Source of the DNA: an uncultured Planctomycetia bacterium
Lineage (GTDB): Bacteria > Omnitrophota > Gorgyraeia > 2-01-FULL-45-10
Direction of reading: 5' to 3'
Assembly: GCA_964450115.1 (NCBI GenBank)
Contig: CAYVCD010000002.1
Coordinates: forward strand, 1 to 53,652
Length of the DNA stretch: 53,652 nucleotides
Of the stretch, positions 1 to 53,652 are shown in pieces. How positions within the stretch are numbered: the first letter of the stretch is position 1; the number at the start of each line of letters is the position of its first letter. The notes under the pieces were generated by a model, which searched no databases, was not told the origin of the DNA, and saw only the letters and a program-made list of their open reading frames with translations. A program made the position numbers and the translations under genes.

Positions 1-26
1 CCGCAAGCTTCGCCGTCTCTGCTGAT

Positions 27-725
27 GTGAAAAATTACAAAGGTTATATGGACGGAATACTCGTAGTCGATAAGCCTCAAGGGTGCACCAGCCACGATAT
101 CGTGGACTTTATCAGAAAGAAATTCGGGCTGAAGAAGGTGGGCCATGCGGGTACGCTCGATCCGATGGCTACCGGCGTGCTTGTCATACTTATAGGTAAG
201 TTCACCAAATTATCCAACTCCTTCCTCGGCGCAGACAAAGAATACGACGCCACATTGACGCTTGGCGGTACCTCGGATACAGGCGACGCGTGGGGCAAGA
301 TCACCCCCGGGGTTTCAACGCCGGGGGTTGAAAATGGTATTATAGAGGATGTTTTTAAGAGATTCATAGGACCTATCGAACAGGTGCCACCGGCGTATTC
401 CGCTGTAAAATTCAAAGGCAGGAAACTTTATGAATTCGCCAGAAAAGGGATTGAAGTCAAGGTTGAGCCGAGAAAGATAGTCATAAAAGAACTAAAAATA
501 TATAAGATAGAAGGACAGGAAGTATCTTTCGTCACTACCTGTTCAAAAGGCACCTATATCAGGCAGCTCTGTATAGATATAGGTAAGGAGCTCGAGTGCG
601 GCGCTTATCTATCGAGGCTTCGCAGGACCAGATCCGGTGATTTTACAATCAAAGAGGCCACTGCTCTGGAAGAATTGAAGGGTATGGATACAGAGACATT
701 AAAAAAGAGGCTAAGATCAGCATGA
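27..725 (+). CDS. truB: tRNA pseudouridine(55) synthase TruB
   Basis: TruB signatures GILVVDKPQGCTSHDIV and KVGHAGTLDPMATGVLVILIG (catalytic Asp in GTLDP). The track start is GTG at 27; ATG at 48 (MDGILVVDKP) is the more typical N-terminus. The stop overlaps the ribF start (ATGA at 722-725). Confidence 0.9.
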   Translation: MKNYKGYMDGILVVDKPQGCTSHDIVDFIRKKFGLKKVGHAGTLDPMATGVLVILIGKFTKLSNSFLGADKEYDATLTLGGTSDTGDAWGKITPGVSTPGVENGIIEDVFKRFIGPIEQVPPAYSAVKFKGRKLYEFARKGIEVKVEPRKIVIKELKIYKIEGQEVSFVTTCSKGTYIRQLCIDIGKELECGAYLSRLRRTRSGDFTIKEATALEELKGMDTETLKKRLRSA

Positions 726-1606
726 AGAAGTCTGTAGTGACGATCGGAGTATTCGACGGCGTCCATATCGGGCATCAGGCCGTCATAAAGAAAGTCGTAA
801 TGAGATCACGAGCGATAGGCGCGAGAGCGATAGCCATTACCTTTGACCCTCATCCTATGAAGTTATTATCGGCCAGCCACTTTGTTCCCAGCCTCATCTC
901 TCTGAAGCACAGGATAAGGCTCATAAAAGAGCTTGGCATAGATAGCGTGACTGTATTGAAGTTCGACAGAAAGATGGCGGATATAACTGCGGAAAAATTT
1001 GTAAAGAATATATTAATAAAAAGATTTAATACAAAAGAAGTATTTGTCGGTGAAGATTTTCGTTTCGGCGCCGGAGCCGAAGCCGACGCGAATATCCTGA
1101 AAGAGATAGGCCGAGCCTACGCTATTAAAGTCAACATAGTAAAAGATGTAAAGAAGGACGGGGCGGTGGTAAGCTCCAGCATTATCAGGCAATTCGTCGT
1201 AAGAGGCGAGATCGATATGGCGTCAGGGCTTTTGGGCAGGTCGTACTCGATACTGGGCACGGTAGTGGGCGGCGCAAAGCTAGCGCGTGTCCTTGGCTAC
1301 CCTACGGCAAATTTAAATCCCCATCATGAAGCAGTTCCTCCTAGCGGCGTCTACGCAGTTAAGATCATATTCAACAAAAAAACTTTCAAGGGCGTTATGA
1401 ATATTGGTGTTAAGCCGACATTCTACGATCATGGCCATGACAAGGAACCTGCTATAGAGGTGCATATATTCAGCTTTCATTCTAGAATATACGGCAAAGA
1501 TCTTGAAGTGCTTTTTGTAAAGAAGCTTAGAGATGAGAAGAAGTTTAAAACTCAAGATGAACTGATATCACAGATCAAGAAAGATGTTAAGTCTTCAAAA
1601 AGCTAG
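722..1606 (+). CDS. ribF: bifunctional riboflavin kinase / FMN adenylyltransferase
   Basis: N-terminal VVTIGVFDGVHIGHQ nucleotidyltransferase motif. C-terminal riboflavin-kinase half (GRSYSILGTVVGGAKLARVLGYPTANL ... EVHIFSF ... YGKDLEV). Coupled to truB by a 4-nt overlap. Confidence 0.9.
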   Translation: MKKSVVTIGVFDGVHIGHQAVIKKVVMRSRAIGARAIAITFDPHPMKLLSASHFVPSLISLKHRIRLIKELGIDSVTVLKFDRKMADITAEKFVKNILIKRFNTKEVFVGEDFRFGAGAEADANILKEIGRAYAIKVNIVKDVKKDGAVVSSSIIRQFVVRGEIDMASGLLGRSYSILGTVVGGAKLARVLGYPTANLNPHHEAVPPSGVYAVKIIFNKKTFKGVMNIGVKPTFYDHGHDKEPAIEVHIFSFHSRIYGKDLEVLFVKKLRDEKKFKTQDELISQIKKDVKSSKS

Positions 1607-1616
1607 CTGTAATCGC

Positions 1617-1644
1617 TTGACAGGACCTTTCGGTATGGTAAACT
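1617..1644 (+). promoter_or_regulatory. candidate sigma-70 promoter with extended -10, directly after the ribF stop
   Basis: TTGACA (1617-1622), 16-nt spacer ending in TGg, TAAACT (1639-1644). Predicted only; a start near 1651 would lie upstream of the hairpin at 1697-1731. Confidence 0.45.
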
Positions 1645-1696
1645 AGTATCACGTCTTTAGTTTTACAGCGTAAATAATTCCGGCGTAAATTTTGAT

Positions 1697-1731
1697 AATG
1701 CTTGGCGGCTTAAAGCCCAAGCATTTTTTTA
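1697..1731 (+). terminator. Rho-independent terminator-like hairpin (ribF terminator and/or attenuator in the giant ORF1 leader)
   Basis: AATGCTTGG (1697-1705) pairs with CCAAGCATT (1717-1725), 11-nt loop, followed by a T-run to about 1730. It ends 48 nt before the ORF1 ATG. Confidence 0.7.
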
Positions 1732-1778
1732 TTTGTAAAAATGTTTAATAACTTCAACTAAACAGGAGAAGATAGATA

Positions 1779-4700
1779 ATGAAAAAGGTAAATCGCATAA
1801 TTTCCGCAATAGTCCTAGCGGCTTTTCTTTGCAACACATTCCTTGTCGACGCATCTTTTGCTCAGGACATCCTTGGTAACAGAAACTCATCTACTCTCGG
1901 CATATCCTTAAAATCCGATGACATGCTTGGTATTGAACGTCAGGATATGCACACCATATCTATGTGGTTCAGGGGGTGTTTGGTTTTAATCGCAAAGAAA
2001 GGATTATCAGTTAACCTCGAGAATTTAAAGAACCCAAAAGTATTGTCAGATGAAGTCCTCGATGGGATGAAAGACTTTAGATTCCTAAGGCATAGCGATA
2101 TTTCGCAGGATCCGATTACCGGTGTTATACAAATAAAGGTACGCAGGCGTGCCGGACTATCGATGAAGACATACTGGGTGGAGTATCTGCCGAGTGGAGA
2201 TCGACTCAGGGTTTATCCGGATGGCGCACAAGTTCCGCCGTTCGCTCCACACAGGCCACCGGCACCAAATGCGCGCGAATTTGACATTCTAGGCAAGGCC
2301 GGAGTAGTAGTCGGAAGGCAGACCAATCGCAGAGTTGCGGAAAATACTGCTGCGGGTCTGGACGAAAGTCAGACAGCGAAAGCGCAAGGCAGGCCCGATG
2401 AAAAGGAAGCCCACAGCAGAACCAGCCGCCTCGAAGGAAGACAGACGAATCCGGGTGCCACGGCAAGATTTATGACCGGCAAAGACCAGCCCGCGGCGGG
2501 GCGCGAAGCGGCAATGACATCTCAAGCTATTATGGATCAATTTCCCGATGTTCTTGGGACGCTGAAAGATCCGCTCGATAAGTTGTTTGACACGGGTGCC
2601 ATAGAACGCGATATTAAGGTATCTCCTTTGCTTAAGAAGGAGATTAACGAAAAAATCAAAAAGATCATCAGGAAGCATCGCACCACCGGCTTCATTGTAT
2701 TATTGGTGTATATGCTTCATAGAATAGAAGAAGCTGATGCCGTAATTAGAAGCAACCATTCCGGTGGCATAGTAGACCATGAGTCATCATTAGTAGATCG
2801 CTGCTGGTTTATTTTTAAACCTTATCAGATAGGTATAATTAATTATGCCATGTATATGACTCCGGCTCGTACAGTCGTTTCTGCGTTGATGGAGGTCCTG
2901 TATCATATAGAAAGAAAGAGCCCGAAACTTAAAGATGCAACACTTCAGGCGCGGGCTTCCATATTGCCGGGAACAGACTTGGGTAGAGCTTTGCTTGGAG
3001 AGCCTCGAGGCCGCACCAAGCCCGGCAAGAGCCCGGAGAACCTGATTAAATTAATAGCATTAAAATATGGCGCTGGCAAAACTCTATCAGCTCCTATGCT
3101 GTTGGAATGGTATGAGGAAAATTATGATAAGTTAGGGTTCGAAAATCCCGCGAAGCACGAATCGGCGCTTACGACTGTTGAGCGCGATCTGTATAAGTTG
3201 GACAATTCCCTGCTAGGACAAAGGCTAGTCGAGCCGTTGCTGGATTCAGAAAAAACATACGATCCTAATAATCCGCAAAGTCAATGGAAGAGGGGTAGCA
3301 AAGGAGAATTTTTATTTAGATTAACCATATCCGGTATCCAAGGAGTGGCTGAAGCAGCTATGCAGCTTTTTGCAAGCATAGCACCGGCGTCGGCAACTAA
3401 GCATGAACTTTCCGTCATGAGCAGTATAACAGAATTGGCGATCAGACCCGACGTTATAAGGATTTTAATGGATAAGTGGGGGCTGATTATCGTAGGAGGC
3501 CTGTCAAGCATTAGCCGTGAAGATTTGAGTTGGACGCCTGGTATTGAGGAGAGCGATGTAAAGAGTATAGAAGGAATTTTAGGCGCCATTGACCTTAATT
3601 TAAGAAAGGTTGATAAAGCGGTACCAGAGATCCGGATAGCGCAGGCCTTGCATGAAGCTCTCGATACCAGCATAAGAGAAGATATCGATTTTAACCATGC
3701 GTATGATCCTGGATGCATAGAGCGTTATATGATGCCTTTGGATATGCCAGCAGCTGCTCAATCCAGAATGTTACATGAAGTTAAAAAATGGCTGAACCAA
3801 AAGAAAAATTCACCAGCAGATGCTATAGGGGCTTTTGATTATAAGCTTGTTGATATTCCGCCGTACGAGCCCGGTGTGATTTTATGGAATGTATATAATA
3901 AAGTCATGGAAAAACCAGAAATCAGTAAACTTGTCGCGAAGGGCAGGACAAGAAACTCGGCTTTTAGAGTTATTGCAGCTATGATGGCAGAGCTTGAAGC
4001 AAGGTATGGGCTGGATAAAAGGCATGTTACAAATACCTACGCTACAGGCGAAAGCCTGACCGGCGGCAAGGAAGAGGTAGCACCCGCGCCTGCGGCAACA
4101 GTAAAAAGAACTAAGGCTATCAACGAGATATGGAAGGGGCTCTCTGGGCAAACAGATATAAGGAAGCCGATAAATTTATTCACCGAATCAATGATTGAAG
4201 ATGACTGGGTAAGGGTAGCGGTTGGATCTTTAGCCGAAGAGATGATCGCGGGAATTGAAGGGTTAAAAATTTACTCGAAGGCCGGGAAGGTCCCTGATGT
4301 TTGGGGGTCTACCGATATCTATACGATATATTTAAAACTCACCTTCAAAGCAAGACTTAATTCGATTAGGGATAGAAATTTATCCGCCCGGAAACTGAAA
4401 GCAGTAAAAGAATGGTTAATTCAGGAAAGCCGGAAGCTGGCAGCTCTGGACACTTCTTTGAATAACACGCTCCTTCCTTTATTGTCTCCTGTCGAAACGA
4501 TGCCGGAAACACCCGCGCCTGCGATAACGTCAGCGCCGACGAAAGCGGATCCTATGCTCAAAGAGATGCAAGCTGCGCTTGCGGAAGGAAAAGATCTAGA
4601 AGTCAGAGGAATGTTTACCAGCGCAGGAGATGCATATTTGACTGGATTGACCATATTCCCGGGAATCAGTGCAAGCAGGCAGGTCATAGGGGTAGCGATA

Positions 4701-7700
4701 GAGTTAAATGAAAGACATGCCAATCTATTAGTTAAATTAGGAGACGCCTCTAATTACCAGCATTACAGAAACCAGGCGCAGGATCTTCGCAAAATATTAG
4801 CTCAGCATAAAGACGGCGGGGAGGATGCGCACTTTTTCGCGGAACGAGTACCTCGTATGACTGCGACAGAGTTGGCGCATTATGTTATGAATAGCAGCAT
4901 AGGATATGTCCAGGCGTGTATTGCGATCAGGGTACTAAGTAATCCTGGACACGAAGCGCTGCTGAAAGGATTTTTGGAAAAATTGTATTCGGAGCTTGGC
5001 ATAAAAAATGCTATTGATACGCATTTGACAAGGATAAAAGTCGATGCGTATATTATAGAACTTAATAGCCAGAAAAAATCTGTTCCCGTGGCAAAGAGTA
5101 TCATCGCAAATCTATCTGCACCTGCGGCAACGCCAGAGCTTACTAATTCGCAAGTCGCATCGCTTACTAAAGATCCGCGGCTTCCATTGTTAGTGCTGAA
5201 GCTGTTTGATGCTTATCTGCCCGGCCATCCTAGATTCCATGTTGCTGCACATATCCGCTTCGACGTTACTACATATGAAGAAATTCGCAGTATAGTCGCA
5301 GAATGTTATCCGGCATTAGGGTCAAAATCATTGGTTAATATGCCATATTGTGAAGCTGAGGCAGAGCTGGAATCAGCCGCAAAACAAGGGCTATTAATTT
5401 CTCCGGATAGAAATATTAAAGCGGATAGCCCTCTCTACAATCTCTATAGTATAACACCAAAAGGTCAAGAAGAGGCAGATGCAATTTTCTCACTCTATAA
5501 GCATCTTTCCACTTCCGGAGTGGAAAGCGGTACAGCCAAACCAGTCGCGCCTGCGGCAACGCCAGCGCCGGCAGCGGAGCCTGATCAGGCAGCCGCGGGC
5601 GCTGTTATTACCGTAGGTGGGGAGACCTTAAAACTACGAGAAACGCCTGAGAGAGAGTTCTTTCCGCGAGGTGTGCGCAATGAGTTGAATCTCCTTCGAG
5701 AGACGATCTTCGGTGTCACGGAGGAAAAGGGCGCCTCTTTTGAGGATATAAAAGCGGCGCTTGCCACTCAATATTTCAAGTTTTTAGATACGGCTACGTT
5801 CACCGATATATCTTCGCTCACCGAAAACAGCCTGAATGCACATTATGAAGGAGGTTATGACGGCGGCACAGAGCTTGTGGGCCGCATAAAATATATGGTC
5901 GTCCTGCGCTATACGACCGGTATCGTTAGGCGCGTTCCCCATACGGCAATCGTCGTGCTTGCGTCAGGTAAGACAACCATCGATATGGCCGCAATAACCA
6001 ATTTTGTGTTGTATAAAGTCATAGACGAAGATTCGATGCCTGCCGCGCAAAGACTGATTATACCGCAGGTCCCTGCCGCCGAACCAGCCGCGGGCGCGGA
6101 GGAAATCTTATCCGCTCAGCGTATTTCCAGCATGACTGCCGATGGATTGGCTGTTTATGTGATGAAGGCGGAGAAGGGCTCGACGTACGTGACTGATATT
6201 TTAAGATTATTCACGCCGACATCATCAACACTTACAGGATTCATCACTTCGTTGTCAAAGAAGCTCGTTTTAGCGAAGCCTGCGGATATTGGATTGACCA
6301 TAAGATCTTTGGCGAGCGCGCTCAGGAAGCTTGCAGAAGTACCTGGATCTGTATCCGCGCAACTAGACCCGTCCATTAGCCCTGGAGAGTGGACAATCGA
6401 AACGAAGCAGATGTTGTTCAAGCGTTATACAAGTTTATTCGAAGGTCAGTCGGGCATTAAAGATGAGTTACGCAATATCATTGATCTGATCTCACGCCCG
6501 GGAGGCCTGAGGCCGTCAGTAAATAAGTTGAATATGGATATACACAATGGCGTTTACGGTGCCGCCTCCCATATATTGCCATCGATCTATTATATGGGAG
6601 CGGGAGATCAGGAATACTATCCTTTGCTTGTAAAAGATGACGCCGGCAACATTATCCCAGTGGTGATCAAGAATAGATTAGTAAGGGCCGGCGGAGAACA
6701 AATAAGGCGGGAGCTCAGTCCCTATATAATATCTAAAATGCCGGACGATGATATTCGCTTCATGATCAAGAATTTGTCGGCAGGCGAGCCCGCATTCGTC
6801 ACGGATTCATGGCTCGATTATCTCGACTTAAGGTACCTTGCGGCATATTGCGGCACGACAGAGGCCAGGCCTGCGGCAACGCCGGCGCCGGCACAAAATG
6901 ACACTCTTCAAGCGCATCTGCGAGATATTGCCGCGAGGATAGTGCCGGCTAACGGCGGTATCTTGGCTGCGGATGAGAGTACGGGCACGGCGGGTAAAAG
7001 GTTAGAATCGGTAGGCCTTCCTAATACTCCGGAGAATCGTCAGACGATGCGCCAGCTTATACTCATGGTGCCTGGGCTGAAAAATGCGGGCGTCAGCGCG
7101 GTTATTCTTTACAGCGAAACTTTTGATAATTTGGGTAAAAATGACGAAAACCTGGTGCAGGAGCATCTGGTGAAGAGAGGTATTCTACCCGGGATAAAAA
7201 CAGATGCGGGCCTTATCGATGATCCGGATAGCCCAGGCGAAAAACTTCCCGATCCAAAAGGCCTTCAAAAGTTACCTGAACTTTTGGCAAAGTATAAGGC
7301 AAAAGGCGCCGTCTTTACCAAGTGGCGCGTGACCCTATCCATCGATACTGTAAAAGGCCTGCCTACCGACGCTAATATCCGCAAGAATGCCGTAGTTTTG
7401 GCAAATTCCGCCAAACAGACGCAAGAAGCGGATTTAGTTCCTATTATTGAACCGGAGGTCTTACTGGACGGCTCTCACGATATTGCCGCCAGCTATAAAG
7501 CAACCACTCGTACTCTTGAGATAGTTTTTGAGGAACTGGCCAAGGCGGGCGTATGGCTGGATGGAGTCGTCTTGAAAACGAGTATGATCCTCTCTGGCAA
7601 TAAAGCCGCCAATCGCGCTGATAGCGAAATGGTGGGGTATCAAACGCTCAAGGGGCTTCTTAAAACGGTCCCCCAAGAAGTACCTGCGATAGTATTTTTA

Positions 7701-10475
7701 TCAGGCGGGCAAGAGGATGATGAGGCTAATAATAATCTGAATGCTGTTACTGTGACAAGCCAGACTAAATTCGAAACCGTCCGGGATGAGGCTGCGGCCG
7801 AATTGAAAGCCGAAGGAAAAACAGATGCCGCAGCAAAACTAAGCCAACTGAAGCAAGTCCCATGGCAGTTATCGTACTCTTTTGGCCGCGGGCTGCAAAG
7901 GTCTGGCTTGAGGGCATGGGCAGGCAAAAGCAAAAACTTCGAAAAGGCTCAAGAAGCTTTGCTAGAGGCAGCGCGCACAACACAAAAGGCGCGACTAGGC
8001 TTATTGCGGGCATGGCCGAGGCCAAGCGAAGTTTCGGAGGATAAGCGCGTAGTAGTGCTTATAAGCGGAGGCGAATCTGCGGGAGTCAACAATTATTTCG
8101 CGCAATTGGCGGTCGGACTTGCAGAACAAGGCTATTCGCTGGAAGTCGTGCGGTTCGGCCTCGACGGCCTGGTGCAACCCAGGGAAGAGTTCGCAAAAAA
8201 TCTAGTTTGGATTGACGAGAAGAGATCATACAGCATAATCAATATGCCGGGCGCAGTGGAGGGGACAGCGAGAGTCAGTTTAAGCGATGAGAAACATCCG
8301 GAATATATGCAAAACGCGGTCGCTAATCTTAAGGGTTATTGTAAAACGGTCATCATGGTGGGCGGCAGCGACCATATGGCCGAGGCGACAAAGATATCCA
8401 ATGAACTGCGCGCTCAGGGCATCAATGATATGGTGGTCATAGCGCTTCCGAAGAGCGTAGATTATGATGCGCCCAATGTCTATATGATAGGGGCCGATAC
8501 CGCGGGTTCTTACGCCAATAAATTTGTTATTCGCGCCGCACCTATGCCGTGGGAGAAGAAGGTGGTTGTGAGCGAAATTATGGGTAGGGATAGCGGTTAT
8601 CTGACAGTTAGCGCGGCAAACATGAATACGGCTGACAGGTCAGGATACACCGAGGCCGAATTGAGAAAGATGAAGGCAATAGCGCCTACTTTGATAGCCC
8701 TTATACCGGAATGGTCAGTGGATGAAAGAGGCGCATCCATCGTATCTCTTGCAGATGTCGTCAATGCGGTGAAACGGCGCATGAATAAATATGGCGCTGC
8801 CACTGTCGTTGTTTCCGAGGGATTCAGAATATCGCCGGATGACGAGTTACTCCGGAGAATACTGGAAAACCCGTTCTTTAAGGACAAATTTACGAATGTG
8901 AAAAAAGATAAACAAGGAAATCTGCTCTTTAACGAGATAGGTATAGGCAATTTCGTTACCGAGGCTCTTTCAATAGCGCTCGGCGAGGAGTTAAAGCTCG
9001 AACGGGAGAAGAACCTTTTGTACGAACTCCCGGGATACAGCTTCCGCTGTGTTCAGCCGGGTGAGATCGATATGGCAGTTGCGGACAGCGCAACGGCAAA
9101 AGCTGCGGATATGATAATCAATAGAAGAGATGAAGTTATTCAAAGGGGCGGCGTATGTATAGCAATAAAGCGCGGCATAAAATCCGCATCCGATATTAAA
9201 GCGGAGGTGCGCGACCTTCCGCAATCAAAAGGGACGGTAAGTCTTAAAGATTTTGTTATATTCACAAAAGACGAGCTGGCAGCTAAGAACGTGCTCGGCC
9301 TTGCCGACGAAAGCGCGCCACTTCCGGACATGGGGTCAGCCGCTTCACTGCCAGCGTTCCGTGAGAAAGACTTATCTCTGCTGGTAGAGGCGATTAATTC
9401 CCAGAGCGAATCAGCGCGTGATATGAGGAGATTGAATATATGCACCATAGCCGGTCAGGATGCCGACATGCTGATATCGCGGGTCGCATCGCACAAACCG
9501 TTGTCCTTAGCCGAGAGCTATGTGCATGAAAGAACGTCCGGCGCTGTCATGTATGTTACAGCGGGCCAATCCGGTGCTTTGTCATTGGGAAGATTGATCG
9601 ACGAGATAAACCAGCGCTATACGGCAAATCAGCATGGGATAAGATTCGCGAATGTGGTGATCTCTGCGAATGTCCTGTTTAAAGAAAACGATGAAACACT
9701 TGTAAGACTGCAAAAAGATAATCCGTCATTTGCAGCTCTTGTGGCGGCAGCCAAAAAAGATGCTGACGGTTTCCTGAATTTCGGCCGTCATATAGCGGAT
9801 GTTGTAACGATGGCGCTATCTATCGATAAAAAGATATCAGGCATAAGAAAGAATGTGCTCGGCGAATCGCTGAATTCTCTGCCGCAGGTCGCGCCTGCGC
9901 CAGCGCCTGAAGTGGCGATAGAAAGCAGCGTATCGGTACTACAGGGTATTATGAAGCTGGTCCAGGCGGAGTGGCTCGATGGTTGGCTGAATTTCGAAGG
10001 GCTTGCCAAGGCTGTGCAGCTGGCTGAGTGTCAGGGGAAGATCATAACAGATGACGATAATTCTACGATGATATTCTCCGAGATATCGACATTCGGAAAA
10101 CGCAATGAGGACGGCACCTATGAAGAGGGCTTAGGCATTATACTGCCAAGCCTCGTGAAGTCGGATATCAGGGTAGCCGTAGTGGCTACAACAAGCCGGC
10201 AGAAGGTGCTGATAGACGAGCTTAACGCAGGCCTGACCGAGGGCCAACAGATCATACATGCCGAAAGCGTTCCGGAGGTAATGGCAAAGATAAAGACGGC
10301 GCGCTACTATTACTTCAAGGTAGCGTCCGAAGCCGATGCCGGAACCGGCGTTACATCGATAACGATCATAGTAAAGAAGATACTCGACGCGATAGGGAAG
10401 GTAGCGGATATCATCAATCCTACAGTGATCGAACAGATGCACGAAGCTGCGCGTCAATTCGCGGCTGCGGCGTAA
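1779..10475 (+). CDS. giant multidomain protein 1 (2,898 aa): signal-peptide-like N-terminus, unknown modules, class I aldolase + PFK-like domains
   Basis: Uninterrupted 8,697-nt frame. AGGAG Shine-Dalgarno about 8 nt upstream of ATG 1779. N-terminus [30 protein letters not shown]. Seven Pro/Ala linkers split it into modules. Aldolase and PFK motifs are listed separately. Confidence 0.9.
   Translation: [2898 protein letters not shown]
5550..5573 (+). repeat. Pro/Ala linker nucleotide motif (copy encoding PAATPAPA)
   Basis: CCTGCGGCAACGCCAGCGCCGGCA is 23/24 identical to 6870-6893. Shorter versions (GCGCCTGCGGCAAC or close variants) occur at 4086-4099, 4515-4528, 5118-5134 and 9891-9911, plus a P/A stretch at 6071-6100. 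Confidence 0.8.
6870..6893 (+). repeat. Pro/Ala linker nucleotide motif (copy immediately upstream of the aldolase domain)
   Basis: CCTGCGGCAACGCCGGCGCCGGCA encodes PAATPAPA; 23/24 identical to 5550-5573. Confidence 0.8.
6900..7990 (+). other. class I fructose-bisphosphate aldolase domain inside giant ORF1
   Basis: [44 protein letters not shown] matches the class I FBA N-terminal signature. Also PIIEPEVL, Schiff-base-type Lys in VVLKTSMIL (AAA at 7575-7577), LSGGQE and SYSFGRGLQ. Confidence 0.85.
8043..9180 (+). other. phosphofructokinase-family (PFK-like, divergent) domain inside giant ORF1
   Basis: [15 protein letters not shown] (cf. SGGDAPGMN), [13 protein letters not shown] (cf. GGDGS), ALPKSVDYD (cf. 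PGTIDND), [10 protein letters not shown] (cf. MGR), PGYSFRC (cf. GHIQRGG). Several substrate-binding positions are substituted, so activity is uncertain. Confidence 0.7.
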
Positions 10476-10497
10476 AGAGAACGAGCTTACTTTAACC

Positions 10498-10525
10498 AGT
10501 AGGGCACCTTTAAAGGTGCCCTACT
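10498..10525 (+). terminator. perfect 28-nt palindrome after giant ORF1 (hairpin without a clear U-tract)
   Basis: AGTAGGGCACCTTT|AAAGGTGCCCTACT, 23 nt after the ORF1 stop. No T-run follows, so it could be a weak or factor-dependent terminator or an RNA-stability hairpin. Confidence 0.4.
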
Positions 10526-10551
10526 CGGTATATATCCCTCGAATAATTCGC

Positions 10552-10580
10552 TTTACAATCAAATACATCTATGATATGAT
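10552..10580 (+). promoter_or_regulatory. candidate rpsO promoter (extended -10)
   Basis: TTTACA (10552-10557), 17-nt spacer ending TGa, TATGAT (10575-10580). AGGAAAGG Shine-Dalgarno precedes ATG 10607. Confidence 0.45.
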
Positions 10581-10606
10581 GCCTCAAACAATAGGAAAGG
10601 TATAAA

Positions 10607-10876
10607 ATGAGTTTAACAAAAGTGAAGAAGACGGAGTTGATAGGCGGCTATAAGGTGCATGAAAAAGACACCGGTTCGCCAGCTGTGCAGGTAGCGCTTT
10701 TAACGGAACGGATAAATTCTCTTTCAGGCCATTTCAAATCGCATAAGAAAGACCACCATTCAAGGCAGGGGTTACTGCGCATGGTCAGTGTCCGTAGAAG
10801 ACTTCTGGAGTATCTAAAGAAGAAGAGCCCGGATGAATATCAGGGCATCATAAAGAAACTGGACTTAAGGAAATAG
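10607..10876 (+). CDS. rpsO: 30S ribosomal protein S15
   Basis: 89 aa. [52 protein letters not shown] is the S15 signature. Canonical position upstream of pnp. Confidence 0.95.
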
Positions 10877-10942
10877 TCCCTTGTTTCTTTATGCATATCA
10901 GCGACACCCCTTACAAATAAACCCCATAACCATAAAGGATAA

Positions 10943-13078
10943 ATGATGCAAAAATTTGAAAGAAATTTAGACCGCGAGAAGATAATCATCGAAACAGGCA
11001 GGATGGCCAAGCAGGCGGACGGCGCGGTCACCGTCCAGCTCGGTGGCACAGTAGTCCTCGTTACAGCTGTCTGTTCAAAGCGTTTAAGACCCGATCTTGA
11101 TTTCTTCCCCATGACATGCGAATACCAGGAGAAGACCTATGCCGCAGGGAAGATCCCGGGAGGTTTCTTCAAACGCGAAGGCCGTCCAACAGAGAAGGAG
11201 ATATTGACCGCCCGCCTGATAGACAGGCCCATAAGGCCGTTATTCGGCAAGGGTTTCATGAATGAGCTTCAGTTGGTGGCCATAGTCATTTCCAGCGACA
11301 GCGAGAACGATTCCGACATACTGGCCATGATAGGCGCATCCACAGCCCTCACGATATCGGATATTCCGTTCAACGGGCCGATAGCCGCGGTAAGAGTGGG
11401 TAGGATCGGCGGAGAGTTCGTATTGAACCCGACATTTAAAGAATTAGAGTCAAGCGACCTGGATCTCGTGGTAGCCGGTAACAGGACGAGCGTTCTTATG
11501 GTAGAGTCCGGAAGCAAAGAGTTGCCGGAAGATACGCTTTTGGATGCCATAAAGTTCGGCCATAAAGAGATGCAGGTCATCATAGACCTACAGGAAGAGA
11601 TGGCGAAGGCCTGCGGAAAGCCGAAGAGAGAGATCGCTCTGCGTGACGTGGACGCGGATCTTTTGAAGAGCGTCAAAAGCGGTTCGGTCGCTAAATTAGA
11701 CGAGGTAAACAGATTAAGCACCAAAGAACAGCGCGAAGAGGCGATGGACCTGCTCCTGAAAGATCTTGTAGAGAAGCTCGTTACGGAGGAGTCCGAGGTT
11801 TCCGAAAAAGATGTCAAATACGCGCTTGAGGAAGTTGAAAAAGAAGAGGTCAGGAAGTTCATCGTAGAGAAGAGAAAGCGCGTTGATGGTAGAAAATTTG
11901 ATGAGATAAGAAAGATCACATGCGAAGTCGGGCTATTGCCCAGGACTCATGGGTCGGGCTTATTCACAAGAGGCCAGACGCAGAGCCTGTCGGTCACCAC
12001 TTTAGGTACAAGCGCTGACGAGCAGATCATAGACGCCCTGGAGGGTGAGTCGCAGAAGGGCTTTATGCTGCACTATAACTTCCCGCCGTTCTCGGTCGGA
12101 GAGGTGAAGCCGATGAGAGGCCCCGGAAGGCGCGAGATAGGACACGGCGCTTTAGCGGAAAGAGCCTTAAGGCCGGTCATGCCGAGCAAAGATGCTTTCC
12201 CTTATACGGTAAGGGTTGTTTCTGATATATTGGAGTCGAACGGTTCGTCAAGCATGGCGACCGTGTGCGCAAGCACTCTTTCGCTTATGGATGCCGGCGT
12301 GCCGGTCTCCGATCCTGTCAGCGGTATAGCGATGGGCCTAATTAAGGAAGATAAAGAGGTCATCATATTGACAGATATAGGCGGAGTCGAGGACCATTAC
12401 GGAGACATGGACTTCAAAGCGGCAGGCACGAAGAATGGAGTCACCGCCCTACAGATGGACTTGAAGATACAGGGGATAAGTTACGAAGTGCTTAAAGAGG
12501 CTCTTGAGTCCGCCAAGAAAGCCCGCCTCGTCATATTGGAAAAGATGATGCAGGTCATAGGCCAGCCGAAGAACGATGTTTCGACATTTGCGCCCAAGAT
12601 AGTGGTCCTGAAAATTAATGTGGAGAAGATCGGCGCGGTCATCGGACCCGGCGGCAAGATAATAAAGAAGATAATACAGGATACGGGCGCCACGGTAGAT
12701 ATAGACGACGACGGCACTGTACAGGTTGCGGGTACCGATCCCAAGGCCATAGAGATGGCGGTAGCCATAATAAAAGGCATAACCGAAGAGCCTGAGGTAG
12801 GCAAGGTATACAGGGCAAAAGTAAAAAAGATCATGAACTTCGGAGTTTTTGTAGAGATACTCCCGGGGAAAGAGGGCCTTGTGCACGTTTCGGAGCTTTC
12901 CAATACATTCGTAAAGAACGTGGAAGAGGTAGCCAAGCTCGGCGATGAATTCGATGTGAAGCTTACGGAGATAGACGCGCAGGGCAGGCTAAATCTTTCG
13001 AAGAAACAGGCGGACCCGAACTACAAGCCCGGCGATGATAAAGGGAAGCCCCAGGACGATTCGCGCCGCCGCAGATAA
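10943..13078 (+). CDS. pnp: polyribonucleotide nucleotidyltransferase (PNPase)
   Basis: 711 aa. IETGRMAKQADGAV start, two RNase PH-like halves (FPPFSVGE, GRREIGHGALAERAL), a KH segment (GPGGKIIKKI) and an S1 domain (GKVYRAKVKKIMNFGVFVEILPGKEGLVHVSEL). Confidence 0.95.
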   Translation: MMQKFERNLDREKIIIETGRMAKQADGAVTVQLGGTVVLVTAVCSKRLRPDLDFFPMTCEYQEKTYAAGKIPGGFFKREGRPTEKEILTARLIDRPIRPLFGKGFMNELQLVAIVISSDSENDSDILAMIGASTALTISDIPFNGPIAAVRVGRIGGEFVLNPTFKELESSDLDLVVAGNRTSVLMVESGSKELPEDTLLDAIKFGHKEMQVIIDLQEEMAKACGKPKREIALRDVDADLLKSVKSGSVAKLDEVNRLSTKEQREEAMDLLLKDLVEKLVTEESEVSEKDVKYALEEVEKEEVRKFIVEKRKRVDGRKFDEIRKITCEVGLLPRTHGSGLFTRGQTQSLSVTTLGTSADEQIIDALEGESQKGFMLHYNFPPFSVGEVKPMRGPGRREIGHGALAERALRPVMPSKDAFPYTVRVVSDILESNGSSSMATVCASTLSLMDAGVPVSDPVSGIAMGLIKEDKEVIILTDIGGVEDHYGDMDFKAAGTKNGVTALQMDLKIQGISYEVLKEALESAKKARLVILEKMMQVIGQPKNDVSTFAPKIVVLKINVEKIGAVIGPGGKIIKKIIQDTGATVDIDDDGTVQVAGTDPKAIEMAVAIIKGITEEPEVGKVYRAKVKKIMNFGVFVEILPGKEGLVHVSELSNTFVKNVEEVAKLGDEFDVKLTEIDAQGRLNLSKKQADPNYKPGDDKGKPQDDSRRRR

Positions 13079-13109
13079 AAATTATTCACAATAAGTATCA
13101 CAGGCTTAA

Positions 13110-13559
13110 GTGAAGAGCGTAAAAATACTCCTCAAGAAGAAGGAAGGCTGTCAGGACCTGCCCGTTCCGAGGTATGCGACTTCCGGATCAAGCGGGGTGG
13201 ATCTTTACGCGGACGTTAACGAAGACGTAATATTATTGCCAGGCGATATTAAGCTTATATCGGCTGGCATTTATATTAGTATCCCGGAAGGCTATGAGGC
13301 CGAAGTACGCCCCAGGAGCGGGTTGGCCTTAAAACACGGTATAAGCCTTGTCAATACTCCCGGCACGATCGACTCCGATTATCGCGGGCTGGTGAACCTG
13401 ATAATGATAAATCACGGCAAGGAACCGTTCACTATACGCAGGGCAGACAGGGTCGCGCAGATGATCATAAAGGAGGTCGTGAGGGCAGATATAGAAGTGA
13501 CAGAGAACCTCGACGACACAGTCCGTTCCCATGGTGGATTCGGACATACCGGAAAATAG
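13110..13559 (+). CDS. dut: dUTP diphosphatase
   Basis: GSSGVDLYA, RPRSGLALKHGI, NTPGTIDSDYRG and C-terminal RSHGGFGHTG motifs. GTG start at 13110. Confidence 0.9.
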   Translation: MKSVKILLKKKEGCQDLPVPRYATSGSSGVDLYADVNEDVILLPGDIKLISAGIYISIPEGYEAEVRPRSGLALKHGISLVNTPGTIDSDYRGLVNLIMINHGKEPFTIRRADRVAQMIIKEVVRADIEVTENLDDTVRSHGGFGHTGK

Positions 13560-13562
13560 TAG

Positions 13563-14333
13563 ATGACTATAATCCAGGCGGTTACTTCAGGGATAGTCCA
13601 GGGCATTACAGAATTCTTCCCCATATCGAGTTCCGGACATCTTGTACTTCTACATACCGTATTTGGTTTTAAAGAAGAGATGTTGGCCTTCGATCTATTC
13701 CTGCATTTTGGAACGATAGTTTCAGTAGTGGTATTTTTCCGCAAAGATATATCCCAGATGCTTCAGAAGGACAGCCGGCTGCTTAAATTCATCGTAATAG
13801 CCTCTATACCTACTTTCATAATAGGATTGCTGCTCAAGGATGCTGCGGAAACTTTCTTCGCGATGCCTTTGGTCGTGGGATCCTCACTTATCATAACGGG
13901 CCTATTTCTTTTATTCACGAGCATCTCTGCCATATATTGGAAGATCGTCAGGCGGCCGAGGCCGCTGGGTATGAAAAATTCCATAGCCATAGGTATAGCG
14001 CAGGGTATCGCGGTCCTGCCCGGCATATCACGAAGCGGAGCTACGATAGGGACAGCGCTGATAATGGGGATGGATGAGGTCGAAGCGCTTAAATTTTCTT
14101 TCCTGCTTTCTATCCCCGCGGTTTTAGGGGCAAATGTATTGAAGGTGCGCCAGATTTGTGGTAATCTTATATCTGGCGATACCGTAGCTTTCCTGGCAGG
14201 AGCCATAGCTGCCGCGATCACGGGCTTTCTTGTGATAAAGGTGCTGTACGGTATCATGAAGAAGAATCTGTTATTCCTTTTCGGCATATATTGTATGTTG
14301 ATAGGCGCTGCGGTCGTGATATTATCTAAATAG
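13563..14333 (+). CDS. uppP: undecaprenyl-diphosphate phosphatase
   Basis: GIVQGITEFFPISSSGHL N-terminal signature and PGISRSGATI motif. Polytopic hydrophobic 256-aa protein. Confidence 0.9.
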   Translation: MTIIQAVTSGIVQGITEFFPISSSGHLVLLHTVFGFKEEMLAFDLFLHFGTIVSVVVFFRKDISQMLQKDSRLLKFIVIASIPTFIIGLLLKDAAETFFAMPLVVGSSLIITGLFLLFTSISAIYWKIVRRPRPLGMKNSIAIGIAQGIAVLPGISRSGATIGTALIMGMDEVEALKFSFLLSIPAVLGANVLKVRQICGNLISGDTVAFLAGAIAAAITGFLVIKVLYGIMKKNLLFLFGIYCMLIGAAVVILSK

Positions 14334-14345
14334 GTATAGGGGCCG

Positions 14346-16571
14346 ATGGATAAGAGTAAATGGAACGAGATACAGGCGATACTATTATTTGCCATAGCCA
14401 TACTTATATTCATAAGTTTCATAACTTTCGATTTTTCTGATCTGCAATTATTCACTTCAAAGGTAAACCATCCTGTAAAGAACTTCGCAGGGCTTTTCGG
14501 CGCGTATCTTGGGGCCATCATGTTCTTCGTGATGGGGATGAGCGCCTATTGTCTACCCATACTTATATTGATATGGGCGATCGCGCGGTTTTCCGGCATC
14601 ACTCCGCAGAAGCTCTATTTTAAGGTCTTCGGCACATTCTTCCTCATATTGGCGTCGAGCGCCATGTTCTCTATAATAGGGCAGGGCGATAACAGCTTTC
14701 GTTTTTCACTCGGTGGTATCGTAGGGCTGGTCTTTTCAGACTTTCTTATAAGGTATTTAGGGTCAATGGGCGCCATCATTGTAATAATAGTCCTATTCCT
14801 GCTTTCAGTCCTTTTGGCGACAGAATTTTTGCTCATACCATTCCTGACGGCCCTTGCGCAAAAGAGCAGGGATTTTGTCTCCGGCTTGAGAGATAAAGGC
14901 AGCGTTATTCGCAAGAAGGAGTCTACCGCCCCTGTATTGAATAGGCCGGCGCCAGCTGTAATGCCGGTGAGAGAGAAAGAGCCCCCCAGAGCTATGCCCG
15001 GCGTGAACGTACCGGCCAACGTTGTGCTGCGTAATACCCCGCCATCCACCTCGAGACCCGTTCAGGCTTCGACTAATGTTAAGAAAGAAGAGCCTTCGGT
15101 CGAGGAAAGAAAAGTTACCCTTGCCGTTCAGAGAGATTTTACGCTTCCCAGCCTCGACCTTCTCGATTCGCCGCCGCCGTTGGAGCAGAGAAAGATAGAC
15201 GATGACTTTGAGGCGAACACTAAGATACTGGAAGAGACGCTCGCGGATTTTGATATAGAGGCCAAGGTCGTGGCATTCAATAAAGGTCCGGTCATAACCA
15301 GATACGAGCTTGAACCGGTTGCGGGAGTAAAGATACACAGGATAACATCTTTAAGCGACAATATAGCTCTCGCCATGAAGGCCCAGAGCGTCAGGATAGT
15401 TGCCCCCATACCGGGCAAGGGTACGATAGGTGTCGAGGTACCTAACTCTTCGAGCGCCATAGTCTATCTGAAGGAGGTCCTTGACTCTAAAGAATATAAG
15501 TCATCAAAGTCAAAACTTAAACTTGCTCTCGGCAAAGATATCGCGGGAGCTCCCGTGATAGCGGATCTCGCCACCATGCCGCATCTCTTGATAGCCGGAG
15601 CGACTGGTTCGGGCAAGACAGTATGCATAAACAGCCTGATAATGTCGATGCTATTCAATGCGACGCCCGAAGACGTGAAGTTCATAATGATAGATCCCAA
15701 GAGAGTCGAGCTGGCCGTATTCAATGACATGCCACATCTTTTGGCTCCGGTAGTTACCGACCATAAGAAGGTAGCTAGCACTCTCGACTGGGTCGTGAAT
15801 GAAATGGATTCGCGTTATGAGCTCCTTGCGAAGTCCGGAGTTAGGAACATAGACCTCTACAACGAAAAGTTCGGTAATAAACAGAATACGGAAGACGGAA
15901 CGCCGCCCAAAAAACTACCATATATAGTACTCATCATAGATGAGCTCGCGGACCTTATGATGATAGCTCAGAACGAGGTCGAGAGCGCGATAACGAGACT
16001 TGCGCAGTTATCGAGAGCCGTGGGTATACACATATTGCTGGCTACACAACGCCCGTCCGTAGATGTCATAACGGGTGTAATAAAGGCTAACTTCCCGGCG
16101 AGAATATCGTTTAAAGTTGCTTCCAAAGTGGACTCAAGAACGGTGCTCGATATTAATGGTGCGGATAAGCTGCTTGGCAGGGGAGATATGTTATTTATAG
16201 AGCCCGGAGCGTCGAGGCCTGTAAGGGCTCAGTGCAGTCTCATATCCGATAAAGAGATAGAGAAGATAACAGATTTTATAAAAGCTCAAAGAGCTCCCGA
16301 ATACATAGAAGAGATACTCGAGGTGCACAAGAAGACCGCCTTCAAGAAGTTCGATAAGGATGAGCTCTACGAGGAAGCGGTGAGGACGGTCCTGGAGACA
16401 GGGCAGGCTTCTGTATCCATGCTGCAGAGAAGGCTGGGATTAGGGTATGCGCGCGCGGCCAGGATCATCGATACAATGGAAGCCGAGGGGATAGTGGGGC
16501 AGTTCCAGGGGTCGAAACCAAGAGATATTCTTGTCAGCCTGCAGGATTACCGGGCCAAAAGTGGAAAATAA
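14346..16571 (+). CDS. ftsK: DNA translocase FtsK
   Basis: N-terminal TM helices, Pro-rich linker, motor domain with Walker A LIAGATGSGKTVCIN and Walker B IVLIIDELADLMM, C-terminal gamma winged helix (SVSMLQRRLGLGYARAARIIDTME). Confidence 0.93.
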   Translation: MDKSKWNEIQAILLFAIAILIFISFITFDFSDLQLFTSKVNHPVKNFAGLFGAYLGAIMFFVMGMSAYCLPILILIWAIARFSGITPQKLYFKVFGTFFLILASSAMFSIIGQGDNSFRFSLGGIVGLVFSDFLIRYLGSMGAIIVIIVLFLLSVLLATEFLLIPFLTALAQKSRDFVSGLRDKGSVIRKKESTAPVLNRPAPAVMPVREKEPPRAMPGVNVPANVVLRNTPPSTSRPVQASTNVKKEEPSVEERKVTLAVQRDFTLPSLDLLDSPPPLEQRKIDDDFEANTKILEETLADFDIEAKVVAFNKGPVITRYELEPVAGVKIHRITSLSDNIALAMKAQSVRIVAPIPGKGTIGVEVPNSSSAIVYLKEVLDSKEYKSSKSKLKLALGKDIAGAPVIADLATMPHLLIAGATGSGKTVCINSLIMSMLFNATPEDVKFIMIDPKRVELAVFNDMPHLLAPVVTDHKKVASTLDWVVNEMDSRYELLAKSGVRNIDLYNEKFGNKQNTEDGTPPKKLPYIVLIIDELADLMMIAQNEVESAITRLAQLSRAVGIHILLATQRPSVDVITGVIKANFPARISFKVASKVDSRTVLDINGADKLLGRGDMLFIEPGASRPVRAQCSLISDKEIEKITDFIKAQRAPEYIEEILEVHKKTAFKKFDKDELYEEAVRTVLETGQASVSMLQRRLGLGYARAARIIDTMEAEGIVGQFQGSKPRDILVSLQDYRAKSGK

Positions 16572-17376
16572 TAAGAGAGAGTCAAGGTCATCGGCTGTTT
16601 CCGTAGGCAAAAGATTGAGAGAGGCCAGAGAGAAGAGGTCTCTTACAATAGAGCAGGTACAGAAACAGACCAAGATACATTCTAGTGTCCTGATCGGGCT
16701 GGAAGAAGGCAGACCAAGCGATACACTGACCGATACATATATAAGAAGCTTCTTGAAGAAGTATGCGCAGTTCCTGGATATAAATTCGGTAGAGCTGTTA
16801 AAGGAATATTTTCCCACACATTCGGAAGCCCCCCCTAAGCCCAGCGCTCCTATACAGGAGAGCGTTCTGCCGAAAGAGGTCCAAAGTCCGCCGAAATTCC
16901 TGTATATAACAGGATTGGTAGTAGCGGCGATCATATCTCTAATGCTCCTTCTGTTCATTATCGGTAAAGTCTCGACCGCCTTTAATAAGGCGAGGCTTAA
17001 CCATAAAAAAAGTTCTGCTGTTGCAGCAAAGAAGAAGTCCTCCGCAGTAAGCGCAAAAACTGTTAAAAATAAGAAACCAGCTGTAAAGGCCAAATCCGAA
17101 ACAAAAGAGATCGTTCCTAAAAATTCCCGCTTAGTGCTTGAGATAAAGGTGAAAGAGGCGGTCCTCGTGACTCTGAAAAAAGACGGCATACTCTTCTTTG
17201 ACAGGGTCCTGCCCGCGGGTCTTGTCGAGAAGACGGAAGCCAATACATCTATAGAGCTCAATATCGCTAAGGCCGGAAGCCTTGATCTGAGCCTCAACGG
17301 AAGACCTATAGTCCTGCAGACCAGTGGCGTCATAAAAGGCCTCGAGATAACAAGAAAAGGCATAAGAATAAAATAG
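16531..17376 (+). CDS. rodZ: RodZ-like protein (XRE-type HTH + TM helix + DUF4115-like C-terminus)
   Basis: VGKRLREAREKRSLTIEQVQKQTKIHSSVLIGLEEG HTH, one TM (FLYITGLVVAAIISLMLLLFIIG), Lys-rich linker, beta-rich C-terminus. Start uncertain: TTG 16531 (track) or GTG 16561; both overlap the ftsK end. Confidence 0.65.
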   Translation: MSACRITGPKVENNKRESRSSAVSVGKRLREAREKRSLTIEQVQKQTKIHSSVLIGLEEGRPSDTLTDTYIRSFLKKYAQFLDINSVELLKEYFPTHSEAPPKPSAPIQESVLPKEVQSPPKFLYITGLVVAAIISLMLLLFIIGKVSTAFNKARLNHKKSSAVAAKKKSSAVSAKTVKNKKPAVKAKSETKEIVPKNSRLVLEIKVKEAVLVTLKKDGILFFDRVLPAGLVEKTEANTSIELNIAKAGSLDLSLNGRPIVLQTSGVIKGLEITRKGIRIK

Positions 17377-17386
17377 AAACTATTAA

Positions 17387-18724
17387 ATGACAAAGATCGG
17401 GATCGTAAGCCTTGGGTGTCCGCGCAATCTGGTAGATTCCGAGGTAATGCTCGGCTCTCTAAAAGAAGAGGGTTATGAGATAGCGGATGAAGTAGGCCTC
17501 GGGGTAGATCTCTTCATAATCAATACCTGCTCTTTTGTACAATCCGCGCGTGAAGAGTCGATCGACACCATAATAGAGGCCGCCCAACTCAAAAAAGACG
17601 GCAAGATCAAGCATCTCATGGTCTGCGGATGCCTGCCGCAATTGTACAGCAGTAAACTCTTAAAGAACCTTCCTGAAGTAGACTCGATTGTTGGAACGAG
17701 CGATCTGCCAAAGATAAAGAGCATCGTTAAGTCTCTGCTCAAAGATATACCGATGTCGTCCGTATCAAAAAAGCTGAACTATCTCTATAACGAAAATTCC
17801 CCGCGACTATCGCTTACGCCGCCGCATTTTACTTATTTAAAGATCTCCGAGGGGTGCGATAATCTCTGCAGCTACTGCATAATACCGCGTTTGCGCGGAA
17901 GATTCAGAAGCAGGCCTATAGAGTCTGTGATAGATGAGGCAATAAAGCTGTCTCTATCCGGCAAAATAAAGGAGATCAATATCATAGGCCAGGATACTAC
18001 GCTTTTCGGCAAGGATATATACGGCAGACAAAGACTTCCGGAGTTATTGAAAAAATTAGCCTCCCTAAAGAGCAGTGTTGAATGGATCAGGCTTCTTTAC
18101 ACGCATCCCGCGCATTACAGCGACAAGCTTATCAATACTTTGCGCGATGAGAAGAAGATATGCAGATACCTTGACCTGCCGATCCAGCATATCAGCGATA
18201 AGATATTAAAGAAGATGAACAGACATACTACGAAAATTGAGATAAAAGGCCTGATAGAAAAATTGAGAAAGAATATTCCCGGCCTCACCTTAAGGACTTC
18301 TGTTATCATCGGATTCCCGGGGGAGACGGATAAGGAGTTCGGAGAACTTCTGGAGTTCCTTGAAGATACGAGGTTTGAAAAGCTCGGGGCGTTCATATAT
18401 TCCGCTGAAGAGGGTTCTATGGCCTGTAAGTTCGAAGGGCAGGTACCGGAAAGAATAAAGAACCAGCGGTTCGATGAGGTGATGAAATTACAGCAGAAGA
18501 TATCGGCGGATATCAACAGGTCATATATGGATAAGACGGTAAGAGTTCTTATAGACGAGAAGCTAGAGGGTGAGAAGGATGAGTTCGCGGGCCGCACGGA
18601 GGGCGACGCGCCGGAAGTAGACGGATGCGTTTATGTCTCCGGGCGCAGTGTCAAAGCGGGCGAATTCTGCAAAGTCAAGATCACCGATAGCCTGGAGTAC
18701 GATCTCGTCGGGGAGGCCGGATGA
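17387..18724 (+). CDS. rimO: ribosomal protein S12 methylthiotransferase RimO
   Basis: KIGIVSLGCPRNLVDSEVMLG N-terminal MTTase cluster, radical-SAM CDNLCSYC motif, C-terminal TRAM domain (FCKVKITDSLEYDLVGE). Confidence 0.85.
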   Translation: MTKIGIVSLGCPRNLVDSEVMLGSLKEEGYEIADEVGLGVDLFIINTCSFVQSAREESIDTIIEAAQLKKDGKIKHLMVCGCLPQLYSSKLLKNLPEVDSIVGTSDLPKIKSIVKSLLKDIPMSSVSKKLNYLYNENSPRLSLTPPHFTYLKISEGCDNLCSYCIIPRLRGRFRSRPIESVIDEAIKLSLSGKIKEINIIGQDTTLFGKDIYGRQRLPELLKKLASLKSSVEWIRLLYTHPAHYSDKLINTLRDEKKICRYLDLPIQHISDKILKKMNRHTTKIEIKGLIEKLRKNIPGLTLRTSVIIGFPGETDKEFGELLEFLEDTRFEKLGAFIYSAEEGSMACKFEGQVPERIKNQRFDEVMKLQQKISADINRSYMDKTVRVLIDEKLEGEKDEFAGRTEGDAPEVDGCVYVSGRSVKAGEFCKVKITDSLEYDLVGEAG

Positions 18725-19311
18725 ACCTACCGAATAAACTGACGGTGCTGCGCATAATCCTCGTAGCCATCTTCATGTTCTTTCTCTTCTCAAAGGGCGT
18801 ATTGATGAAATCCCTGGCGCTCGCCACTTTCGTCATCGCGTCATTCACGGATATACTGGATGGTTATATCGCGAAGAAGTATAATATGGTGACCGATTTT
18901 GGCAGGCTGATGGACCCCATAGCGGACAAGATACTGGTCCTGTCGGCATTTTTAGCATTCGTCGAAATGGAGTTGATACCCGCTTGGATGGTTGTTATAA
19001 TAATATTCAGGGACGTGGCGGTCACGGGCCTAAGGATGTCGGCGCTCACCAAAGGCAAGGTTATATCCGCTGATGAAGGCGGAAAACATAAGATGGTGTC
19101 CCAGGTCTTCGCGATACTGGCCATACTATTCTTCTTGATATTCAGAGAGGCGGGGATGAAGGTATTTGATTTTTGGAACGCTTCCACCGAACGTATTTAC
19201 AGGGACGCCATATTCGTTTTGATGTCTATCACAACTCTCTTGACATTGATAAGCGGATTGTCGTATCTTATAAGGAATAAGGGAGTGTACTTCAATGCGA
19301 AGGGTCATTAA
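18721..19311 (+). CDS. pgsA: CDP-diacylglycerol--glycerol-3-phosphate 3-phosphatidyltransferase
   Basis: NLPNKLTVLRI start and CDP-alcohol phosphatidyltransferase motif DILDGYIAKK...GRLMDPIADK. ATGA overlap with rimO. Confidence 0.88.
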   Translation: MNLPNKLTVLRIILVAIFMFFLFSKGVLMKSLALATFVIASFTDILDGYIAKKYNMVTDFGRLMDPIADKILVLSAFLAFVEMELIPAWMVVIIIFRDVAVTGLRMSALTKGKVISADEGGKHKMVSQVFAILAILFFLIFREAGMKVFDFWNASTERIYRDAIFVLMSITTLLTLISGLSYLIRNKGVYFNAKGH

Positions 19312-19753
19312 GTTCACTACAAGCTTCTTTTATCTGGGACACTCGCCGTTCATGCCCGGCACGCTTGGCAGTCTAGCAGGACTTCTCATATATTTCGTCG
19401 TTAAAGATAAACTGCCGATATATATTTTTTCTGTGCTTTTTTTATTTGCTCTGGGAATACTCTTTGCATCCGAAGCGGAGAGGATCTACAAGAGAAAAGA
19501 CGCCCAGATGATAGTAATAGACGAGGCGTGCGGCATGATGCTGTCATTGTTCCTGGTGCCGTACAGTTTTTGGATAATGGTGCTTGCCTTCGCGTTATTC
19601 AGGACATTCGATATCTTAAAGCCGCCGCCTGCCAAAGCGATAGAGAAATTCTCCGGGTCATTCGGCATAATGTTCGACGACATTATTGCCGCTATCTACA
19701 CAAATTTTATTCTTCAGATCATCTGCTTTATATTTCCGCGCATAGCAAGTTAA
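19295..19753 (+). CDS. pgpA: phosphatidylglycerophosphatase A
   Basis: LGHSPFMPGTLGSLAG and FRTFDILKPPPA motifs typical of PgpA. Overlaps the pgsA end by 17 nt. Confidence 0.85.
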   Translation: MRRVIKFTTSFFYLGHSPFMPGTLGSLAGLLIYFVVKDKLPIYIFSVLFLFALGILFASEAERIYKRKDAQMIVIDEACGMMLSLFLVPYSFWIMVLAFALFRTFDILKPPPAKAIEKFSGSFGIMFDDIIAAIYTNFILQIICFIFPRIAS

Positions 19754-19778
19754 GACATAAAAAAGATAGAATATAAAC

Positions 19779-19806
19779 TTGCCTTGGCCATACCACATGG
19801 TATAAT
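19779..19806 (+). promoter_or_regulatory. candidate sigma-70 promoter with extended -10 upstream of giant ORF2/ORF3
   Basis: TTGCCT (19779-19784), 16-nt spacer ending TGg, consensus TATAAT (19801-19806). This implies a roughly 180-nt leader before ATG 19991. Confidence 0.5.
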
Positions 19807-19918
19807 CTACATAATATATTATTCTAGGATCCCCACTGTATTAACTCGGGGGAGTTGAGGGTCTTTAGAAAATTGATGGCGATATTTATAATATCGAAGG
19901 TTCGCACCATCTAAAAAG

Positions 19919-19961
19919 ACCAGATAGCCTAGAACATGAAGCTTGGCAATCTGGTTTTTTT
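19919..19961 (+). terminator. intrinsic-terminator-like hairpin inside the ORF2 leader (possible attenuator)
   Basis: ACCAGAT-a-GCC (19919-19929) pairs with GGC-a-ATCTGGT (19945-19955), 15-nt loop, then a T7 run (19955-19961). An A-run sits upstream. It ends 30 nt before ATG 19991. Confidence 0.55.
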
Positions 19962-19990
19962 ATTTAACAATTGTTAAGAGAACAAATTAT

Positions 19991-22900
19991 ATGAAACTTA
20001 GGTTCAATAAAACATATAGGATCATAGCCGCAATGCTTCTTGTGGCTTTCCTCGCCCAAGACATCTCTTGGGCTTATCCAAGTCAAGCTTCTAATAGCAA
20101 TCTTGCTGTGCCGGGCTTGCAAAATGCGAGTGTATTAAGCAGACTGAAGAAGGTTCTTGCAAACAAACTTTTCAAGAAGAAGGGCAAGAGCTTCAATAAT
20201 TCCGCAATAGATACTACTATCAAAAAGGATCCAATTCCGCAAAACCATCTTTCTGCAAATATAGTCCTTCCGCCAGACATATCGGCTGCGCTAAAAGATA
20301 TCGATGAAAAGAATGCAAAGCATATAATCGATATGATCCGCCGTATATATAGTCATGAAAAAATAGGCATCATGCGCCAGAACCACTGGCTGGAATATAT
20401 CACAGGGCTTTTAAGAGACCCAAGAACGCAATACAAGATCGTTGCGTCAAAGGCAGCGGCTTTAATATTTGAAGATTCTTATCATCTGGATAAGATGGAT
20501 GAGGGGTCTTTGAGAAAGGCCGAAGAGGCATTGCTCGCAGCGCTTAACGATACCAATTTGCAGGTTCGTCTGGCCGTGATATCTGCTATGCATAAACTAG
20601 TTGAGTCCAGGTATGATGTAAGGGTCTATACGTTGAAGCAGATGGCCGGGCGCTTTGATGAGCTGATCAGAAAATATCATAAGGTAGATGCTACTCTTGA
20701 AGATGCTGCGCTGCGTGCGATGATGGCTTTATCAAGCGAAAGAGATATTGAGTTGAGCAGTGCATACGCGGTCAGGGCGTTCGATGAGAGCCTTAAAGCG
20801 CAGGCGAAGACGCTTGGAAAGAATATCCGGACCTTCCTGAAGGAAGAGAGGCGTTCCGACTTCAGGATGAGGGGCTTAAGCCGCGTTCTGGATAGGTGCG
20901 TCGCGGATTCAGGGATGGGGCTTACTGCTTATATAAGAAGCGTCTATTTCATGAAATTCATAGAGAGTCTTTTCAGCGACGAAAAAACTGATATCGCAAA
21001 AATAAAAGAATATGTGCTAAAGCTGCCGCGCGGCTCCAGTAATATTGATGGGCGGATAATTGTCTATGATCCTATCTTAAAATTGGCGGATAAAGAATTA
21101 TCGGAGATGTATTTTACTTCCGGGCAGGATGTCAGGTCATTATTGTCGTGGCGGAAGGATTCAGAGCCCGTCCAAGCCTTCGATTTCTACGGAGAAGTAT
21201 TTATGACGCAAAGCCGAGTGAGATTTCTTGAGATGGCAGATAAAGGACTCGTCTATTACGATGCAAACCAGAAGCGGTTTGTCACAAACCCCGCCACATT
21301 CATAGATGTGGCCTCGGGAGAAACCTCCATGCCGGATTCCGACCGGATAACGGATGGCGATGCCCTATCTATGTATATAGCTGAGTTAGAGGCTATGGAA
21401 TGCTATATAATGTCAGACGCAAAAAGCCATGAAAAAAACTTCTTGAGGCCACTTTTCGAGCTTCTATTCAATAGGCTCGAGAAGGACTTTGAAGGTTCGG
21501 AAGATTTTATAACATATTGCAGAGAATTGATAAGAAGATGGCCCGAGGGTTCATATGAGATAAGAAAGGCCATGAACGATGAAGAGGCTATTCTGCTGGA
21601 AAAGTTCGGGAAGATAAAAAACTCTTACGCGACAAGGAATGCTTCCATACAGCTTTACGGAATTCTGCTCTTCTATCTGACCCTGAAGCCGCAGCCCTAC
21701 CTGGGGCATCTCTATGATGAGTATATGAAGAACAGTCCGCCGCATAATCTGTCTCTATATAGAACGGGCATATCCTATCATACCAGAGGGGATAATGTGA
21801 TCTATTTCTTCCCGAAGAATCTTTTATTTAATGGAACGAATGCCGATGCGCTTGGAAAGCAAAGGAGGGGCGAGGCGCCTTTTGAGGACGCCAGGAAATC
21901 CGAAAACGCCGCAAAGATACTGGAGGCGGTGAAGATATGGCGCCGCGAATGTCCTAACCTCGAAAACAGGATAAAGCGCTTTGAGAATAATAGCACCGTT
22001 TCCGAGCTTATAATGAAGACATCGCTCATATTTTCGGATCCTGTGCACAACGTCATCAGAGTAGTCCATGCCGGACGGGGGAGGCGTCTCTTGTTTCTAC
22101 CGAAAAATTATCTCGACAGCCTGAGAGTTGACAGCGAATACGATATGAAGGAGCTTGCCGTATGGCTTAATTTTGCCCAGCGTTATCTGGATATACATGA
22201 TCACATGTCCGGCAGGAAGGTGGCGGCGCATCAGGTTCAAAAGGTCCTTTCCGAGCTGGTCAGAAGGTCTTTTGAAAAAGAGGATACGCATCTTGTCGAG
22301 CCGGAGATACTTAAATACAGAATGTCGCAGTTGATGAAGCAGGACGAGCTTATAAAATATAAGGATGTCTTAATTTCGCTTGCCCTTGAAGAGGCCGAAG
22401 TGCAGGTAATGGAAAAAATATCGCGTCCGACCAAGGACGAGCTCATGATTCTTGAAAACGCATATGGCCGCATCGCGCATGGCTATGAAGTGCTTGGCAT
22501 GAAATCGAGATCTGAAAGAGCATACAATGGTATGGCGGACATAATAACCAAGATCCAGTCCACGGACCCATGGGCGCTGCCTTATGAATTGCAGGTAGAT
22601 CTCATACTTACTGCATTGAGGTTCGGGCGATGGGAAGATTTTATCAATGAGCTAAAGATACTTCTAACCGGCAAGGGGTATCCGAGGGACATAAGATGGA
22701 CCGAACTCTCTTACATTATGAAAGAGATAATTACACCGGCGTCGATGGGCCCCAGAAGCCTGGAGAGCACTATCATGCGCGCATTGGCGGCTCAGATAGC
22801 GGCGGCTGATCCCAGATCGGCCGAAGTTATTAAAGAAACGGCTGACCAGGCCAACGGGATGTTAAGTAAATATTTCAAAAATCCATTCGGCAACCTGGGT

Positions 22901-25900
22901 ATGGACGACATAACCGGGTGTCCGAGCCCAGAGGCTCTAGAAAGGCTAAAGAAAGGCGAAGACAATCCGAACAGTTTGATTGATGTAGAAAATAGACTGG
23001 TAAGAAAAGTTGCGGGCTTTGAGAGCTGCACCGATATAGGAAGGATGGATCCCTACTCCATCAGCATGACCACGAGGACCGCCAATACCCTGGAAGGAAT
23101 GGGGTATATACTTAATGAGTTCAGAAAGCCCGTAGGCGATGCAGGCATCTCTGATGCCGAAGTTGCGCTAATAAATAAAAGCGCGGTTGTAGTGAACATG
23201 ATGGATAAGAATGGGCATGAACAAAGCTGTCTTTTAAAGATCCTAAGTAGAGAAGATCCTGTTGAGAAAGCGGTGGAAAATTTCTTAAGAAACGACCTGA
23301 GCGTATACGAGGGTTTAGCGAAAAATAACGGTTGCAAAAATATAATATTGGTTCTTGGTAAAAAACATCCATCCTATCCGACAAATATAATAGTGCCTTC
23401 AGAGCGGGGAGAAGACATTCTTATAGTAAGCTATGGATCCGGTGAACAGCCCGAGCATATAAACGCAGCTTCGGCTGGAGATGCTGTCAAGAAGTCAGGG
23501 ATATCGGATCCTGATGCGCTAGAGGCTTTCTTAAAGATACAGAAAGAGGCTAGTCTGCAAAGCGTATATAAAGCCGCGGAATACTTTATAGGGATAGGCA
23601 CACCGGGAGCCGAAAGGTTATTGAAGATGGCCGTAACTAAGAAGGGCCATTTCCAAGAAGAATTTTTAGGCGAATTTATTGAAGCCAGGGCAGTAGAAGA
23701 CAATATAAGATATTCGAGAGTGATAGAGTTGGGCATGGAAAGGTTCGGAGCGGAAGTGGATTTTGTATTGGAGGTCGATAGGTCAAAATACCAGTCTAAT
23801 ACAAAAGGCGGCTTTGAGCTGGAAGATGGAGTTTATCTTGGCGAGTCTAAAACGTCAGATAAGTCCAACTCTCTTGAAAGGGTAATTGAGGGCGCGGTCT
23901 CGGATAAAGTGGAAAGATACCTGCGCGTCGCGCTGAATAAGCGGAAATCCGAATCCGGAAATCCGAACGCTCCTTTAATAAAGGGCATAATATTTGCCAT
24001 TGGCGGCGAAACAGTTCGGTCGGAGGGCGTTGTAGATTTTACTATTACCCGCCTAGAAGAAGGCGATAACCTGCGTTCCGATGGCATCGGAACATTCCTG
24101 GCGCTCATTCCCGATACGATAGTAGCCAGAGGGAGGGACAGATTAACATTCAAAGAGAGGTCTTTTATTTCCGATCTGCTTTCAGATTTAAAAGCGCGCG
24201 GAATGTTGGATAGCGCGCGCATCTCCTCTCTTGTCCCGATCTTGAAAGCCGCGCTGATGGAATACGGCCTTAGCCGCACACAGTTTATGATATCCGATGC
24301 TATAAAAGAAGCCGGTGCAGATCCGTATATAGGACAAACGCAGAATAAGGAGATATGGAACAGCGTATTTCGCGCTCTTGGCGCCAGGACAGGCATATCG
24401 CTTAATATGGATTTCCAGAGCCAGAAATTTCTCATTGACCGCGAAGCTTCGGTAAACGGCAGGACCGATCTTGAAATAAGCTACTGGCAATCCGGTTTGA
24501 GCGAATTCAAGAATACGAGGGGCAGAGCAAGATGTGAGTTCGAGATAGCCGGCCTGCCGGGCAGGTGGGTTCCGTTAATAGATGAGCATGATCAAGTAGT
24601 CATAGCGCATATATCCGACAGCGGTAGCCAAAAAGCCCTCAATGATTATTTTGTTTTCCGCCCTGATGTGACTTCAAAAGATTTATTGATAGACAAAGAG
24701 TTGGAGAGATTAGCCCTCGGGTCAGAGAGGCTGTTGTATTATGCGCGCAGCGGAGCAGATCCTGTGCCTGTGCGCATTCCGGTAACGGTGTCTTATGACG
24801 AAAAGCTTACTTCGAATGTTTTGATAGGGTATATAAAGGCTGCTATAGGCGGAAGCAGACTTTTATATTATTTTGGGCAGCAGATCATGAAGAGCCCGGC
24901 GCGTTGGGAGGCTTGGGGACTCGAGCCGGAATTAGGTAGTGCCGGCGCCATAAAGGCTGTGGCCAGGCCGTTTGGTATCTTAGGCGACAAAGACGAAGGC
25001 TCGTTGGTATTTGACAGGCATGAAAAAATGGCCAGGGTTTCGGATATCGTCGTTCTTGACAATAAGGGCAAATTCGGGATCGTGGCGGAGTTTGGTTTTC
25101 ATGATATGTTCCAATTGTACCATAAATATGCAAATAGCTTCATCTTCATGGCGCAGCATGGCAGTAAGATATCCGGTCAAAGCTCGCGTTTGCCGCAGAG
25201 CGTATTGTTGTACGCTGATGACATAGCTATAGGCGGTAAGAAAGCGGCCCGTGAGAGTCAGGGTATCTCCGCAAGGAAATTAATTCTTGAAAGACTCGAG
25301 CAAATACTTGATCGCGCATCAAGCTCTTACCAAAAAGAGCCAAATATGCTCATGCCTAGAACGGTCTATTTTATGCTGGGCGGCGCTCTTACCGCAGATA
25401 GGCCCGCTTATTTTAAACTTCCAGTAATAGCACAATTCCGATGGCACAAAAAAGAAGGCAAGTATATCCCGGTGAAGAGCGGCCTGAAGATACTGGAGGG
25501 TGAGGATAATCTGGAAGGCTTGTTCCAGGCAGCCTACTCTTATATCAAGCGTGCGGAAGGCTTAATTCCAGGGCCTCTTGCCAAGCCCGAAGCTACAGTT
25601 GCTCCTTCATTAGAAATACCGGGATCAGCGGATATATTATCAGCGGCATTGGTGCTGGGGTTGCGCATTGCGGATTCTGTACCAGGCACCGCCAATGCTA
25701 TCGATGACGTCGTTAATAGCAAGGCATTGGTGCTATTTGCAGATGATATTTTGGAGCGTGGTACAGCTGCCGACCTTGCCTATACATTAAGAGAGTCTTC
25801 GACTCTGAATAATTCCACGATCGTCCTGTACGGAAAGAGGCCGGGCAGAGCGGAATTGCTGGAGAAGATCATAAGCTCATCAGCTCAAGATAAGGGCATA

Positions 25901-26335
25901 AAGGTCGTGAAGATAGCTCCGGAGGACCTGCAATCTTTAAATGGCGGGAAAGATATAAATGTCGAATTCGCCGATGAGACAAAAGAGCTGGAGCTTCTCT
26001 TGAGGCACGTAAACTCTCGCTACCAAATAAATAACGGCATGCTCATGGGAGTCATTAAAGGCAGGACCGATGCTTTGTATGAATCCGGTATAAAGAACCT
26101 GGCCAAAGAAAAACATGTTCCTATAGTCTCCTTCGAGCATATAGAGTCCAACGATGTGGATAAGGAGATATACTCATTCAGAGAAGCCTTGTCGTTATTG
26201 ATCTCTATAACGAACGATACAACTCCCCTTAAAGACAGAGAGTGGTTTAAGCTGTTAAGGCCGATAGAAAAAGAAGATATCGATAGGATATATCAGGATT
26301 ACAGGCGTGCTCTAGAGGTGGCTATAAATGCGTAA
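19991..26335 (+). CDS. giant protein 2 (2,114 aa from ATG 19991), signal-peptide-like N-terminus, otherwise uncharacterised
   Basis: Uninterrupted frame. ATG 19991 gives MKLRFNKTYRIIAAMLLVAFLAQDISWA|YP. The track's TTG at 19943 lies inside the leader hairpin and is less likely. Only a HEAT-like repeat was recognised by eye (LLAALNDTNLQVRLAVISAMHKL, about 20521-20610). The stop overlaps the ORF3 start. Confidence 0.85.
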   Translation: MKLRFNKTYRIIAAMLLVAFLAQDISWAYPSQASNSNLAVPGLQNASVLSRLKKVLANKLFKKKGKSFNNSAIDTTIKKDPIPQNHLSANIVLPPDISAALKDIDEKNAKHIIDMIRRIYSHEKIGIMRQNHWLEYITGLLRDPRTQYKIVASKAAALIFEDSYHLDKMDEGSLRKAEEALLAALNDTNLQVRLAVISAMHKLVESRYDVRVYTLKQMAGRFDELIRKYHKVDATLEDAALRAMMALSSERDIELSSAYAVRAFDESLKAQAKTLGKNIRTFLKEERRSDFRMRGLSRVLDRCVADSGMGLTAYIRSVYFMKFIESLFSDEKTDIAKIKEYVLKLPRGSSNIDGRIIVYDPILKLADKELSEMYFTSGQDVRSLLSWRKDSEPVQAFDFYGEVFMTQSRVRFLEMADKGLVYYDANQKRFVTNPATFIDVASGETSMPDSDRITDGDALSMYIAELEAMECYIMSDAKSHEKNFLRPLFELLFNRLEKDFEGSEDFITYCRELIRRWPEGSYEIRKAMNDEEAILLEKFGKIKNSYATRNASIQLYGILLFYLTLKPQPYLGHLYDEYMKNSPPHNLSLYRTGISYHTRGDNVIYFFPKNLLFNGTNADALGKQRRGEAPFEDARKSENAAKILEAVKIWRRECPNLENRIKRFENNSTVSELIMKTSLIFSDPVHNVIRVVHAGRGRRLLFLPKNYLDSLRVDSEYDMKELAVWLNFAQRYLDIHDHMSGRKVAAHQVQKVLSELVRRSFEKEDTHLVEPEILKYRMSQLMKQDELIKYKDVLISLALEEAEVQVMEKISRPTKDELMILENAYGRIAHGYEVLGMKSRSERAYNGMADIITKIQSTDPWALPYELQVDLILTALRFGRWEDFINELKILLTGKGYPRDIRWTELSYIMKEIITPASMGPRSLESTIMRALAAQIAAADPRSAEVIKETADQANGMLSKYFKNPFGNLGMDDITGCPSPEALERLKKGEDNPNSLIDVENRLVRKVAGFESCTDIGRMDPYSISMTTRTANTLEGMGYILNEFRKPVGDAGISDAEVALINKSAVVVNMMDKNGHEQSCLLKILSREDPVEKAVENFLRNDLSVYEGLAKNNGCKNIILVLGKKHPSYPTNIIVPSERGEDILIVSYGSGEQPEHINAASAGDAVKKSGISDPDALEAFLKIQKEASLQSVYKAAEYFIGIGTPGAERLLKMAVTKKGHFQEEFLGEFIEARAVEDNIRYSRVIELGMERFGAEVDFVLEVDRSKYQSNTKGGFELEDGVYLGESKTSDKSNSLERVIEGAVSDKVERYLRVALNKRKSESGNPNAPLIKGIIFAIGGETVRSEGVVDFTITRLEEGDNLRSDGIGTFLALIPDTIVARGRDRLTFKERSFISDLLSDLKARGMLDSARISSLVPILKAALMEYGLSRTQFMISDAIKEAGADPYIGQTQNKEIWNSVFRALGARTGISLNMDFQSQKFLIDREASVNGRTDLEISYWQSGLSEFKNTRGRARCEFEIAGLPGRWVPLIDEHDQVVIAHISDSGSQKALNDYFVFRPDVTSKDLLIDKELERLALGSERLLYYARSGADPVPVRIPVTVSYDEKLTSNVLIGYIKAAIGGSRLLYYFGQQIMKSPARWEAWGLEPELGSAGAIKAVARPFGILGDKDEGSLVFDRHEKMARVSDIVVLDNKGKFGIVAEFGFHDMFQLYHKYANSFIFMAQHGSKISGQSSRLPQSVLLYADDIAIGGKKAARESQGISARKLILERLEQILDRASSSYQKEPNMLMPRTVYFMLGGALTADRPAYFKLPVIAQFRWHKKEGKYIPVKSGLKILEGEDNLEGLFQAAYSYIKRAEGLIPGPLAKPEATVAPSLEIPGSADILSAALVLGLRIADSVPGTANAIDDVVNSKALVLFADDILERGTAADLAYTLRESSTLNNSTIVLYGKRPGRAELLEKIISSSAQDKGIKVVKIAPEDLQSLNGGKDINVEFADETKELELLLRHVNSRYQINNGMLMGVIKGRTDALYESGIKNLAKEKHVPIVSFEHIESNDVDKEIYSFREALSLLISITNDTTPLKDREWFKLLRPIEKEDIDRIYQDYRRALEVAINA

Positions 26336-29300
26336 TAAATATTTAAGTTTAAAGCCCGGGCTAAATGGGTTGAGGGAAGCTTCCCCCCGAGTAGCGACTC
26401 TTATCCCAACCCGGGCTTTTCTAATGAAGATAATGGCAACGATCTTGATCGCGGCGTTCATCGCGCAGGATATCGCGTGGGCGAATCCCGAGATAGGCCA
26501 GGGTGTGCCTTCAAAGAGCTCGCTGCAGATACCGCTGATGTTGGGTCCGATGCGCGCCGGTGATGTCGGCATGCTTATGGAAGCGAAGGTCCAGCAGATA
26601 ATACGCTCGATACCGTTAGAGGAGCTTAAAGAGCGCAAATATAAATTGCCGATCGAAGAGAGGGGCATAAGATTTCAAATAACCTTCAGCGTAGATTCGA
26701 GCGAAAGGCTTGTGGCGAACTGCACGGCACCTGGAAAAAATCCGGTCAAACGAAAGTTTGTCATTAAAGACGACCTCACGTTCGCCACTGAGAACGAAGA
26801 GACGCCGAAAGAAGCATCATCGCTTCCGAAGTTCAGCGAAGCGCTTGCGAAGATGGATGCGCACATGAGGGAGAGCGCTTTTGAAAGGGCTAGGAGCGAT
26901 AACTATGAATATCATTTTGATGAAAATTCGCCTCAATTCCTGCTTCATGCCATCTTCATATATTTCGGAGACACTCCAGTCAATGACTTAAGCGCTATAG
27001 ATATATACCTGACCGTTATGGCCGGACAGAGTGACCAAAAGGTGAACCTTGCTCAGTCTTTTAATTTATTAAGGGGCATTATCCGCACCATACATAAGGA
27101 TGGCGAACTCTTACCTCCGCGTGAAACATTCAATAAAATGAGCCCTGAATCAATCAATGCCGTAATTGAAAAGATGCTCGCATTAAGAGAGAGCCATCTT
27201 AAGATCATCGATGAGTCGGAATCCAAATTTAAGGAGCTCATCCCTGACGTAGAATTTGCGTACGATTATCTGGACTATTTCAGAGGTCGTGTTGTCGAAT
27301 TTTATGATGAGCTCGCGGCAAGATACGCGGCGCTACTTGCGGCGAAGCACGCCAAAAAGGGGAAATCGGGCAAAAGCGAATATCTAGGCATGCTCGGAGC
27401 GGGGTTATTGCAAAAGCTATATGATAAGGTCGCCGATCACTTAATAACGCGATATGTAATTTATCTTCTCAGATGGCAGTTAAGCTCACCCTTGATAGCT
27501 CCTCTCGTAATATATTTTGGCGGGGGTTTTGCAGCTGTTGTATTGACCAATATAATAGGCGGTATTGTATTCTTCTGGCTCGATAAACTTATATTGAAGG
27601 AGCCGGGCAAATTATTCTCCGGCTGGAAAGATTTTGCCGGGGAATATCTTTTATATCTGGCAAGGTGGCAGCTGACTACTCCACTGATATGGATATTTAC
27701 ATATTATATGGGCACGGGCCTGTCATCAGCCATATATGCCAATATAATAGGTGGACTGATATTCTTCTGGGTCGATAGACGGATCTTGCGTCCTTCAGAG
27801 AGTTCGAAAAAGAGAGAAGACAGTCTACGAAGATCCGGCTCAGGATCTGTTCACGAACGCCATCTCTCCGATGTGCCGACCCCCGGAGCAGAGCCGATAT
27901 CCGATAGCCCCGCGGAATTGCTCAGGTACAAGCTCGACCAGGAAGCGCTGTGGAAGAGCGTGAATGATCCGCTTGCCGAAAGGAAGCGCGGCCCGCCTGA
28001 TAGGCGCGTCAATCTTGGCGGACCTGCAAAAAAATCTTCACATCCTACGATCACGCCGGTAATGCGCAAACGCGGTCAATTGATACGTAAGGTCAAGACA
28101 AGGCTGCATCTTTTAGGCCTAAGGCCTCTTGCTGTAAATGTTGTAGACGAGATCGCACGGATGGCGTCTAAGGACCCTTCCATAGAGAAGCTTAGTTTTT
28201 ATATGGTAATTAATGCCGCAAAAGCCAACCATATCAAATTGCAGTCCAGAACAATAGATAAGGACAAAAGGATTGCCGAGATAATAAGGCTGGCCAGAGT
28301 ATTTTACAGAGATAACGGGAGAAAGCCCACAGCCAGAGAGACTGTCGCCCTTATTAACAAAGAGGATCCTTACGCTGGCTGTACTTATTACAATTTTATG
28401 AAGTGGGTGGAAAAGAATGCTATAGCATACGATAAACTCGGGGTGTTTAAGCAGCATGCCGGATTGGGTGGTTTCGTGGACGAGGCCATTAAAAAGGCAA
28501 AAGAGATAGCCGGACAGACCGGTAGTAAAAAAATAAGACTGGCCGATCTGAGAGAAAAGCTTAAATTAAAACCGCCGGCGTTTGCAAACCGCGTAAGAAG
28601 TTTGAAAGAAAGTAGCGGTGTGGATTTATACGACGAGCTCAGTAAGGCCGGGTTCGAAATCATGCGAGGAGCATCCGCCAGCACGCCTCCGGCAAAGGAT
28701 GCAGGCAGGCCATCCACGCGTTCCGCTAAGCGTCCCGACAAAAATAAACCCCTGTATATTCCGATAGCGGTAGTCAAGACCCTGATCAGGCGTGCGCTTA
28801 GAAACGACGTCGTTCCCGATCAGTACCGCGCTACGATGTCAGCCGGCCCGAAAGGGCTTGACCGTCAGCGGGTAGAAAATTCTATAAAAGAATACGAAGC
28901 TCTTATGGATTTTAAGAGCGCAGATCACAGCCGGATAGATGCGGCAATAGATACCTTAAATGCGCTTAGCAGGATGGATTCTAAATATTATACATTGAGT
29001 TTATTGAGAAGAGCGGCCAGCGTTCTGGATTATGAAGATAAATATAGATTAAAGGCTATGAAGAACGCCGCGAGGCGACTATTCGGATCCATCCCTGATA
29101 ACCTCGTATTTATTTCCTCATCACCAGCAATTAACAGCAAGAAAAACGGCTCAGAGCCGGAAAGTGAAAAAATAATATCGGATCAGGTCGGGAGACTGAT
29201 CAATACCGCGGGCCAGTTCCCCAGGCTGACTGCGATCGGTGAGGTGAAATTGAGCGTCCTGTACGGGTTGGGTGACAAAAGTGCGGGAGATACGCTGGCG

Positions 29301-32300
29301 ACATCCAATTTACGTCTGGTGATCTCAATAGCTAAGAAACATAGAGGGCCGCGCCTTCAGTTCCAGGATCTTATACAGGAAGGGAATATAGGCTTATTAA
29401 CGGCTGTCAGCAGGTTCAAGCCTCAGAAAGGATACAAATTTTCCACATATGCGACATACTGGATCAGGCAGGCGATACAGAGATATGTTGAAGATAATAA
29501 GAATCATATAAGAATACCATCCTTTAGATATGACAGGGTGAATAAATTCCGCAAAATTTGTGAAAAAAAGCAGATAGATCCTTTTGATAAGAAAATGGAT
29601 CCGTCACAAATAGCTAAGGCGATCGGGTGGAAGGTGACCGAAGTAAAAAGAATGTTAGAAATATTATCGCTTATGTCAACAGCGTCTTTAGACTCTGCTC
29701 CCGATGGTAAAAATAAGCATGACATAGAATTTTCCTACGCAGCCAATACCGTTCAAAATGATCAAGGTCCTGGTATTCTTGAGCGGCAGGATGTGATCGA
29801 TGCCATTGTAAAGAATACTATAGAGCTGATAAGACAGAGGTCCAGGGAGAATAAAGAAAGAGATGCATCGGTATTTATATTGAGGATTCTCCCGGTCTTA
29901 TTGGGTACCGGCAAGAGCGTGCCGACCCTGAAAGAGATGAGCATGCGTTTTAAAATTTCGAAAGAGAGGGTTCGCCAGATTGTTAATAAATGCCAAACTG
30001 CTCTTGAGGATGCGTTGGCCTACATGGGCTTAAAAGTAGAAGATCTCGGTATGACCAAGAGACGTTCTGTAGCGAGCGACAAGGGTGAGCCGAAAGAATA
30101 TCACGGGCCGAGTGCCGGAAGAACGTCACCGATACGTTTACGCAGTCGCAATCTTCCCAGTGCTCCGGCTCGAGTGAAGCCGCGATTCAAAGGGTCGCCC
30201 TATGCCGTATTTCTTAATCTTAAAAAAGGTTCAGCATCGGTAGAGGAACTGCTCGGGATGATAAGCGGCGGAATAAAGAGCGCCCAGACGATAGAAGATG
30301 ACTTGAGAATATTACGCAGGGCCGGCGTAGTGGCTTCGTTAAGAGTAAAGTCGAGAGGCCCTGTCTTTAGAATATACGGGAAAATCGGTAAAACAAAGTT
30401 GGCAAGCATAGAATCGTTGCTGGAAGGATCTTACAGTCCGGGTAATATTACAAAAAATAGCCGCGGGACAGGCAGACAATTTGTAATAAGAAAATTACGC
30501 GAAATAGTCCTTTTTGATCCCGCAAGAACCGCCAGACAGTCGCCTGAGGAAATAGGCCGGGAAGCAAGAACGCTCCTGCTCAAGGAAAGCCTTGAGAGCC
30601 TCGAGGCCACTATCATGGCGTCTATGGTAGATGGCAAGGAAAGAACGGACCTTGTAAAGCTGATACGCGCTCGTATAAAAGGGGTCATTTCAGGACCATC
30701 TCCGGCCCGGGCCGAATGGGATGAAACAAGATGGACCGGTTCGGACACGCTCCCCAAGCGCCATTCGCTCGCCATACCCGGCGCGGAAGATGATATTATT
30801 AATACTTTTACGATAGGAAAGGGGCCGAGAAGATTAGCTGAGGGCGGAGCTATCCACTGTAATTATCTCTTCGCATACGATCCTGCGTCAAAGATAGGCG
30901 CTGCGGCGCATATCAGTTTAATAGATATGGACCCATTAAATGATAAAGATGTGGAGAGCGTTTCTAAAGGTATCAGAACTTTGGTAGAGACATTACAGCA
31001 TGCGGGAGCTAACGCGGCAGAACTGCGATTCACCATAGTGAGAAAAAAGGACGTCGCTCCTATCGAAGAGCTGTCTTTGCGGACCGAGGCTATGCTGGTC
31101 AATGCTTTTGGTAAGCTTGGGTTAATAAATTTTAATAGATCCCTAGTCGATAATGACTCGATGGTATTTTTGGATCTCGCAACCGGGGGCATATCACAAG
31201 AGGATAGGTCAGTAACCAATACCAAAATATCTGCTGATATTCTCAAGGCTATCGAATCGGATATCGCCGGTTTCGGATTGCGCACCTGTCTTGCCAAATC
31301 AGCGTTGCTTATATATATTTTGCGATCTTTAGGTGAAGAGGCAACGCTCATCGGCATGTTTCGCAAGGATGAAGACATGCCTTTTCAGTATTTGGTGCGT
31401 ACCGTTAGATGGGGGGACAGGGATATATCTCCTTTTGGTGGGGAGGCCGATGATTACGAGCGTACGGTCCCGGTACCTGAAACAGATTACGAAAGAGGCT
31501 TGTCATCTTTAAGAGAAGGAGGGTATCTTGCAAGAGCCGACCTGGAAATTTTAAACGCTTATAAAAAGGTGGTCCCAAATGCATTTGACATAGATGATGG
31601 CACGCTGATCTATGCTTTTGATTATGACGGAACTCTAGCGGATGCCACCGGACGCATGCAGGATGAAATTTCCGCGAGCTTGATCGCGCGCCTTAAGGCG
31701 GGTAAGAAGGTGGTTATGATAACAGGCAGGAACACCGCTTCACTGCATCATTATTTCTCATCCTATATACCTTTAGAGACACTTAAGCGGTACCATAAAA
31801 ATATTATATTTATGGCGGAATTGGGAACCGAAGTCGGGCGCTTCAACGAAGATGGAGAGCTATATGTAGACCGGAAGAACAGTATGCCTCTCGATAGCGC
31901 GAAAAAACGCCAAATAGACGCGGTCTGTTATGAGGTGCTCCAGAAGCGCGGGCTGCACAATATAGGTGGAATAAATACAAGGATACTCCCTCATACCAAT
32001 CCGGGAGAATATCCCAAAGGCAAATCTATTGAAATAGGTTTGGAAAAATACGGGACTGTCACCATCCGGTTCTGGGAAGAGTCTTTAATGCATCATATGC
32101 CCGGGGTCGTCGAGGACCTGAGGCAGGGGTTAGTAGATATCGGATTTTATGTTGCGGCATCAAATGCAGCTATAGATATATCACCGATCGACAAGGCCGA
32201 CGCTGTGAAGAAGCTATTATCGATTATTAAAGACGAAGATGGCGAAGATATACCGCTTTCGAGTGTAGCAGTGTGTGGTGATAGCCAAAACGATTACGCT

Positions 32301-35300
32301 ATGCTGGGTATGAGTGTTGTCAAAGCAATATATGTAGGAAATAAAGAAAAGAAGGACCTGCCTGCCGCCGTTGCGGCAAACGTGCATATTCCTGCGAAGC
32401 GCGGTCCGGACGGGGTATTGGAGATATTAAGGAGTGGGTCGTTCTCTGCGCCCACGCAGGGTGGCGAACCCGCCGCCATGTCGAAGCCGGAGCCGGAAGC
32501 GCAGATCGCGCGCGGCGTCAATACGACAAAATTGTCCGAAGAACTTGTTGCCGAACGGAAGTTGATCTACGATATCCATAGCCGATGGCCGGCGGCGGTC
32601 ACGGTATTCGGGAGCGCGAGGATCCCGGAGAGCGATCCGTCATTCGTTAAGGCAAAGGAGCTGGGAGTCGCATTATACCGGGCAGGCCTTTCGATAAGGA
32701 CAGGCGCCGGTCCGTCTATGATGGAAGCGCCTTTCATGGGCTATCTCGAAGAACGGGAAAGATCCGGCGCGGCCAAGGAGCTATGGAACACGACCCAGGG
32801 CATACGCATAGAAGGCCTGCAGATCGAGCAGCATACGACCAAGTTTGTTGAGGATAACTACAGCTTTGATCATTTTGTCACAAGAAAGATGGGCCTTTAT
32901 AATAACTGCCGCGGCATAGTGGTGTTTCCCGGGGGATTCGGAACGGTGGACGAACTTATTGAAGTATGGTTCAGGAAGATACCGATGGTATTGATCGGCA
33001 AGAGTTACTGGCAGCCTATCATAGACGCCATTTACCGAAGCTGGGCGGCAAAAGGATGGATGGAGTTGATCGAAGAGAAGCCGCTGATCACGGATTCGAT
33101 CGAAGAGGCAGTGGCTCATATCCGTTCGTCCAAAAAAGATCTTATGATAGAGTCAAGGGAAGATATGGAAGCGGCGAATGAGGATATAAGGTCCTCTCTT
33201 GTGACCCTCGAAACCTGGCAGCCGGCTGTTACCGTTATGGGTCAATCGGAGCTCTTAGATAATGTAGAAGCGGACGTGTTGACCGAGATGACGAAAGAAC
33301 TGCTCGCAAAAGGGATACCTGTGCGCTCGGCGACCGCGAACCATTACCTGAAAGTGACTCTGGAGAATGCCGCAGGGGACAAAAAAGATATGCTCCAGGC
33401 AGTACTGGCCGTTCCAAAGGAGAGCGCGCTAGTCCCGGGGCCGAATCGCATAGTTACCCATAATCTATCTAATCATCACGTTCTGGTAACCGAGAATTCG
33501 CGCGCTTTCGTCATTCTGCCCGGCCGCGCGAAGACACTCAGCCGTCTCTTTGACCTGGTAACGGTGATGCAGACAAAAAAAGTCAAGACCAGGCCCATCA
33601 TATTAGTAGGCAGTAAATTTTGGCAGCCGATAAAAGACGCGATCAAGGATGCGGCTCTCGAATATCCCTCAGGGCAGCTCATAAATCCGGAAGACGCTGA
33701 TTTGCTTCAAATAGTCGACACCGCCGAAGAAGCTCTTCGGATCATCAACATTGTAGATGCAGGTAGCATAGTTAGGGATGCGACCCGAATCGCGCGCCCT
33801 GGCGACATGCCGCCCGGCCCGAGAAATCCACGCGACAGATTCTTTAAACAGCCGCCGGATGAAGTATCGGAAGCGGCTACCAATAAGACGTATAAACCCG
33901 TGTCGCCTATCGGTGAAGACGATATTGTTACAGCGTTTAAGAAGGGATGGGAATACATCTGGATGCGCAGCACCAGAAAGGCAAAAGGCCGGTTCCTGCG
34001 GGAGGCCGCCAAAGCGCTGAAAAGAGAGCCGGGAGTATTAATAGTTAATGATTTAACATATGGGCTAAAGCGGATATGGGGGCACTCTGCGAGCGGGCTT
34101 ATAATATGGACAATGAAAAAATTCCGTATTAAGAATCCGACGGCTGCAATGAAGGCATTAAAGCGATATGTCGGTATAAAGGCAGTGCCGTGGACTAGAT
34201 ACGGGCAGCCTATCGGTGAAGACGATATTGTTACGGCGTTTAAGAAGAGATGGAAACACATCTGGGTGCGCAGCACCAGAAAGGCAAAAGGCCGGTTCCT
34301 GCGGGAGGCCGCCAAAGCGCTGAAAAAAGAGCCTGGAGCATTGACTGAACCCGATTTAAGGAATGGATTAAAGCGTGCATGGGGACGCTCTGCGAATGGG
34401 CTCACCAATTGGGCGAGAGAAGAATTTGATGTTCGGAGTTCAAAAGCGATTATGGAAGAATTGATGCGGTATGCCGGTATAGAACCAACGTCTCAGTCTA
34501 GACGTGTGATTGTAGAAGATATCACAGAAAAGACAATTTTACAGCATCTTAAGAAAAGGACCCGGAATATATGGTTAAGAAGCAACAGAGATGCCAAGAG
34601 AATGGCAGTCCTTTTACTTGCCAGAGAGCGGAACAAAGAGCCCAGAAAATTAAATGCGAAAGATTTTATTACTCCGATCCCATTATTTGGAAATCGTAGT
34701 ATAGGCGGAATTATACATTGGGCGCGCCACCACTTAGGTGTACAGGCGGGTGCTATGAGCAGTTATTTGCAAGCTATCCTTGACCTTAAAGAGTACCTTG
34801 GGATAGAAGATACTATTGTGCCGAAGAAGAGATGGGAAGCCAAGGTGGAGGCAGACTGGGGTGAGGTATGCGTCATACTGGATAAGTATGAGCATCTGAA
34901 AACCACGGAAGCAAATGTCCGCACGATCCTTAAAGGATGCCGTTTTAATAATAAGGAAACCGATCTGGCTATGGGACGGGAAGTTCAAAGAGGGAATCCA
35001 GCCGCTAGGGAAGCCATGATGATAGTTTATGAGACCGCCCTCGACTATCCGGCGGCAGGATTCAATAGAAGATATCCCGATATCAGTGTCGATGAATTCA
35101 AGTCCGCCGGCAGGATCGCTCTTGCCGGATGCGTTGAGCGCTATGATCCGGAAAGGGGTTTCGTATTCATAACGTTCATAGGCTACAGGAGCGACAGTAA
35201 GCGCGTCTTCGGACGCATCTCGGGTGCGATGGTCGATCTTGTCAGGAAAGTCCATGGCACCAGGCGAAAGGGGAAGGTGCGCGAAGTCCAGGGCGGAGCC

Positions 35301-38300
35301 CTTAAAGACTCTAAAGGTAAGGATGTGCCCTATATGGGCGAGGTCGCGGAAGGTGATGTCGCCAGAAGAAAACGTACCGAAAAAATGGCGGAACTATCCC
35401 AGGGGATCGCCGACCAAATAGGGGCAATACTTTCTAAGTCGCTTAAAAGTAGAAATAAGGAAAGAAATATAGAAATATTTATAGCAAATATTTCCGGTAA
35501 GCCACAATGGGAAATAGCGCGGCAATTTAATTTGACTGATTCCCGCGTTAGTCAGATCGTGAGCCAGTGCCGCCAGATCCTGCGAAACTCCAAAGATATA
35601 TTAGCTTCGAATGTTGTAGCATCCGGCGAGAGGATCGCGCGCCCTGGCGATATGCCGCCCGGCCCGAGAAATCCACGCGACAGATTCTTTAAACAGTCGC
35701 CGGATGAATACGGAGTGCCTTCAGCTAGAATGACCCCAGATAAGGATACCTGGCAGAATACGGATCCGCATCGCGAATACAGCCCGGCATTCAGCGAGAG
35801 CATCGTCTTGGCATTCGATAATTTGAAGCGGGACGGGGCGATACAAGAGACGCCTCTTATCTACATGCCGGCTCTAAGCAGGATGGCCGGGAAGAAGGTT
35901 TATCTGAAGGATGAATCACATCAACACGGCGGCTCGTTCAAGATACGAGGCGTGGCGTGGAGGATAAACGAGGCGATAGCGGAGCATATTAAAGGAATGG
36001 TCGAAGACCCGTCACTATGCGAAAAGCCGTTTTATATCGTTACGCAGACCGACGGAAATCACGGTGTCGCCACTATTGAGGCCACCAGGCTTTTGATAGA
36101 AAAATATAAAATGATCTATCCGGGTATCGCATCCGGCATTAATAAGATAGAGCCGATAGTATTCGGTATTAAGAATATGCCGGAAGTAAAAAAAGAGCTC
36201 ATGGCGAAAGCCCTCTCGGCTTACCGCAAGAGCGTTGGGCTTGCCGACCGGGGCATGGAGGACCTTGAATTTGCGAATTATGCCAAAGCCAAAGAAGCAA
36301 GGGAAGCATTTATCGCCGTAAATAAAGAGAGGTCCGCATACATAGAGCATGGAGGCGAAAGGATAATGGCGGGTCATGCAACGGCGGGTCTAGAGATAGA
36401 CGGGCAGCTTAAGATGCTCGGAATAGGCGACGACCGGAAGGTGGCGGTGCTCGTACCCGTCGGCGAAGGCGGCCCGGTGGGAATAGGCGCAGGAATAAAA
36501 TTAAATAGAAAGAATGCCAAAGCAGTGATAGTGCAGACGAGCGCATACCCGGCATTTGTGCGCACATTGCAAACAGGGGAGCTGGTATCCAATGAGCCCA
36601 ACCCGGCTCCGACAATTGTTTTAAAAGGTAAAAATATCGTATTTGAGGACGGCATAGCGGTCGATAAGCCCGCACCGGAAGCGGTCTCTGTAGCAGGGTC
36701 CGTCATAGACGCGGCCGTAGTTGTCGACTCAAGGTCCAGCCTTGACAGGGCCGCTCCTATATTATTGCGCGATCTGCGCGAGGCTACAAAAAATAATACG
36801 GCCGTAATAGGCGGCACCACATCAGCGACAGCAGAGGCGCTTATCCAATATCATGAGAGCCTGGCCGCGCTTAAAGAGGCGGATGTCATTGTGCTCTTTG
36901 GCACTGAAGGCAATGTCGATCCCGATCTTGTCGAATACATAGAATCGCGCATGAGAGAATCAGGGCCGTCACCGTATATGGAAAAGAATCATGATGCGTT
37001 AGCAAACGTCCAGATCATTCCGGCCAAAGAGAGTAAATATAAGACTTTCATTTTTGATCTTGGTAATGTGTTGCGCCTTTTTGATAATTCACGTATGGCG
37101 GCCGGTCTTAAGCCATATACGCATTTTAGCGAAGCGCAGATTCTAGAGAGACTTAAATCGTCCGAGGCAAAGCGCTTGTCCAGTATAGGCAGGATAGGTA
37201 ATGCAGATTTTATCAAGGCAATCAAAGAAGACCTTCAACTTAAAGACATAGACGATGAGACTTTCGTCAGGATCTATAATGATATTTACACTGATATCCC
37301 CCAGATGTTTGAACTCCTAAAGAAGCTTAAAACCGCCGGATACAGGATCGCGATACTTTCAGATATTACAAAAATACATTACGAATATACGCTGGCTACT
37401 TTGCCTGTAAGGCAGTATCTGGACGGATTCTTTGCATCATGCGAGCTCGGCGTTACCAAGCCGAACAGGGAAGCGTATTTGAAAGTCCTGTCCGCGCTTG
37501 ATGTAAGGCCCGAAGAGACGGTATTTATAGATGATACGCCTGCCAATGCTGATGGCGCAAAAAAACTCAATATTGCGGGAGTGCGGTTTGAAAACTTTAA
37601 AGTTCTGCTAGATGAATTATTTAAATTGGGTATTGCCAGCGATATGAAGGCGATTAAGTTGCGAAAATTGGCAGTGACAGGGGACGATCCAGAAGGTGCC
37701 GCCCCGCAAGCTCAAAACGATGAGGTGTCCCCAAATGGACCGTCCCCGGATACGGATGCTTCCAGCGCTACGGATAGGATGACAAAAGAGAGCAAGGTCC
37801 CTGAGAGGCACAGGCCGTCTTTTGGTCATCTGGTCTGGCTTAGAATAAGAAATATTTTTGAAAGAATCAAAGGCAGAAAGATAAACTATGTATCCGTATT
37901 AAAGGGCCTGCGAAAGTATGGCCCTAAGCATATTTTACTAATTACCGATTTTCGTGATGAGAAGAGAAGGATCGGAGATCTGATTCTATTTTATACCACG
38001 TTTGTGAAAGTTCTGCTTGGCCTCTATCCGGATTCAGACGTTACTATTGTGACAAGTCAGCCTGAGCTCTGGAGCAAGACTAATGGTAGGTTGAAGATTA
38101 TTCCGCAGGAAATGCTTATCAATATTGCGAGAAAAGATTCAGCTGGCATGCAGGCCGAATTGAAAAAGGTTAAGGAAGGGTTAGGGATAGATTTAATGAT
38201 AAACCTTGATAGGCATGACATGCCTGCTTTCAGGCAGGCAGCAAAAGAGGTCTTTCCGATAAGTTTCTTTGCCAATGCTGGCAAAGGGGCTTTGTTGAAT

Positions 38301-41300
38301 ACTCCGGATTTTGAAGAAGATTTGCCTCTCTTGCCATGGACGGACACATTTTGTAAGCAACTTAATATTGCCGGACAGGGACTTGATTTTGAAAGAGAAG
38401 CATTGGGATCGCATCAGTCAGACAAAAGAGATATATTATTCGATGTTACGCCCAAGGACAGGGAATGGCTGCGTTCGATTTTAGGCTTAGGCAATAATCC
38501 CATTCTATTACTTAATATATTCTCTATGAGGGAATGGAAGGACTGGCGGAACGCCGATGAAATAGCATATTTTATAACGACGCTTGTCAAAGAAAAGAAG
38601 ATGAAGGTTGTTATGCCGGCTCCCAGAAGCGCCGAACAACAGCAGCTTCTTATAAAAATATCCAAGCTGATACCGGCCGAGTTCAAAAAAGGTTTAATAA
38701 TCCCGGATCGCGGTTCACTGCAAACCTTGAAACTTATGATCGATGCGTCCGACTACGTGGTGACCGTCGATACGGGAGTAAGCCATCTCGCGGCCGCTTT
38801 AGGAAAAGAGCCGATAGTCCTATATTACCGCAGTTTTCGCAACAGGACATATTTTATTACGCTTCCGTGGCTGCCGTTTGCCACAAAAAAAAGCAAGTCC
38901 TATCTGACTTCAGCGATCCCTTCGGCATATCCGGCGGGAAAGATACTGGAGAAGATAGATTCGCAAATGCTTCGAAAGCAGGCTGTGAAGGAAGCGGTCA
39001 TGGTAAATGGCTGTGAAGTCATAACTAATGGCAAGAGTGAAGACCTTAAGTTAGAAATAAAAGGAGCGCTTGGCCTTAGAATAGAATATGACAGCGTTAG
39101 TGACGCGCTTGCGATAACGCGATCAGGACAAGTTCCATATTCAATTATTTTAAATGTCAAACCCGCGATCGATCAGAAAGAAAAAGGCGAAAGATTGTGG
39201 GCATATCATAGGACGAAGACAAAAAACTTTTCTTATCTTGACGAGAATAAGTCTAATGTGGAATTTTCCGATAGAGCATATGATAATCTCGTATTTGCTG
39301 AATCCGGGTCAGTATATTTGCATGCAGTTGCCGGCCTAAGCGTCATAAAGACCAAAGACGGCATTAAGATATACGGCGGGAACTATTTTAACGAGGCTGC
39401 GGACAGGATAACTGATCTACTGAAAGGTAAACAGCTCATCTATAGGAGGCCGGCGCATATATTGGAAAGGGTAAGAGAAAAGACCACCGAAAACGGCGTA
39501 AGGGATATTGTGGCCCGCTATTACGGTTTTGAAATATTGAGAGTGAGCGAAATTACAGGAGGCAGGGCGCAGGGTACGGTATTTCTCATAGAGACAAAAG
39601 ATTCGCGCAAGTATGTTTTCAAATTTTTAGGCAGAGATATAAAAGCTGCCGAAAGGCTTGTCCAAATATCGGGCAGTCTTAAAGAGTTCTTCCCGGCTCC
39701 CATAAAGGTAGCTATGCGTGATGAGCGCATTGTGAATGATGTTTTAATAAATGTAAACGGTGAGTTTGCCGCATTGGAGGAATATATCGAATCGCAGCGA
39801 ACAGGATCATACGATAGAGAATATTATTACAGCCTGGGCAGGAGGATGGCGGAATTCCATGAGCGCGGGAAGGCCTTGATCGATATGATCGGACCCGGTA
39901 GCGGCGGCTCTCTGCGGGGTTCCAATGCTATTTCAGCAGCCATGGTAAAGATGGAGCTTGTCATAGCCAGAAACAGCCTTTTGGTCAAAGCAGGCTTATT
40001 GAATAAGCCTGAGGAATATTTCCTTAAGATAAGTGATTCTCTGATAAATGAGTCGGAAAATATGTTGAATATAGATATAGAAAAGATCTTGCAAAATTCA
40101 CCACACAGACTTTTACACAACGATCTGTCAAGGGCAAATGTTTTGAAGGATGATTCCGGCAAATTGCGCTTCATCGATCTTGAAACATCAGGCGTTGGCA
40201 ATCGCGTACTTGATTTTACTCTGGCAATAATTGGCAACGCCGCATATAAGCCCCTAGAGTACGTGCCCGGAAGCCTTCAAGAGCTCATCACGGGGTATAA
40301 TTCGTACTCCGACGTACCGCTGACGGAAGATGAGGTTTTGGCGATAAAATGGCATATTATTCACAGGTTCCTTCTACAATTTATGGTAGATACAATTAAG
40401 AATCCGATAGAAAGAGACGGTCATCTTGACAAATTGTACAATGCATTTAAATCATACTGCGAGGAGTGTCCAATAAGCAAAGCAGGCGGTTCAAAAGTCC
40501 GTAAAGAAGGCATGATGCTGGATGCTGATGCGTCTTTGCAAAAGTTCGGCAATGATGATCAGCTTACTGAAGTACCGCCTAAAAGGGTGCCATTTGCCGT
40601 GAATTATCCCTTGGATATTTTTGAGGAAGAGACACCGGTAGGCTTGTCGGTATTTGATAATCAGGATGTGCTAAAACAGAGACTCAATGATAATATATAT
40701 TATTCTCAGGCACCACCCGACAGAAGAGAGAGGATATTTCAACGCATATTATTCCTGAAGAATGTTCTGCCATCCATCAATAAGTATTTCGCCGCAAATC
40801 ACCCCGAGCTTGAGATAATAAACATATCACTTTTTGGTTCATATGGCTATGCAGACGACGATGCTTCTCCTTCCGATATCGATTTTCTTGTCACTGTGCG
40901 CGGAAACATATTTGCGTTGGAGGAGATACAGATAGACCCTCAGCGGGATGACTTTTCAAAGTATCTTCCCTCATCAGTTAAGTCATTGGGATTCTCTATA
41001 AAGGGGGACGAGAACTTGCGCACCGGCGCTATAGATAAAACCACGTCGGTCAGGCCGCAGATGCAAAGGATCGTGCTGGACCGCACCGTTACAACATTGC
41101 GCGCGCGCCATATCGTTATATCAGGGCCAAATTTCAGGGAAGGACGGGACCTGATAAAGAGGAATGGATTATCGCATGTATCTGACTTGCTGTTTAATGC
41201 GTATATACGCCTGTTCGCAATAGATACTTTAAGAGGCGGATCGGAGGCGCAACGTCTGCGTAAGGTGCTTGCAAGGCTTTATGACGCGGCCATATATATG

Positions 41301-44300
41301 GCATATTTATATCCTTCTGAAAACGTAGATCCGGAGAGGATATATCAATTGAGAGTAAAGTTCGTAAATGGTAAAGCCGGGCAGGAAGAAGTTATCAATG
41401 AATGGGAAGCCGTTAAGTCCATTTTTGACAAGATCCATACAGAGTCGAGTGTCGTATCGGATAATTCCGGAGTGGCAGGGCGCATAGGCACCGGACATCC
41501 TAAGCAGTTATTTGCGTTCGATTATGACGGAACACTTGCGACTCCGGGTGGGCGCCTGAGCCATAATATGCTCGAACAGCTTGCGTATATACTTCTGGCC
41601 GGGCATGGAGTTGCGATAATAACAGCAAGGAATAAGGGGTGGTTCAGCGAAAACAATATATCTGTGGCCGCGTCTGTAATGGAGACCATCTTCCGATTGC
41701 GCCCAGCTATAACAGAATCTGAGCTAAACAGATGCATGGAAAAGATGTTTATGTTTACGGCGCGCGGAACTGAAAAATATTATTATCAATTTGCAGGCGG
41801 CACCTTAAATGAAAAGCTGGACATGAATTATTCGGCGTCATTCAGCAGCGATGATATTGCAAAGATAATGGATATAATACGAGCCATACTTCGAGATAAA
41901 GGCATTGAGGAAGATCTTGCAGAAAAAGAAGTTGTTGCCGTAAACAGGGAGCTTTCGGGAGCAATAAATATTCGCATATCGTTTAAAGCCGGAAGCAAGG
42001 GCATGATCTTAAAGGATGAAGTCGCCAATGAAATTAAAGAAGCTTTTAATAAAGAAAAGAGCTTATCGTCAGCTGCGGTAGAGATTTTTAGTAGAGGCAT
42101 AGGCATTAACCCCAAGGATAAGGCGGATGCTCTACGGCATTTAATGAAAAACATGGGATATAGCGGCATTGAATATTTTGGGAATGACCGTGATTCGGGT
42201 GATAAGAGCGCCTTTGAATTGGCGCAATCATGCAGAACGGGATTATTAGTATGTACCGAGGTGCCCGGGCCGGAAAGGATGCTGGAATTTATTAAATCTT
42301 ATAGAGGTAGGTCGCCTCCGCTACTTCCACTAAAAATACTCAAAAACAAAAAGACTAAGGATTTTGTCTTAAGGCGTCTAGGCCAATATTGGACTTTGAC
42401 GGAATTCCCGGTTGAATGGCTTGGTGAAATAATCGAACAGCTTGATAATTACTCCGATAACGAAGAGGTGGCGCTCAGGGTAGTACAGGAGAAGTTTCCA
42501 GAGCTGATAGATAAAGATTCGATGTTTAACAAAAAACTGAGGGCATTCAGGAAGATAAAGGTAAAGAATCTGGCCCAACGCGTTTCCTCATTTGTTAGTG
42601 GCCCTGTATTTATGGATTTTGGTGGCAGGGTGACTGATTTTGCGCGGGAGATTCTTCAGCAAAATACGTCTATGCAAAAAGTGGTTGTTACGGATATCCT
42701 GCCGCTTGACAAGCAGCCAGATGACCCACGAATAGAATTTGTGACACAACCGGAGTTATTCTCGACTTCGATGCCCCCTTCCTCCGTTGACACAATATTT
42801 GTATCGATGGTGCTTCATCATATGGACTATCTTACAAGACAGCGAACATTTAACCATCTGTATGACATATTGAAACCGGGAGGCCGCCTCATAATAGTAG
42901 AAGATAGTTATCCGCAGAACGATGGCGCAGCGAAGCAGGAAGACATTTTAATGAAGGAATTTTTGTCTTTCTCCGCACAGGAAAAATTCGAGCTTCTATG
43001 TTTCTTTGACTGGTTCGGAAATTGTCTTACCAGAAACCGGTCTAAAGCGATGTTAACCTATGCCTATGAACCGATGGAATATTGGGAGGGCCTGCTTTAT
43101 GGGCTTGGCATGAAAAAGATCGAATCGCAGTTTATCAATATCAATTTAGACCGTATCGACCTAGTGCCTCCGAAAGCATTGTTTGTATTTGAAAAGAATA
43201 CGGTAGGTCTATTGCCCAAACCGGAGTCGCCAGACATGGAGAAGGACGAGTCGCGGGGGAAGGATAGTTTATTAATGGATAAATTACCCGAACCTGATCA
43301 TAATCCTGATGAAGAAGGTGCCATGCCAGAAAGCGCCAACCCAGTCGCCAGTTCGGACGATGAAAAGCCTGCAAGTGATCCGCGCTACAAAACTTTGCTC
43401 GCACCGGAGCCCGGTAGTCCGGAAGAGGCGTACCAACGCCAGGTGAATCTGCCGGGGATCGGTGCGCCGTCAAGGCATAGTTTAAGATTCCGTCAGAGTG
43501 ATGATGTGAGCGAGCCGAAACCGCCGACGAAGATGGCGGGGGAAGAAAAGCTGGGAGTTTTAGTACGGGACGAATCCCATGCAAACGTGGCCGCAACCGG
43601 AAAGCACCGCGTAATAATATTGACTCCACGTCCTAATAGCGGGCGACATGAGCGAGAGATGAAATTAAATAGAATAAAGCATTCCCGTCAGCTTGACAGT
43701 GCTATAGGTGGGTTTTTTGAGGAGATATTGCCTCGGGCGCCACAGGGAACCGTAATGCGCCGTGAAATTAGCTGGCAGGAAAGGATAGGCACCGCTTTAG
43801 AAAACCCGAAGCTCGATGGAAACAAAAAAATCAAGGGTTTGAGTAGCGGGATAACCTCAATAATCGATCCGGGTACTCATAAGATCAAAGATATCAATGC
43901 GCTGCTTACACTAAACGCGAATTTTTACTTAGCAAACGGGCTTGGAGATATATTCGCATATTTCCAACATATTTCGCAGAATAGGCATGAATACGGATTT
44001 GATATCCCAAGAGAGGTAAGCCTTCCGGCTTATATCCTGTATTATTTTGGATTTGTATGGAAAAATCCGAAAGATCCGGAAGACGATGTATGGAAACGAT
44101 ATCTTAGGACGATAGTCAGGCCTGTAACGTACCCTTCTGCAGACCAGAGGCGGGAATTCAGAAGTAAATTGACAGCAAGCCTTAGTGAGGCAGGCAGCCT
44201 CAACCCGCTCGGAAAGATCAAAGACTTTGACGCTTTCACGCGTGTTGATAGCGTAGATTTCCTTATGAGTAACGGATCTAGCAGCGTATATCGTAGCTTC

Positions 44301-47300
44301 AAAACAGCGAGGCATGGCGGAAAGATCCAACCTACCATGTGGCTTAACGGGTGGGACGGCCTTGTGCTATATATTTTTGAAGAACTCGGATTTATCGGGC
44401 TTAAGGAATGGATAAAATGGTTAAAACAGGCATTTATGAGCGGAGATTTTATGGCCGCGGATGATATTATTATGAGGCTCGAGGCCATTTTTAGCAGATC
44501 GGCGGATAGTCTCGACAGAGAAGAGGCTGCCGTAGATGCGATAAGAAGAGAGATGTCGCAGATAAGGCTAGGAGAGGCTACAAGATTAGACGATTTGTTC
44601 GAGAAGTCAAACGATCCCAGGAAAGCTATCCCTGGCCACATAAAGAGATTGCAGCATTATATTTCCGCCGCGCAATTATCGCTTTCAAATAGGCGTACAA
44701 CGCCCGAACAGTGCGGCCGGCTCCTGGACAAAGCTGGATACAATCGCAAAATTCTGGCGCGATTGGAAGAGAAGGTCAAGACGCTGGAAGAGATCAGAAA
44801 AGAAATTATCGCCAGGTTCGGCGGAGAAGTAAAGAGCGAAAATATTTGGAACCCGAATCATACTGCTATCCTCATAGGGCAAAGACGCACCCTTCAGAAC
44901 CTGAAGAAACAACTGCCTGCAGTGGTGCGTGGCTTAAGGAAAATGGCCAAGGGGCTACCTGAGCCTGTTTATAAGAGGTCCGAAAGAGAAATTCTAGGTA
45001 TTAGCTATCTGCGAAGCAGGGCATTGCTGACGAGGCTATTGTCCAGGCTTCCTCCTGGTGTGCCTGCCAGATCGGATACTCTTGCCGCTGTAACAATAGG
45101 AGACAGGGAAGAAGTCAGTCCGGGCATGGTCGCAGAAGCTATAAAGATGTGCGGCGGCATACCGGGCATAAATAACGATGTTCTGGCAAGAGGTGTCTCG
45201 ACGCAGGTGGCCATTACTTTTGAACGCGCCAGATTGTTCCAGAAGCGCCTTGAGGAGTGGAATCCCGAGGATCATGAATTCGTAACAGACCCGGAGATAA
45301 GGGACCTCGAGGCGACGATAAATGAACTGGAGAGGCACTTCATGCCATATTTTACGAGGTCTATAAAAGTTCTAGAGTCGAGGCAAAAGGGCGCGTTTAA
45401 TGAAAGAATAGATATTTTAAAAAAGCAAAGAAGAGAAGCATCGAAGTTTATCCCTGACTTAAAACGCTTGCTCGCCCTGCAAGCCGGAGATGCGCAGCTG
45501 CCGGCAAATTCGCTTGCCCAGCAAGCAGCCATGACAAGAAATAGTCCGTCCGTAAATAATACGGCCATCCCTAGGAGCGCTGAGCGAATAATCGCAGATA
45601 TTAATACGCGTATCGAGAATATTGTCGAGGATGACGATCTCGGAAATATGGCCAAAGAGATGCTGCAGCTGCACTTATTAGCAGAAGTAAAAACAATCGT
45701 CGATATGCTTGATAATTTGAAGCCGTTTGATCAAGATGGCAGGTTGCAAGAAGGCCTGTTATCCAGGCTTGCCACTGCAGTTCGCGATCGCGGCTTCGAT
45801 CCTGTCGAATTTTTAACTTCAGAGGACAAAATGACTCCCGCAGACAGGAAAATACTGGCCGCCATAGGCTACTTAAAAGAAAAGAGAGCCCGCATATCCC
45901 AAAAAGCCATAGCCCGCAGAGCGGGCCTTAATGAAAATACCATAACAAGGCGCATGAGAGCCAATCCTAAAATAGATAAAGCTGTAAAAGAATTGCTGCC
46001 AGGCTCTGTCGATAAAAGGATATTAGATGCCATAGATAGATTACTTAAAAGGGGCGGCCGTATAATCAAAAAAACTATAGCCCTTGAAGCAGGCCTCGAC
46101 AGGTACACCATAACTAAACGCATGAAGATCAGTCCTAAAATAGATAGAGCTATAAAAGACGCATTGCTGGCTTCTATATATAGAATAATACGAGACGCCA
46201 TAGGCCACTTAAAGATTAAAAATGTCCCCATAAACAAAGAAGCGATAGCCCTTGAAGCAAAACTCGGTGTGAGTTATATGGCTAAACTTATGAAATCCAA
46301 TCCTGAAATAGATAAGGCTGTAAATGATGCGTTACCGGATTCCACAGATGATAAAATACTGGCCGCCATAGGCTACTTAAAAGAAAGAAGAGTTCAAGTA
46401 TCCCAAAACGCCATAGCCCGCAGAGCTGGCCTTAACAATAAAACCATAGCAAAACGCATGAGAGCCAATCCGAAAATAGATAAAGCTGTAACAGAGGTAT
46501 TACCTGATTCTACCGATGAGAAAATACTGGCTGCTATAGACCGTTTGAGAGAAAATGGGATCCCGCTTACCAGAATATCTGTATCGCAAAAGTCAGGTAT
46601 TAGTAAGACTACCATATCATACCGCACCAAGGCCAACGTTGAGATAGGGCAAGCACTCTTTGAAGCGAGACATCCTGACGCAAAGTCGCAGCAAGCCGCG
46701 CCTGCCACATCAGGCGGCGCAGAGAGGCCGGCAGGTGATTCGCACTACATGATGTTGCTGCCACCGGAGCCCGGCAGTCTGGAAGAGGCGCTCGATTGGG
46801 TTCTGAAACGCGAGCCAGCGGGAATCGGCCTTCCGTCAAGACATAGTCTAAGATTCCGCCAGAGCGATGATGTGGGCGAGCCGAATGACGATGGGGTGTC
46901 CCAGAATGGAACGTCCCCGAAGGCAAGTGTTCTCCGGAAAGTAGCGAAAATGCGCACTCTGACCGAAAGATTGATCGCATTGCGGGAAGAGAAAAAATTG
47001 AGTACGGCAGAATTGGCAAACAGATCCGGCATATCGGAGCAGGCCATAAAAAAGATAGAGGCAGGCAAAGTGCGCTGGAATATTAGTATAGCATTCATCG
47101 AAAAGCTTGCGGACGGCTTGGGGGTAGAGGCAGATATTCTGGATTTAAGGGGGATATCGCCCATACCAAAGAAGATTCTTAAGAAGGCAAGGAAATTGCC
47201 GACAGTTGGAGAACGCATACGATTGTTACGAGAGTACAAAGGCTGGAGTTTACAATACCTTGCAAAAGTGTCGGGCATATCAAAGATGTATATCTTTATC

Positions 47301-50300
47301 GTAGAAAAAAACAAACGAGACACGAAACCGTCGCGTGACATTCTCAGAAAACTTGCCAGGGCTCTGTGTGTAAGCGTTAAGGTTCTGGAAGCAGGAAGCC
47401 AAAGACGAAAGAAACTGACCAAAAAGTTTATCGCTGAAGTTAAAACGATGCCTACCATAGGGAATAGGTTGAGGGCATTAAGAGAATATATGGGTTGGAG
47501 CATATCGGAACTTTCGCGCAGGACAGCCGCGGCCGATAAGCGAGCTATACACCCATCCTATATATGGGCTATTGAGAAGGGCAAGGCGAAGATCGGTTCG
47601 GTTCCACGTCCGAAAACACTTAATAGACTCGCCCATGCTTTTGGATTAAGCGCGACGATATTCAAAATAAATAAGCTCAAAAGCATTCCTTCGGAGACGC
47701 TGAAAAATATAAGAGCCCTTCCTACGAGAGGGGCACGGCTTAAAGCCGCAAGGCATTATATGGAATTGACCCAGGAAGCCTTGGCTAAAAAAGCGGGCTT
47801 TAATAGAACCACTGTGCAGCGTGTTGAAAAGGATGATGGAGAGAGTAAAACGCCGGCACATACTATTGAAAGCCTTGCCCGGGCCTTAAATATTGATGCG
47901 GAGGTACTCGCGGGGCCCAAGATAATGCCCGCCCATATAATAGCGAAAGTAATGGCGGAATATCCCACAAGGGGCGGCCGCATGAAAGCATTCAGGAAGT
48001 ATAGAAGGTATTCTCAGGACGACACAGCTGCTAAGACGGGTATTGCGCCATTTACATATAAGAAAATAGAGAACGATCTTGTACCAATACCTCGCGGCAT
48101 GACAATTGTGAGGATCGCGTTCGCCGTAGGGATATACCGCAATGTATTTAATGTATTCCCGGGCGAGGCGTCGCAGCCGTCCGTTTCGAAGAATACAAAA
48201 GCCGACTTGATGAAATATGAGTTTGCTACAGCTAATGAGGAGGATATAGCAGATGTAAGAAGACGGCTTATCACTAAATTGTTGGATTCGTCAAGCGAAA
48301 GACTTGCCAAAAGCACGATATGCGCGATGATGCAGGATGCCGGTGATGTAGAGATAACGCCGGCCGATGTGATGCAGGCCATGGAAGAAGATTCCTATCT
48401 TACTTCGCATAAGAACTTTTCTGGCAACGGTAACGGGAATGGATCAGCTGATCCGGCGGCATTGGCTATGACTAATACTTTAATAAGCGCGGAGTCTCAT
48501 ATAGAGAGGGCCGCAAAGGAACTCCGGGAGCGTAAGTATATTCTTGCAAAGAGGGAATATGAGCAAGCTCTTTTACTTGTCCGAACGGAAAAACAGCTCG
48601 TAGTAAAGGCCGCGCAGATGATCGAACGGGCGTCCAAAGGCATGGCTGACTGCGAAGAAGCCGTATCTCGTTTCGTAAGGATGAGATTTGTCGATGAAAA
48701 AGAAGCGATACGGAAGATGCAATTTATTCTGGACCAGATGGTTGAGGTAACAAGAGACCGTATCAGGCAGGAATCGAATGAGGCCACGGAACCGGAATAT
48801 TATGAGAGAATAACGTCCGATCTCATGCGTTATAGTGGCTCCTTGATGACGGAGATGTTCAAGGACACGTCTGCTGTGGAGAGAAGGCTATTTGCCGCAT
48901 CTATCGATAACATAAGAAACGAAATACAATCATATATAGTGGCTATTATCAGAGGGTTAAAAGAGGAACAGACGGGGAGTTATTTACGGCCCGCGCCGCC
49001 AGCCACCGGCCCGGCCGGGGAGCGGTCTACAGCCGATCCGCACTACAAGACATTGCCCGCACCGGAGCCCGGTAGTCCGGAAGAGGCGTACCAACGCCAG
49101 GTGAATCTGCCGGGGATCGGTACGCCGTCAAGGCATAGCTTAAGATTCCGTCAGAGCGATGAGAATATGGGCAAGCCGAAGACGCCAACCGTCGCGCAGG
49201 GCGCTGAATCCGCCGATTTTAGAAAATATTTCAACAAGGTGGTTGAAACGATCTGGCAGGCGGATCCGGCAGAGAGAGAGGCGGCAGCCGTTTATTTCCA
49301 GAAACTTGCCTCGACCTCAAATAAGGCAAGGGAAGAGATCTTTGCCGGGCTCAGGGCGAGACTGAATTTCCAGGACCCCTCTGAAAAAGCAAAAGCAGAA
49401 AATATGGCTATCTTTTATATTGTTTCCCAAATATCCCCCGGTGGGAAAAAAGGCATCAGAAATGCCATGATCAAAGCCAAGATGAAGTTTTTAACTGAAG
49501 CTCTCCCTCTGGCGGGAAGGGAGTTTTTTGAAATGCTTCCGGATGTGCTGGTATTTAAGCCTGAATCTAACGTTGATGAGCAGATGGAAAATCTGGGGAA
49601 TATGGATGGCATTACCTCCGCTAGTTTGAAGCACCATTTACTTACGCCACTTGGCGAAATAAAATTCGGAGTTCTAAGGGGGTATGAAGGATTGAGCGAT
49701 ATGGCAATAGACAATCTTGTAAAAAATAACCAGCGGCTTAGCCTTAGCAGGGCAATGATCTTTTATTATATGGATGATTGCGTCATTCCGCTGAATGAGT
49801 TAATGGCGTGGTGTAATAAAGTCCTGGTGCATGCGGCGAAAAAATGGGACCCTTGCCGCGGAATACGGTTTTCCACTTATGCGTACGAAGCCATTAACAG
49901 GACAACATCAAGGCTCCGTAGAAAAGAAAAAGATAGGAGAGAGAAGGAGGTTGTTCTATCGGATGATGTTTGGGGAGTTCCTGACTATTGGCCGACAGAC
50001 GTCGCTCAGGAAGTCGAGGATTTCGAAGAGATAACCTTACTGCGTCAAGCTTTGGCGGCCTTGCCGGAAACAGAAAGAACTATAATGGAGTGGTATTACG
50101 GGATCAACCTGCCTGCGGATCTTTCGGTAAAAGGCGGCGGCGGAATGACCATCGAACAGATCGGCGAGCGTTTGGGATTGACCTACGCGCAGGTAAAGAA
50201 GCGCAGGACGGTCGTTGAAAAAGGGTTAAAGGAACTCTTCGAACGCAAACCCCGGCCGCAGCAACTGGTTTGGTTAGATAAAAGATTTGTGGATAAGAAT

Positions 50301-51566
50301 AATATTACGGCGCCAGCAGAAACAGCCGAGTCAGATTTAAAAGCACCGCTAAAGATAAGCCTGCCATATGAGCAAATGAAGTATAAATCTATCGGTGCGG
50401 ATAGCCAGGTTTACCGATGGCAGCACGACGGCGAGGATAGGGTGATCAAGGTTTACGGACAGGCAACTCCCGAGCAGATCCGTACCTACCAGGACGTAAC
50501 TTTGCTGGCAAAAAATATTATGGAAAAAGAGACTAGTGATACGGTAAAGATACGCGGCAAAGAATACGCCGTAATTTACGAGGTTGTCCCTATTGACAAT
50601 ATATTTATCGATCAGAAAGGCGTAACCGTAGGAGAGAGCCGTTTTGTGGATGGCCGGTCTCTTATGTGGCTTCGAGACACTGATGCCAGTACGGCGATAA
50701 CAGAATTACTGAAGAAGAGGAATAAAGAGTTTTTCAGGCAAACGGGATGGGGCGGGGTCGTCTTGTTTCAGTCGTGCAATGTTATGATAGATATTTCGCC
50801 TCAAGAGAAGAAGGTGCGGCTGGCCATTACCGATGTATGCCCATCGATAAGCGCATTATCCAATGTCAAGGTAACGACGGCTCCGGAAGGCGGGAGCCTT
50901 TCAGTTGAGCCGGAGCAGTTCTTGCGGAATATTGTTAATACAAAAGAGCTTTCGCAAAACATGATAGAGGGAATACTCTCGGCGCTCTTCTCTAATAAAG
51001 AAGTTACATTTGCTTTCAATAAGAAGCTCAAGGGATTAGAATCGGCTCAGTTAAGGGCATTGGTAAGACAGTTGATCGCCTGGAAGGATGCGACAGGCCA
51101 GAAGAATCCCAGGATGAAGGCATTGCTGGCCAGATTCAATGTTTTCGAATACAACGATCTTAAAAAAGAGCTCGATAGCCGTGGCATAGATGTGAATGCC
51201 GGAAACGGCCTGATATTCGATTATGCTCCAAAACCACAGGACGGATCGGCAAATGCATTCGGTTCCGCGGTGAGGCCGGTCTATATAGTTGAAGAGGGCG
51301 ATTCGTTCCCCGAGAACTACTATTATCCATTACTGGAGATGGTGACTATCTCTGTCGCGAAAGAATTACTGCAGTGGAATGAGAGAGAGCTACGTGAAGC
51401 TCTTGCCGCTTCAAATATCACCGCGGACACATTCGGCATAGATGCGGCTATCGATGAGAAGCTCGGCATCCTCATATTCAAAGTCCTGCCCAAGATGGAG
51501 CGGTACGATAACGGTGATAGAATTGACCGCTACACCCGCCTCCTGCAATTCCTGCATTCAGCTTAA
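26328..51566 (+). CDS. giant multidomain protein 3 (8,412 aa): concatenated sigma factors, HTH arrays and small-molecule enzymes
   Basis: Uninterrupted 25,239-nt frame. GAGGTG Shine-Dalgarno at 26315-26320, 7 nt before ATG 26328, which overlaps the ORF2 stop (ATGCGTAA). The alternative ATG 26424 gives [22 protein letters not shown]. Domain motifs are listed as separate features. Confidence 0.9.
   Translation: [8412 protein letters not shown]
27444..27795 (+). other. duplicated transmembrane hairpin (2 x 66 aa, about four TM helices) in ORF3
   Basis: [49 protein letters not shown] and [49 protein letters not shown], period 198 nt. The layout resembles small 4-TM GtrA-like proteins, but this is unverified. 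Confidence 0.6.
29211..30030 (+). other. complete sigma-70 family module #1 (regions 2-4, RpoD/RpoS-like) embedded in ORF3
   Basis: [62 protein letters not shown] (regions 2.1-2.4), [15 protein letters not shown] (region 3-like), [28 protein letters not shown] (region 4.2 HTH). Confidence 0.88.
31606..32430 (+). other. HAD-IIB (Cof / sugar-phosphate phosphatase-like) domain #1 in ORF3
   Basis: Motif I FDYDGTL, motif II [8 protein letters not shown], motif [13 protein letters not shown]. Confidence 0.8.
32562..33135 (+). other. LOG-family (TIGR00730 / 'lysine decarboxylase-like' nucleotide hydrolase) domain in ORF3
   Basis: [14 protein letters not shown] ... [10 protein letters not shown] ... 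[17 protein letters not shown] (PGGxGTxxE motif at about 32928-32955). Confidence 0.8.
33215..33755 (+). other. second, degenerate LOG-like domain in ORF3
   Basis: Same layout as the preceding domain (AVTVMGQSE ... [20 protein letters not shown] ... [15 protein letters not shown]), but the PGGxGTxxE motif is replaced by PGRAKTLSR. Confidence 0.55.
33789..33863 (+). repeat. junction repeat A, copy 1 ([25 protein letters not shown])
   Basis: 75 nt, 73/75 identical to 35634-35708 and in the same reading frame. Confidence 0.95.
33906..34810 (+). repeat. three tandem ~101-aa coding repeats (period 303 nt)
   Basis: Copies starting at 33906 and 34209 share a ~130-nt near-identical stretch ([35 protein letters not shown].EPG). 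The third copy (from about 34501) is divergent ([34 protein letters not shown]...). Confidence 0.85.
34971..35597 (+). other. sigma-70-like module #2 (divergent region 2 + region 4 HTH) in ORF3
   Basis: [33 protein letters not shown] parallels [32 protein letters not shown] of module #1. Region 4-like [42 protein letters not shown]. Confidence 0.6.
35634..35708 (+). repeat. junction repeat A, copy 2 ([25 protein letters not shown])
   Basis: 73/75 identical to 33789-33863. Together the two copies bracket the 3x101-aa repeat + sigma #2 block. Confidence 0.95.
35847..36955 (+). other. PLP-dependent fold-type II enzyme domain (threonine/serine dehydratase-like) in ORF3
   Basis: [39 protein letters not shown] (PLP-lysine motif SFKIRG at 35935-35952), [16 protein letters not shown], Gly-rich loop [15 protein letters not shown]. 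Confidence 0.8.
37041..37634 (+). other. HAD-IA-type phosphatase domain in ORF3
   Basis: Motif I [9 protein letters not shown], motif [10 protein letters not shown], motif III [10 protein letters not shown], motif [14 protein letters not shown]. Confidence 0.75.
37926..38960 (+). other. glycosyltransferase family 9 (heptosyltransferase-like) domain in ORF3
   Basis: [40 protein letters not shown] (N-terminal GT9 pattern) and [27 protein letters not shown] (C-terminal D(S/T)G..HLAAA.G.P motif). Confidence 0.78.
39513..40470 (+). other. aminoglycoside/choline-kinase-like (APH family) phosphotransferase domain in ORF3
   Basis: [23 protein letters not shown] (nucleotide-binding lobe), catalytic [10 protein letters not shown] (from 40116) and FIDLETSG metal-binding motif. 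Confidence 0.78.
40732..41310 (+). other. Pol-beta-superfamily nucleotidyltransferase domain in ORF3
   Basis: [25 protein letters not shown] (GS ... DxD motif, 40808-40900). Confidence 0.7.
41505..42300 (+). other. HAD-IIB-like phosphatase domain #2 in ORF3
   Basis: [14 protein letters not shown] (same DYDGTL motif I as domain #1), VAIITARN motif II, [14 protein letters not shown] as a divergent motif IV. Confidence 0.65.
42606..43195 (+). other. class I SAM-dependent methyltransferase domain in ORF3
   Basis: [13 protein letters not shown] (motif I-like), VVVTDIL (acidic post-I), [28 protein letters not shown]. Confidence 0.7.
43377..43502 (+). repeat. junction repeat B, copy 1 ([42 protein letters not shown])
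   Basis: 126 nt. A 64-nt core (GCACCGGAGCCCGGTAGTCCGGAAGAGGCGTACCAACGCCAGGTGAATCTGCCGGGGATCGGT) is identical in copy 3 (49035-49160). Confidence 0.95.
45849..46688 (+). repeat. five tandem 168-nt (56-aa) coding repeats, HTH-like units
   Basis: Unit [12 protein letters not shown]..(I/V)SQ.[26 protein letters not shown].S.D. Unit starts AAAATACTG recur at 45849, 46353 and 46521 (multiples of 168). Units 1 and 4 are the most similar at DNA level. Confidence 0.85.
46737..46868 (+). repeat. junction repeat B, copy 2 (divergent: [44 protein letters not shown])
   Basis: Same frame and same flanking logic as copies 1 and 3. PEPGS.EEA and [12 protein letters not shown] are conserved; the middle differs and has two extra codons. 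Confidence 0.85.
46953..48160 (+). repeat. array of five XRE/Cro-type HTH domains in tandem within ORF3
   Basis: Five units of the form (I/V/R)G.R(L/I/M)..(L/A)R.....(S/T)...LA...G(I/F).......(I/V)E.....: [95 protein letters not shown]..., [72 protein letters not shown]. Confidence 0.8.
49035..49160 (+). repeat. junction repeat B, copy 3 ([42 protein letters not shown])
   Basis: Near-identical to copy 1 at nucleotide level (64-nt perfect core, a few substitutions outside it). Confidence 0.95.
49681..50250 (+). other. sigma-70-like module #3 (region 2 + region 4) in ORF3
   Basis: [32 protein letters not shown] (region 2 pattern FD...G..FSTYA) and [15 protein letters not shown]...[32 protein letters not shown] (region 4). 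Confidence 0.68.
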
Positions 51567-52115
51567 GCGCGCCTCGTGAAGTTTTGTGTATGTGGGGCCT
51601 TTTGGAGAGAGCTTGCTTTCGAATAGAACGACAGAAACGACGGAATGGGATTTAGTGATCGGCAACTGACAGTTGCCGATCTTTTCTTTTAGGACTTCTT
51701 TATTCTTCGGTGAGCGGACTCTGCCTATGGTTAAGTGTGGCGCGAATGGCCGAGGCTCCTTCTGAAATCCGATCTTCAATAGCTCTTCAACAATATTTTC
51801 CGCAAATGCTTTAGATTCAGCTGTACCCTTATCCAGTCCGACCCAGATCACTCTGGGATAATTGATATTAGGGAAGGCCCCGATATCTTTTATAGAGATC
51901 TCAAATGGTTTGGTCGAGCCGGATATTGCATCTAGTATTGATCTTATTTTGGCGCATTTTTCTTCAGTTATATCGCCCAGGAACTTCAATGTAAGATGGA
52001 TATTGCCCGTCTCGATCCACTTAACATCGGCTTCGGAATATTTTAAATGAGATTGTATCTGGGAGAGAGAGTCATTGATCTCGGGGGAGAGCTCTATTGC
52101 TATGAATGCGCGCAT
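51558..52115 (-). CDS. thpR: RNA 2',3'-cyclic phosphodiesterase (2H family, LigT/ThpR)
   Basis: MRAFIAIEL start and two H-x-T-x motifs (HLTLKFLG, HLTIGRV). The 3' end overlaps the ORF3 3' end by 9 nt (convergent). Confidence 0.85.
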   Translation of the reverse strand: MRAFIAIELSPEINDSLSQIQSHLKYSEADVKWIETGNIHLTLKFLGDITEEKCAKIRSILDAISGSTKPFEISIKDIGAFPNINYPRVIWVGLDKGTAESKAFAENIVEELLKIGFQKEPRPFAPHLTIGRVRSPKNKEVLKEKIGNCQLPITKSHSVVSVVLFESKLSPKGPTYTKLHEARLS

Positions 52116-52585
52116 ATCAAATCCAGTGCCGCTTGCGATGCCTGTAATTTAATATCTTTACGGGAGCCTTTAAATTTAAATTTCTTCACTATTCTATTCT
52201 TATTTGTGACGAGCGCTATATAGACCAAGCCGACCGGTTTTGATCTAGTTCCGCCGGTGGGTCCGGCAATACCGGTTACGCCTATGCCGATATCAGTATT
52301 GGCCAGAAGCCGCACGCCTTTAGCCATTTCAAGCGCAACCTCTTTCGATACCGCGCCGTGTTTCTGCAGTGATCTGGGGGAGACTCCGAGGAGGCTCTCT
52401 TTGATCTCATTGGAATAGGCGACTACGCCCATTTTGAAATACTTAGAGCTACCACCGACATTGGTGATCCGGTTTGAGATAATCCCACCGGTACATGATT
52501 CGGCCACCGCCATCGTTATCTGCCTTTTTCTTAGCATTCTTCCAACCTCAGCCTCAATCTCCATAAGTCTCATTATATATTGCAT
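52100..52585 (-). CDS. pncC: CinA C-terminal-domain protein / nicotinamide-nucleotide amidohydrolase
   Basis: MAVAESCTGGIISNRITNVGGSSKYFKMGVVAYSNEIKESLLGV and GIGVTGIAGPTGG motifs. Start could be a downstream in-frame Met. Overlaps the thpR start by 16 nt. Confidence 0.8.
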   Translation of the reverse strand: MQYIMRLMEIEAEVGRMLRKRQITMAVAESCTGGIISNRITNVGGSSKYFKMGVVAYSNEIKESLLGVSPRSLQKHGAVSKEVALEMAKGVRLLANTDIGIGVTGIAGPTGGTRSKPVGLVYIALVTNKNRIVKKFKFKGSRKDIKLQASQAALDLICAHS

Positions 52586-52727
52586 TTACGCATTTCGCCA
52601 CAAATTATTTTAAAATAGTTTGCAACAATTTGACCGGTTTTTCCGTCTTATAGTATATGGGGTCGAAAAGTCATTGGGAATTCTTGAGATGCCAATTTGG
52701 CGCCTCAAGTGGGGGGAGAGATGGAAA

Positions 52728-52750
52728 GGATGTCACAAATTGTGACATCC
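52728..52750. promoter_or_regulatory. perfect 23-bp palindrome (operator-like) 25 nt upstream of the ORF6N gene start
   Basis: GGATGTCACAA-A-TTGTGACATCC. Core GTCACA-AAT-TGTGAC recurs at 52967-52993. No flanking U-tract, so it is not terminator-like. Confidence 0.55.
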
Positions 52751-52774
52751 TTATAAAAAAACTAGGAGGGGAGC

Positions 52775-53284
52775 ATGGATAAATTAGTGCCAACAGAGAA
52801 GATCGAGAACAAAATTTTTCAAATTAGAGGGAAAAATATAATGTTGGATATGGATCTGGCCAGACTTTATCAAGTACCGACTAAGGTGCTCAACCAAGCG
52901 GTAAAAAGGAATGCGAAGCGTTTTCCGAGCGACTTTATGTTTAAATTGACAGAAACGGAAACGAAAGAGGTGGTCACAGATTGTGACCACCTCGGCTCTC
53001 TAAAATTCTCACCTTATTTTCCATATGCTTTTACCGAACAGGGCGTAGCTATGTTATCAAGCGTACTAAACAGCGAACGTGCCGTATTAGTGAATGTTCA
53101 GATTATGCGCGCATTTGTAAGCATTAGAAGACTGGCTACAACATATAGTGGGTTAAAACGTAAAATCGATGAAATGGAGGATAAGTATGATGCGCAATTT
53201 GGAGTAGTTTTTGAGGCTATTAAAAAGCTTTTAGAGCCCCCTCCAGAACCGCCGAAGCGCAGGATAGGGTTCCATCATGATTAA
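52775..53284 (+). CDS. ORF6N-domain (KilA-N-related) DNA-binding protein
   Basis: IENKIFQIRGKNIMLDMDLARLYQVPTKVLNQAVKRNAKRFPSDFMFKLT matches the ORF6N family pattern. AGGAGG Shine-Dalgarno upstream of ATG 52775. Confidence 0.8.
   Translation: MDKLVPTEKIENKIFQIRGKNIMLDMDLARLYQVPTKVLNQAVKRNAKRFPSDFMFKLTETETKEVVTDCDHLGSLKFSPYFPYAFTEQGVAMLSSVLNSERAVLVNVQIMRAFVSIRRLATTYSGLKRKIDEMEDKYDAQFGVVFEAIKKLLEPPPEPPKRRIGFHHD
52967..52993. promoter_or_regulatory. perfect 27-bp palindrome inside the ORF6N CDS sharing the upstream operator core
   Basis: GAGGTGGTCACA-GAT-TGTGACCACCTC. Core GTCACA-GAT-TGTGAC differs by 1 nt from the core at 52728-52750. Confidence 0.5.
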
Positions 53285-53296
53285 GCCGAAAATCGC

Positions 53297-53326
53297 TTTA
53301 CAGGAAGGAGGATACGCATGTATAAT
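53297..53326 (+). promoter_or_regulatory. candidate recA promoter
   Basis: TTTACA (53297-53302), 18-nt spacer, TATAAT (53321-53326) preceded by TG. Prediction only. Confidence 0.4.
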
Positions 53327-53395
53327 ATAGTGCTTCAAATAGCATAATTATAGTATATAGAGCTTTGTGAACAGTCTAAAATAAGGAGAGGCGAA

Positions 53396-53652
53396 ATGGC
53401 AAAGTTTAAGACAAAAGATAAGGAAGAGGTAAGAGTAGAGATAAGGGAACGCAAAGATATTACGCAGGAGCAGAAGACAAAGGCGCTCGATGCTGCTTTG
53501 GAGCATATAGAAAAGCAGTTCGGCAAGGGGGCCATAATGACACTGGGACAGGATTTCAAGGTGGACGTGCCTACCATACCGACAGGTTCGATCGCGATAG
53601 ATCTGGCTCTCGGGGTGGGTGGAGTGCCGCGCGGCAGGGTCATAGAGATATT
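53396..53652 (+). CDS. recA: recombinase RecA (5' partial, runs off the window)
   Basis: Translating from ATG 53396 (AAGGAGAG Shine-Dalgarno upstream) gives [11 protein letters not shown]...[59 protein letters not shown], the canonical RecA N-terminus. Absent from the ORF track because no stop falls in the window. Confidence 0.92.

Follow-up and report, generated by a model that had tools for sequence, protein, structure and literature searches.

A seven-domain run in a giant Omnitrophota protein contains a probable fused counterpart of an archaeal four-enzyme operon

The window, by which we mean the whole 53,652-nucleotide stretch of DNA analyzed here, contains a single stop-free ORF on the plus strand (26328–51566), whose 8,412-amino acid (aa) product holds the whole of the enzyme run considered below. 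A first-pass annotation had described six enzyme modules in a row (aa 3572–5623), starting at 37041. This string proved to be real, lying in one ORF with families assigned by Pfam/NCBIfam profiles and motifs, and all six modules are present, but it starts at about 36990 and comprises seven domains, one of which (X) had been missed between the glycosyltransferase and the kinase. The block spans 36990–43202 (aa 3555–5625) and consists, in order, of HAD1, a GT9-like transferase, X, an APH-fold kinase, a nucleotidyltransferase (NT), HAD2 and a methyltransferase (MT). Its frame is open over ~2,050 codons at 44% GC, which is not explicable by chance; no rival ORF of at least 150 aa lies wholly inside it, a 162-aa minus-strand ORF (43141–43629) overlaps its last bases only, and promoter- or terminator-like sites within it are no commoner than in shuffled sequence. 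Hydrophobic segments of the giant protein are limited to aa 31–49 and about 380–482, near the N-terminus, so that the enzyme block forms a soluble part, and the chromosomal neighbors of the gene are housekeeping genes (pnp, uppP, ftsK, miaB and pgsA).

Self-comparison of the protein revealed repeats on both sides of the block's segment (plus strand, like all features below). At the upstream edge lies the second copy of a junction repeat (35526–35816; aa 3067–3163 versus 2452–2537, 42% identity, E = 3e-18), and at the downstream edge the first of three copies of a linker cassette (43299–43547; copies at aa 5658–5740, 6781–6852 and 7547–7627). Directly upstream of the block, and sharing its repeat-bounded segment, is a PLP-dependent (fold type II) threonine/serine-dehydratase-like module (35820–36962; PF00291, 96.8 bits), whose NCBIfam dehydratase matches are all under cut-off; it lies outside the four-enzyme cassette described below, and a copy with 47% identity is found, differently placed, in a 7,317-aa ORF of a genome of the same genus (G001). 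The GC content of this module is 0.51, and all seven domains of the block have values of 0.42–0.44, as against 0.51–0.53 in the flanks.

HAD1 (36990–37652; PF00702, 81 bits, aa 3571–3746) is a HAD-IA, YihX-like phosphatase with the motifs FDLGNV (37047–37073), LSD, TKP and DD, and its best NCBIfam match is glucose-1-phosphatase YihX. A YihX-like housekeeping HAD of ~210 aa, found in 35 of 41 related genomes, aligns with it in every motif at 24–33% identity, and by these alignments HAD1 appears to have arisen as a paralogue of this native phosphatase of the phylum and to have diverged from it. A probably disordered, G/A/R/P-rich linker (37653–37814; GC 0.556, GARP fraction 0.35) separates it from the GT9-like glycosyltransferase of GT-B fold (37815–39032; PF01075, 34.9 bits, cut-off 22), which bears the motifs IGD and TVDTGVSHLAAALG and aligns with WaaC over the motif region. 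Full-length relatives of the latter (31–32% identity) were found only in G058, as a standalone protein of 546 aa, and in G341, as a fragment of a giant ORF, in both cases in contexts other than the cassette; the subfamily seems otherwise confined to these two genomes of the phylum.

Domain X (39033–39527, aa 4236–4400) matched nothing in Pfam or NCBIfam. Its AF2 model shows beta strands (pLDDT 70–80), and it is conserved as the beta-rich N-terminal domain of X-kinase proteins of 430–520 aa, which also form a standalone family; judging from this distribution, it is a putative new domain specific to the X-kinase family. The adjoining APH/ELK-fold kinase (39528–40502; PF01636, 24.6 bits, cut-off 23.2) carries the motifs YVFKF, HNDLSRAN (40110–40145) and IDLE. 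Its family profile matches YihE/SrkA at 1.4e-5, and its best Foldseek matches, obtained with a poor model as query (pLDDT 56), are APH(9), YtaA, NahK and fructosamine-3-kinase. No other genome in the phylum sample encodes a full-length X-kinase.

NT (40545–41447), a Pol-beta-superfamily nucleotidyltransferase with a helical C-domain, has no match in Pfam and was recognized by a family profile and by its motifs (PFxxxYP, FGS, DID and GDEN). It bears the hG[GS]...DxD...[DE] signature, with G98, S99, D111, D113 and [DE] at position 156 being invariant, and its family profile matches MNT and AadA in the PDB. The nearest solved structure to its AF2 model (pLDDT 89.7, pTM 0.87) is AadA, at a probability of 0.99 with a TM-score of only 0.36–0.40, which is no close structural neighbor. 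The cassette-type NT is absent from all other genomes in the phylum sample, three of which encode a full-length NT from other branches of the family. The first-pass classification of the kinase as APH-like and of the nucleotidyltransferase as Pol-beta-like, neither of them HldE-type, thus held for both. HAD2 (41460–42332) is a HAD-IIB-type phosphatase, identified by weak Hydrolase_3 and TIGR01484 matches and by its motifs (FDYDGTL, ITAR and KDK), and MT (42333–43202; Methyltransf_23, 27.2 bits, cut-off 27) is a class I SAM methyltransferase, extended at its N-terminus by helices and bearing the motifs DFGGR, VTDI, HH, EDSYP and FFDWFGN, whose nearest structures are small-molecule O- and N-methyltransferases. 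All NCBIfam equivalog models scored under their cut-offs against the block.

The active sites, which the first-pass annotation had proposed to check, are largely intact, the sole exception being motif IV of HAD2, which reads GND...GD instead of the family's GD...ND, with Asn replacing the first Asp. This substitution, together with the confinement of the block to a single species (of the 401 phylum genomes sampled, this one alone has the whole block), might suggest a captured operon that decays as an inert passenger without function, a reading we consider extremely improbable given 2,050 codons without a stop and the retention of all family-invariant catalytic residues of the kinase, NT, MT, HAD1 and GT9.

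A phmmer search with aa 4400–5599 against 1.84 billion representatives returned 325 matches, and linkage was surveyed in 150 representative homologues, 56 metagenome loci and 401 phylum genomes. X-kinase, NT, HAD2 and MT follow the same order as a compact operon in which X-kinase precedes NT and NT precedes HAD2-MT, and cassette-like operons are present on about 20 metagenome contigs that are low in GC and archaeal (DPANN-like). In the metagenome scan, X-kinase, NT and HAD2-MT were found in that order in 5 loci, X-kinase followed by NT-MT in 7, and NT-deaminase-MT in 6, with X-kinase directly upstream in 5 of these 6; the genes of all these loci are co-directional and overlap, and their GC content is 0.27–0.36. 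The recurring partners are this deaminase, which is of the cytidine/dCMP type (CDA/TadA-like), a histidine phosphatase (His_Phos_1, kept in 16 loci) and a TIM-barrel phosphoesterase of the AP endonuclease 2 type (AP_endonuc_2, in 7). Archaeal markers adjoin the operon, with class I LysRS and type III RuBisCO scoring above cut-off and further matches to RecJ_archaeal, archaeal SecD and FlaI-like proteins.

Independent fusions between cassette members recur as well: kinase-NT, NT-MT (P0005–8 and P0136, P0005 having a deaminase between the two), HAD2-MT (P0004) and kinase-MT (P0118), and one other protein, P0002, is fused in cassette order (X-kinase-NT-deaminase-HAD2). The NT and X-kinase trees are congruent, and in both the window's sequence clusters with P0002, P0010, P0013, P0024 and P0028, beside the archaeal clade. 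These comparisons support the view that X-kinase, NT, HAD2 and MT are a co-inherited four-enzyme tailoring cassette, and since the four are an in-frame, same-order copy of the archaeal operon, they probably work together. The conserved order, in operon and fusion alike, also matches the earlier suggestion of consecutive-step enzymes fused into chains. The kinase-NT-phosphatase-methyltransferase operon of tiny archaea is itself undescribed.

HAD1 and GT9 were never found beside the cassette in the 150 homologues, 56 loci or 401 genomes. A Rosetta-stone analysis thus bears out four of the six modules originally named, plus X (X-kinase, NT, HAD-IIB and MT), and leaves aside HAD1 and GT9. To summarize, the region encodes seven folded domains in one uninterrupted frame, within an N-terminally membrane-anchored multi-enzyme protein of a small-genome, Omnitrophota-type bacterium, and we estimate at roughly 60% the probability that the block combines three pieces, each with a history of its own, namely HAD1, the GT9-like transferase and the cassette X-kinase-NT-HAD2-MT. 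The low GC common to the seven domains could mean that HAD1 and GT9 came together with the cassette.

The first-pass annotation had instead favored a single nucleotide-sugar pathway, in which the kinase, HAD and nucleotidyltransferase would build an NDP-sugar, GT9 would use it and MT would tailor the product. The reaction types do parallel those of the ADP-heptose system (HldE, GmhB, WaaC/WaaF), namely a kinase, a HAD phosphatase, nucleotidyl transfer and a GT9-fold transferase; the block's GT9 is intact and keeps the donor-site motif D-T-G-x-S-H-L-A, the kinase's structural neighbors include the anomeric sugar kinase NahK, HAD-IIB enzymes usually act on sugar phosphates, and all modules share low GC and one stretch free of linker repeats. 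However, the kinase is of APH and not PfkB fold, the nucleotidyltransferase of Pol-beta and not cytidylyltransferase-like fold, and the HADs are of types IA and IIB, not IIIA. The WaaC/RfaC/RfaQ equivalog models all score far under cut-off, and to our knowledge no NDP-sugar pyrophosphorylase has a Pol-beta fold. In addition, GT9 has no link to its companion enzymes outside this genome, the archaeal operon has no glycosyltransferase among its conserved neighbors and none of GT9 type detectable by sequence search, and a deaminase partner is ill-suited to sugar activation. A single ADP-heptose-like pathway is unsupported because HAD1 and GT9 never accompany the cassette in the other loci and genomes surveyed, and we regard it as unlikely.

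According to the composite reading, the cassette would be the fused, colinear counterpart of an operon of overlapping separate genes in low-GC archaea, with its four enzymes acting on one substrate. By fold-level similarity, the kinase would perform ATP-dependent O-phosphorylation of this substrate, NT would transfer NMP from NTP, HAD-IIB, the histidine phosphatase or the TIM-barrel phosphoesterase would hydrolyze a phosphoester, and MT would carry out SAM-dependent methylation. The order of these steps is uncertain, since we know of no Pol-beta-type nucleotidyltransferase that forms NDP-activated intermediates from phosphorylated substrates. The nearest structures of the kinase, NT and MT are small-molecule modifiers, and the most likely substrate is a small molecule that carries a hydroxyl group and includes a ribosyl, sugar or nucleoside-like moiety. 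The alternative first raised for the locus, an antibiotic- or nucleotide-modifying enzyme set, comes closer to this evidence: among solved structures, the kinase most resembles APH(9)-Ia and NT most resembles AadA (ANT(3'')(9)), which shares with NT a nucleotidyltransferase domain plus helical bundle and the GS/DxD signature. Compared with aminoglycoside-modifying enzymes, however, identity is 13–15% at TM-scores of 0.3–0.4, NT has a family-specific N-terminal extension (PFxIxYP), and the cassette adds a phosphatase and a methyltransferase, superfluous for resistance. PADLOC gave no significant match.

A substrate in the form of nucleic acid ends would be equally compatible with the deaminase partner and with phosphoesterases that can replace one another (HAD, histidine phosphatase or AP-endonuclease-2 TIM barrel). 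In bacterial RNA repair by Pnkp-Hen1, a kinase, a phosphatase, an adenylyltransferase/ligase and a 3'-end methyltransferase operate; by analogy with these four reaction types encoded together, with a replaceable phosphoesterase, the cassette might heal, tag or edit RNA ends or nucleotides through 5'-OH phosphorylation, removal of a 3'-phosphate or cyclic phosphate, nucleotide addition, end methylation and sometimes base deamination. Many Pol-beta nucleotidyltransferases work on RNA 3' ends, some fusions of NT and MT carry a CDA/TadA-like deaminase between the two, and the operon is adjoined by RtcB in one locus and by aminoacyl-tRNA synthetases in another. Still, the RtcB adjacency is limited to that locus, and every cassette fold differs from those of Pnkp-Hen1 (P-loop kinase, calcineurin-type phosphatase, covalent ligase-type nucleotidyltransferase and Hen1 methyltransferase). 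The block has no ligase domain, a search of the block and the operon neighbors for RNA-binding domains was negative, we know of no polynucleotide kinase of APH/ELK fold, and the structures nearest to the kinase, NT and MT are all small-molecule enzymes, leaving this a tentative and rather doubtful proposal.

The giant protein itself belongs among the known multi-enzyme giant proteins of Omnitrophota, described as 'Archaeovorins' (West-Roberts et al. 2023, bioRxiv 10.1101/2023.11.21.568195) and as a class termed 'multi-enzyme metabolic cluster' (bioRxiv 10.64898/2026.06.07.730766). They share with it a single multi-kaa ORF, an N-terminal anchor and many unrelated Pfam enzyme domains, including HAD, methyltransferase, glycosyltransferase and LOG domains, its 8.4 kaa lying at the small end of their size range. 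In the passages of these papers that were searched, domains are catalogued statistically with no module run equated with a conserved operon from elsewhere, and no mention of the kinase/NT/HAD/MT cassette was found.

Many unrelated catalytic domains per polypeptide and modules shuffled between relatives also characterize the polyvalent proteins of phages and conjugative elements (Iyer et al. 2017, PMC5512222). With these as precedent, the modules might be independent effector 'warheads' of an exported polyvalent giant protein, each targeting a different protein, lipid or glycan of a host or prey, their adjacency reflecting modular shuffling and no pathway. The signal-like N-terminus, the mixture of sigma factors, HTH repeats and unrelated enzymes, the wholly different module order in a same-genus relative and the dispersal of APH-like and NTase-like modules over many giant ORFs of the phylum are consistent with this. 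Unlike polyvalent protein genes, however, the giant gene is chromosomal, among housekeeping genes, and viral contigs yielded no member of the MT family. Moreover, export of ~7,900 residues of cofactor-needing enzymes would be required, and inheritance has kept the four cassette members together and in one order in two domains of life, also as a plain operon in non-giant contexts, which argues for joint action of at least these four and makes independent effectors quite improbable. For the cassette, the composite reading implies that fusion into the giant chain would retain the stoichiometry and co-localization that the operon provides in archaea.

The 53.6-kb contig, which the window spans in full, belongs to a 1.57-Mb genome of 89.6% completeness and carries three very long ORFs amid housekeeping genes, including pnp, uppP, ftsK, rodZ, miaB, pgsA and pgpA. 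The largest of these ORFs (26328-51566, plus strand) runs for 8,412 codons without a stop. It matches numerous different enzyme Pfams and has a hydrophobic anchor at its N-terminus, and so fits the multi-enzyme giant proteins of Omnitrophota, a phylum assignment drawn in part from the giant ORFs habitual in related genomes. It holds the whole seven-domain block studied here (36990-43202; aa 3555-5625), and since a hydrophobicity scan confined membrane-type segments to aa 31-49 and ~380-482, the block is part of the soluble portion of the chain. The first-pass annotation had read this stretch as a string of six enzymes, HAD, GT9, kinase, NTase, HAD and MTase, serving one pathway, and Pfam and NCBIfam bore out the modules themselves while an additional, seventh domain was found between GT9 and the kinase. 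In order, the block consists of a HAD-IA domain (HAD1, aa 3555-3775; PF00702, 81 bits, cut-off 26.4, a family-level membership, with the YihX glucose-1-phosphatase as best NCBIfam model, at 87.7 bits under the equivalog cut-off of 295), a GT9 domain (aa 3830-4235; PF01075, 34.9 bits, cut-off 22), the additional domain, X (aa 4236-4400), an APH-fold kinase (aa 4401-4725; PF01636, 24.6 bits, cut-off 23.2), a nucleotidyltransferase (NT, aa 4740-5040) with no Pfam match and a Pol-beta signature, a HAD-IIB-like domain (HAD2, aa 5045-5335) with weak matches to Hydrolase_3 and TIGR01484 (the latter 28.9 bits against a cut-off of 41.8), and a class I methyltransferase (MT, aa 5336-5625; Methyltransf_23, 27.2 bits, cut-off 27).

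Self-comparison of the giant ORF placed copy 2 of a junction repeat (aa 3067-3163) and then a PLP-dependent dehydratase-like module on the upstream side of the block, and copy 1/3 of another linker cassette (aa 5658-5740) on its downstream side, with no linker repeats of either kind inside it. Internal promoters or terminators were considered for the block and rejected, as they showed no enrichment. Another enzyme run lies at 31590-33680 (aa ~1755-2450 of the same ORF), where two LOG ('lysine decarboxylase-like') modules come after a HAD-IIB/sucrose-phosphatase-like one that resembles HAD2 in the motif I region only.

Compared with their family alignments, the enzymes of the block have their catalytic residues in place, and their active sites are not broadly degenerate. 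HAD1 retains all four HAD motifs (FDLGNV, LSD, TKP and IDD), each of which matches its counterpart in the phylum's housekeeping HAD. The GT9 domain carries IGD and the donor-site motif TVDTGVSHLAAALG, which aligns with the donor-site region of WaaC (residues 238-279), and both are kept in its relatives from two other genomes of the phylum (G058 and G341); its PF01075 score above the gathering threshold and a C-terminal D-T/S-G-x-x-H-L-A motif place it in CAZy family GT9, while it scored below the LPS heptosyltransferase I, II and III equivalogs (TIGR02193, 48.2 bits against 185.3; other models lower). The kinase shows YVFKF (N-lobe Lys), HNDLSRAN (the HxDxxxxN catalytic loop) and IDLE (metal-binding Asp), and H362, D364 and N369 are invariant across 16 homologues, D382 being nearly invariant in the family. 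NT has the full signature of the Pol-beta superfamily, in which hG[GS] and DxD are joined by another carboxylate, the third, from the strand that follows; it takes the form of FGS, DID and GDEN, with G98, S99, D111 and D113 invariant in its family and position 156 conserved as [DE]. Motifs I-III of HAD2 are present (FDYDGTL, ITAR and KDK), and its motif IV, GNDRDSGD where the family has GDSPLEND, is the sole deviation in a catalytic motif among the enzymes of the block. MT, a class I SAM-dependent methyltransferase, shows the family loop DFGGR (D95, G97 and G98 invariant), then VTDI, as well as HH, EDSYP and FFDWFGN.

Single-sequence searches of the PDB with the kinase, NT, HAD2 and GT9 returned nothing significant, and family profiles were required. 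With these, the kinase family matched YihE/SrkA, MTR kinase and amicoumacin kinase, and the MT family matched small-molecule O- and N-methyltransferases. The AF2 model of the X-kinase was poor (pLDDT 56), and the Foldseek neighbours of this low-confidence kinase model were APH(9), YtaA, N-acetylhexosamine 1-kinase (NahK), fructosamine-3-kinase, homoserine kinase and YihE, with no protein kinases among the structural matches; the X domain itself is predicted to be beta-rich. The NT model was confident (pLDDT 89.7, pTM 0.87), and its best PDB match was AadA/ANT(3'')(9) (probability 0.99, TM 0.36-0.40, E = 9e-3), with no PDB neighbours at E <= 1e-3. This match agrees with the NT family profile, which found the MNT-type NTase 9xbd (6.4e-6) and AadA 6sxj (2e-3). 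The alignments of the NT family (A1 and A8; window 40545-41447), for which there is no Pfam model, also display a conserved N-terminal PFxIxYPxxIF motif.

We then asked which of these modules occur together elsewhere. When 1.84 billion representative proteins were searched exhaustively by phmmer with aa 4400-5599 as query, 325 matches were obtained, and the modules of the window were mapped on the best 150 of the 325. One protein of 1,268 aa (P0002) reads X-kinase, NT and HAD2, with a cytidine/dCMP-deaminase domain between the last two; another (P0004) is a HAD2-MT fusion and a third (P0118) a kinase-MT fusion, and NT is fused to MT in five proteins among these best 150, one of which (P0005) has a deaminase of the P0002 type inserted. 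The X-kinase also forms a family of its own, whose standalone members are 430-520 aa long. The GT9, HAD1 and PLP modules of the window were found in none of the best 150 of the 325 matches.

With the MT alignment as seed, metagenome contigs were scanned and 56 loci retrieved, whose ORFs were searched with X-kinase, NT and MT profiles. About 20 of the 56, with a GC content of 0.27-0.36, carry a compact, co-directional operon of overlapping genes in the same gene order as in the window; its proteins measure ~445 aa (X-kinase), ~290 aa (NT) and ~570 aa (HAD2-MT). The operon takes the form of X-kinase, NT and HAD2-MT in five loci (L038, L041, L051, L052 and L053), of X-kinase and NT-MT in seven (L044, L045, L048, L049, L054, L058 and L061) and of X-kinase and NT-deaminase-MT in five (L064, L066, L067, L069 and L070); NT-deaminase-MT was also seen in L056, where the upstream region was not recovered. 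The run of X-kinase, NT, HAD2 and MT in the window (hereafter the cassette) is colinear with the first group and with the fused protein P0002, and keeps the family invariants. Thus the proposed search for these enzymes as an ordinary operon succeeds for these four members, which form a conserved operon elsewhere, and fails for GT9 and HAD1, which are absent from that set. The recognition of a fused operon in a specific run of modules is new, and no description of the cassette was found in the literature searched.

A branch-1 histidine phosphatase adjoins the operon in 16 loci, standing beside every plain NT-MT locus, that is, those without HAD2, and also beside some HAD2-bearing ones, and in seven loci the operon is directly adjoined, on its own strand, by a TIM barrel of the AP-endonuclease-2/xylose-isomerase-like kind. 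Given these recurring neighbours, no variant of the operon lacks a kinase, an NT or a methyltransferase, and each has one phosphoesterase or more. The phosphoesterase step is a clear case of non-orthologous displacement, in which the MT-fused HAD-IIB, the histidine phosphatase and the TIM barrel alternate or combine across L038-L070 (for instance at L049:10872-11423 and L041:10875-11612).

The hosts of the operon are archaea of a DPANN-like kind. Beside the operon lie genes for a lysyl-tRNA synthetase of class I (479 bits) and a type III RuBisCO (508 bits), both above cut-off, and further neighbours include RecJ_archaeal, an archaeal-type SecD, a FlaI-like ATPase and RtcB; several of the contigs originate from 0.1-µm groundwater fractions. 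In one locus (L069:2462-2587), Rfam called a 126-nt tRNA that ARAGORN missed in bacterial mode, and which is probably an intron-containing archaeal tRNA. Maximum-likelihood trees of NT and of the X-kinase were congruent, and so the cassette was inherited as a unit. In both trees the window's modules cluster with five proteins of less AT-biased composition (P0002, P0010, P0013, P0024 and P0028), in a clade that adjoins the archaeal clade from outside and is separate from the NTs that the phylum's other giant proteins carry. The transfer of the cassette between the domains, in whichever direction, is old.

HAD1 and GT9 have different relatives. Among 40 related genomes, five of them of the same genus, the sole match to the block was a standalone HAD of ~210 aa with 24-33% identity to HAD1, and this gene is also present elsewhere in the window's own genome; HAD1 is a diverged paralogue of this native gene. 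The GT9 subfamily has two relatives in the phylum at 31-32% identity. The first, of 546 aa, stands alone next to a TMEM260-like GT-C/TPR protein and an LCM-type methyltransferase, and the second is part of a further giant ORF; members of the cassette were found near neither of them. As neither GT9 relative adjoins the cassette and HAD1 is paralogous to a native gene, the six-module string is composite, a point newly shown in this work. The first-pass annotation had compared the reaction types of the string with those of nucleotide-sugar pathways such as ADP-heptose synthesis followed by GT9 transfer, but no GT9 or HAD1 of the window's type was found in any protein or locus bearing the cassette among the best 150 matches and the 56 loci, and an ADP-heptose-like pathway ending in GT9 is left a weak reading, with a GT9 that has no comparative link to the other enzymes.

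The block (36,950-43,200) has a GC content of 0.42-0.45, compared with 0.51-0.53 in both flanks and 0.472 genome-wide, which is within the lowest 6% of 6-kb windows of the genome. The low GC is common to all seven domains and to all three codon positions, and is the longest such run in the giant gene. Since this island includes HAD1 and GT9, which lie outside the cassette, a single import from low-GC archaea fails to explain it. A recent import from DPANN archaea likewise found no support as its cause, the NT and X-kinase of the window falling in a sister clade with higher-GC proteins, outside the archaeal clade.

The block is not shared by related genomes. A word-index search with the whole block against giant-sized proteins found it in no other protein of comparable length; GT9 plus X as a query gave no match in such a search, and the NT alignment matched a single protein on a short contig. 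In a sample of 401 genomes of the phylum, a full-length X-kinase was found in the window's genome only; the other matches are kinase-only, score at most 101 bits and lie mostly within giant ORFs, which reach 74,522 aa. The NT family has full-length members in three other genomes (G127, G187 and G352), in large proteins with other partners; for a locus scan the diverse NT alignment proved too variable, and the narrower one used in its place retrieved one genome locus, that of G187. In the same-genus genome G001, a 7,317-aa ORF (contig C5, ~20001-40250, minus strand; L116/L117) contains a counterpart of the upstream PLP module with 47% identity to it, with matching modules otherwise reordered and no block-like sequence after it. 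This ORF shares the PLP module (43-47% identity) and the helical-repeat plus sigma module with the giant gene of the window, in a different order and spacing, and therefore the modules have been reshuffled within the genus.

Several other arrangements were observed alongside. The G187 locus (L012, contig C1, CAZGOZ010000001.1) encodes a 1,381-aa protein with a signal-like N-terminus, an NT of the window's family and a C-terminal HAD; its record is labelled 'uncultured Planctomycetia bacterium', in conflict with a genome-based placement in the class of the window's genome. In G352 (L037, contig C101, 3237-11689, minus strand), two adjacent large ORFs make up a second, otherwise constructed pairing of kinase, NT and MT, with a cytidylyltransferase-like domain, an MTase, an NAD(P)HX dehydratase and an APH kinase in the first (1,575 aa), and PEMT, an NT of the window's family and an MTase in the second (1,228 aa). 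Generic APH-like or NTase-like modules were seen in open frames of 74,522 aa (G379:C1), 52,518 aa (G265:C2), 39,654 aa (G240:C2), 37,731 aa (G214:C3) and 35,009 aa (G224:C9). The window's MT family recurs as a module in giant proteins, also where other members of the cassette are missing; it occurs in further metagenomic giant ORFs, at least 4,100 aa long and with a GC of 0.50 (L042/L043, ORF 2-12691, and L060, ORF 1-12444), with a tandem MT-MT pair in L042/L043 and likewise in a 5,022-aa protein (P0003).

As to function, the fold-level evidence points to small-molecule chemistry, and the deaminase partner suggests that the substrate bears, in some lineages, an amino-pyrimidine or amino-purine group. 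On this basis we favour as substrate a hydroxylated molecule with a ribosyl, sugar or nucleoside-like part, which would be phosphorylated by the kinase, nucleotidylated by NT, dephosphorylated by the phosphoesterase and methylated by MT, in this inferred order. A serious rival is that the cassette heals or tags RNA ends, a role in keeping with the interchangeable phosphoesterases, with the TadA-like nature of the deaminase and with the RtcB gene adjacent in one locus. Four further candidates were set aside: a defence system, for which PADLOC yielded marginal generic NTase/methyltransferase matches only; a viral origin, as the MT family was not found on IMG/VR contigs; salvage of the cobamide nucleotide loop, considered for the weak best matches of three partners to CobC, CbiR and CpaM and dropped because these scored far under cut-off and conserved cob genes were not found nearby; and a link to methionine salvage through the nearby RuBisCO gene, which is of type III and present in just three loci, 2-8 kb away.

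The phylum to which this bacterium is assigned has archaea-preying members. We put at roughly one chance in ten the long shot that the cassette is an undescribed pathway tailoring a nucleoside-like metabolite or RNA end, shared with DPANN-type archaea, and that the bacterium exports its fused copy toward archaeal neighbours, in which case an archaeal-type pathway would be delivered to, or would act on, these neighbours; if true, this would amount to molecular mimicry in which an entire fused operon takes part.

Omnitrophota giants with HAD, methyltransferase, glycosyltransferase and LOG domains along their length are already described in two reports (10.1101/2023.11.21.568195; 10.64898/2026.06.07.730766), and the multi-enzyme giant architecture as such is not new. 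These proteins have so far been known as domain catalogues only. In the present case, a specific series of modules corresponds one-to-one to an operon that other organisms have as separate genes. This is the first argument from comparison that at least some adjacent modules of such a giant protein make up a functional unit. Within the cassette, an enzyme set so far uncharacterised, at least two families, the X domain and NT, have no Pfam model, and NT has a confident predicted fold without a close solved relative. At ~290 to 570 aa, the archaeal proteins are of modest size and could be expressed as a tractable route to the substrate, with a result that would be transferable to the giant protein.

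Follow-up and report, generated by a model that had tools for sequence, protein, structure and literature searches.

The giant gene and its modules

The window, the whole 53,652-nt stretch of DNA analyzed here, contains a giant gene of 25,239 nt on the forward strand (26328–51566). Its frame was open throughout its 25 kb, giving an 8412-aa ORF, and its start overlapped an upstream 2130-aa ORF by 8 nt. Downstream of the giant gene were genes for LigT, CinA, ORF6N and RecA. The glycolytic enzymes aldolase and PFK were encoded by a sister ORF in the same window.

The 8412-aa protein was composed of an N-terminal signal or anchor with TM hairpins, followed by ~20 enzyme and regulator modules. A Kyte-Doolittle scan located a hydrophobic segment at aa 28–50 and TM hairpins at aa 387–423, and a second copy of the latter region was found at aa 440–488. 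The N-terminal hydrophobic segment was conserved across all three large ORFs in the window. In this respect the protein agrees with Archaeovorin-type giants, which have an N-terminal signal or TM region and are membrane-associated. Pfam searches revealed Glyco_transf_9, methyltransferase, HAD/HAD_2 and Lysine_decarbox modules, as well as kinase-like modules with weak matches to APH/choline kinase. Regulators were represented by three sigma-70 factors, a winged-HTH array and an XRE-HTH array. Pfam detected no domain of the glycosyl hydrolase, peptidase or NUDIX type in the protein.

Cassette B at three module junctions

Three copies of a repeated element, cassette B, were found in the giant gene on the forward strand: copy 1 at 43341–43520 (motif 43377–43502, aa 5684–5725; profile score 122 bits), copy 2 at 46701–46886 (motif 46737–46868, aa 6804–6847; 114 bits) and copy 3 at 48999–49178 (motif 49035–49160, aa 7570–7611; 118 bits). 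A preliminary description had reported them as in-frame repeats, and the peptides translated exactly as given there, in the frame of the giant ORF. At the DNA level, the three-copy family started at 43362, 46722 and 49020. Copies 1 and 3 were 86% identical over 164 nt (43341–43504 vs 48999–49162). The perfect 64-nt core previously ascribed to these two copies was recovered on the forward strand at 43400–43463 and 49058–49121, where it covers PEPGSPEEAYQRQVNLPGIG. A profile built from the three copies detected no further cassette in the six-frame translation of the window. The region 27870–28050, once suspected to be a degenerate fourth copy, scored only 0.4 bits, which does not support a copy there. 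A possible core-only remnant, TLPKRHSLAIPGAEDD, lies before a CheD-like module (30747–30794, forward strand, aa 1474–1489); it scored 4 bits only, without statistical support.

The full cassette spans ~55 aa (~165 nt), with a conserved part of ~42 aa in two blocks. Block 1 reads D[PS][HR]Y..L..PEPGS.EEA and is followed by 8–10 variable residues; block 2 reads GIG.PSRHSLRFRQSD[DE].[GS][EK]P. The spacer between them was diverged in copy 2 (LDWVLKREPA). The cassette is predicted to be a mostly disordered peptide: AF2 modeled it as coil except for one short helix, PEEAYQRQV (pLDDT 59, pTM 0.19), although the three-copy alignment was shallow (3 rows) and makes this weak evidence for disorder. At ~42 aa over two blocks, the conserved part greatly exceeds the usual length of protease sites, and a docking or binding peptide would account for it just as well.

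The claim that this is a conserved element of module boundaries was supported, as all copies sat in disorder-prone linkers between unrelated modules, and a further copy stands at a junction between different modules in a second genome (see below). Copy 1 was preceded by a methyltransferase module (aa ~5397–5535, Pfam) and followed by an unannotated 745-aa module. Copy 2 separated the winged-HTH array from the XRE-HTH array (from aa 6879, Pfam). Copy 3 stood between a helical module and the module of sigma-70 #3, whose Sigma70_r4 domain (aa 7908–7959, Pfam) begins ~300 aa further downstream. All three were within the most disorder-prone linkers of the protein. Because cassette B occupies only 3 of the ~13 disorder-prone linkers, or 5 when the 2 with junction element A are included, it cannot be a universal junction signal.

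Junction element A

Element A is present in two forward-strand copies with 97% nucleotide identity. The first, IARPGDMPPGPRNPRDRFFKQPPDE, is at 33789–33863 (aa ~2488–2512), and the second, at 35634–35708 (aa ~3103–3127), directly follows region 4 of sigma-70 #2. Elements A and B have a mini-core in common, F-[KR]-Q-[SP]-[PD]-[DE]. The pattern F[KR][QS][SPD], derived after the fact, was confined to nine A/B junction elements among ~16,000 residues. The profiles of A and B aligned over 12 columns (P=0.004), with an hhalign probability of 8%; a relationship between the two may be proposed only weakly from these similarities.

A copy in a second genome

The preliminary description had called for a motif search beyond the window. 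We searched 1.84 billion representative proteins, complemented by genome, metagenome and viral scans, and obtained a single true match. It was found in a large ORF of the related locus L001 in a Lac Pavin MAG, 'Candidatus Omnitrophota bacterium LacPavin_0920_WC70_MAG_48_9', as one copy at a module junction with different flanking modules. Its amino-acid identity was 75%, and its core had 90–92% nucleotide identity to copies 1 and 3. The flanks of copy 2 and its 3′ tail (DVGEPxxxxVxQNGxSP) also resembled the L001 copy. Homology between the L001 flanking modules and any large ORF of the window was not detectable, and cassette B was the only piece common to the giant gene and the large L001 ORF. 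The best reading of these searches is that the cassette is lineage-restricted.

Selection on the peptide and homogenization of the DNA

All selection estimates were derived from four copies in two genomes. The 12-residue core PSRHSLRFRQSD was invariant in the four copies despite synonymous changes. For PGIGxPSRHSLRFRQSD, pN was 0–0.08 and pS 0.17–0.74; dN/dS against the L001 genome was 0.16–0.19. Variable sites were distributed over codon positions 1, 2 and 3 as 5, 6 and 19. These values point to purifying selection in the sense frame, and since the core stayed invariant while synonymous sites changed, selection appears to act on the peptide. An antisense ORF as explanation for the cassette was tested with negative result.

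Between copies 1 and 3, dS was 0.22, compared with ~0.8 to copy 2 and ~1.15 to L001. With 23 differences in the 164 nt, a perfect run of 64 nt was unexpected (permutation P about 1e-4), and it spans the part of the peptide that is most variable among the other copies. Just outside the 164 nt, identity dropped to 20–35%. The copies were mosaic in segments and their edges were ragged, with ends differing between copy pairs. Because dS within the genome was far below dS between genomes and the copies were mosaic, the data point to homogenization within the giant gene by gene conversion. The location of the tract, the dS contrast (0.22 vs ~1.15) and the mosaicism thus bear out the earlier view that the nucleotide identity reflects gene conversion or a cassette duplicated very recently, and not the composition of the linker. 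The presence of the same cassette beside unrelated modules in two genomes indirectly suggests a recombination substrate, and the DNA identity likely makes the cassette a joint for module shuffling.

Two other classes of element were considered for the cassette DNA. An in-frame MITE- or REP-like miniature mobile element, which would have terminal inverted repeats, target-site duplications and discrete ends, was rejected, because terminal inverted repeats were lacking and the ragged ends differed between copy pairs; only internal imperfect inverted repeats were found in the cassette. A known structured RNA or regulatory element was rejected as well: no Rfam family matched in the window, and in RNAalifold the covariation term was −1.12 kcal/mol and compensatory changes affected 3 of 42 pairs, so a conserved structure backed by covariation was not found.

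Possible functions of the cassette

We tentatively favor the reading that cassette B is a lineage-restricted recognition peptide in inter-module linkers, most likely an endoproteolytic processing signal, whose DNA additionally serves as recombination homology. The modules, otherwise autonomous, would be joined by disordered linkers in a giant multi-enzyme protein of Omnitrophota type that is anchored in the membrane. A trans-acting factor would read the cassette as its recognition peptide, and cleavage would free the C-terminal blocks: the unannotated module with the winged-HTH array, the XRE array, and sigma-70 #3 with the C-terminal module. One possible cut position would be near the F-[KR]-Q-[SP] mini-core common to A and B. 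The conserved cassette DNA would supply the homology at which modules are exchanged. Release by cleavage would be in keeping with the usual mode of action of sigma-70 factors and XRE regulators, which work as free proteins. Against a processing role, sequence searches with Pfam and against the PDB, which covered every unannotated module and the neighboring ORFs, revealed no protease domain in the giant ORF, in the co-transcribed 2130-aa ORF, in any other gene of the window or in the ORFs of L001. Likewise, aa 1–990 of the giant protein gave no C39 or S8 peptidase (Pfam E<=1, PDB sequence search E<=1).

Less probable, at somewhat under one chance in three, is a docking or regulatory short linear motif in a giant protein that stays intact. 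The cassette would bind a partner, such as a scaffold, a chaperone or a secretion or assembly factor, or it would be modified, for example by Ser phosphorylation in RHSL or RQSD. The empty protease searches agree with this alternative, as do the restriction of the cassette to a subset of linkers and its bipartite ~42-aa build with hydrophobic anchors (Y, L, I, L, F) and a single short helix in the prediction, a pattern that binding motifs of disordered regions typically show. The kinase-like modules in the gene also count in its favor. However, no reader domain (FHA, SH3, PDZ or 14-3-3-like) was detected in the window and no partner can be named. Docking also leaves unexplained why sigma factors and repressors should function when they remain attached to a membrane protein of 930 kDa.

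A bolder form of the processing proposal is unlikely: elements A and B together would constitute the first processing signal defined for Omnitrophota giants, the 8412-aa ORF would be a true bacterial polyprotein from whose membrane-anchored precursor a dedicated protease would free the sigma and HTH regulators, and the cassettes would also act as recombination joints for shuffling modules between giant genes.

It is improbable that the cassette is a neutral by-product, that is, recently copied linker DNA that acts at most as a homology patch for recombination or shuffling and encodes a peptide without specific function. The perfect 64-nt tract, the sharp loss of similarity beyond ~164 nt, the mosaic copies and the unrelated surroundings in two genomes are all compatible with such an origin. 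Neutral sequence would have drifted, though, whereas the 12-residue core was invariant in four copies at a dS of ~1.15 and the differences fell mostly on third codon positions. Missing terminal inverted repeats and ragged edges also speak against a discrete mobile element.

Even less can be said for a translational pause, in which a Pro/Gly-rich cassette would slow the ribosome at module boundaries and thereby aid co-translational folding or membrane targeting. Polyproline motifs stall ribosomes in an EF-P-dependent manner, the position at module boundaries fits, and Pro-rich strings are present (PEPGSP and LPGIGxP in the cassette, PPG and PPD in element A). Against it, no rare-codon cluster was found, and arginine is most often encoded by AGA and AGG here; the invariant core PSRHSLRFRQSD does not correspond to a known stalling sequence, and most linkers are without a cassette.

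Internal expression starts, with a promoter or ribosome-binding site from which the downstream modules would be made separately, are largely refuted and very improbable. The preliminary description had placed an in-frame Met within 3–24 codons of each copy. This was correct for two copies (3 and 11 codons), but copy 2 is followed by its first in-frame Met only after 27 codons (46950), at the position where the XRE-HTH profile begins. The related proposal of internal translation restarts is unlikely, as none of the three Mets was preceded by a Shine-Dalgarno-like sequence, whereas an AG-rich one stands before most genuine gene starts of the window. Furthermore, the Met that follows copy 3 (49167) lies within the [VM][GS][EK]P tail of the cassette itself. 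Promoter-like sites numbered 9 vs 8.9 expected from shuffling, none of them inside a cassette, and the RNA searches described above gave no Rfam match and weak covariation.

An assembly artefact, raised earlier as a possible refutation, has a negligible chance: de Bruijn graphs with a small k could be misled by an exact repeat of 64 nt into chimeric joining of separate genes, but the 25-kb frame is open from end to end and three independent assemblies agree across all copies. Two of these were ENA assemblies from different samples, both k=141 contigs with the same 8412-aa gene (k141_86793, 71 kb; k141_422114, 50 kb). Over 42775–53652 (10.9 kb), one SNP separated the first of them from the window, and two SNPs the second. 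Position 49033 was changed in both and 51241 in k141_422114 only; the strain SNP at 49033 (Ala/Gly) is at the edge of copy 3.

Relation to known systems

Cleavage of Omnitrophota giant proteins has been proposed by West-Roberts et al. 2023 (10.1101/2023.11.21.568195), who stated that the cleavage points were unknown. Whether the giants act as a single chain or as cut pieces was left open there and by Nielsen & Lui 2026 (10.64898/2026.06.07.730766), and a junction motif is described in neither paper. Like the Omnitrophota 'Archaeovorins', the protein studied here has an N-terminal signal or anchor and TM helices before a long chain of enzyme modules (methyltransferase, glycosyltransferase, HAD_2, Lysine_decarbox). 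A further likeness is the presence of glycolytic enzymes in the sister ORF. The window itself probably belongs to Omnitrophota, an assignment based on the protein architecture and on the only relative of the cassette, which is in an Omnitrophota MAG, rather than on marker genes. Unlike the Archaeovorins, the protein is 8412 aa (25,239 nt) long and falls far below the defining threshold of >90,000 bp (>30,000 aa); C39/S8 peptidase, glycosyl hydrolase and NUDIX domains were not detected in the giant gene, which is instead rich in sigma-70 and HTH modules. Cassette B is a selected, sharply bounded border peptide, conserved across two genomes while the surrounding modules differ. It provides concrete candidate sites for asking whether Omnitrophota giants are cut, and a molecular handle on how modular giant genes are assembled and rearranged. 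Should it turn out to be no more than a docking or linker motif, its interest would be that of a lineage-specific curiosity.

In polymorphic toxins, the Rhs motif PxxxxDPxGL is a comparable junction motif. The VENN motif of CdiA is a conserved peptide motif that delineates interchangeable downstream modules (PMC9424206, PMC3150448); being conserved, it lets new modules be brought in by recombination, and proteolytic processing removes it (PMC9424206). Cassette B similarly precedes unrelated modules in two genomes, and VENN may serve as an analogue for the combined processing and recombination roles proposed here. In contrast to CdiA and Rhs, there was no sequence similarity, no PT-VENN or Rhs domain, no VENN or PxxxxDPxGL motif and no toxin/immunity pair. 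Cassette B is also internal, with several copies per protein, unlike in CdiA, and its cleavage is a proposal only.

MARTX and large clostridial toxins are autoprocessed by a CPD at Leu in unstructured segments between effectors (PMC2900308). The giant protein resembles MARTX as a very large bacterial protein with autonomous modules and unstructured linkers, which hold the processing sites in MARTX. It differs in having no Peptidase_C80/CPD domain (Pfam), the cysteine protease activated by inositol hexakisphosphate, and no RTX repeats, and MARTX sites are minimal (P1 Leu), unlike the ~42 conserved residues of cassette B.

Viral polyproteins are cut after Gln by 3C, 3C-like and NIa proteases. 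Unlike in these systems, no chymotrypsin-like or papain-like protease was detected, and most junctions lack the element. As in viral polyproteins, a short peptide recurs where autonomous modules of one long ORF meet, and by general analogy the mini-core F-[KR]-Q with S or P as the next residue may resemble viral sites with Gln at P1.

Cassette B copies in the giant ORF

The window is bacterial chromosomal DNA. Its genes include truB, ribF, pnp, uppP, ftsK, rodZ, miaB and pgsA, and among them are three oversized ORFs (2898, 2130 and 8412 aa). Junction repeat B, hereafter cassette B, was confined to the 8412-aa ORF (26328-51566, + strand), with copies 1, 2 and 3 at 43377-43502, 46737-46868 and 49035-49160. 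The three peptides listed in the preliminary description proved to be exact in-frame translations of this ORF, at aa 5684, 6804 and 7570. A three-copy repeat family was detected at the DNA level, with 86% identity over 164 nt between 43341-43504 and 48999-49162. The perfect 64-nt core reported for copies 1 and 3 was recovered at 43400-43463 and 49058-49121. A profile of the three copies scored 114-122 bits per copy and had no further match in any frame of the window. A possible fourth copy, suggested earlier at 27870-28050, reached 0.4 bits against this profile and was unsupported. The core-like string TLPKRHSLAIPGAEDD (aa 1474-1489) was likewise rejected as a further copy, at only 4 bits; its exact 6-mer is unlikely by chance, yet the pattern was picked post hoc.

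Two ENA contigs (k141_86793, 71 kb; k141_422114, 50 kb), assembled independently from different samples, also carry this locus with the same 8412-aa gene. Over 42775-53652, which includes all three copies, k141_86793 shows one SNP and k141_422114 two SNPs relative to the window. The k-mer used in assembly, 141, is longer than the 64-nt identical tract. Repeat-mediated misassembly had been raised as a concern; since both assemblies agree with the window, the repeat is not an artefact.

Distribution of cassette B

When 1.84 billion representative proteins were searched exhaustively with HMMER, one true match to cassette B emerged (109 bits). The matching ORF lies on contig JAPLMH010000121.1, part of a Candidatus Omnitrophota MAG from Lac Pavin (GCA_026387135.1). 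The other four matches (P0002-P0005) were repetitive proteins, considered false positives because weak repeat matches add up. A genome scan independently recovered the Lac Pavin copy, here called L001, with 75% identity over 59 residues. Two further scan matches, L002 and L003, were short and partial, came from Alphaproteobacteria and were not counted as copies; their E values of 1e-5 and 1e-4 refer to candidate stretches only. Word-indexed protein searches returned zero matches, whether run with the profile of B, with that of A (junction element A, see below) or with the module after copy 1. Two metagenome scans for cassette B gave a single chance match, containing a stop codon, and a viral scan found nothing.

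The L001 cassette also separates modules of a large ORF, which reads open as far as the end of the contig. The modules on either side had no detectable similarity to modules of the window's large ORFs, so that the cassette was the only common piece. Cassette B is thus a real, reproducible and lineage-restricted linker cassette, known from two genomes only.

Across the 3' 10.9 kb, position 49033 was the only SNP separating the window from both ENA assemblies. It alters the residue just before copy 3: the window encodes Ala, whereas both ENA contigs encode Gly, as do copy 2 and L001 at the corresponding site.

Position and disorder

The proposal that cassette B marks module boundaries agreed with the Pfam annotation of the giant ORF, which puts all three copies beside modules; the L001 copy is also situated between modules. 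Copy 1 comes after a methyltransferase module. Copy 2 has a winged-HTH array on one side and an XRE-HTH array on the other, the first XRE domain starting at Met 46950. Copy 3 precedes the third sigma-70 module. A scan for disorder propensity found ~13 linkers, of which only a minority contain cassette B, and copies 1 and 3 occupy the two segments with the highest propensity anywhere in the protein. AF2 modeling on the aligned copies gave a pLDDT of 59 and a pTM of 0.19, with a short helix (PEEAYQRQV) as the sole secondary structure, although the shallow alignment makes this weak evidence. From the scan and the model, cassette B looks like a linear motif within a flexible linker rather than a folded domain.

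Selection on the peptide

Three elements were invariant in all four copies of cassette B: PSRHSLRFRQSD, D..Y..L..PEPGS.EEA and GIG. Synonymous change was common (core pS 0.17-0.74; dS ~1.15 to L001) and non-synonymous change scarce (core pN 0-0.08; dN/dS against L001 0.16-0.19). Variable sites in the conserved blocks numbered 5, 6 and 19 at codon positions 1, 2 and 3. An antisense ORF over the cassette was rejected: stops interrupt each antisense frame in two or more of the four copies, and no such frame is open in all four. Together, these data indicate that the constraint acts on the sense-strand peptide. Judged by substitution patterns in four copies from two genomes, cassette B is under peptide-level selection.

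Gene conversion between copies

Copies 1 and 3 were far closer to each other at synonymous sites (dS 0.22) than to copy 2 (~0.8) or L001 (~1.15). Their 64-nt identical run is improbable at such overall divergence (permutation P about 1e-4), and it cannot be accounted for by constraint because it spans the spacer, where the peptide is least conserved. Directly beyond the 164-nt repeat, identity dropped to 20-35%. The copies were also mosaic: copy 2 and L001 agree in the flank on the upstream side (78% nt) and in having a longer 3' tail (DVGEP....V.QNG.SP), and copies 1, 3 and L001 have a spacer type in common. These observations bear out the gene conversion suggested in the preliminary description. 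The pattern carries the signature of conversion between short homologous patches, by which cassette B is homogenised, and not of a discrete mobile element; terminal inverted repeats were absent, and the ends were ragged and differed between copy pairs. Unrelated flanks in two genomes and ongoing conversion point, only indirectly, to a possible role as a recombination joint.

The HAD-glycosyltransferase linker at 37716-37748 (aa 3797-3807) reads NDEVSPNGPSP, similar to the 3' tail of copy 2 and L001 (N..GVSQNGTSP / SVPQNGPSP). The B core is absent from it, and it may be a cassette remnant or a linker sub-element in common.

Candidate functions

The 8412-aa ORF is alike in style to the giant proteins of Omnitrophota (West-Roberts et al., 10.1101/2023.11.21.568195; Nielsen & Lui, 10.64898/2026.06.07.730766), but it is much shorter than the class in these papers and unusually rich in sigma-70/HTH modules. 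Proteolytic maturation of such proteins is suspected, with cleavage points not known (West-Roberts et al., 10.1101/2023.11.21.568195). Being selected, disordered and independent of its neighboring modules, cassette B has the look of a recognition site and could be bound by a trans-acting factor. We rank a processing signal first, on these features and on the plausible need to release three sigma factors and two HTH arrays. A protease hunt with Pfam (E<=1) and PDB sequence searches found none in the giant ORF, the coupled upstream ORF or L001; it yielded only a CheD-like module. As no protease was found, the element is present in a minority of linkers, and docking fits too, we infer processing rather than report it as a result. 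A docking peptide would explain cassette B just as well, its 42-aa bipartite motif being equally suited to that role. As a candidate processing or recognition site, cassette B is testable and useful for Omnitrophota-type giant proteins.

The closest functional analogue is the VENN motif of CdiA, a conserved peptide that delimits exchangeable modules, enables recombination of new ones and is removed by processing (PMC9424206). Next come the MARTX toxins, with Leu processing sites in unstructured segments between effectors (PMC2900308). Cassette B is not a member of the CdiA/Rhs or MARTX families, as PT-VENN, Rhs, Peptidase_C80 and RTX are lacking. It is itself undocumented; conserved junction motifs in modular giant proteins are already a known kind.

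Nucleotide-level and expression readings all came out negative. Internal translation restarts, proposed earlier, were not upheld: no Shine-Dalgarno-like sequence precedes Mets 43533, 46950 or 49167, although one is found ahead of most genuine starts in the window. Promoter and terminator counts equaled those of shuffled controls, with none inside a cassette. A structured RNA was rejected on weak covariation, and an Rfam search of the window had no match. AGA and AGG are the window's most frequent Arg codons, which leaves no rare-codon cluster for a pause, and off-frame "ambush" stops were at background density (about 7% per codon). By-eye comparison with known motifs gave no fit to PEP-CTERM (PEP is not followed by a TM segment or basic tail), sortase LPXTG (LPGIG here, EPAGIG in copy 2), Tat SRRxFLK (no hydrophobic region downstream), 2A peptide NPGP, SecM GIRAGP or PEXEL/RxLR.

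Junction element A and a possible wider family

Junction element A (IARPGDMPPGPRNPRDRFFKQ[PS]PDE) occurs at 33789-33863 and 35634-35708, 97% identical over 75 nt. The pair flanks a block with three ~100-aa repeats and sigma-70 #2. Three counterparts were found in L001: GTRVFFKQPPESMGE, GTRVNFKSSPEEMGEP and GTRVHFKSDPDKMGEP. All of them align with cassette B, and the skeleton that they have in common ends in F-[KR]-[QS]-[SPD]-[PD]-[DE]-x-[VM]-[GS]-E-P. The mini-core F[KR][QS][SPD], a pattern derived post hoc, was present in nine of nine junction elements and nowhere else in ~16,000 residues. The A-B profile-profile link was weak (P=0.004 over 12 columns). These likenesses are no more than suggestive of a common origin of the A and B elements.

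A degenerate A version, PARVKPRFKGSP, follows sigma-70 #1 (aa ~1275-1286, window ~30150-30185). On the L001 contig, a 1381-aa ORF begins 45 nt past the cassette-bearing ORF and is followed by a Fic/DOC protein (4082-8227 and 8336-9496, respectively). The 1381-aa ORF has repeats of ~65 aa at its N-terminus. It also contains an A-type junction element of its own, with 74% identity over 50 aa to that of the cassette-bearing ORF.

Other features of the giant ORFs

The 8412-aa ORF runs from an N-terminal signal/anchor through TM hairpins to methyltransferase, glycosyltransferase, HAD and Lysine_decarbox modules, and sigma-70 and HTH modules are unusually abundant. A hydrophobic signal/anchor (..AAF[IL]AQDI[AS]WA..) is found at the N-termini of the 8412-, 2130- and 2898-aa ORFs (26409-26477, 20021-20077 and 1788-1862), and the three seem to be paralogues, a class of giant proteins targeted to the membrane. 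The ATG of the 8412-aa ORF overlaps the stop of the 2130-aa ORF by 8 nt (26328-26335), which suggests translational coupling of the two giant genes. The 2130-aa ORF had zero Pfam or PDB matches. The 2898-aa ORF (1779-10475) has a class-I fructose-bisphosphate aldolase (E=2e-88) and a phosphofructokinase fused behind ~1700 unannotated residues, placing glycolytic enzymes within a signal-anchored giant protein.

The CheD-like module of the 8412-aa ORF (chemoreceptor glutamine deamidase fold; ~30801-31040, aa ~1492-1571) matched PDB 2f9z_C (E=4.6e-5), with no chemotaxis genes nearby. The winged-HTH (HTH_24-like) run at 45838-46540 has a 168-nt period, with four copies detected as DNA repeats. It stands back-to-back with the XRE-type HTH array (46950-48137, up to four stretches matched by Pfam), with copy 2 of cassette B between them. 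Just upstream of sigma-70 #2, 33905-34502 is a tandem duplication with a 303-nt period and 76% identity. It encodes ~100-aa repeated units, followed by a third, more diverged unit.
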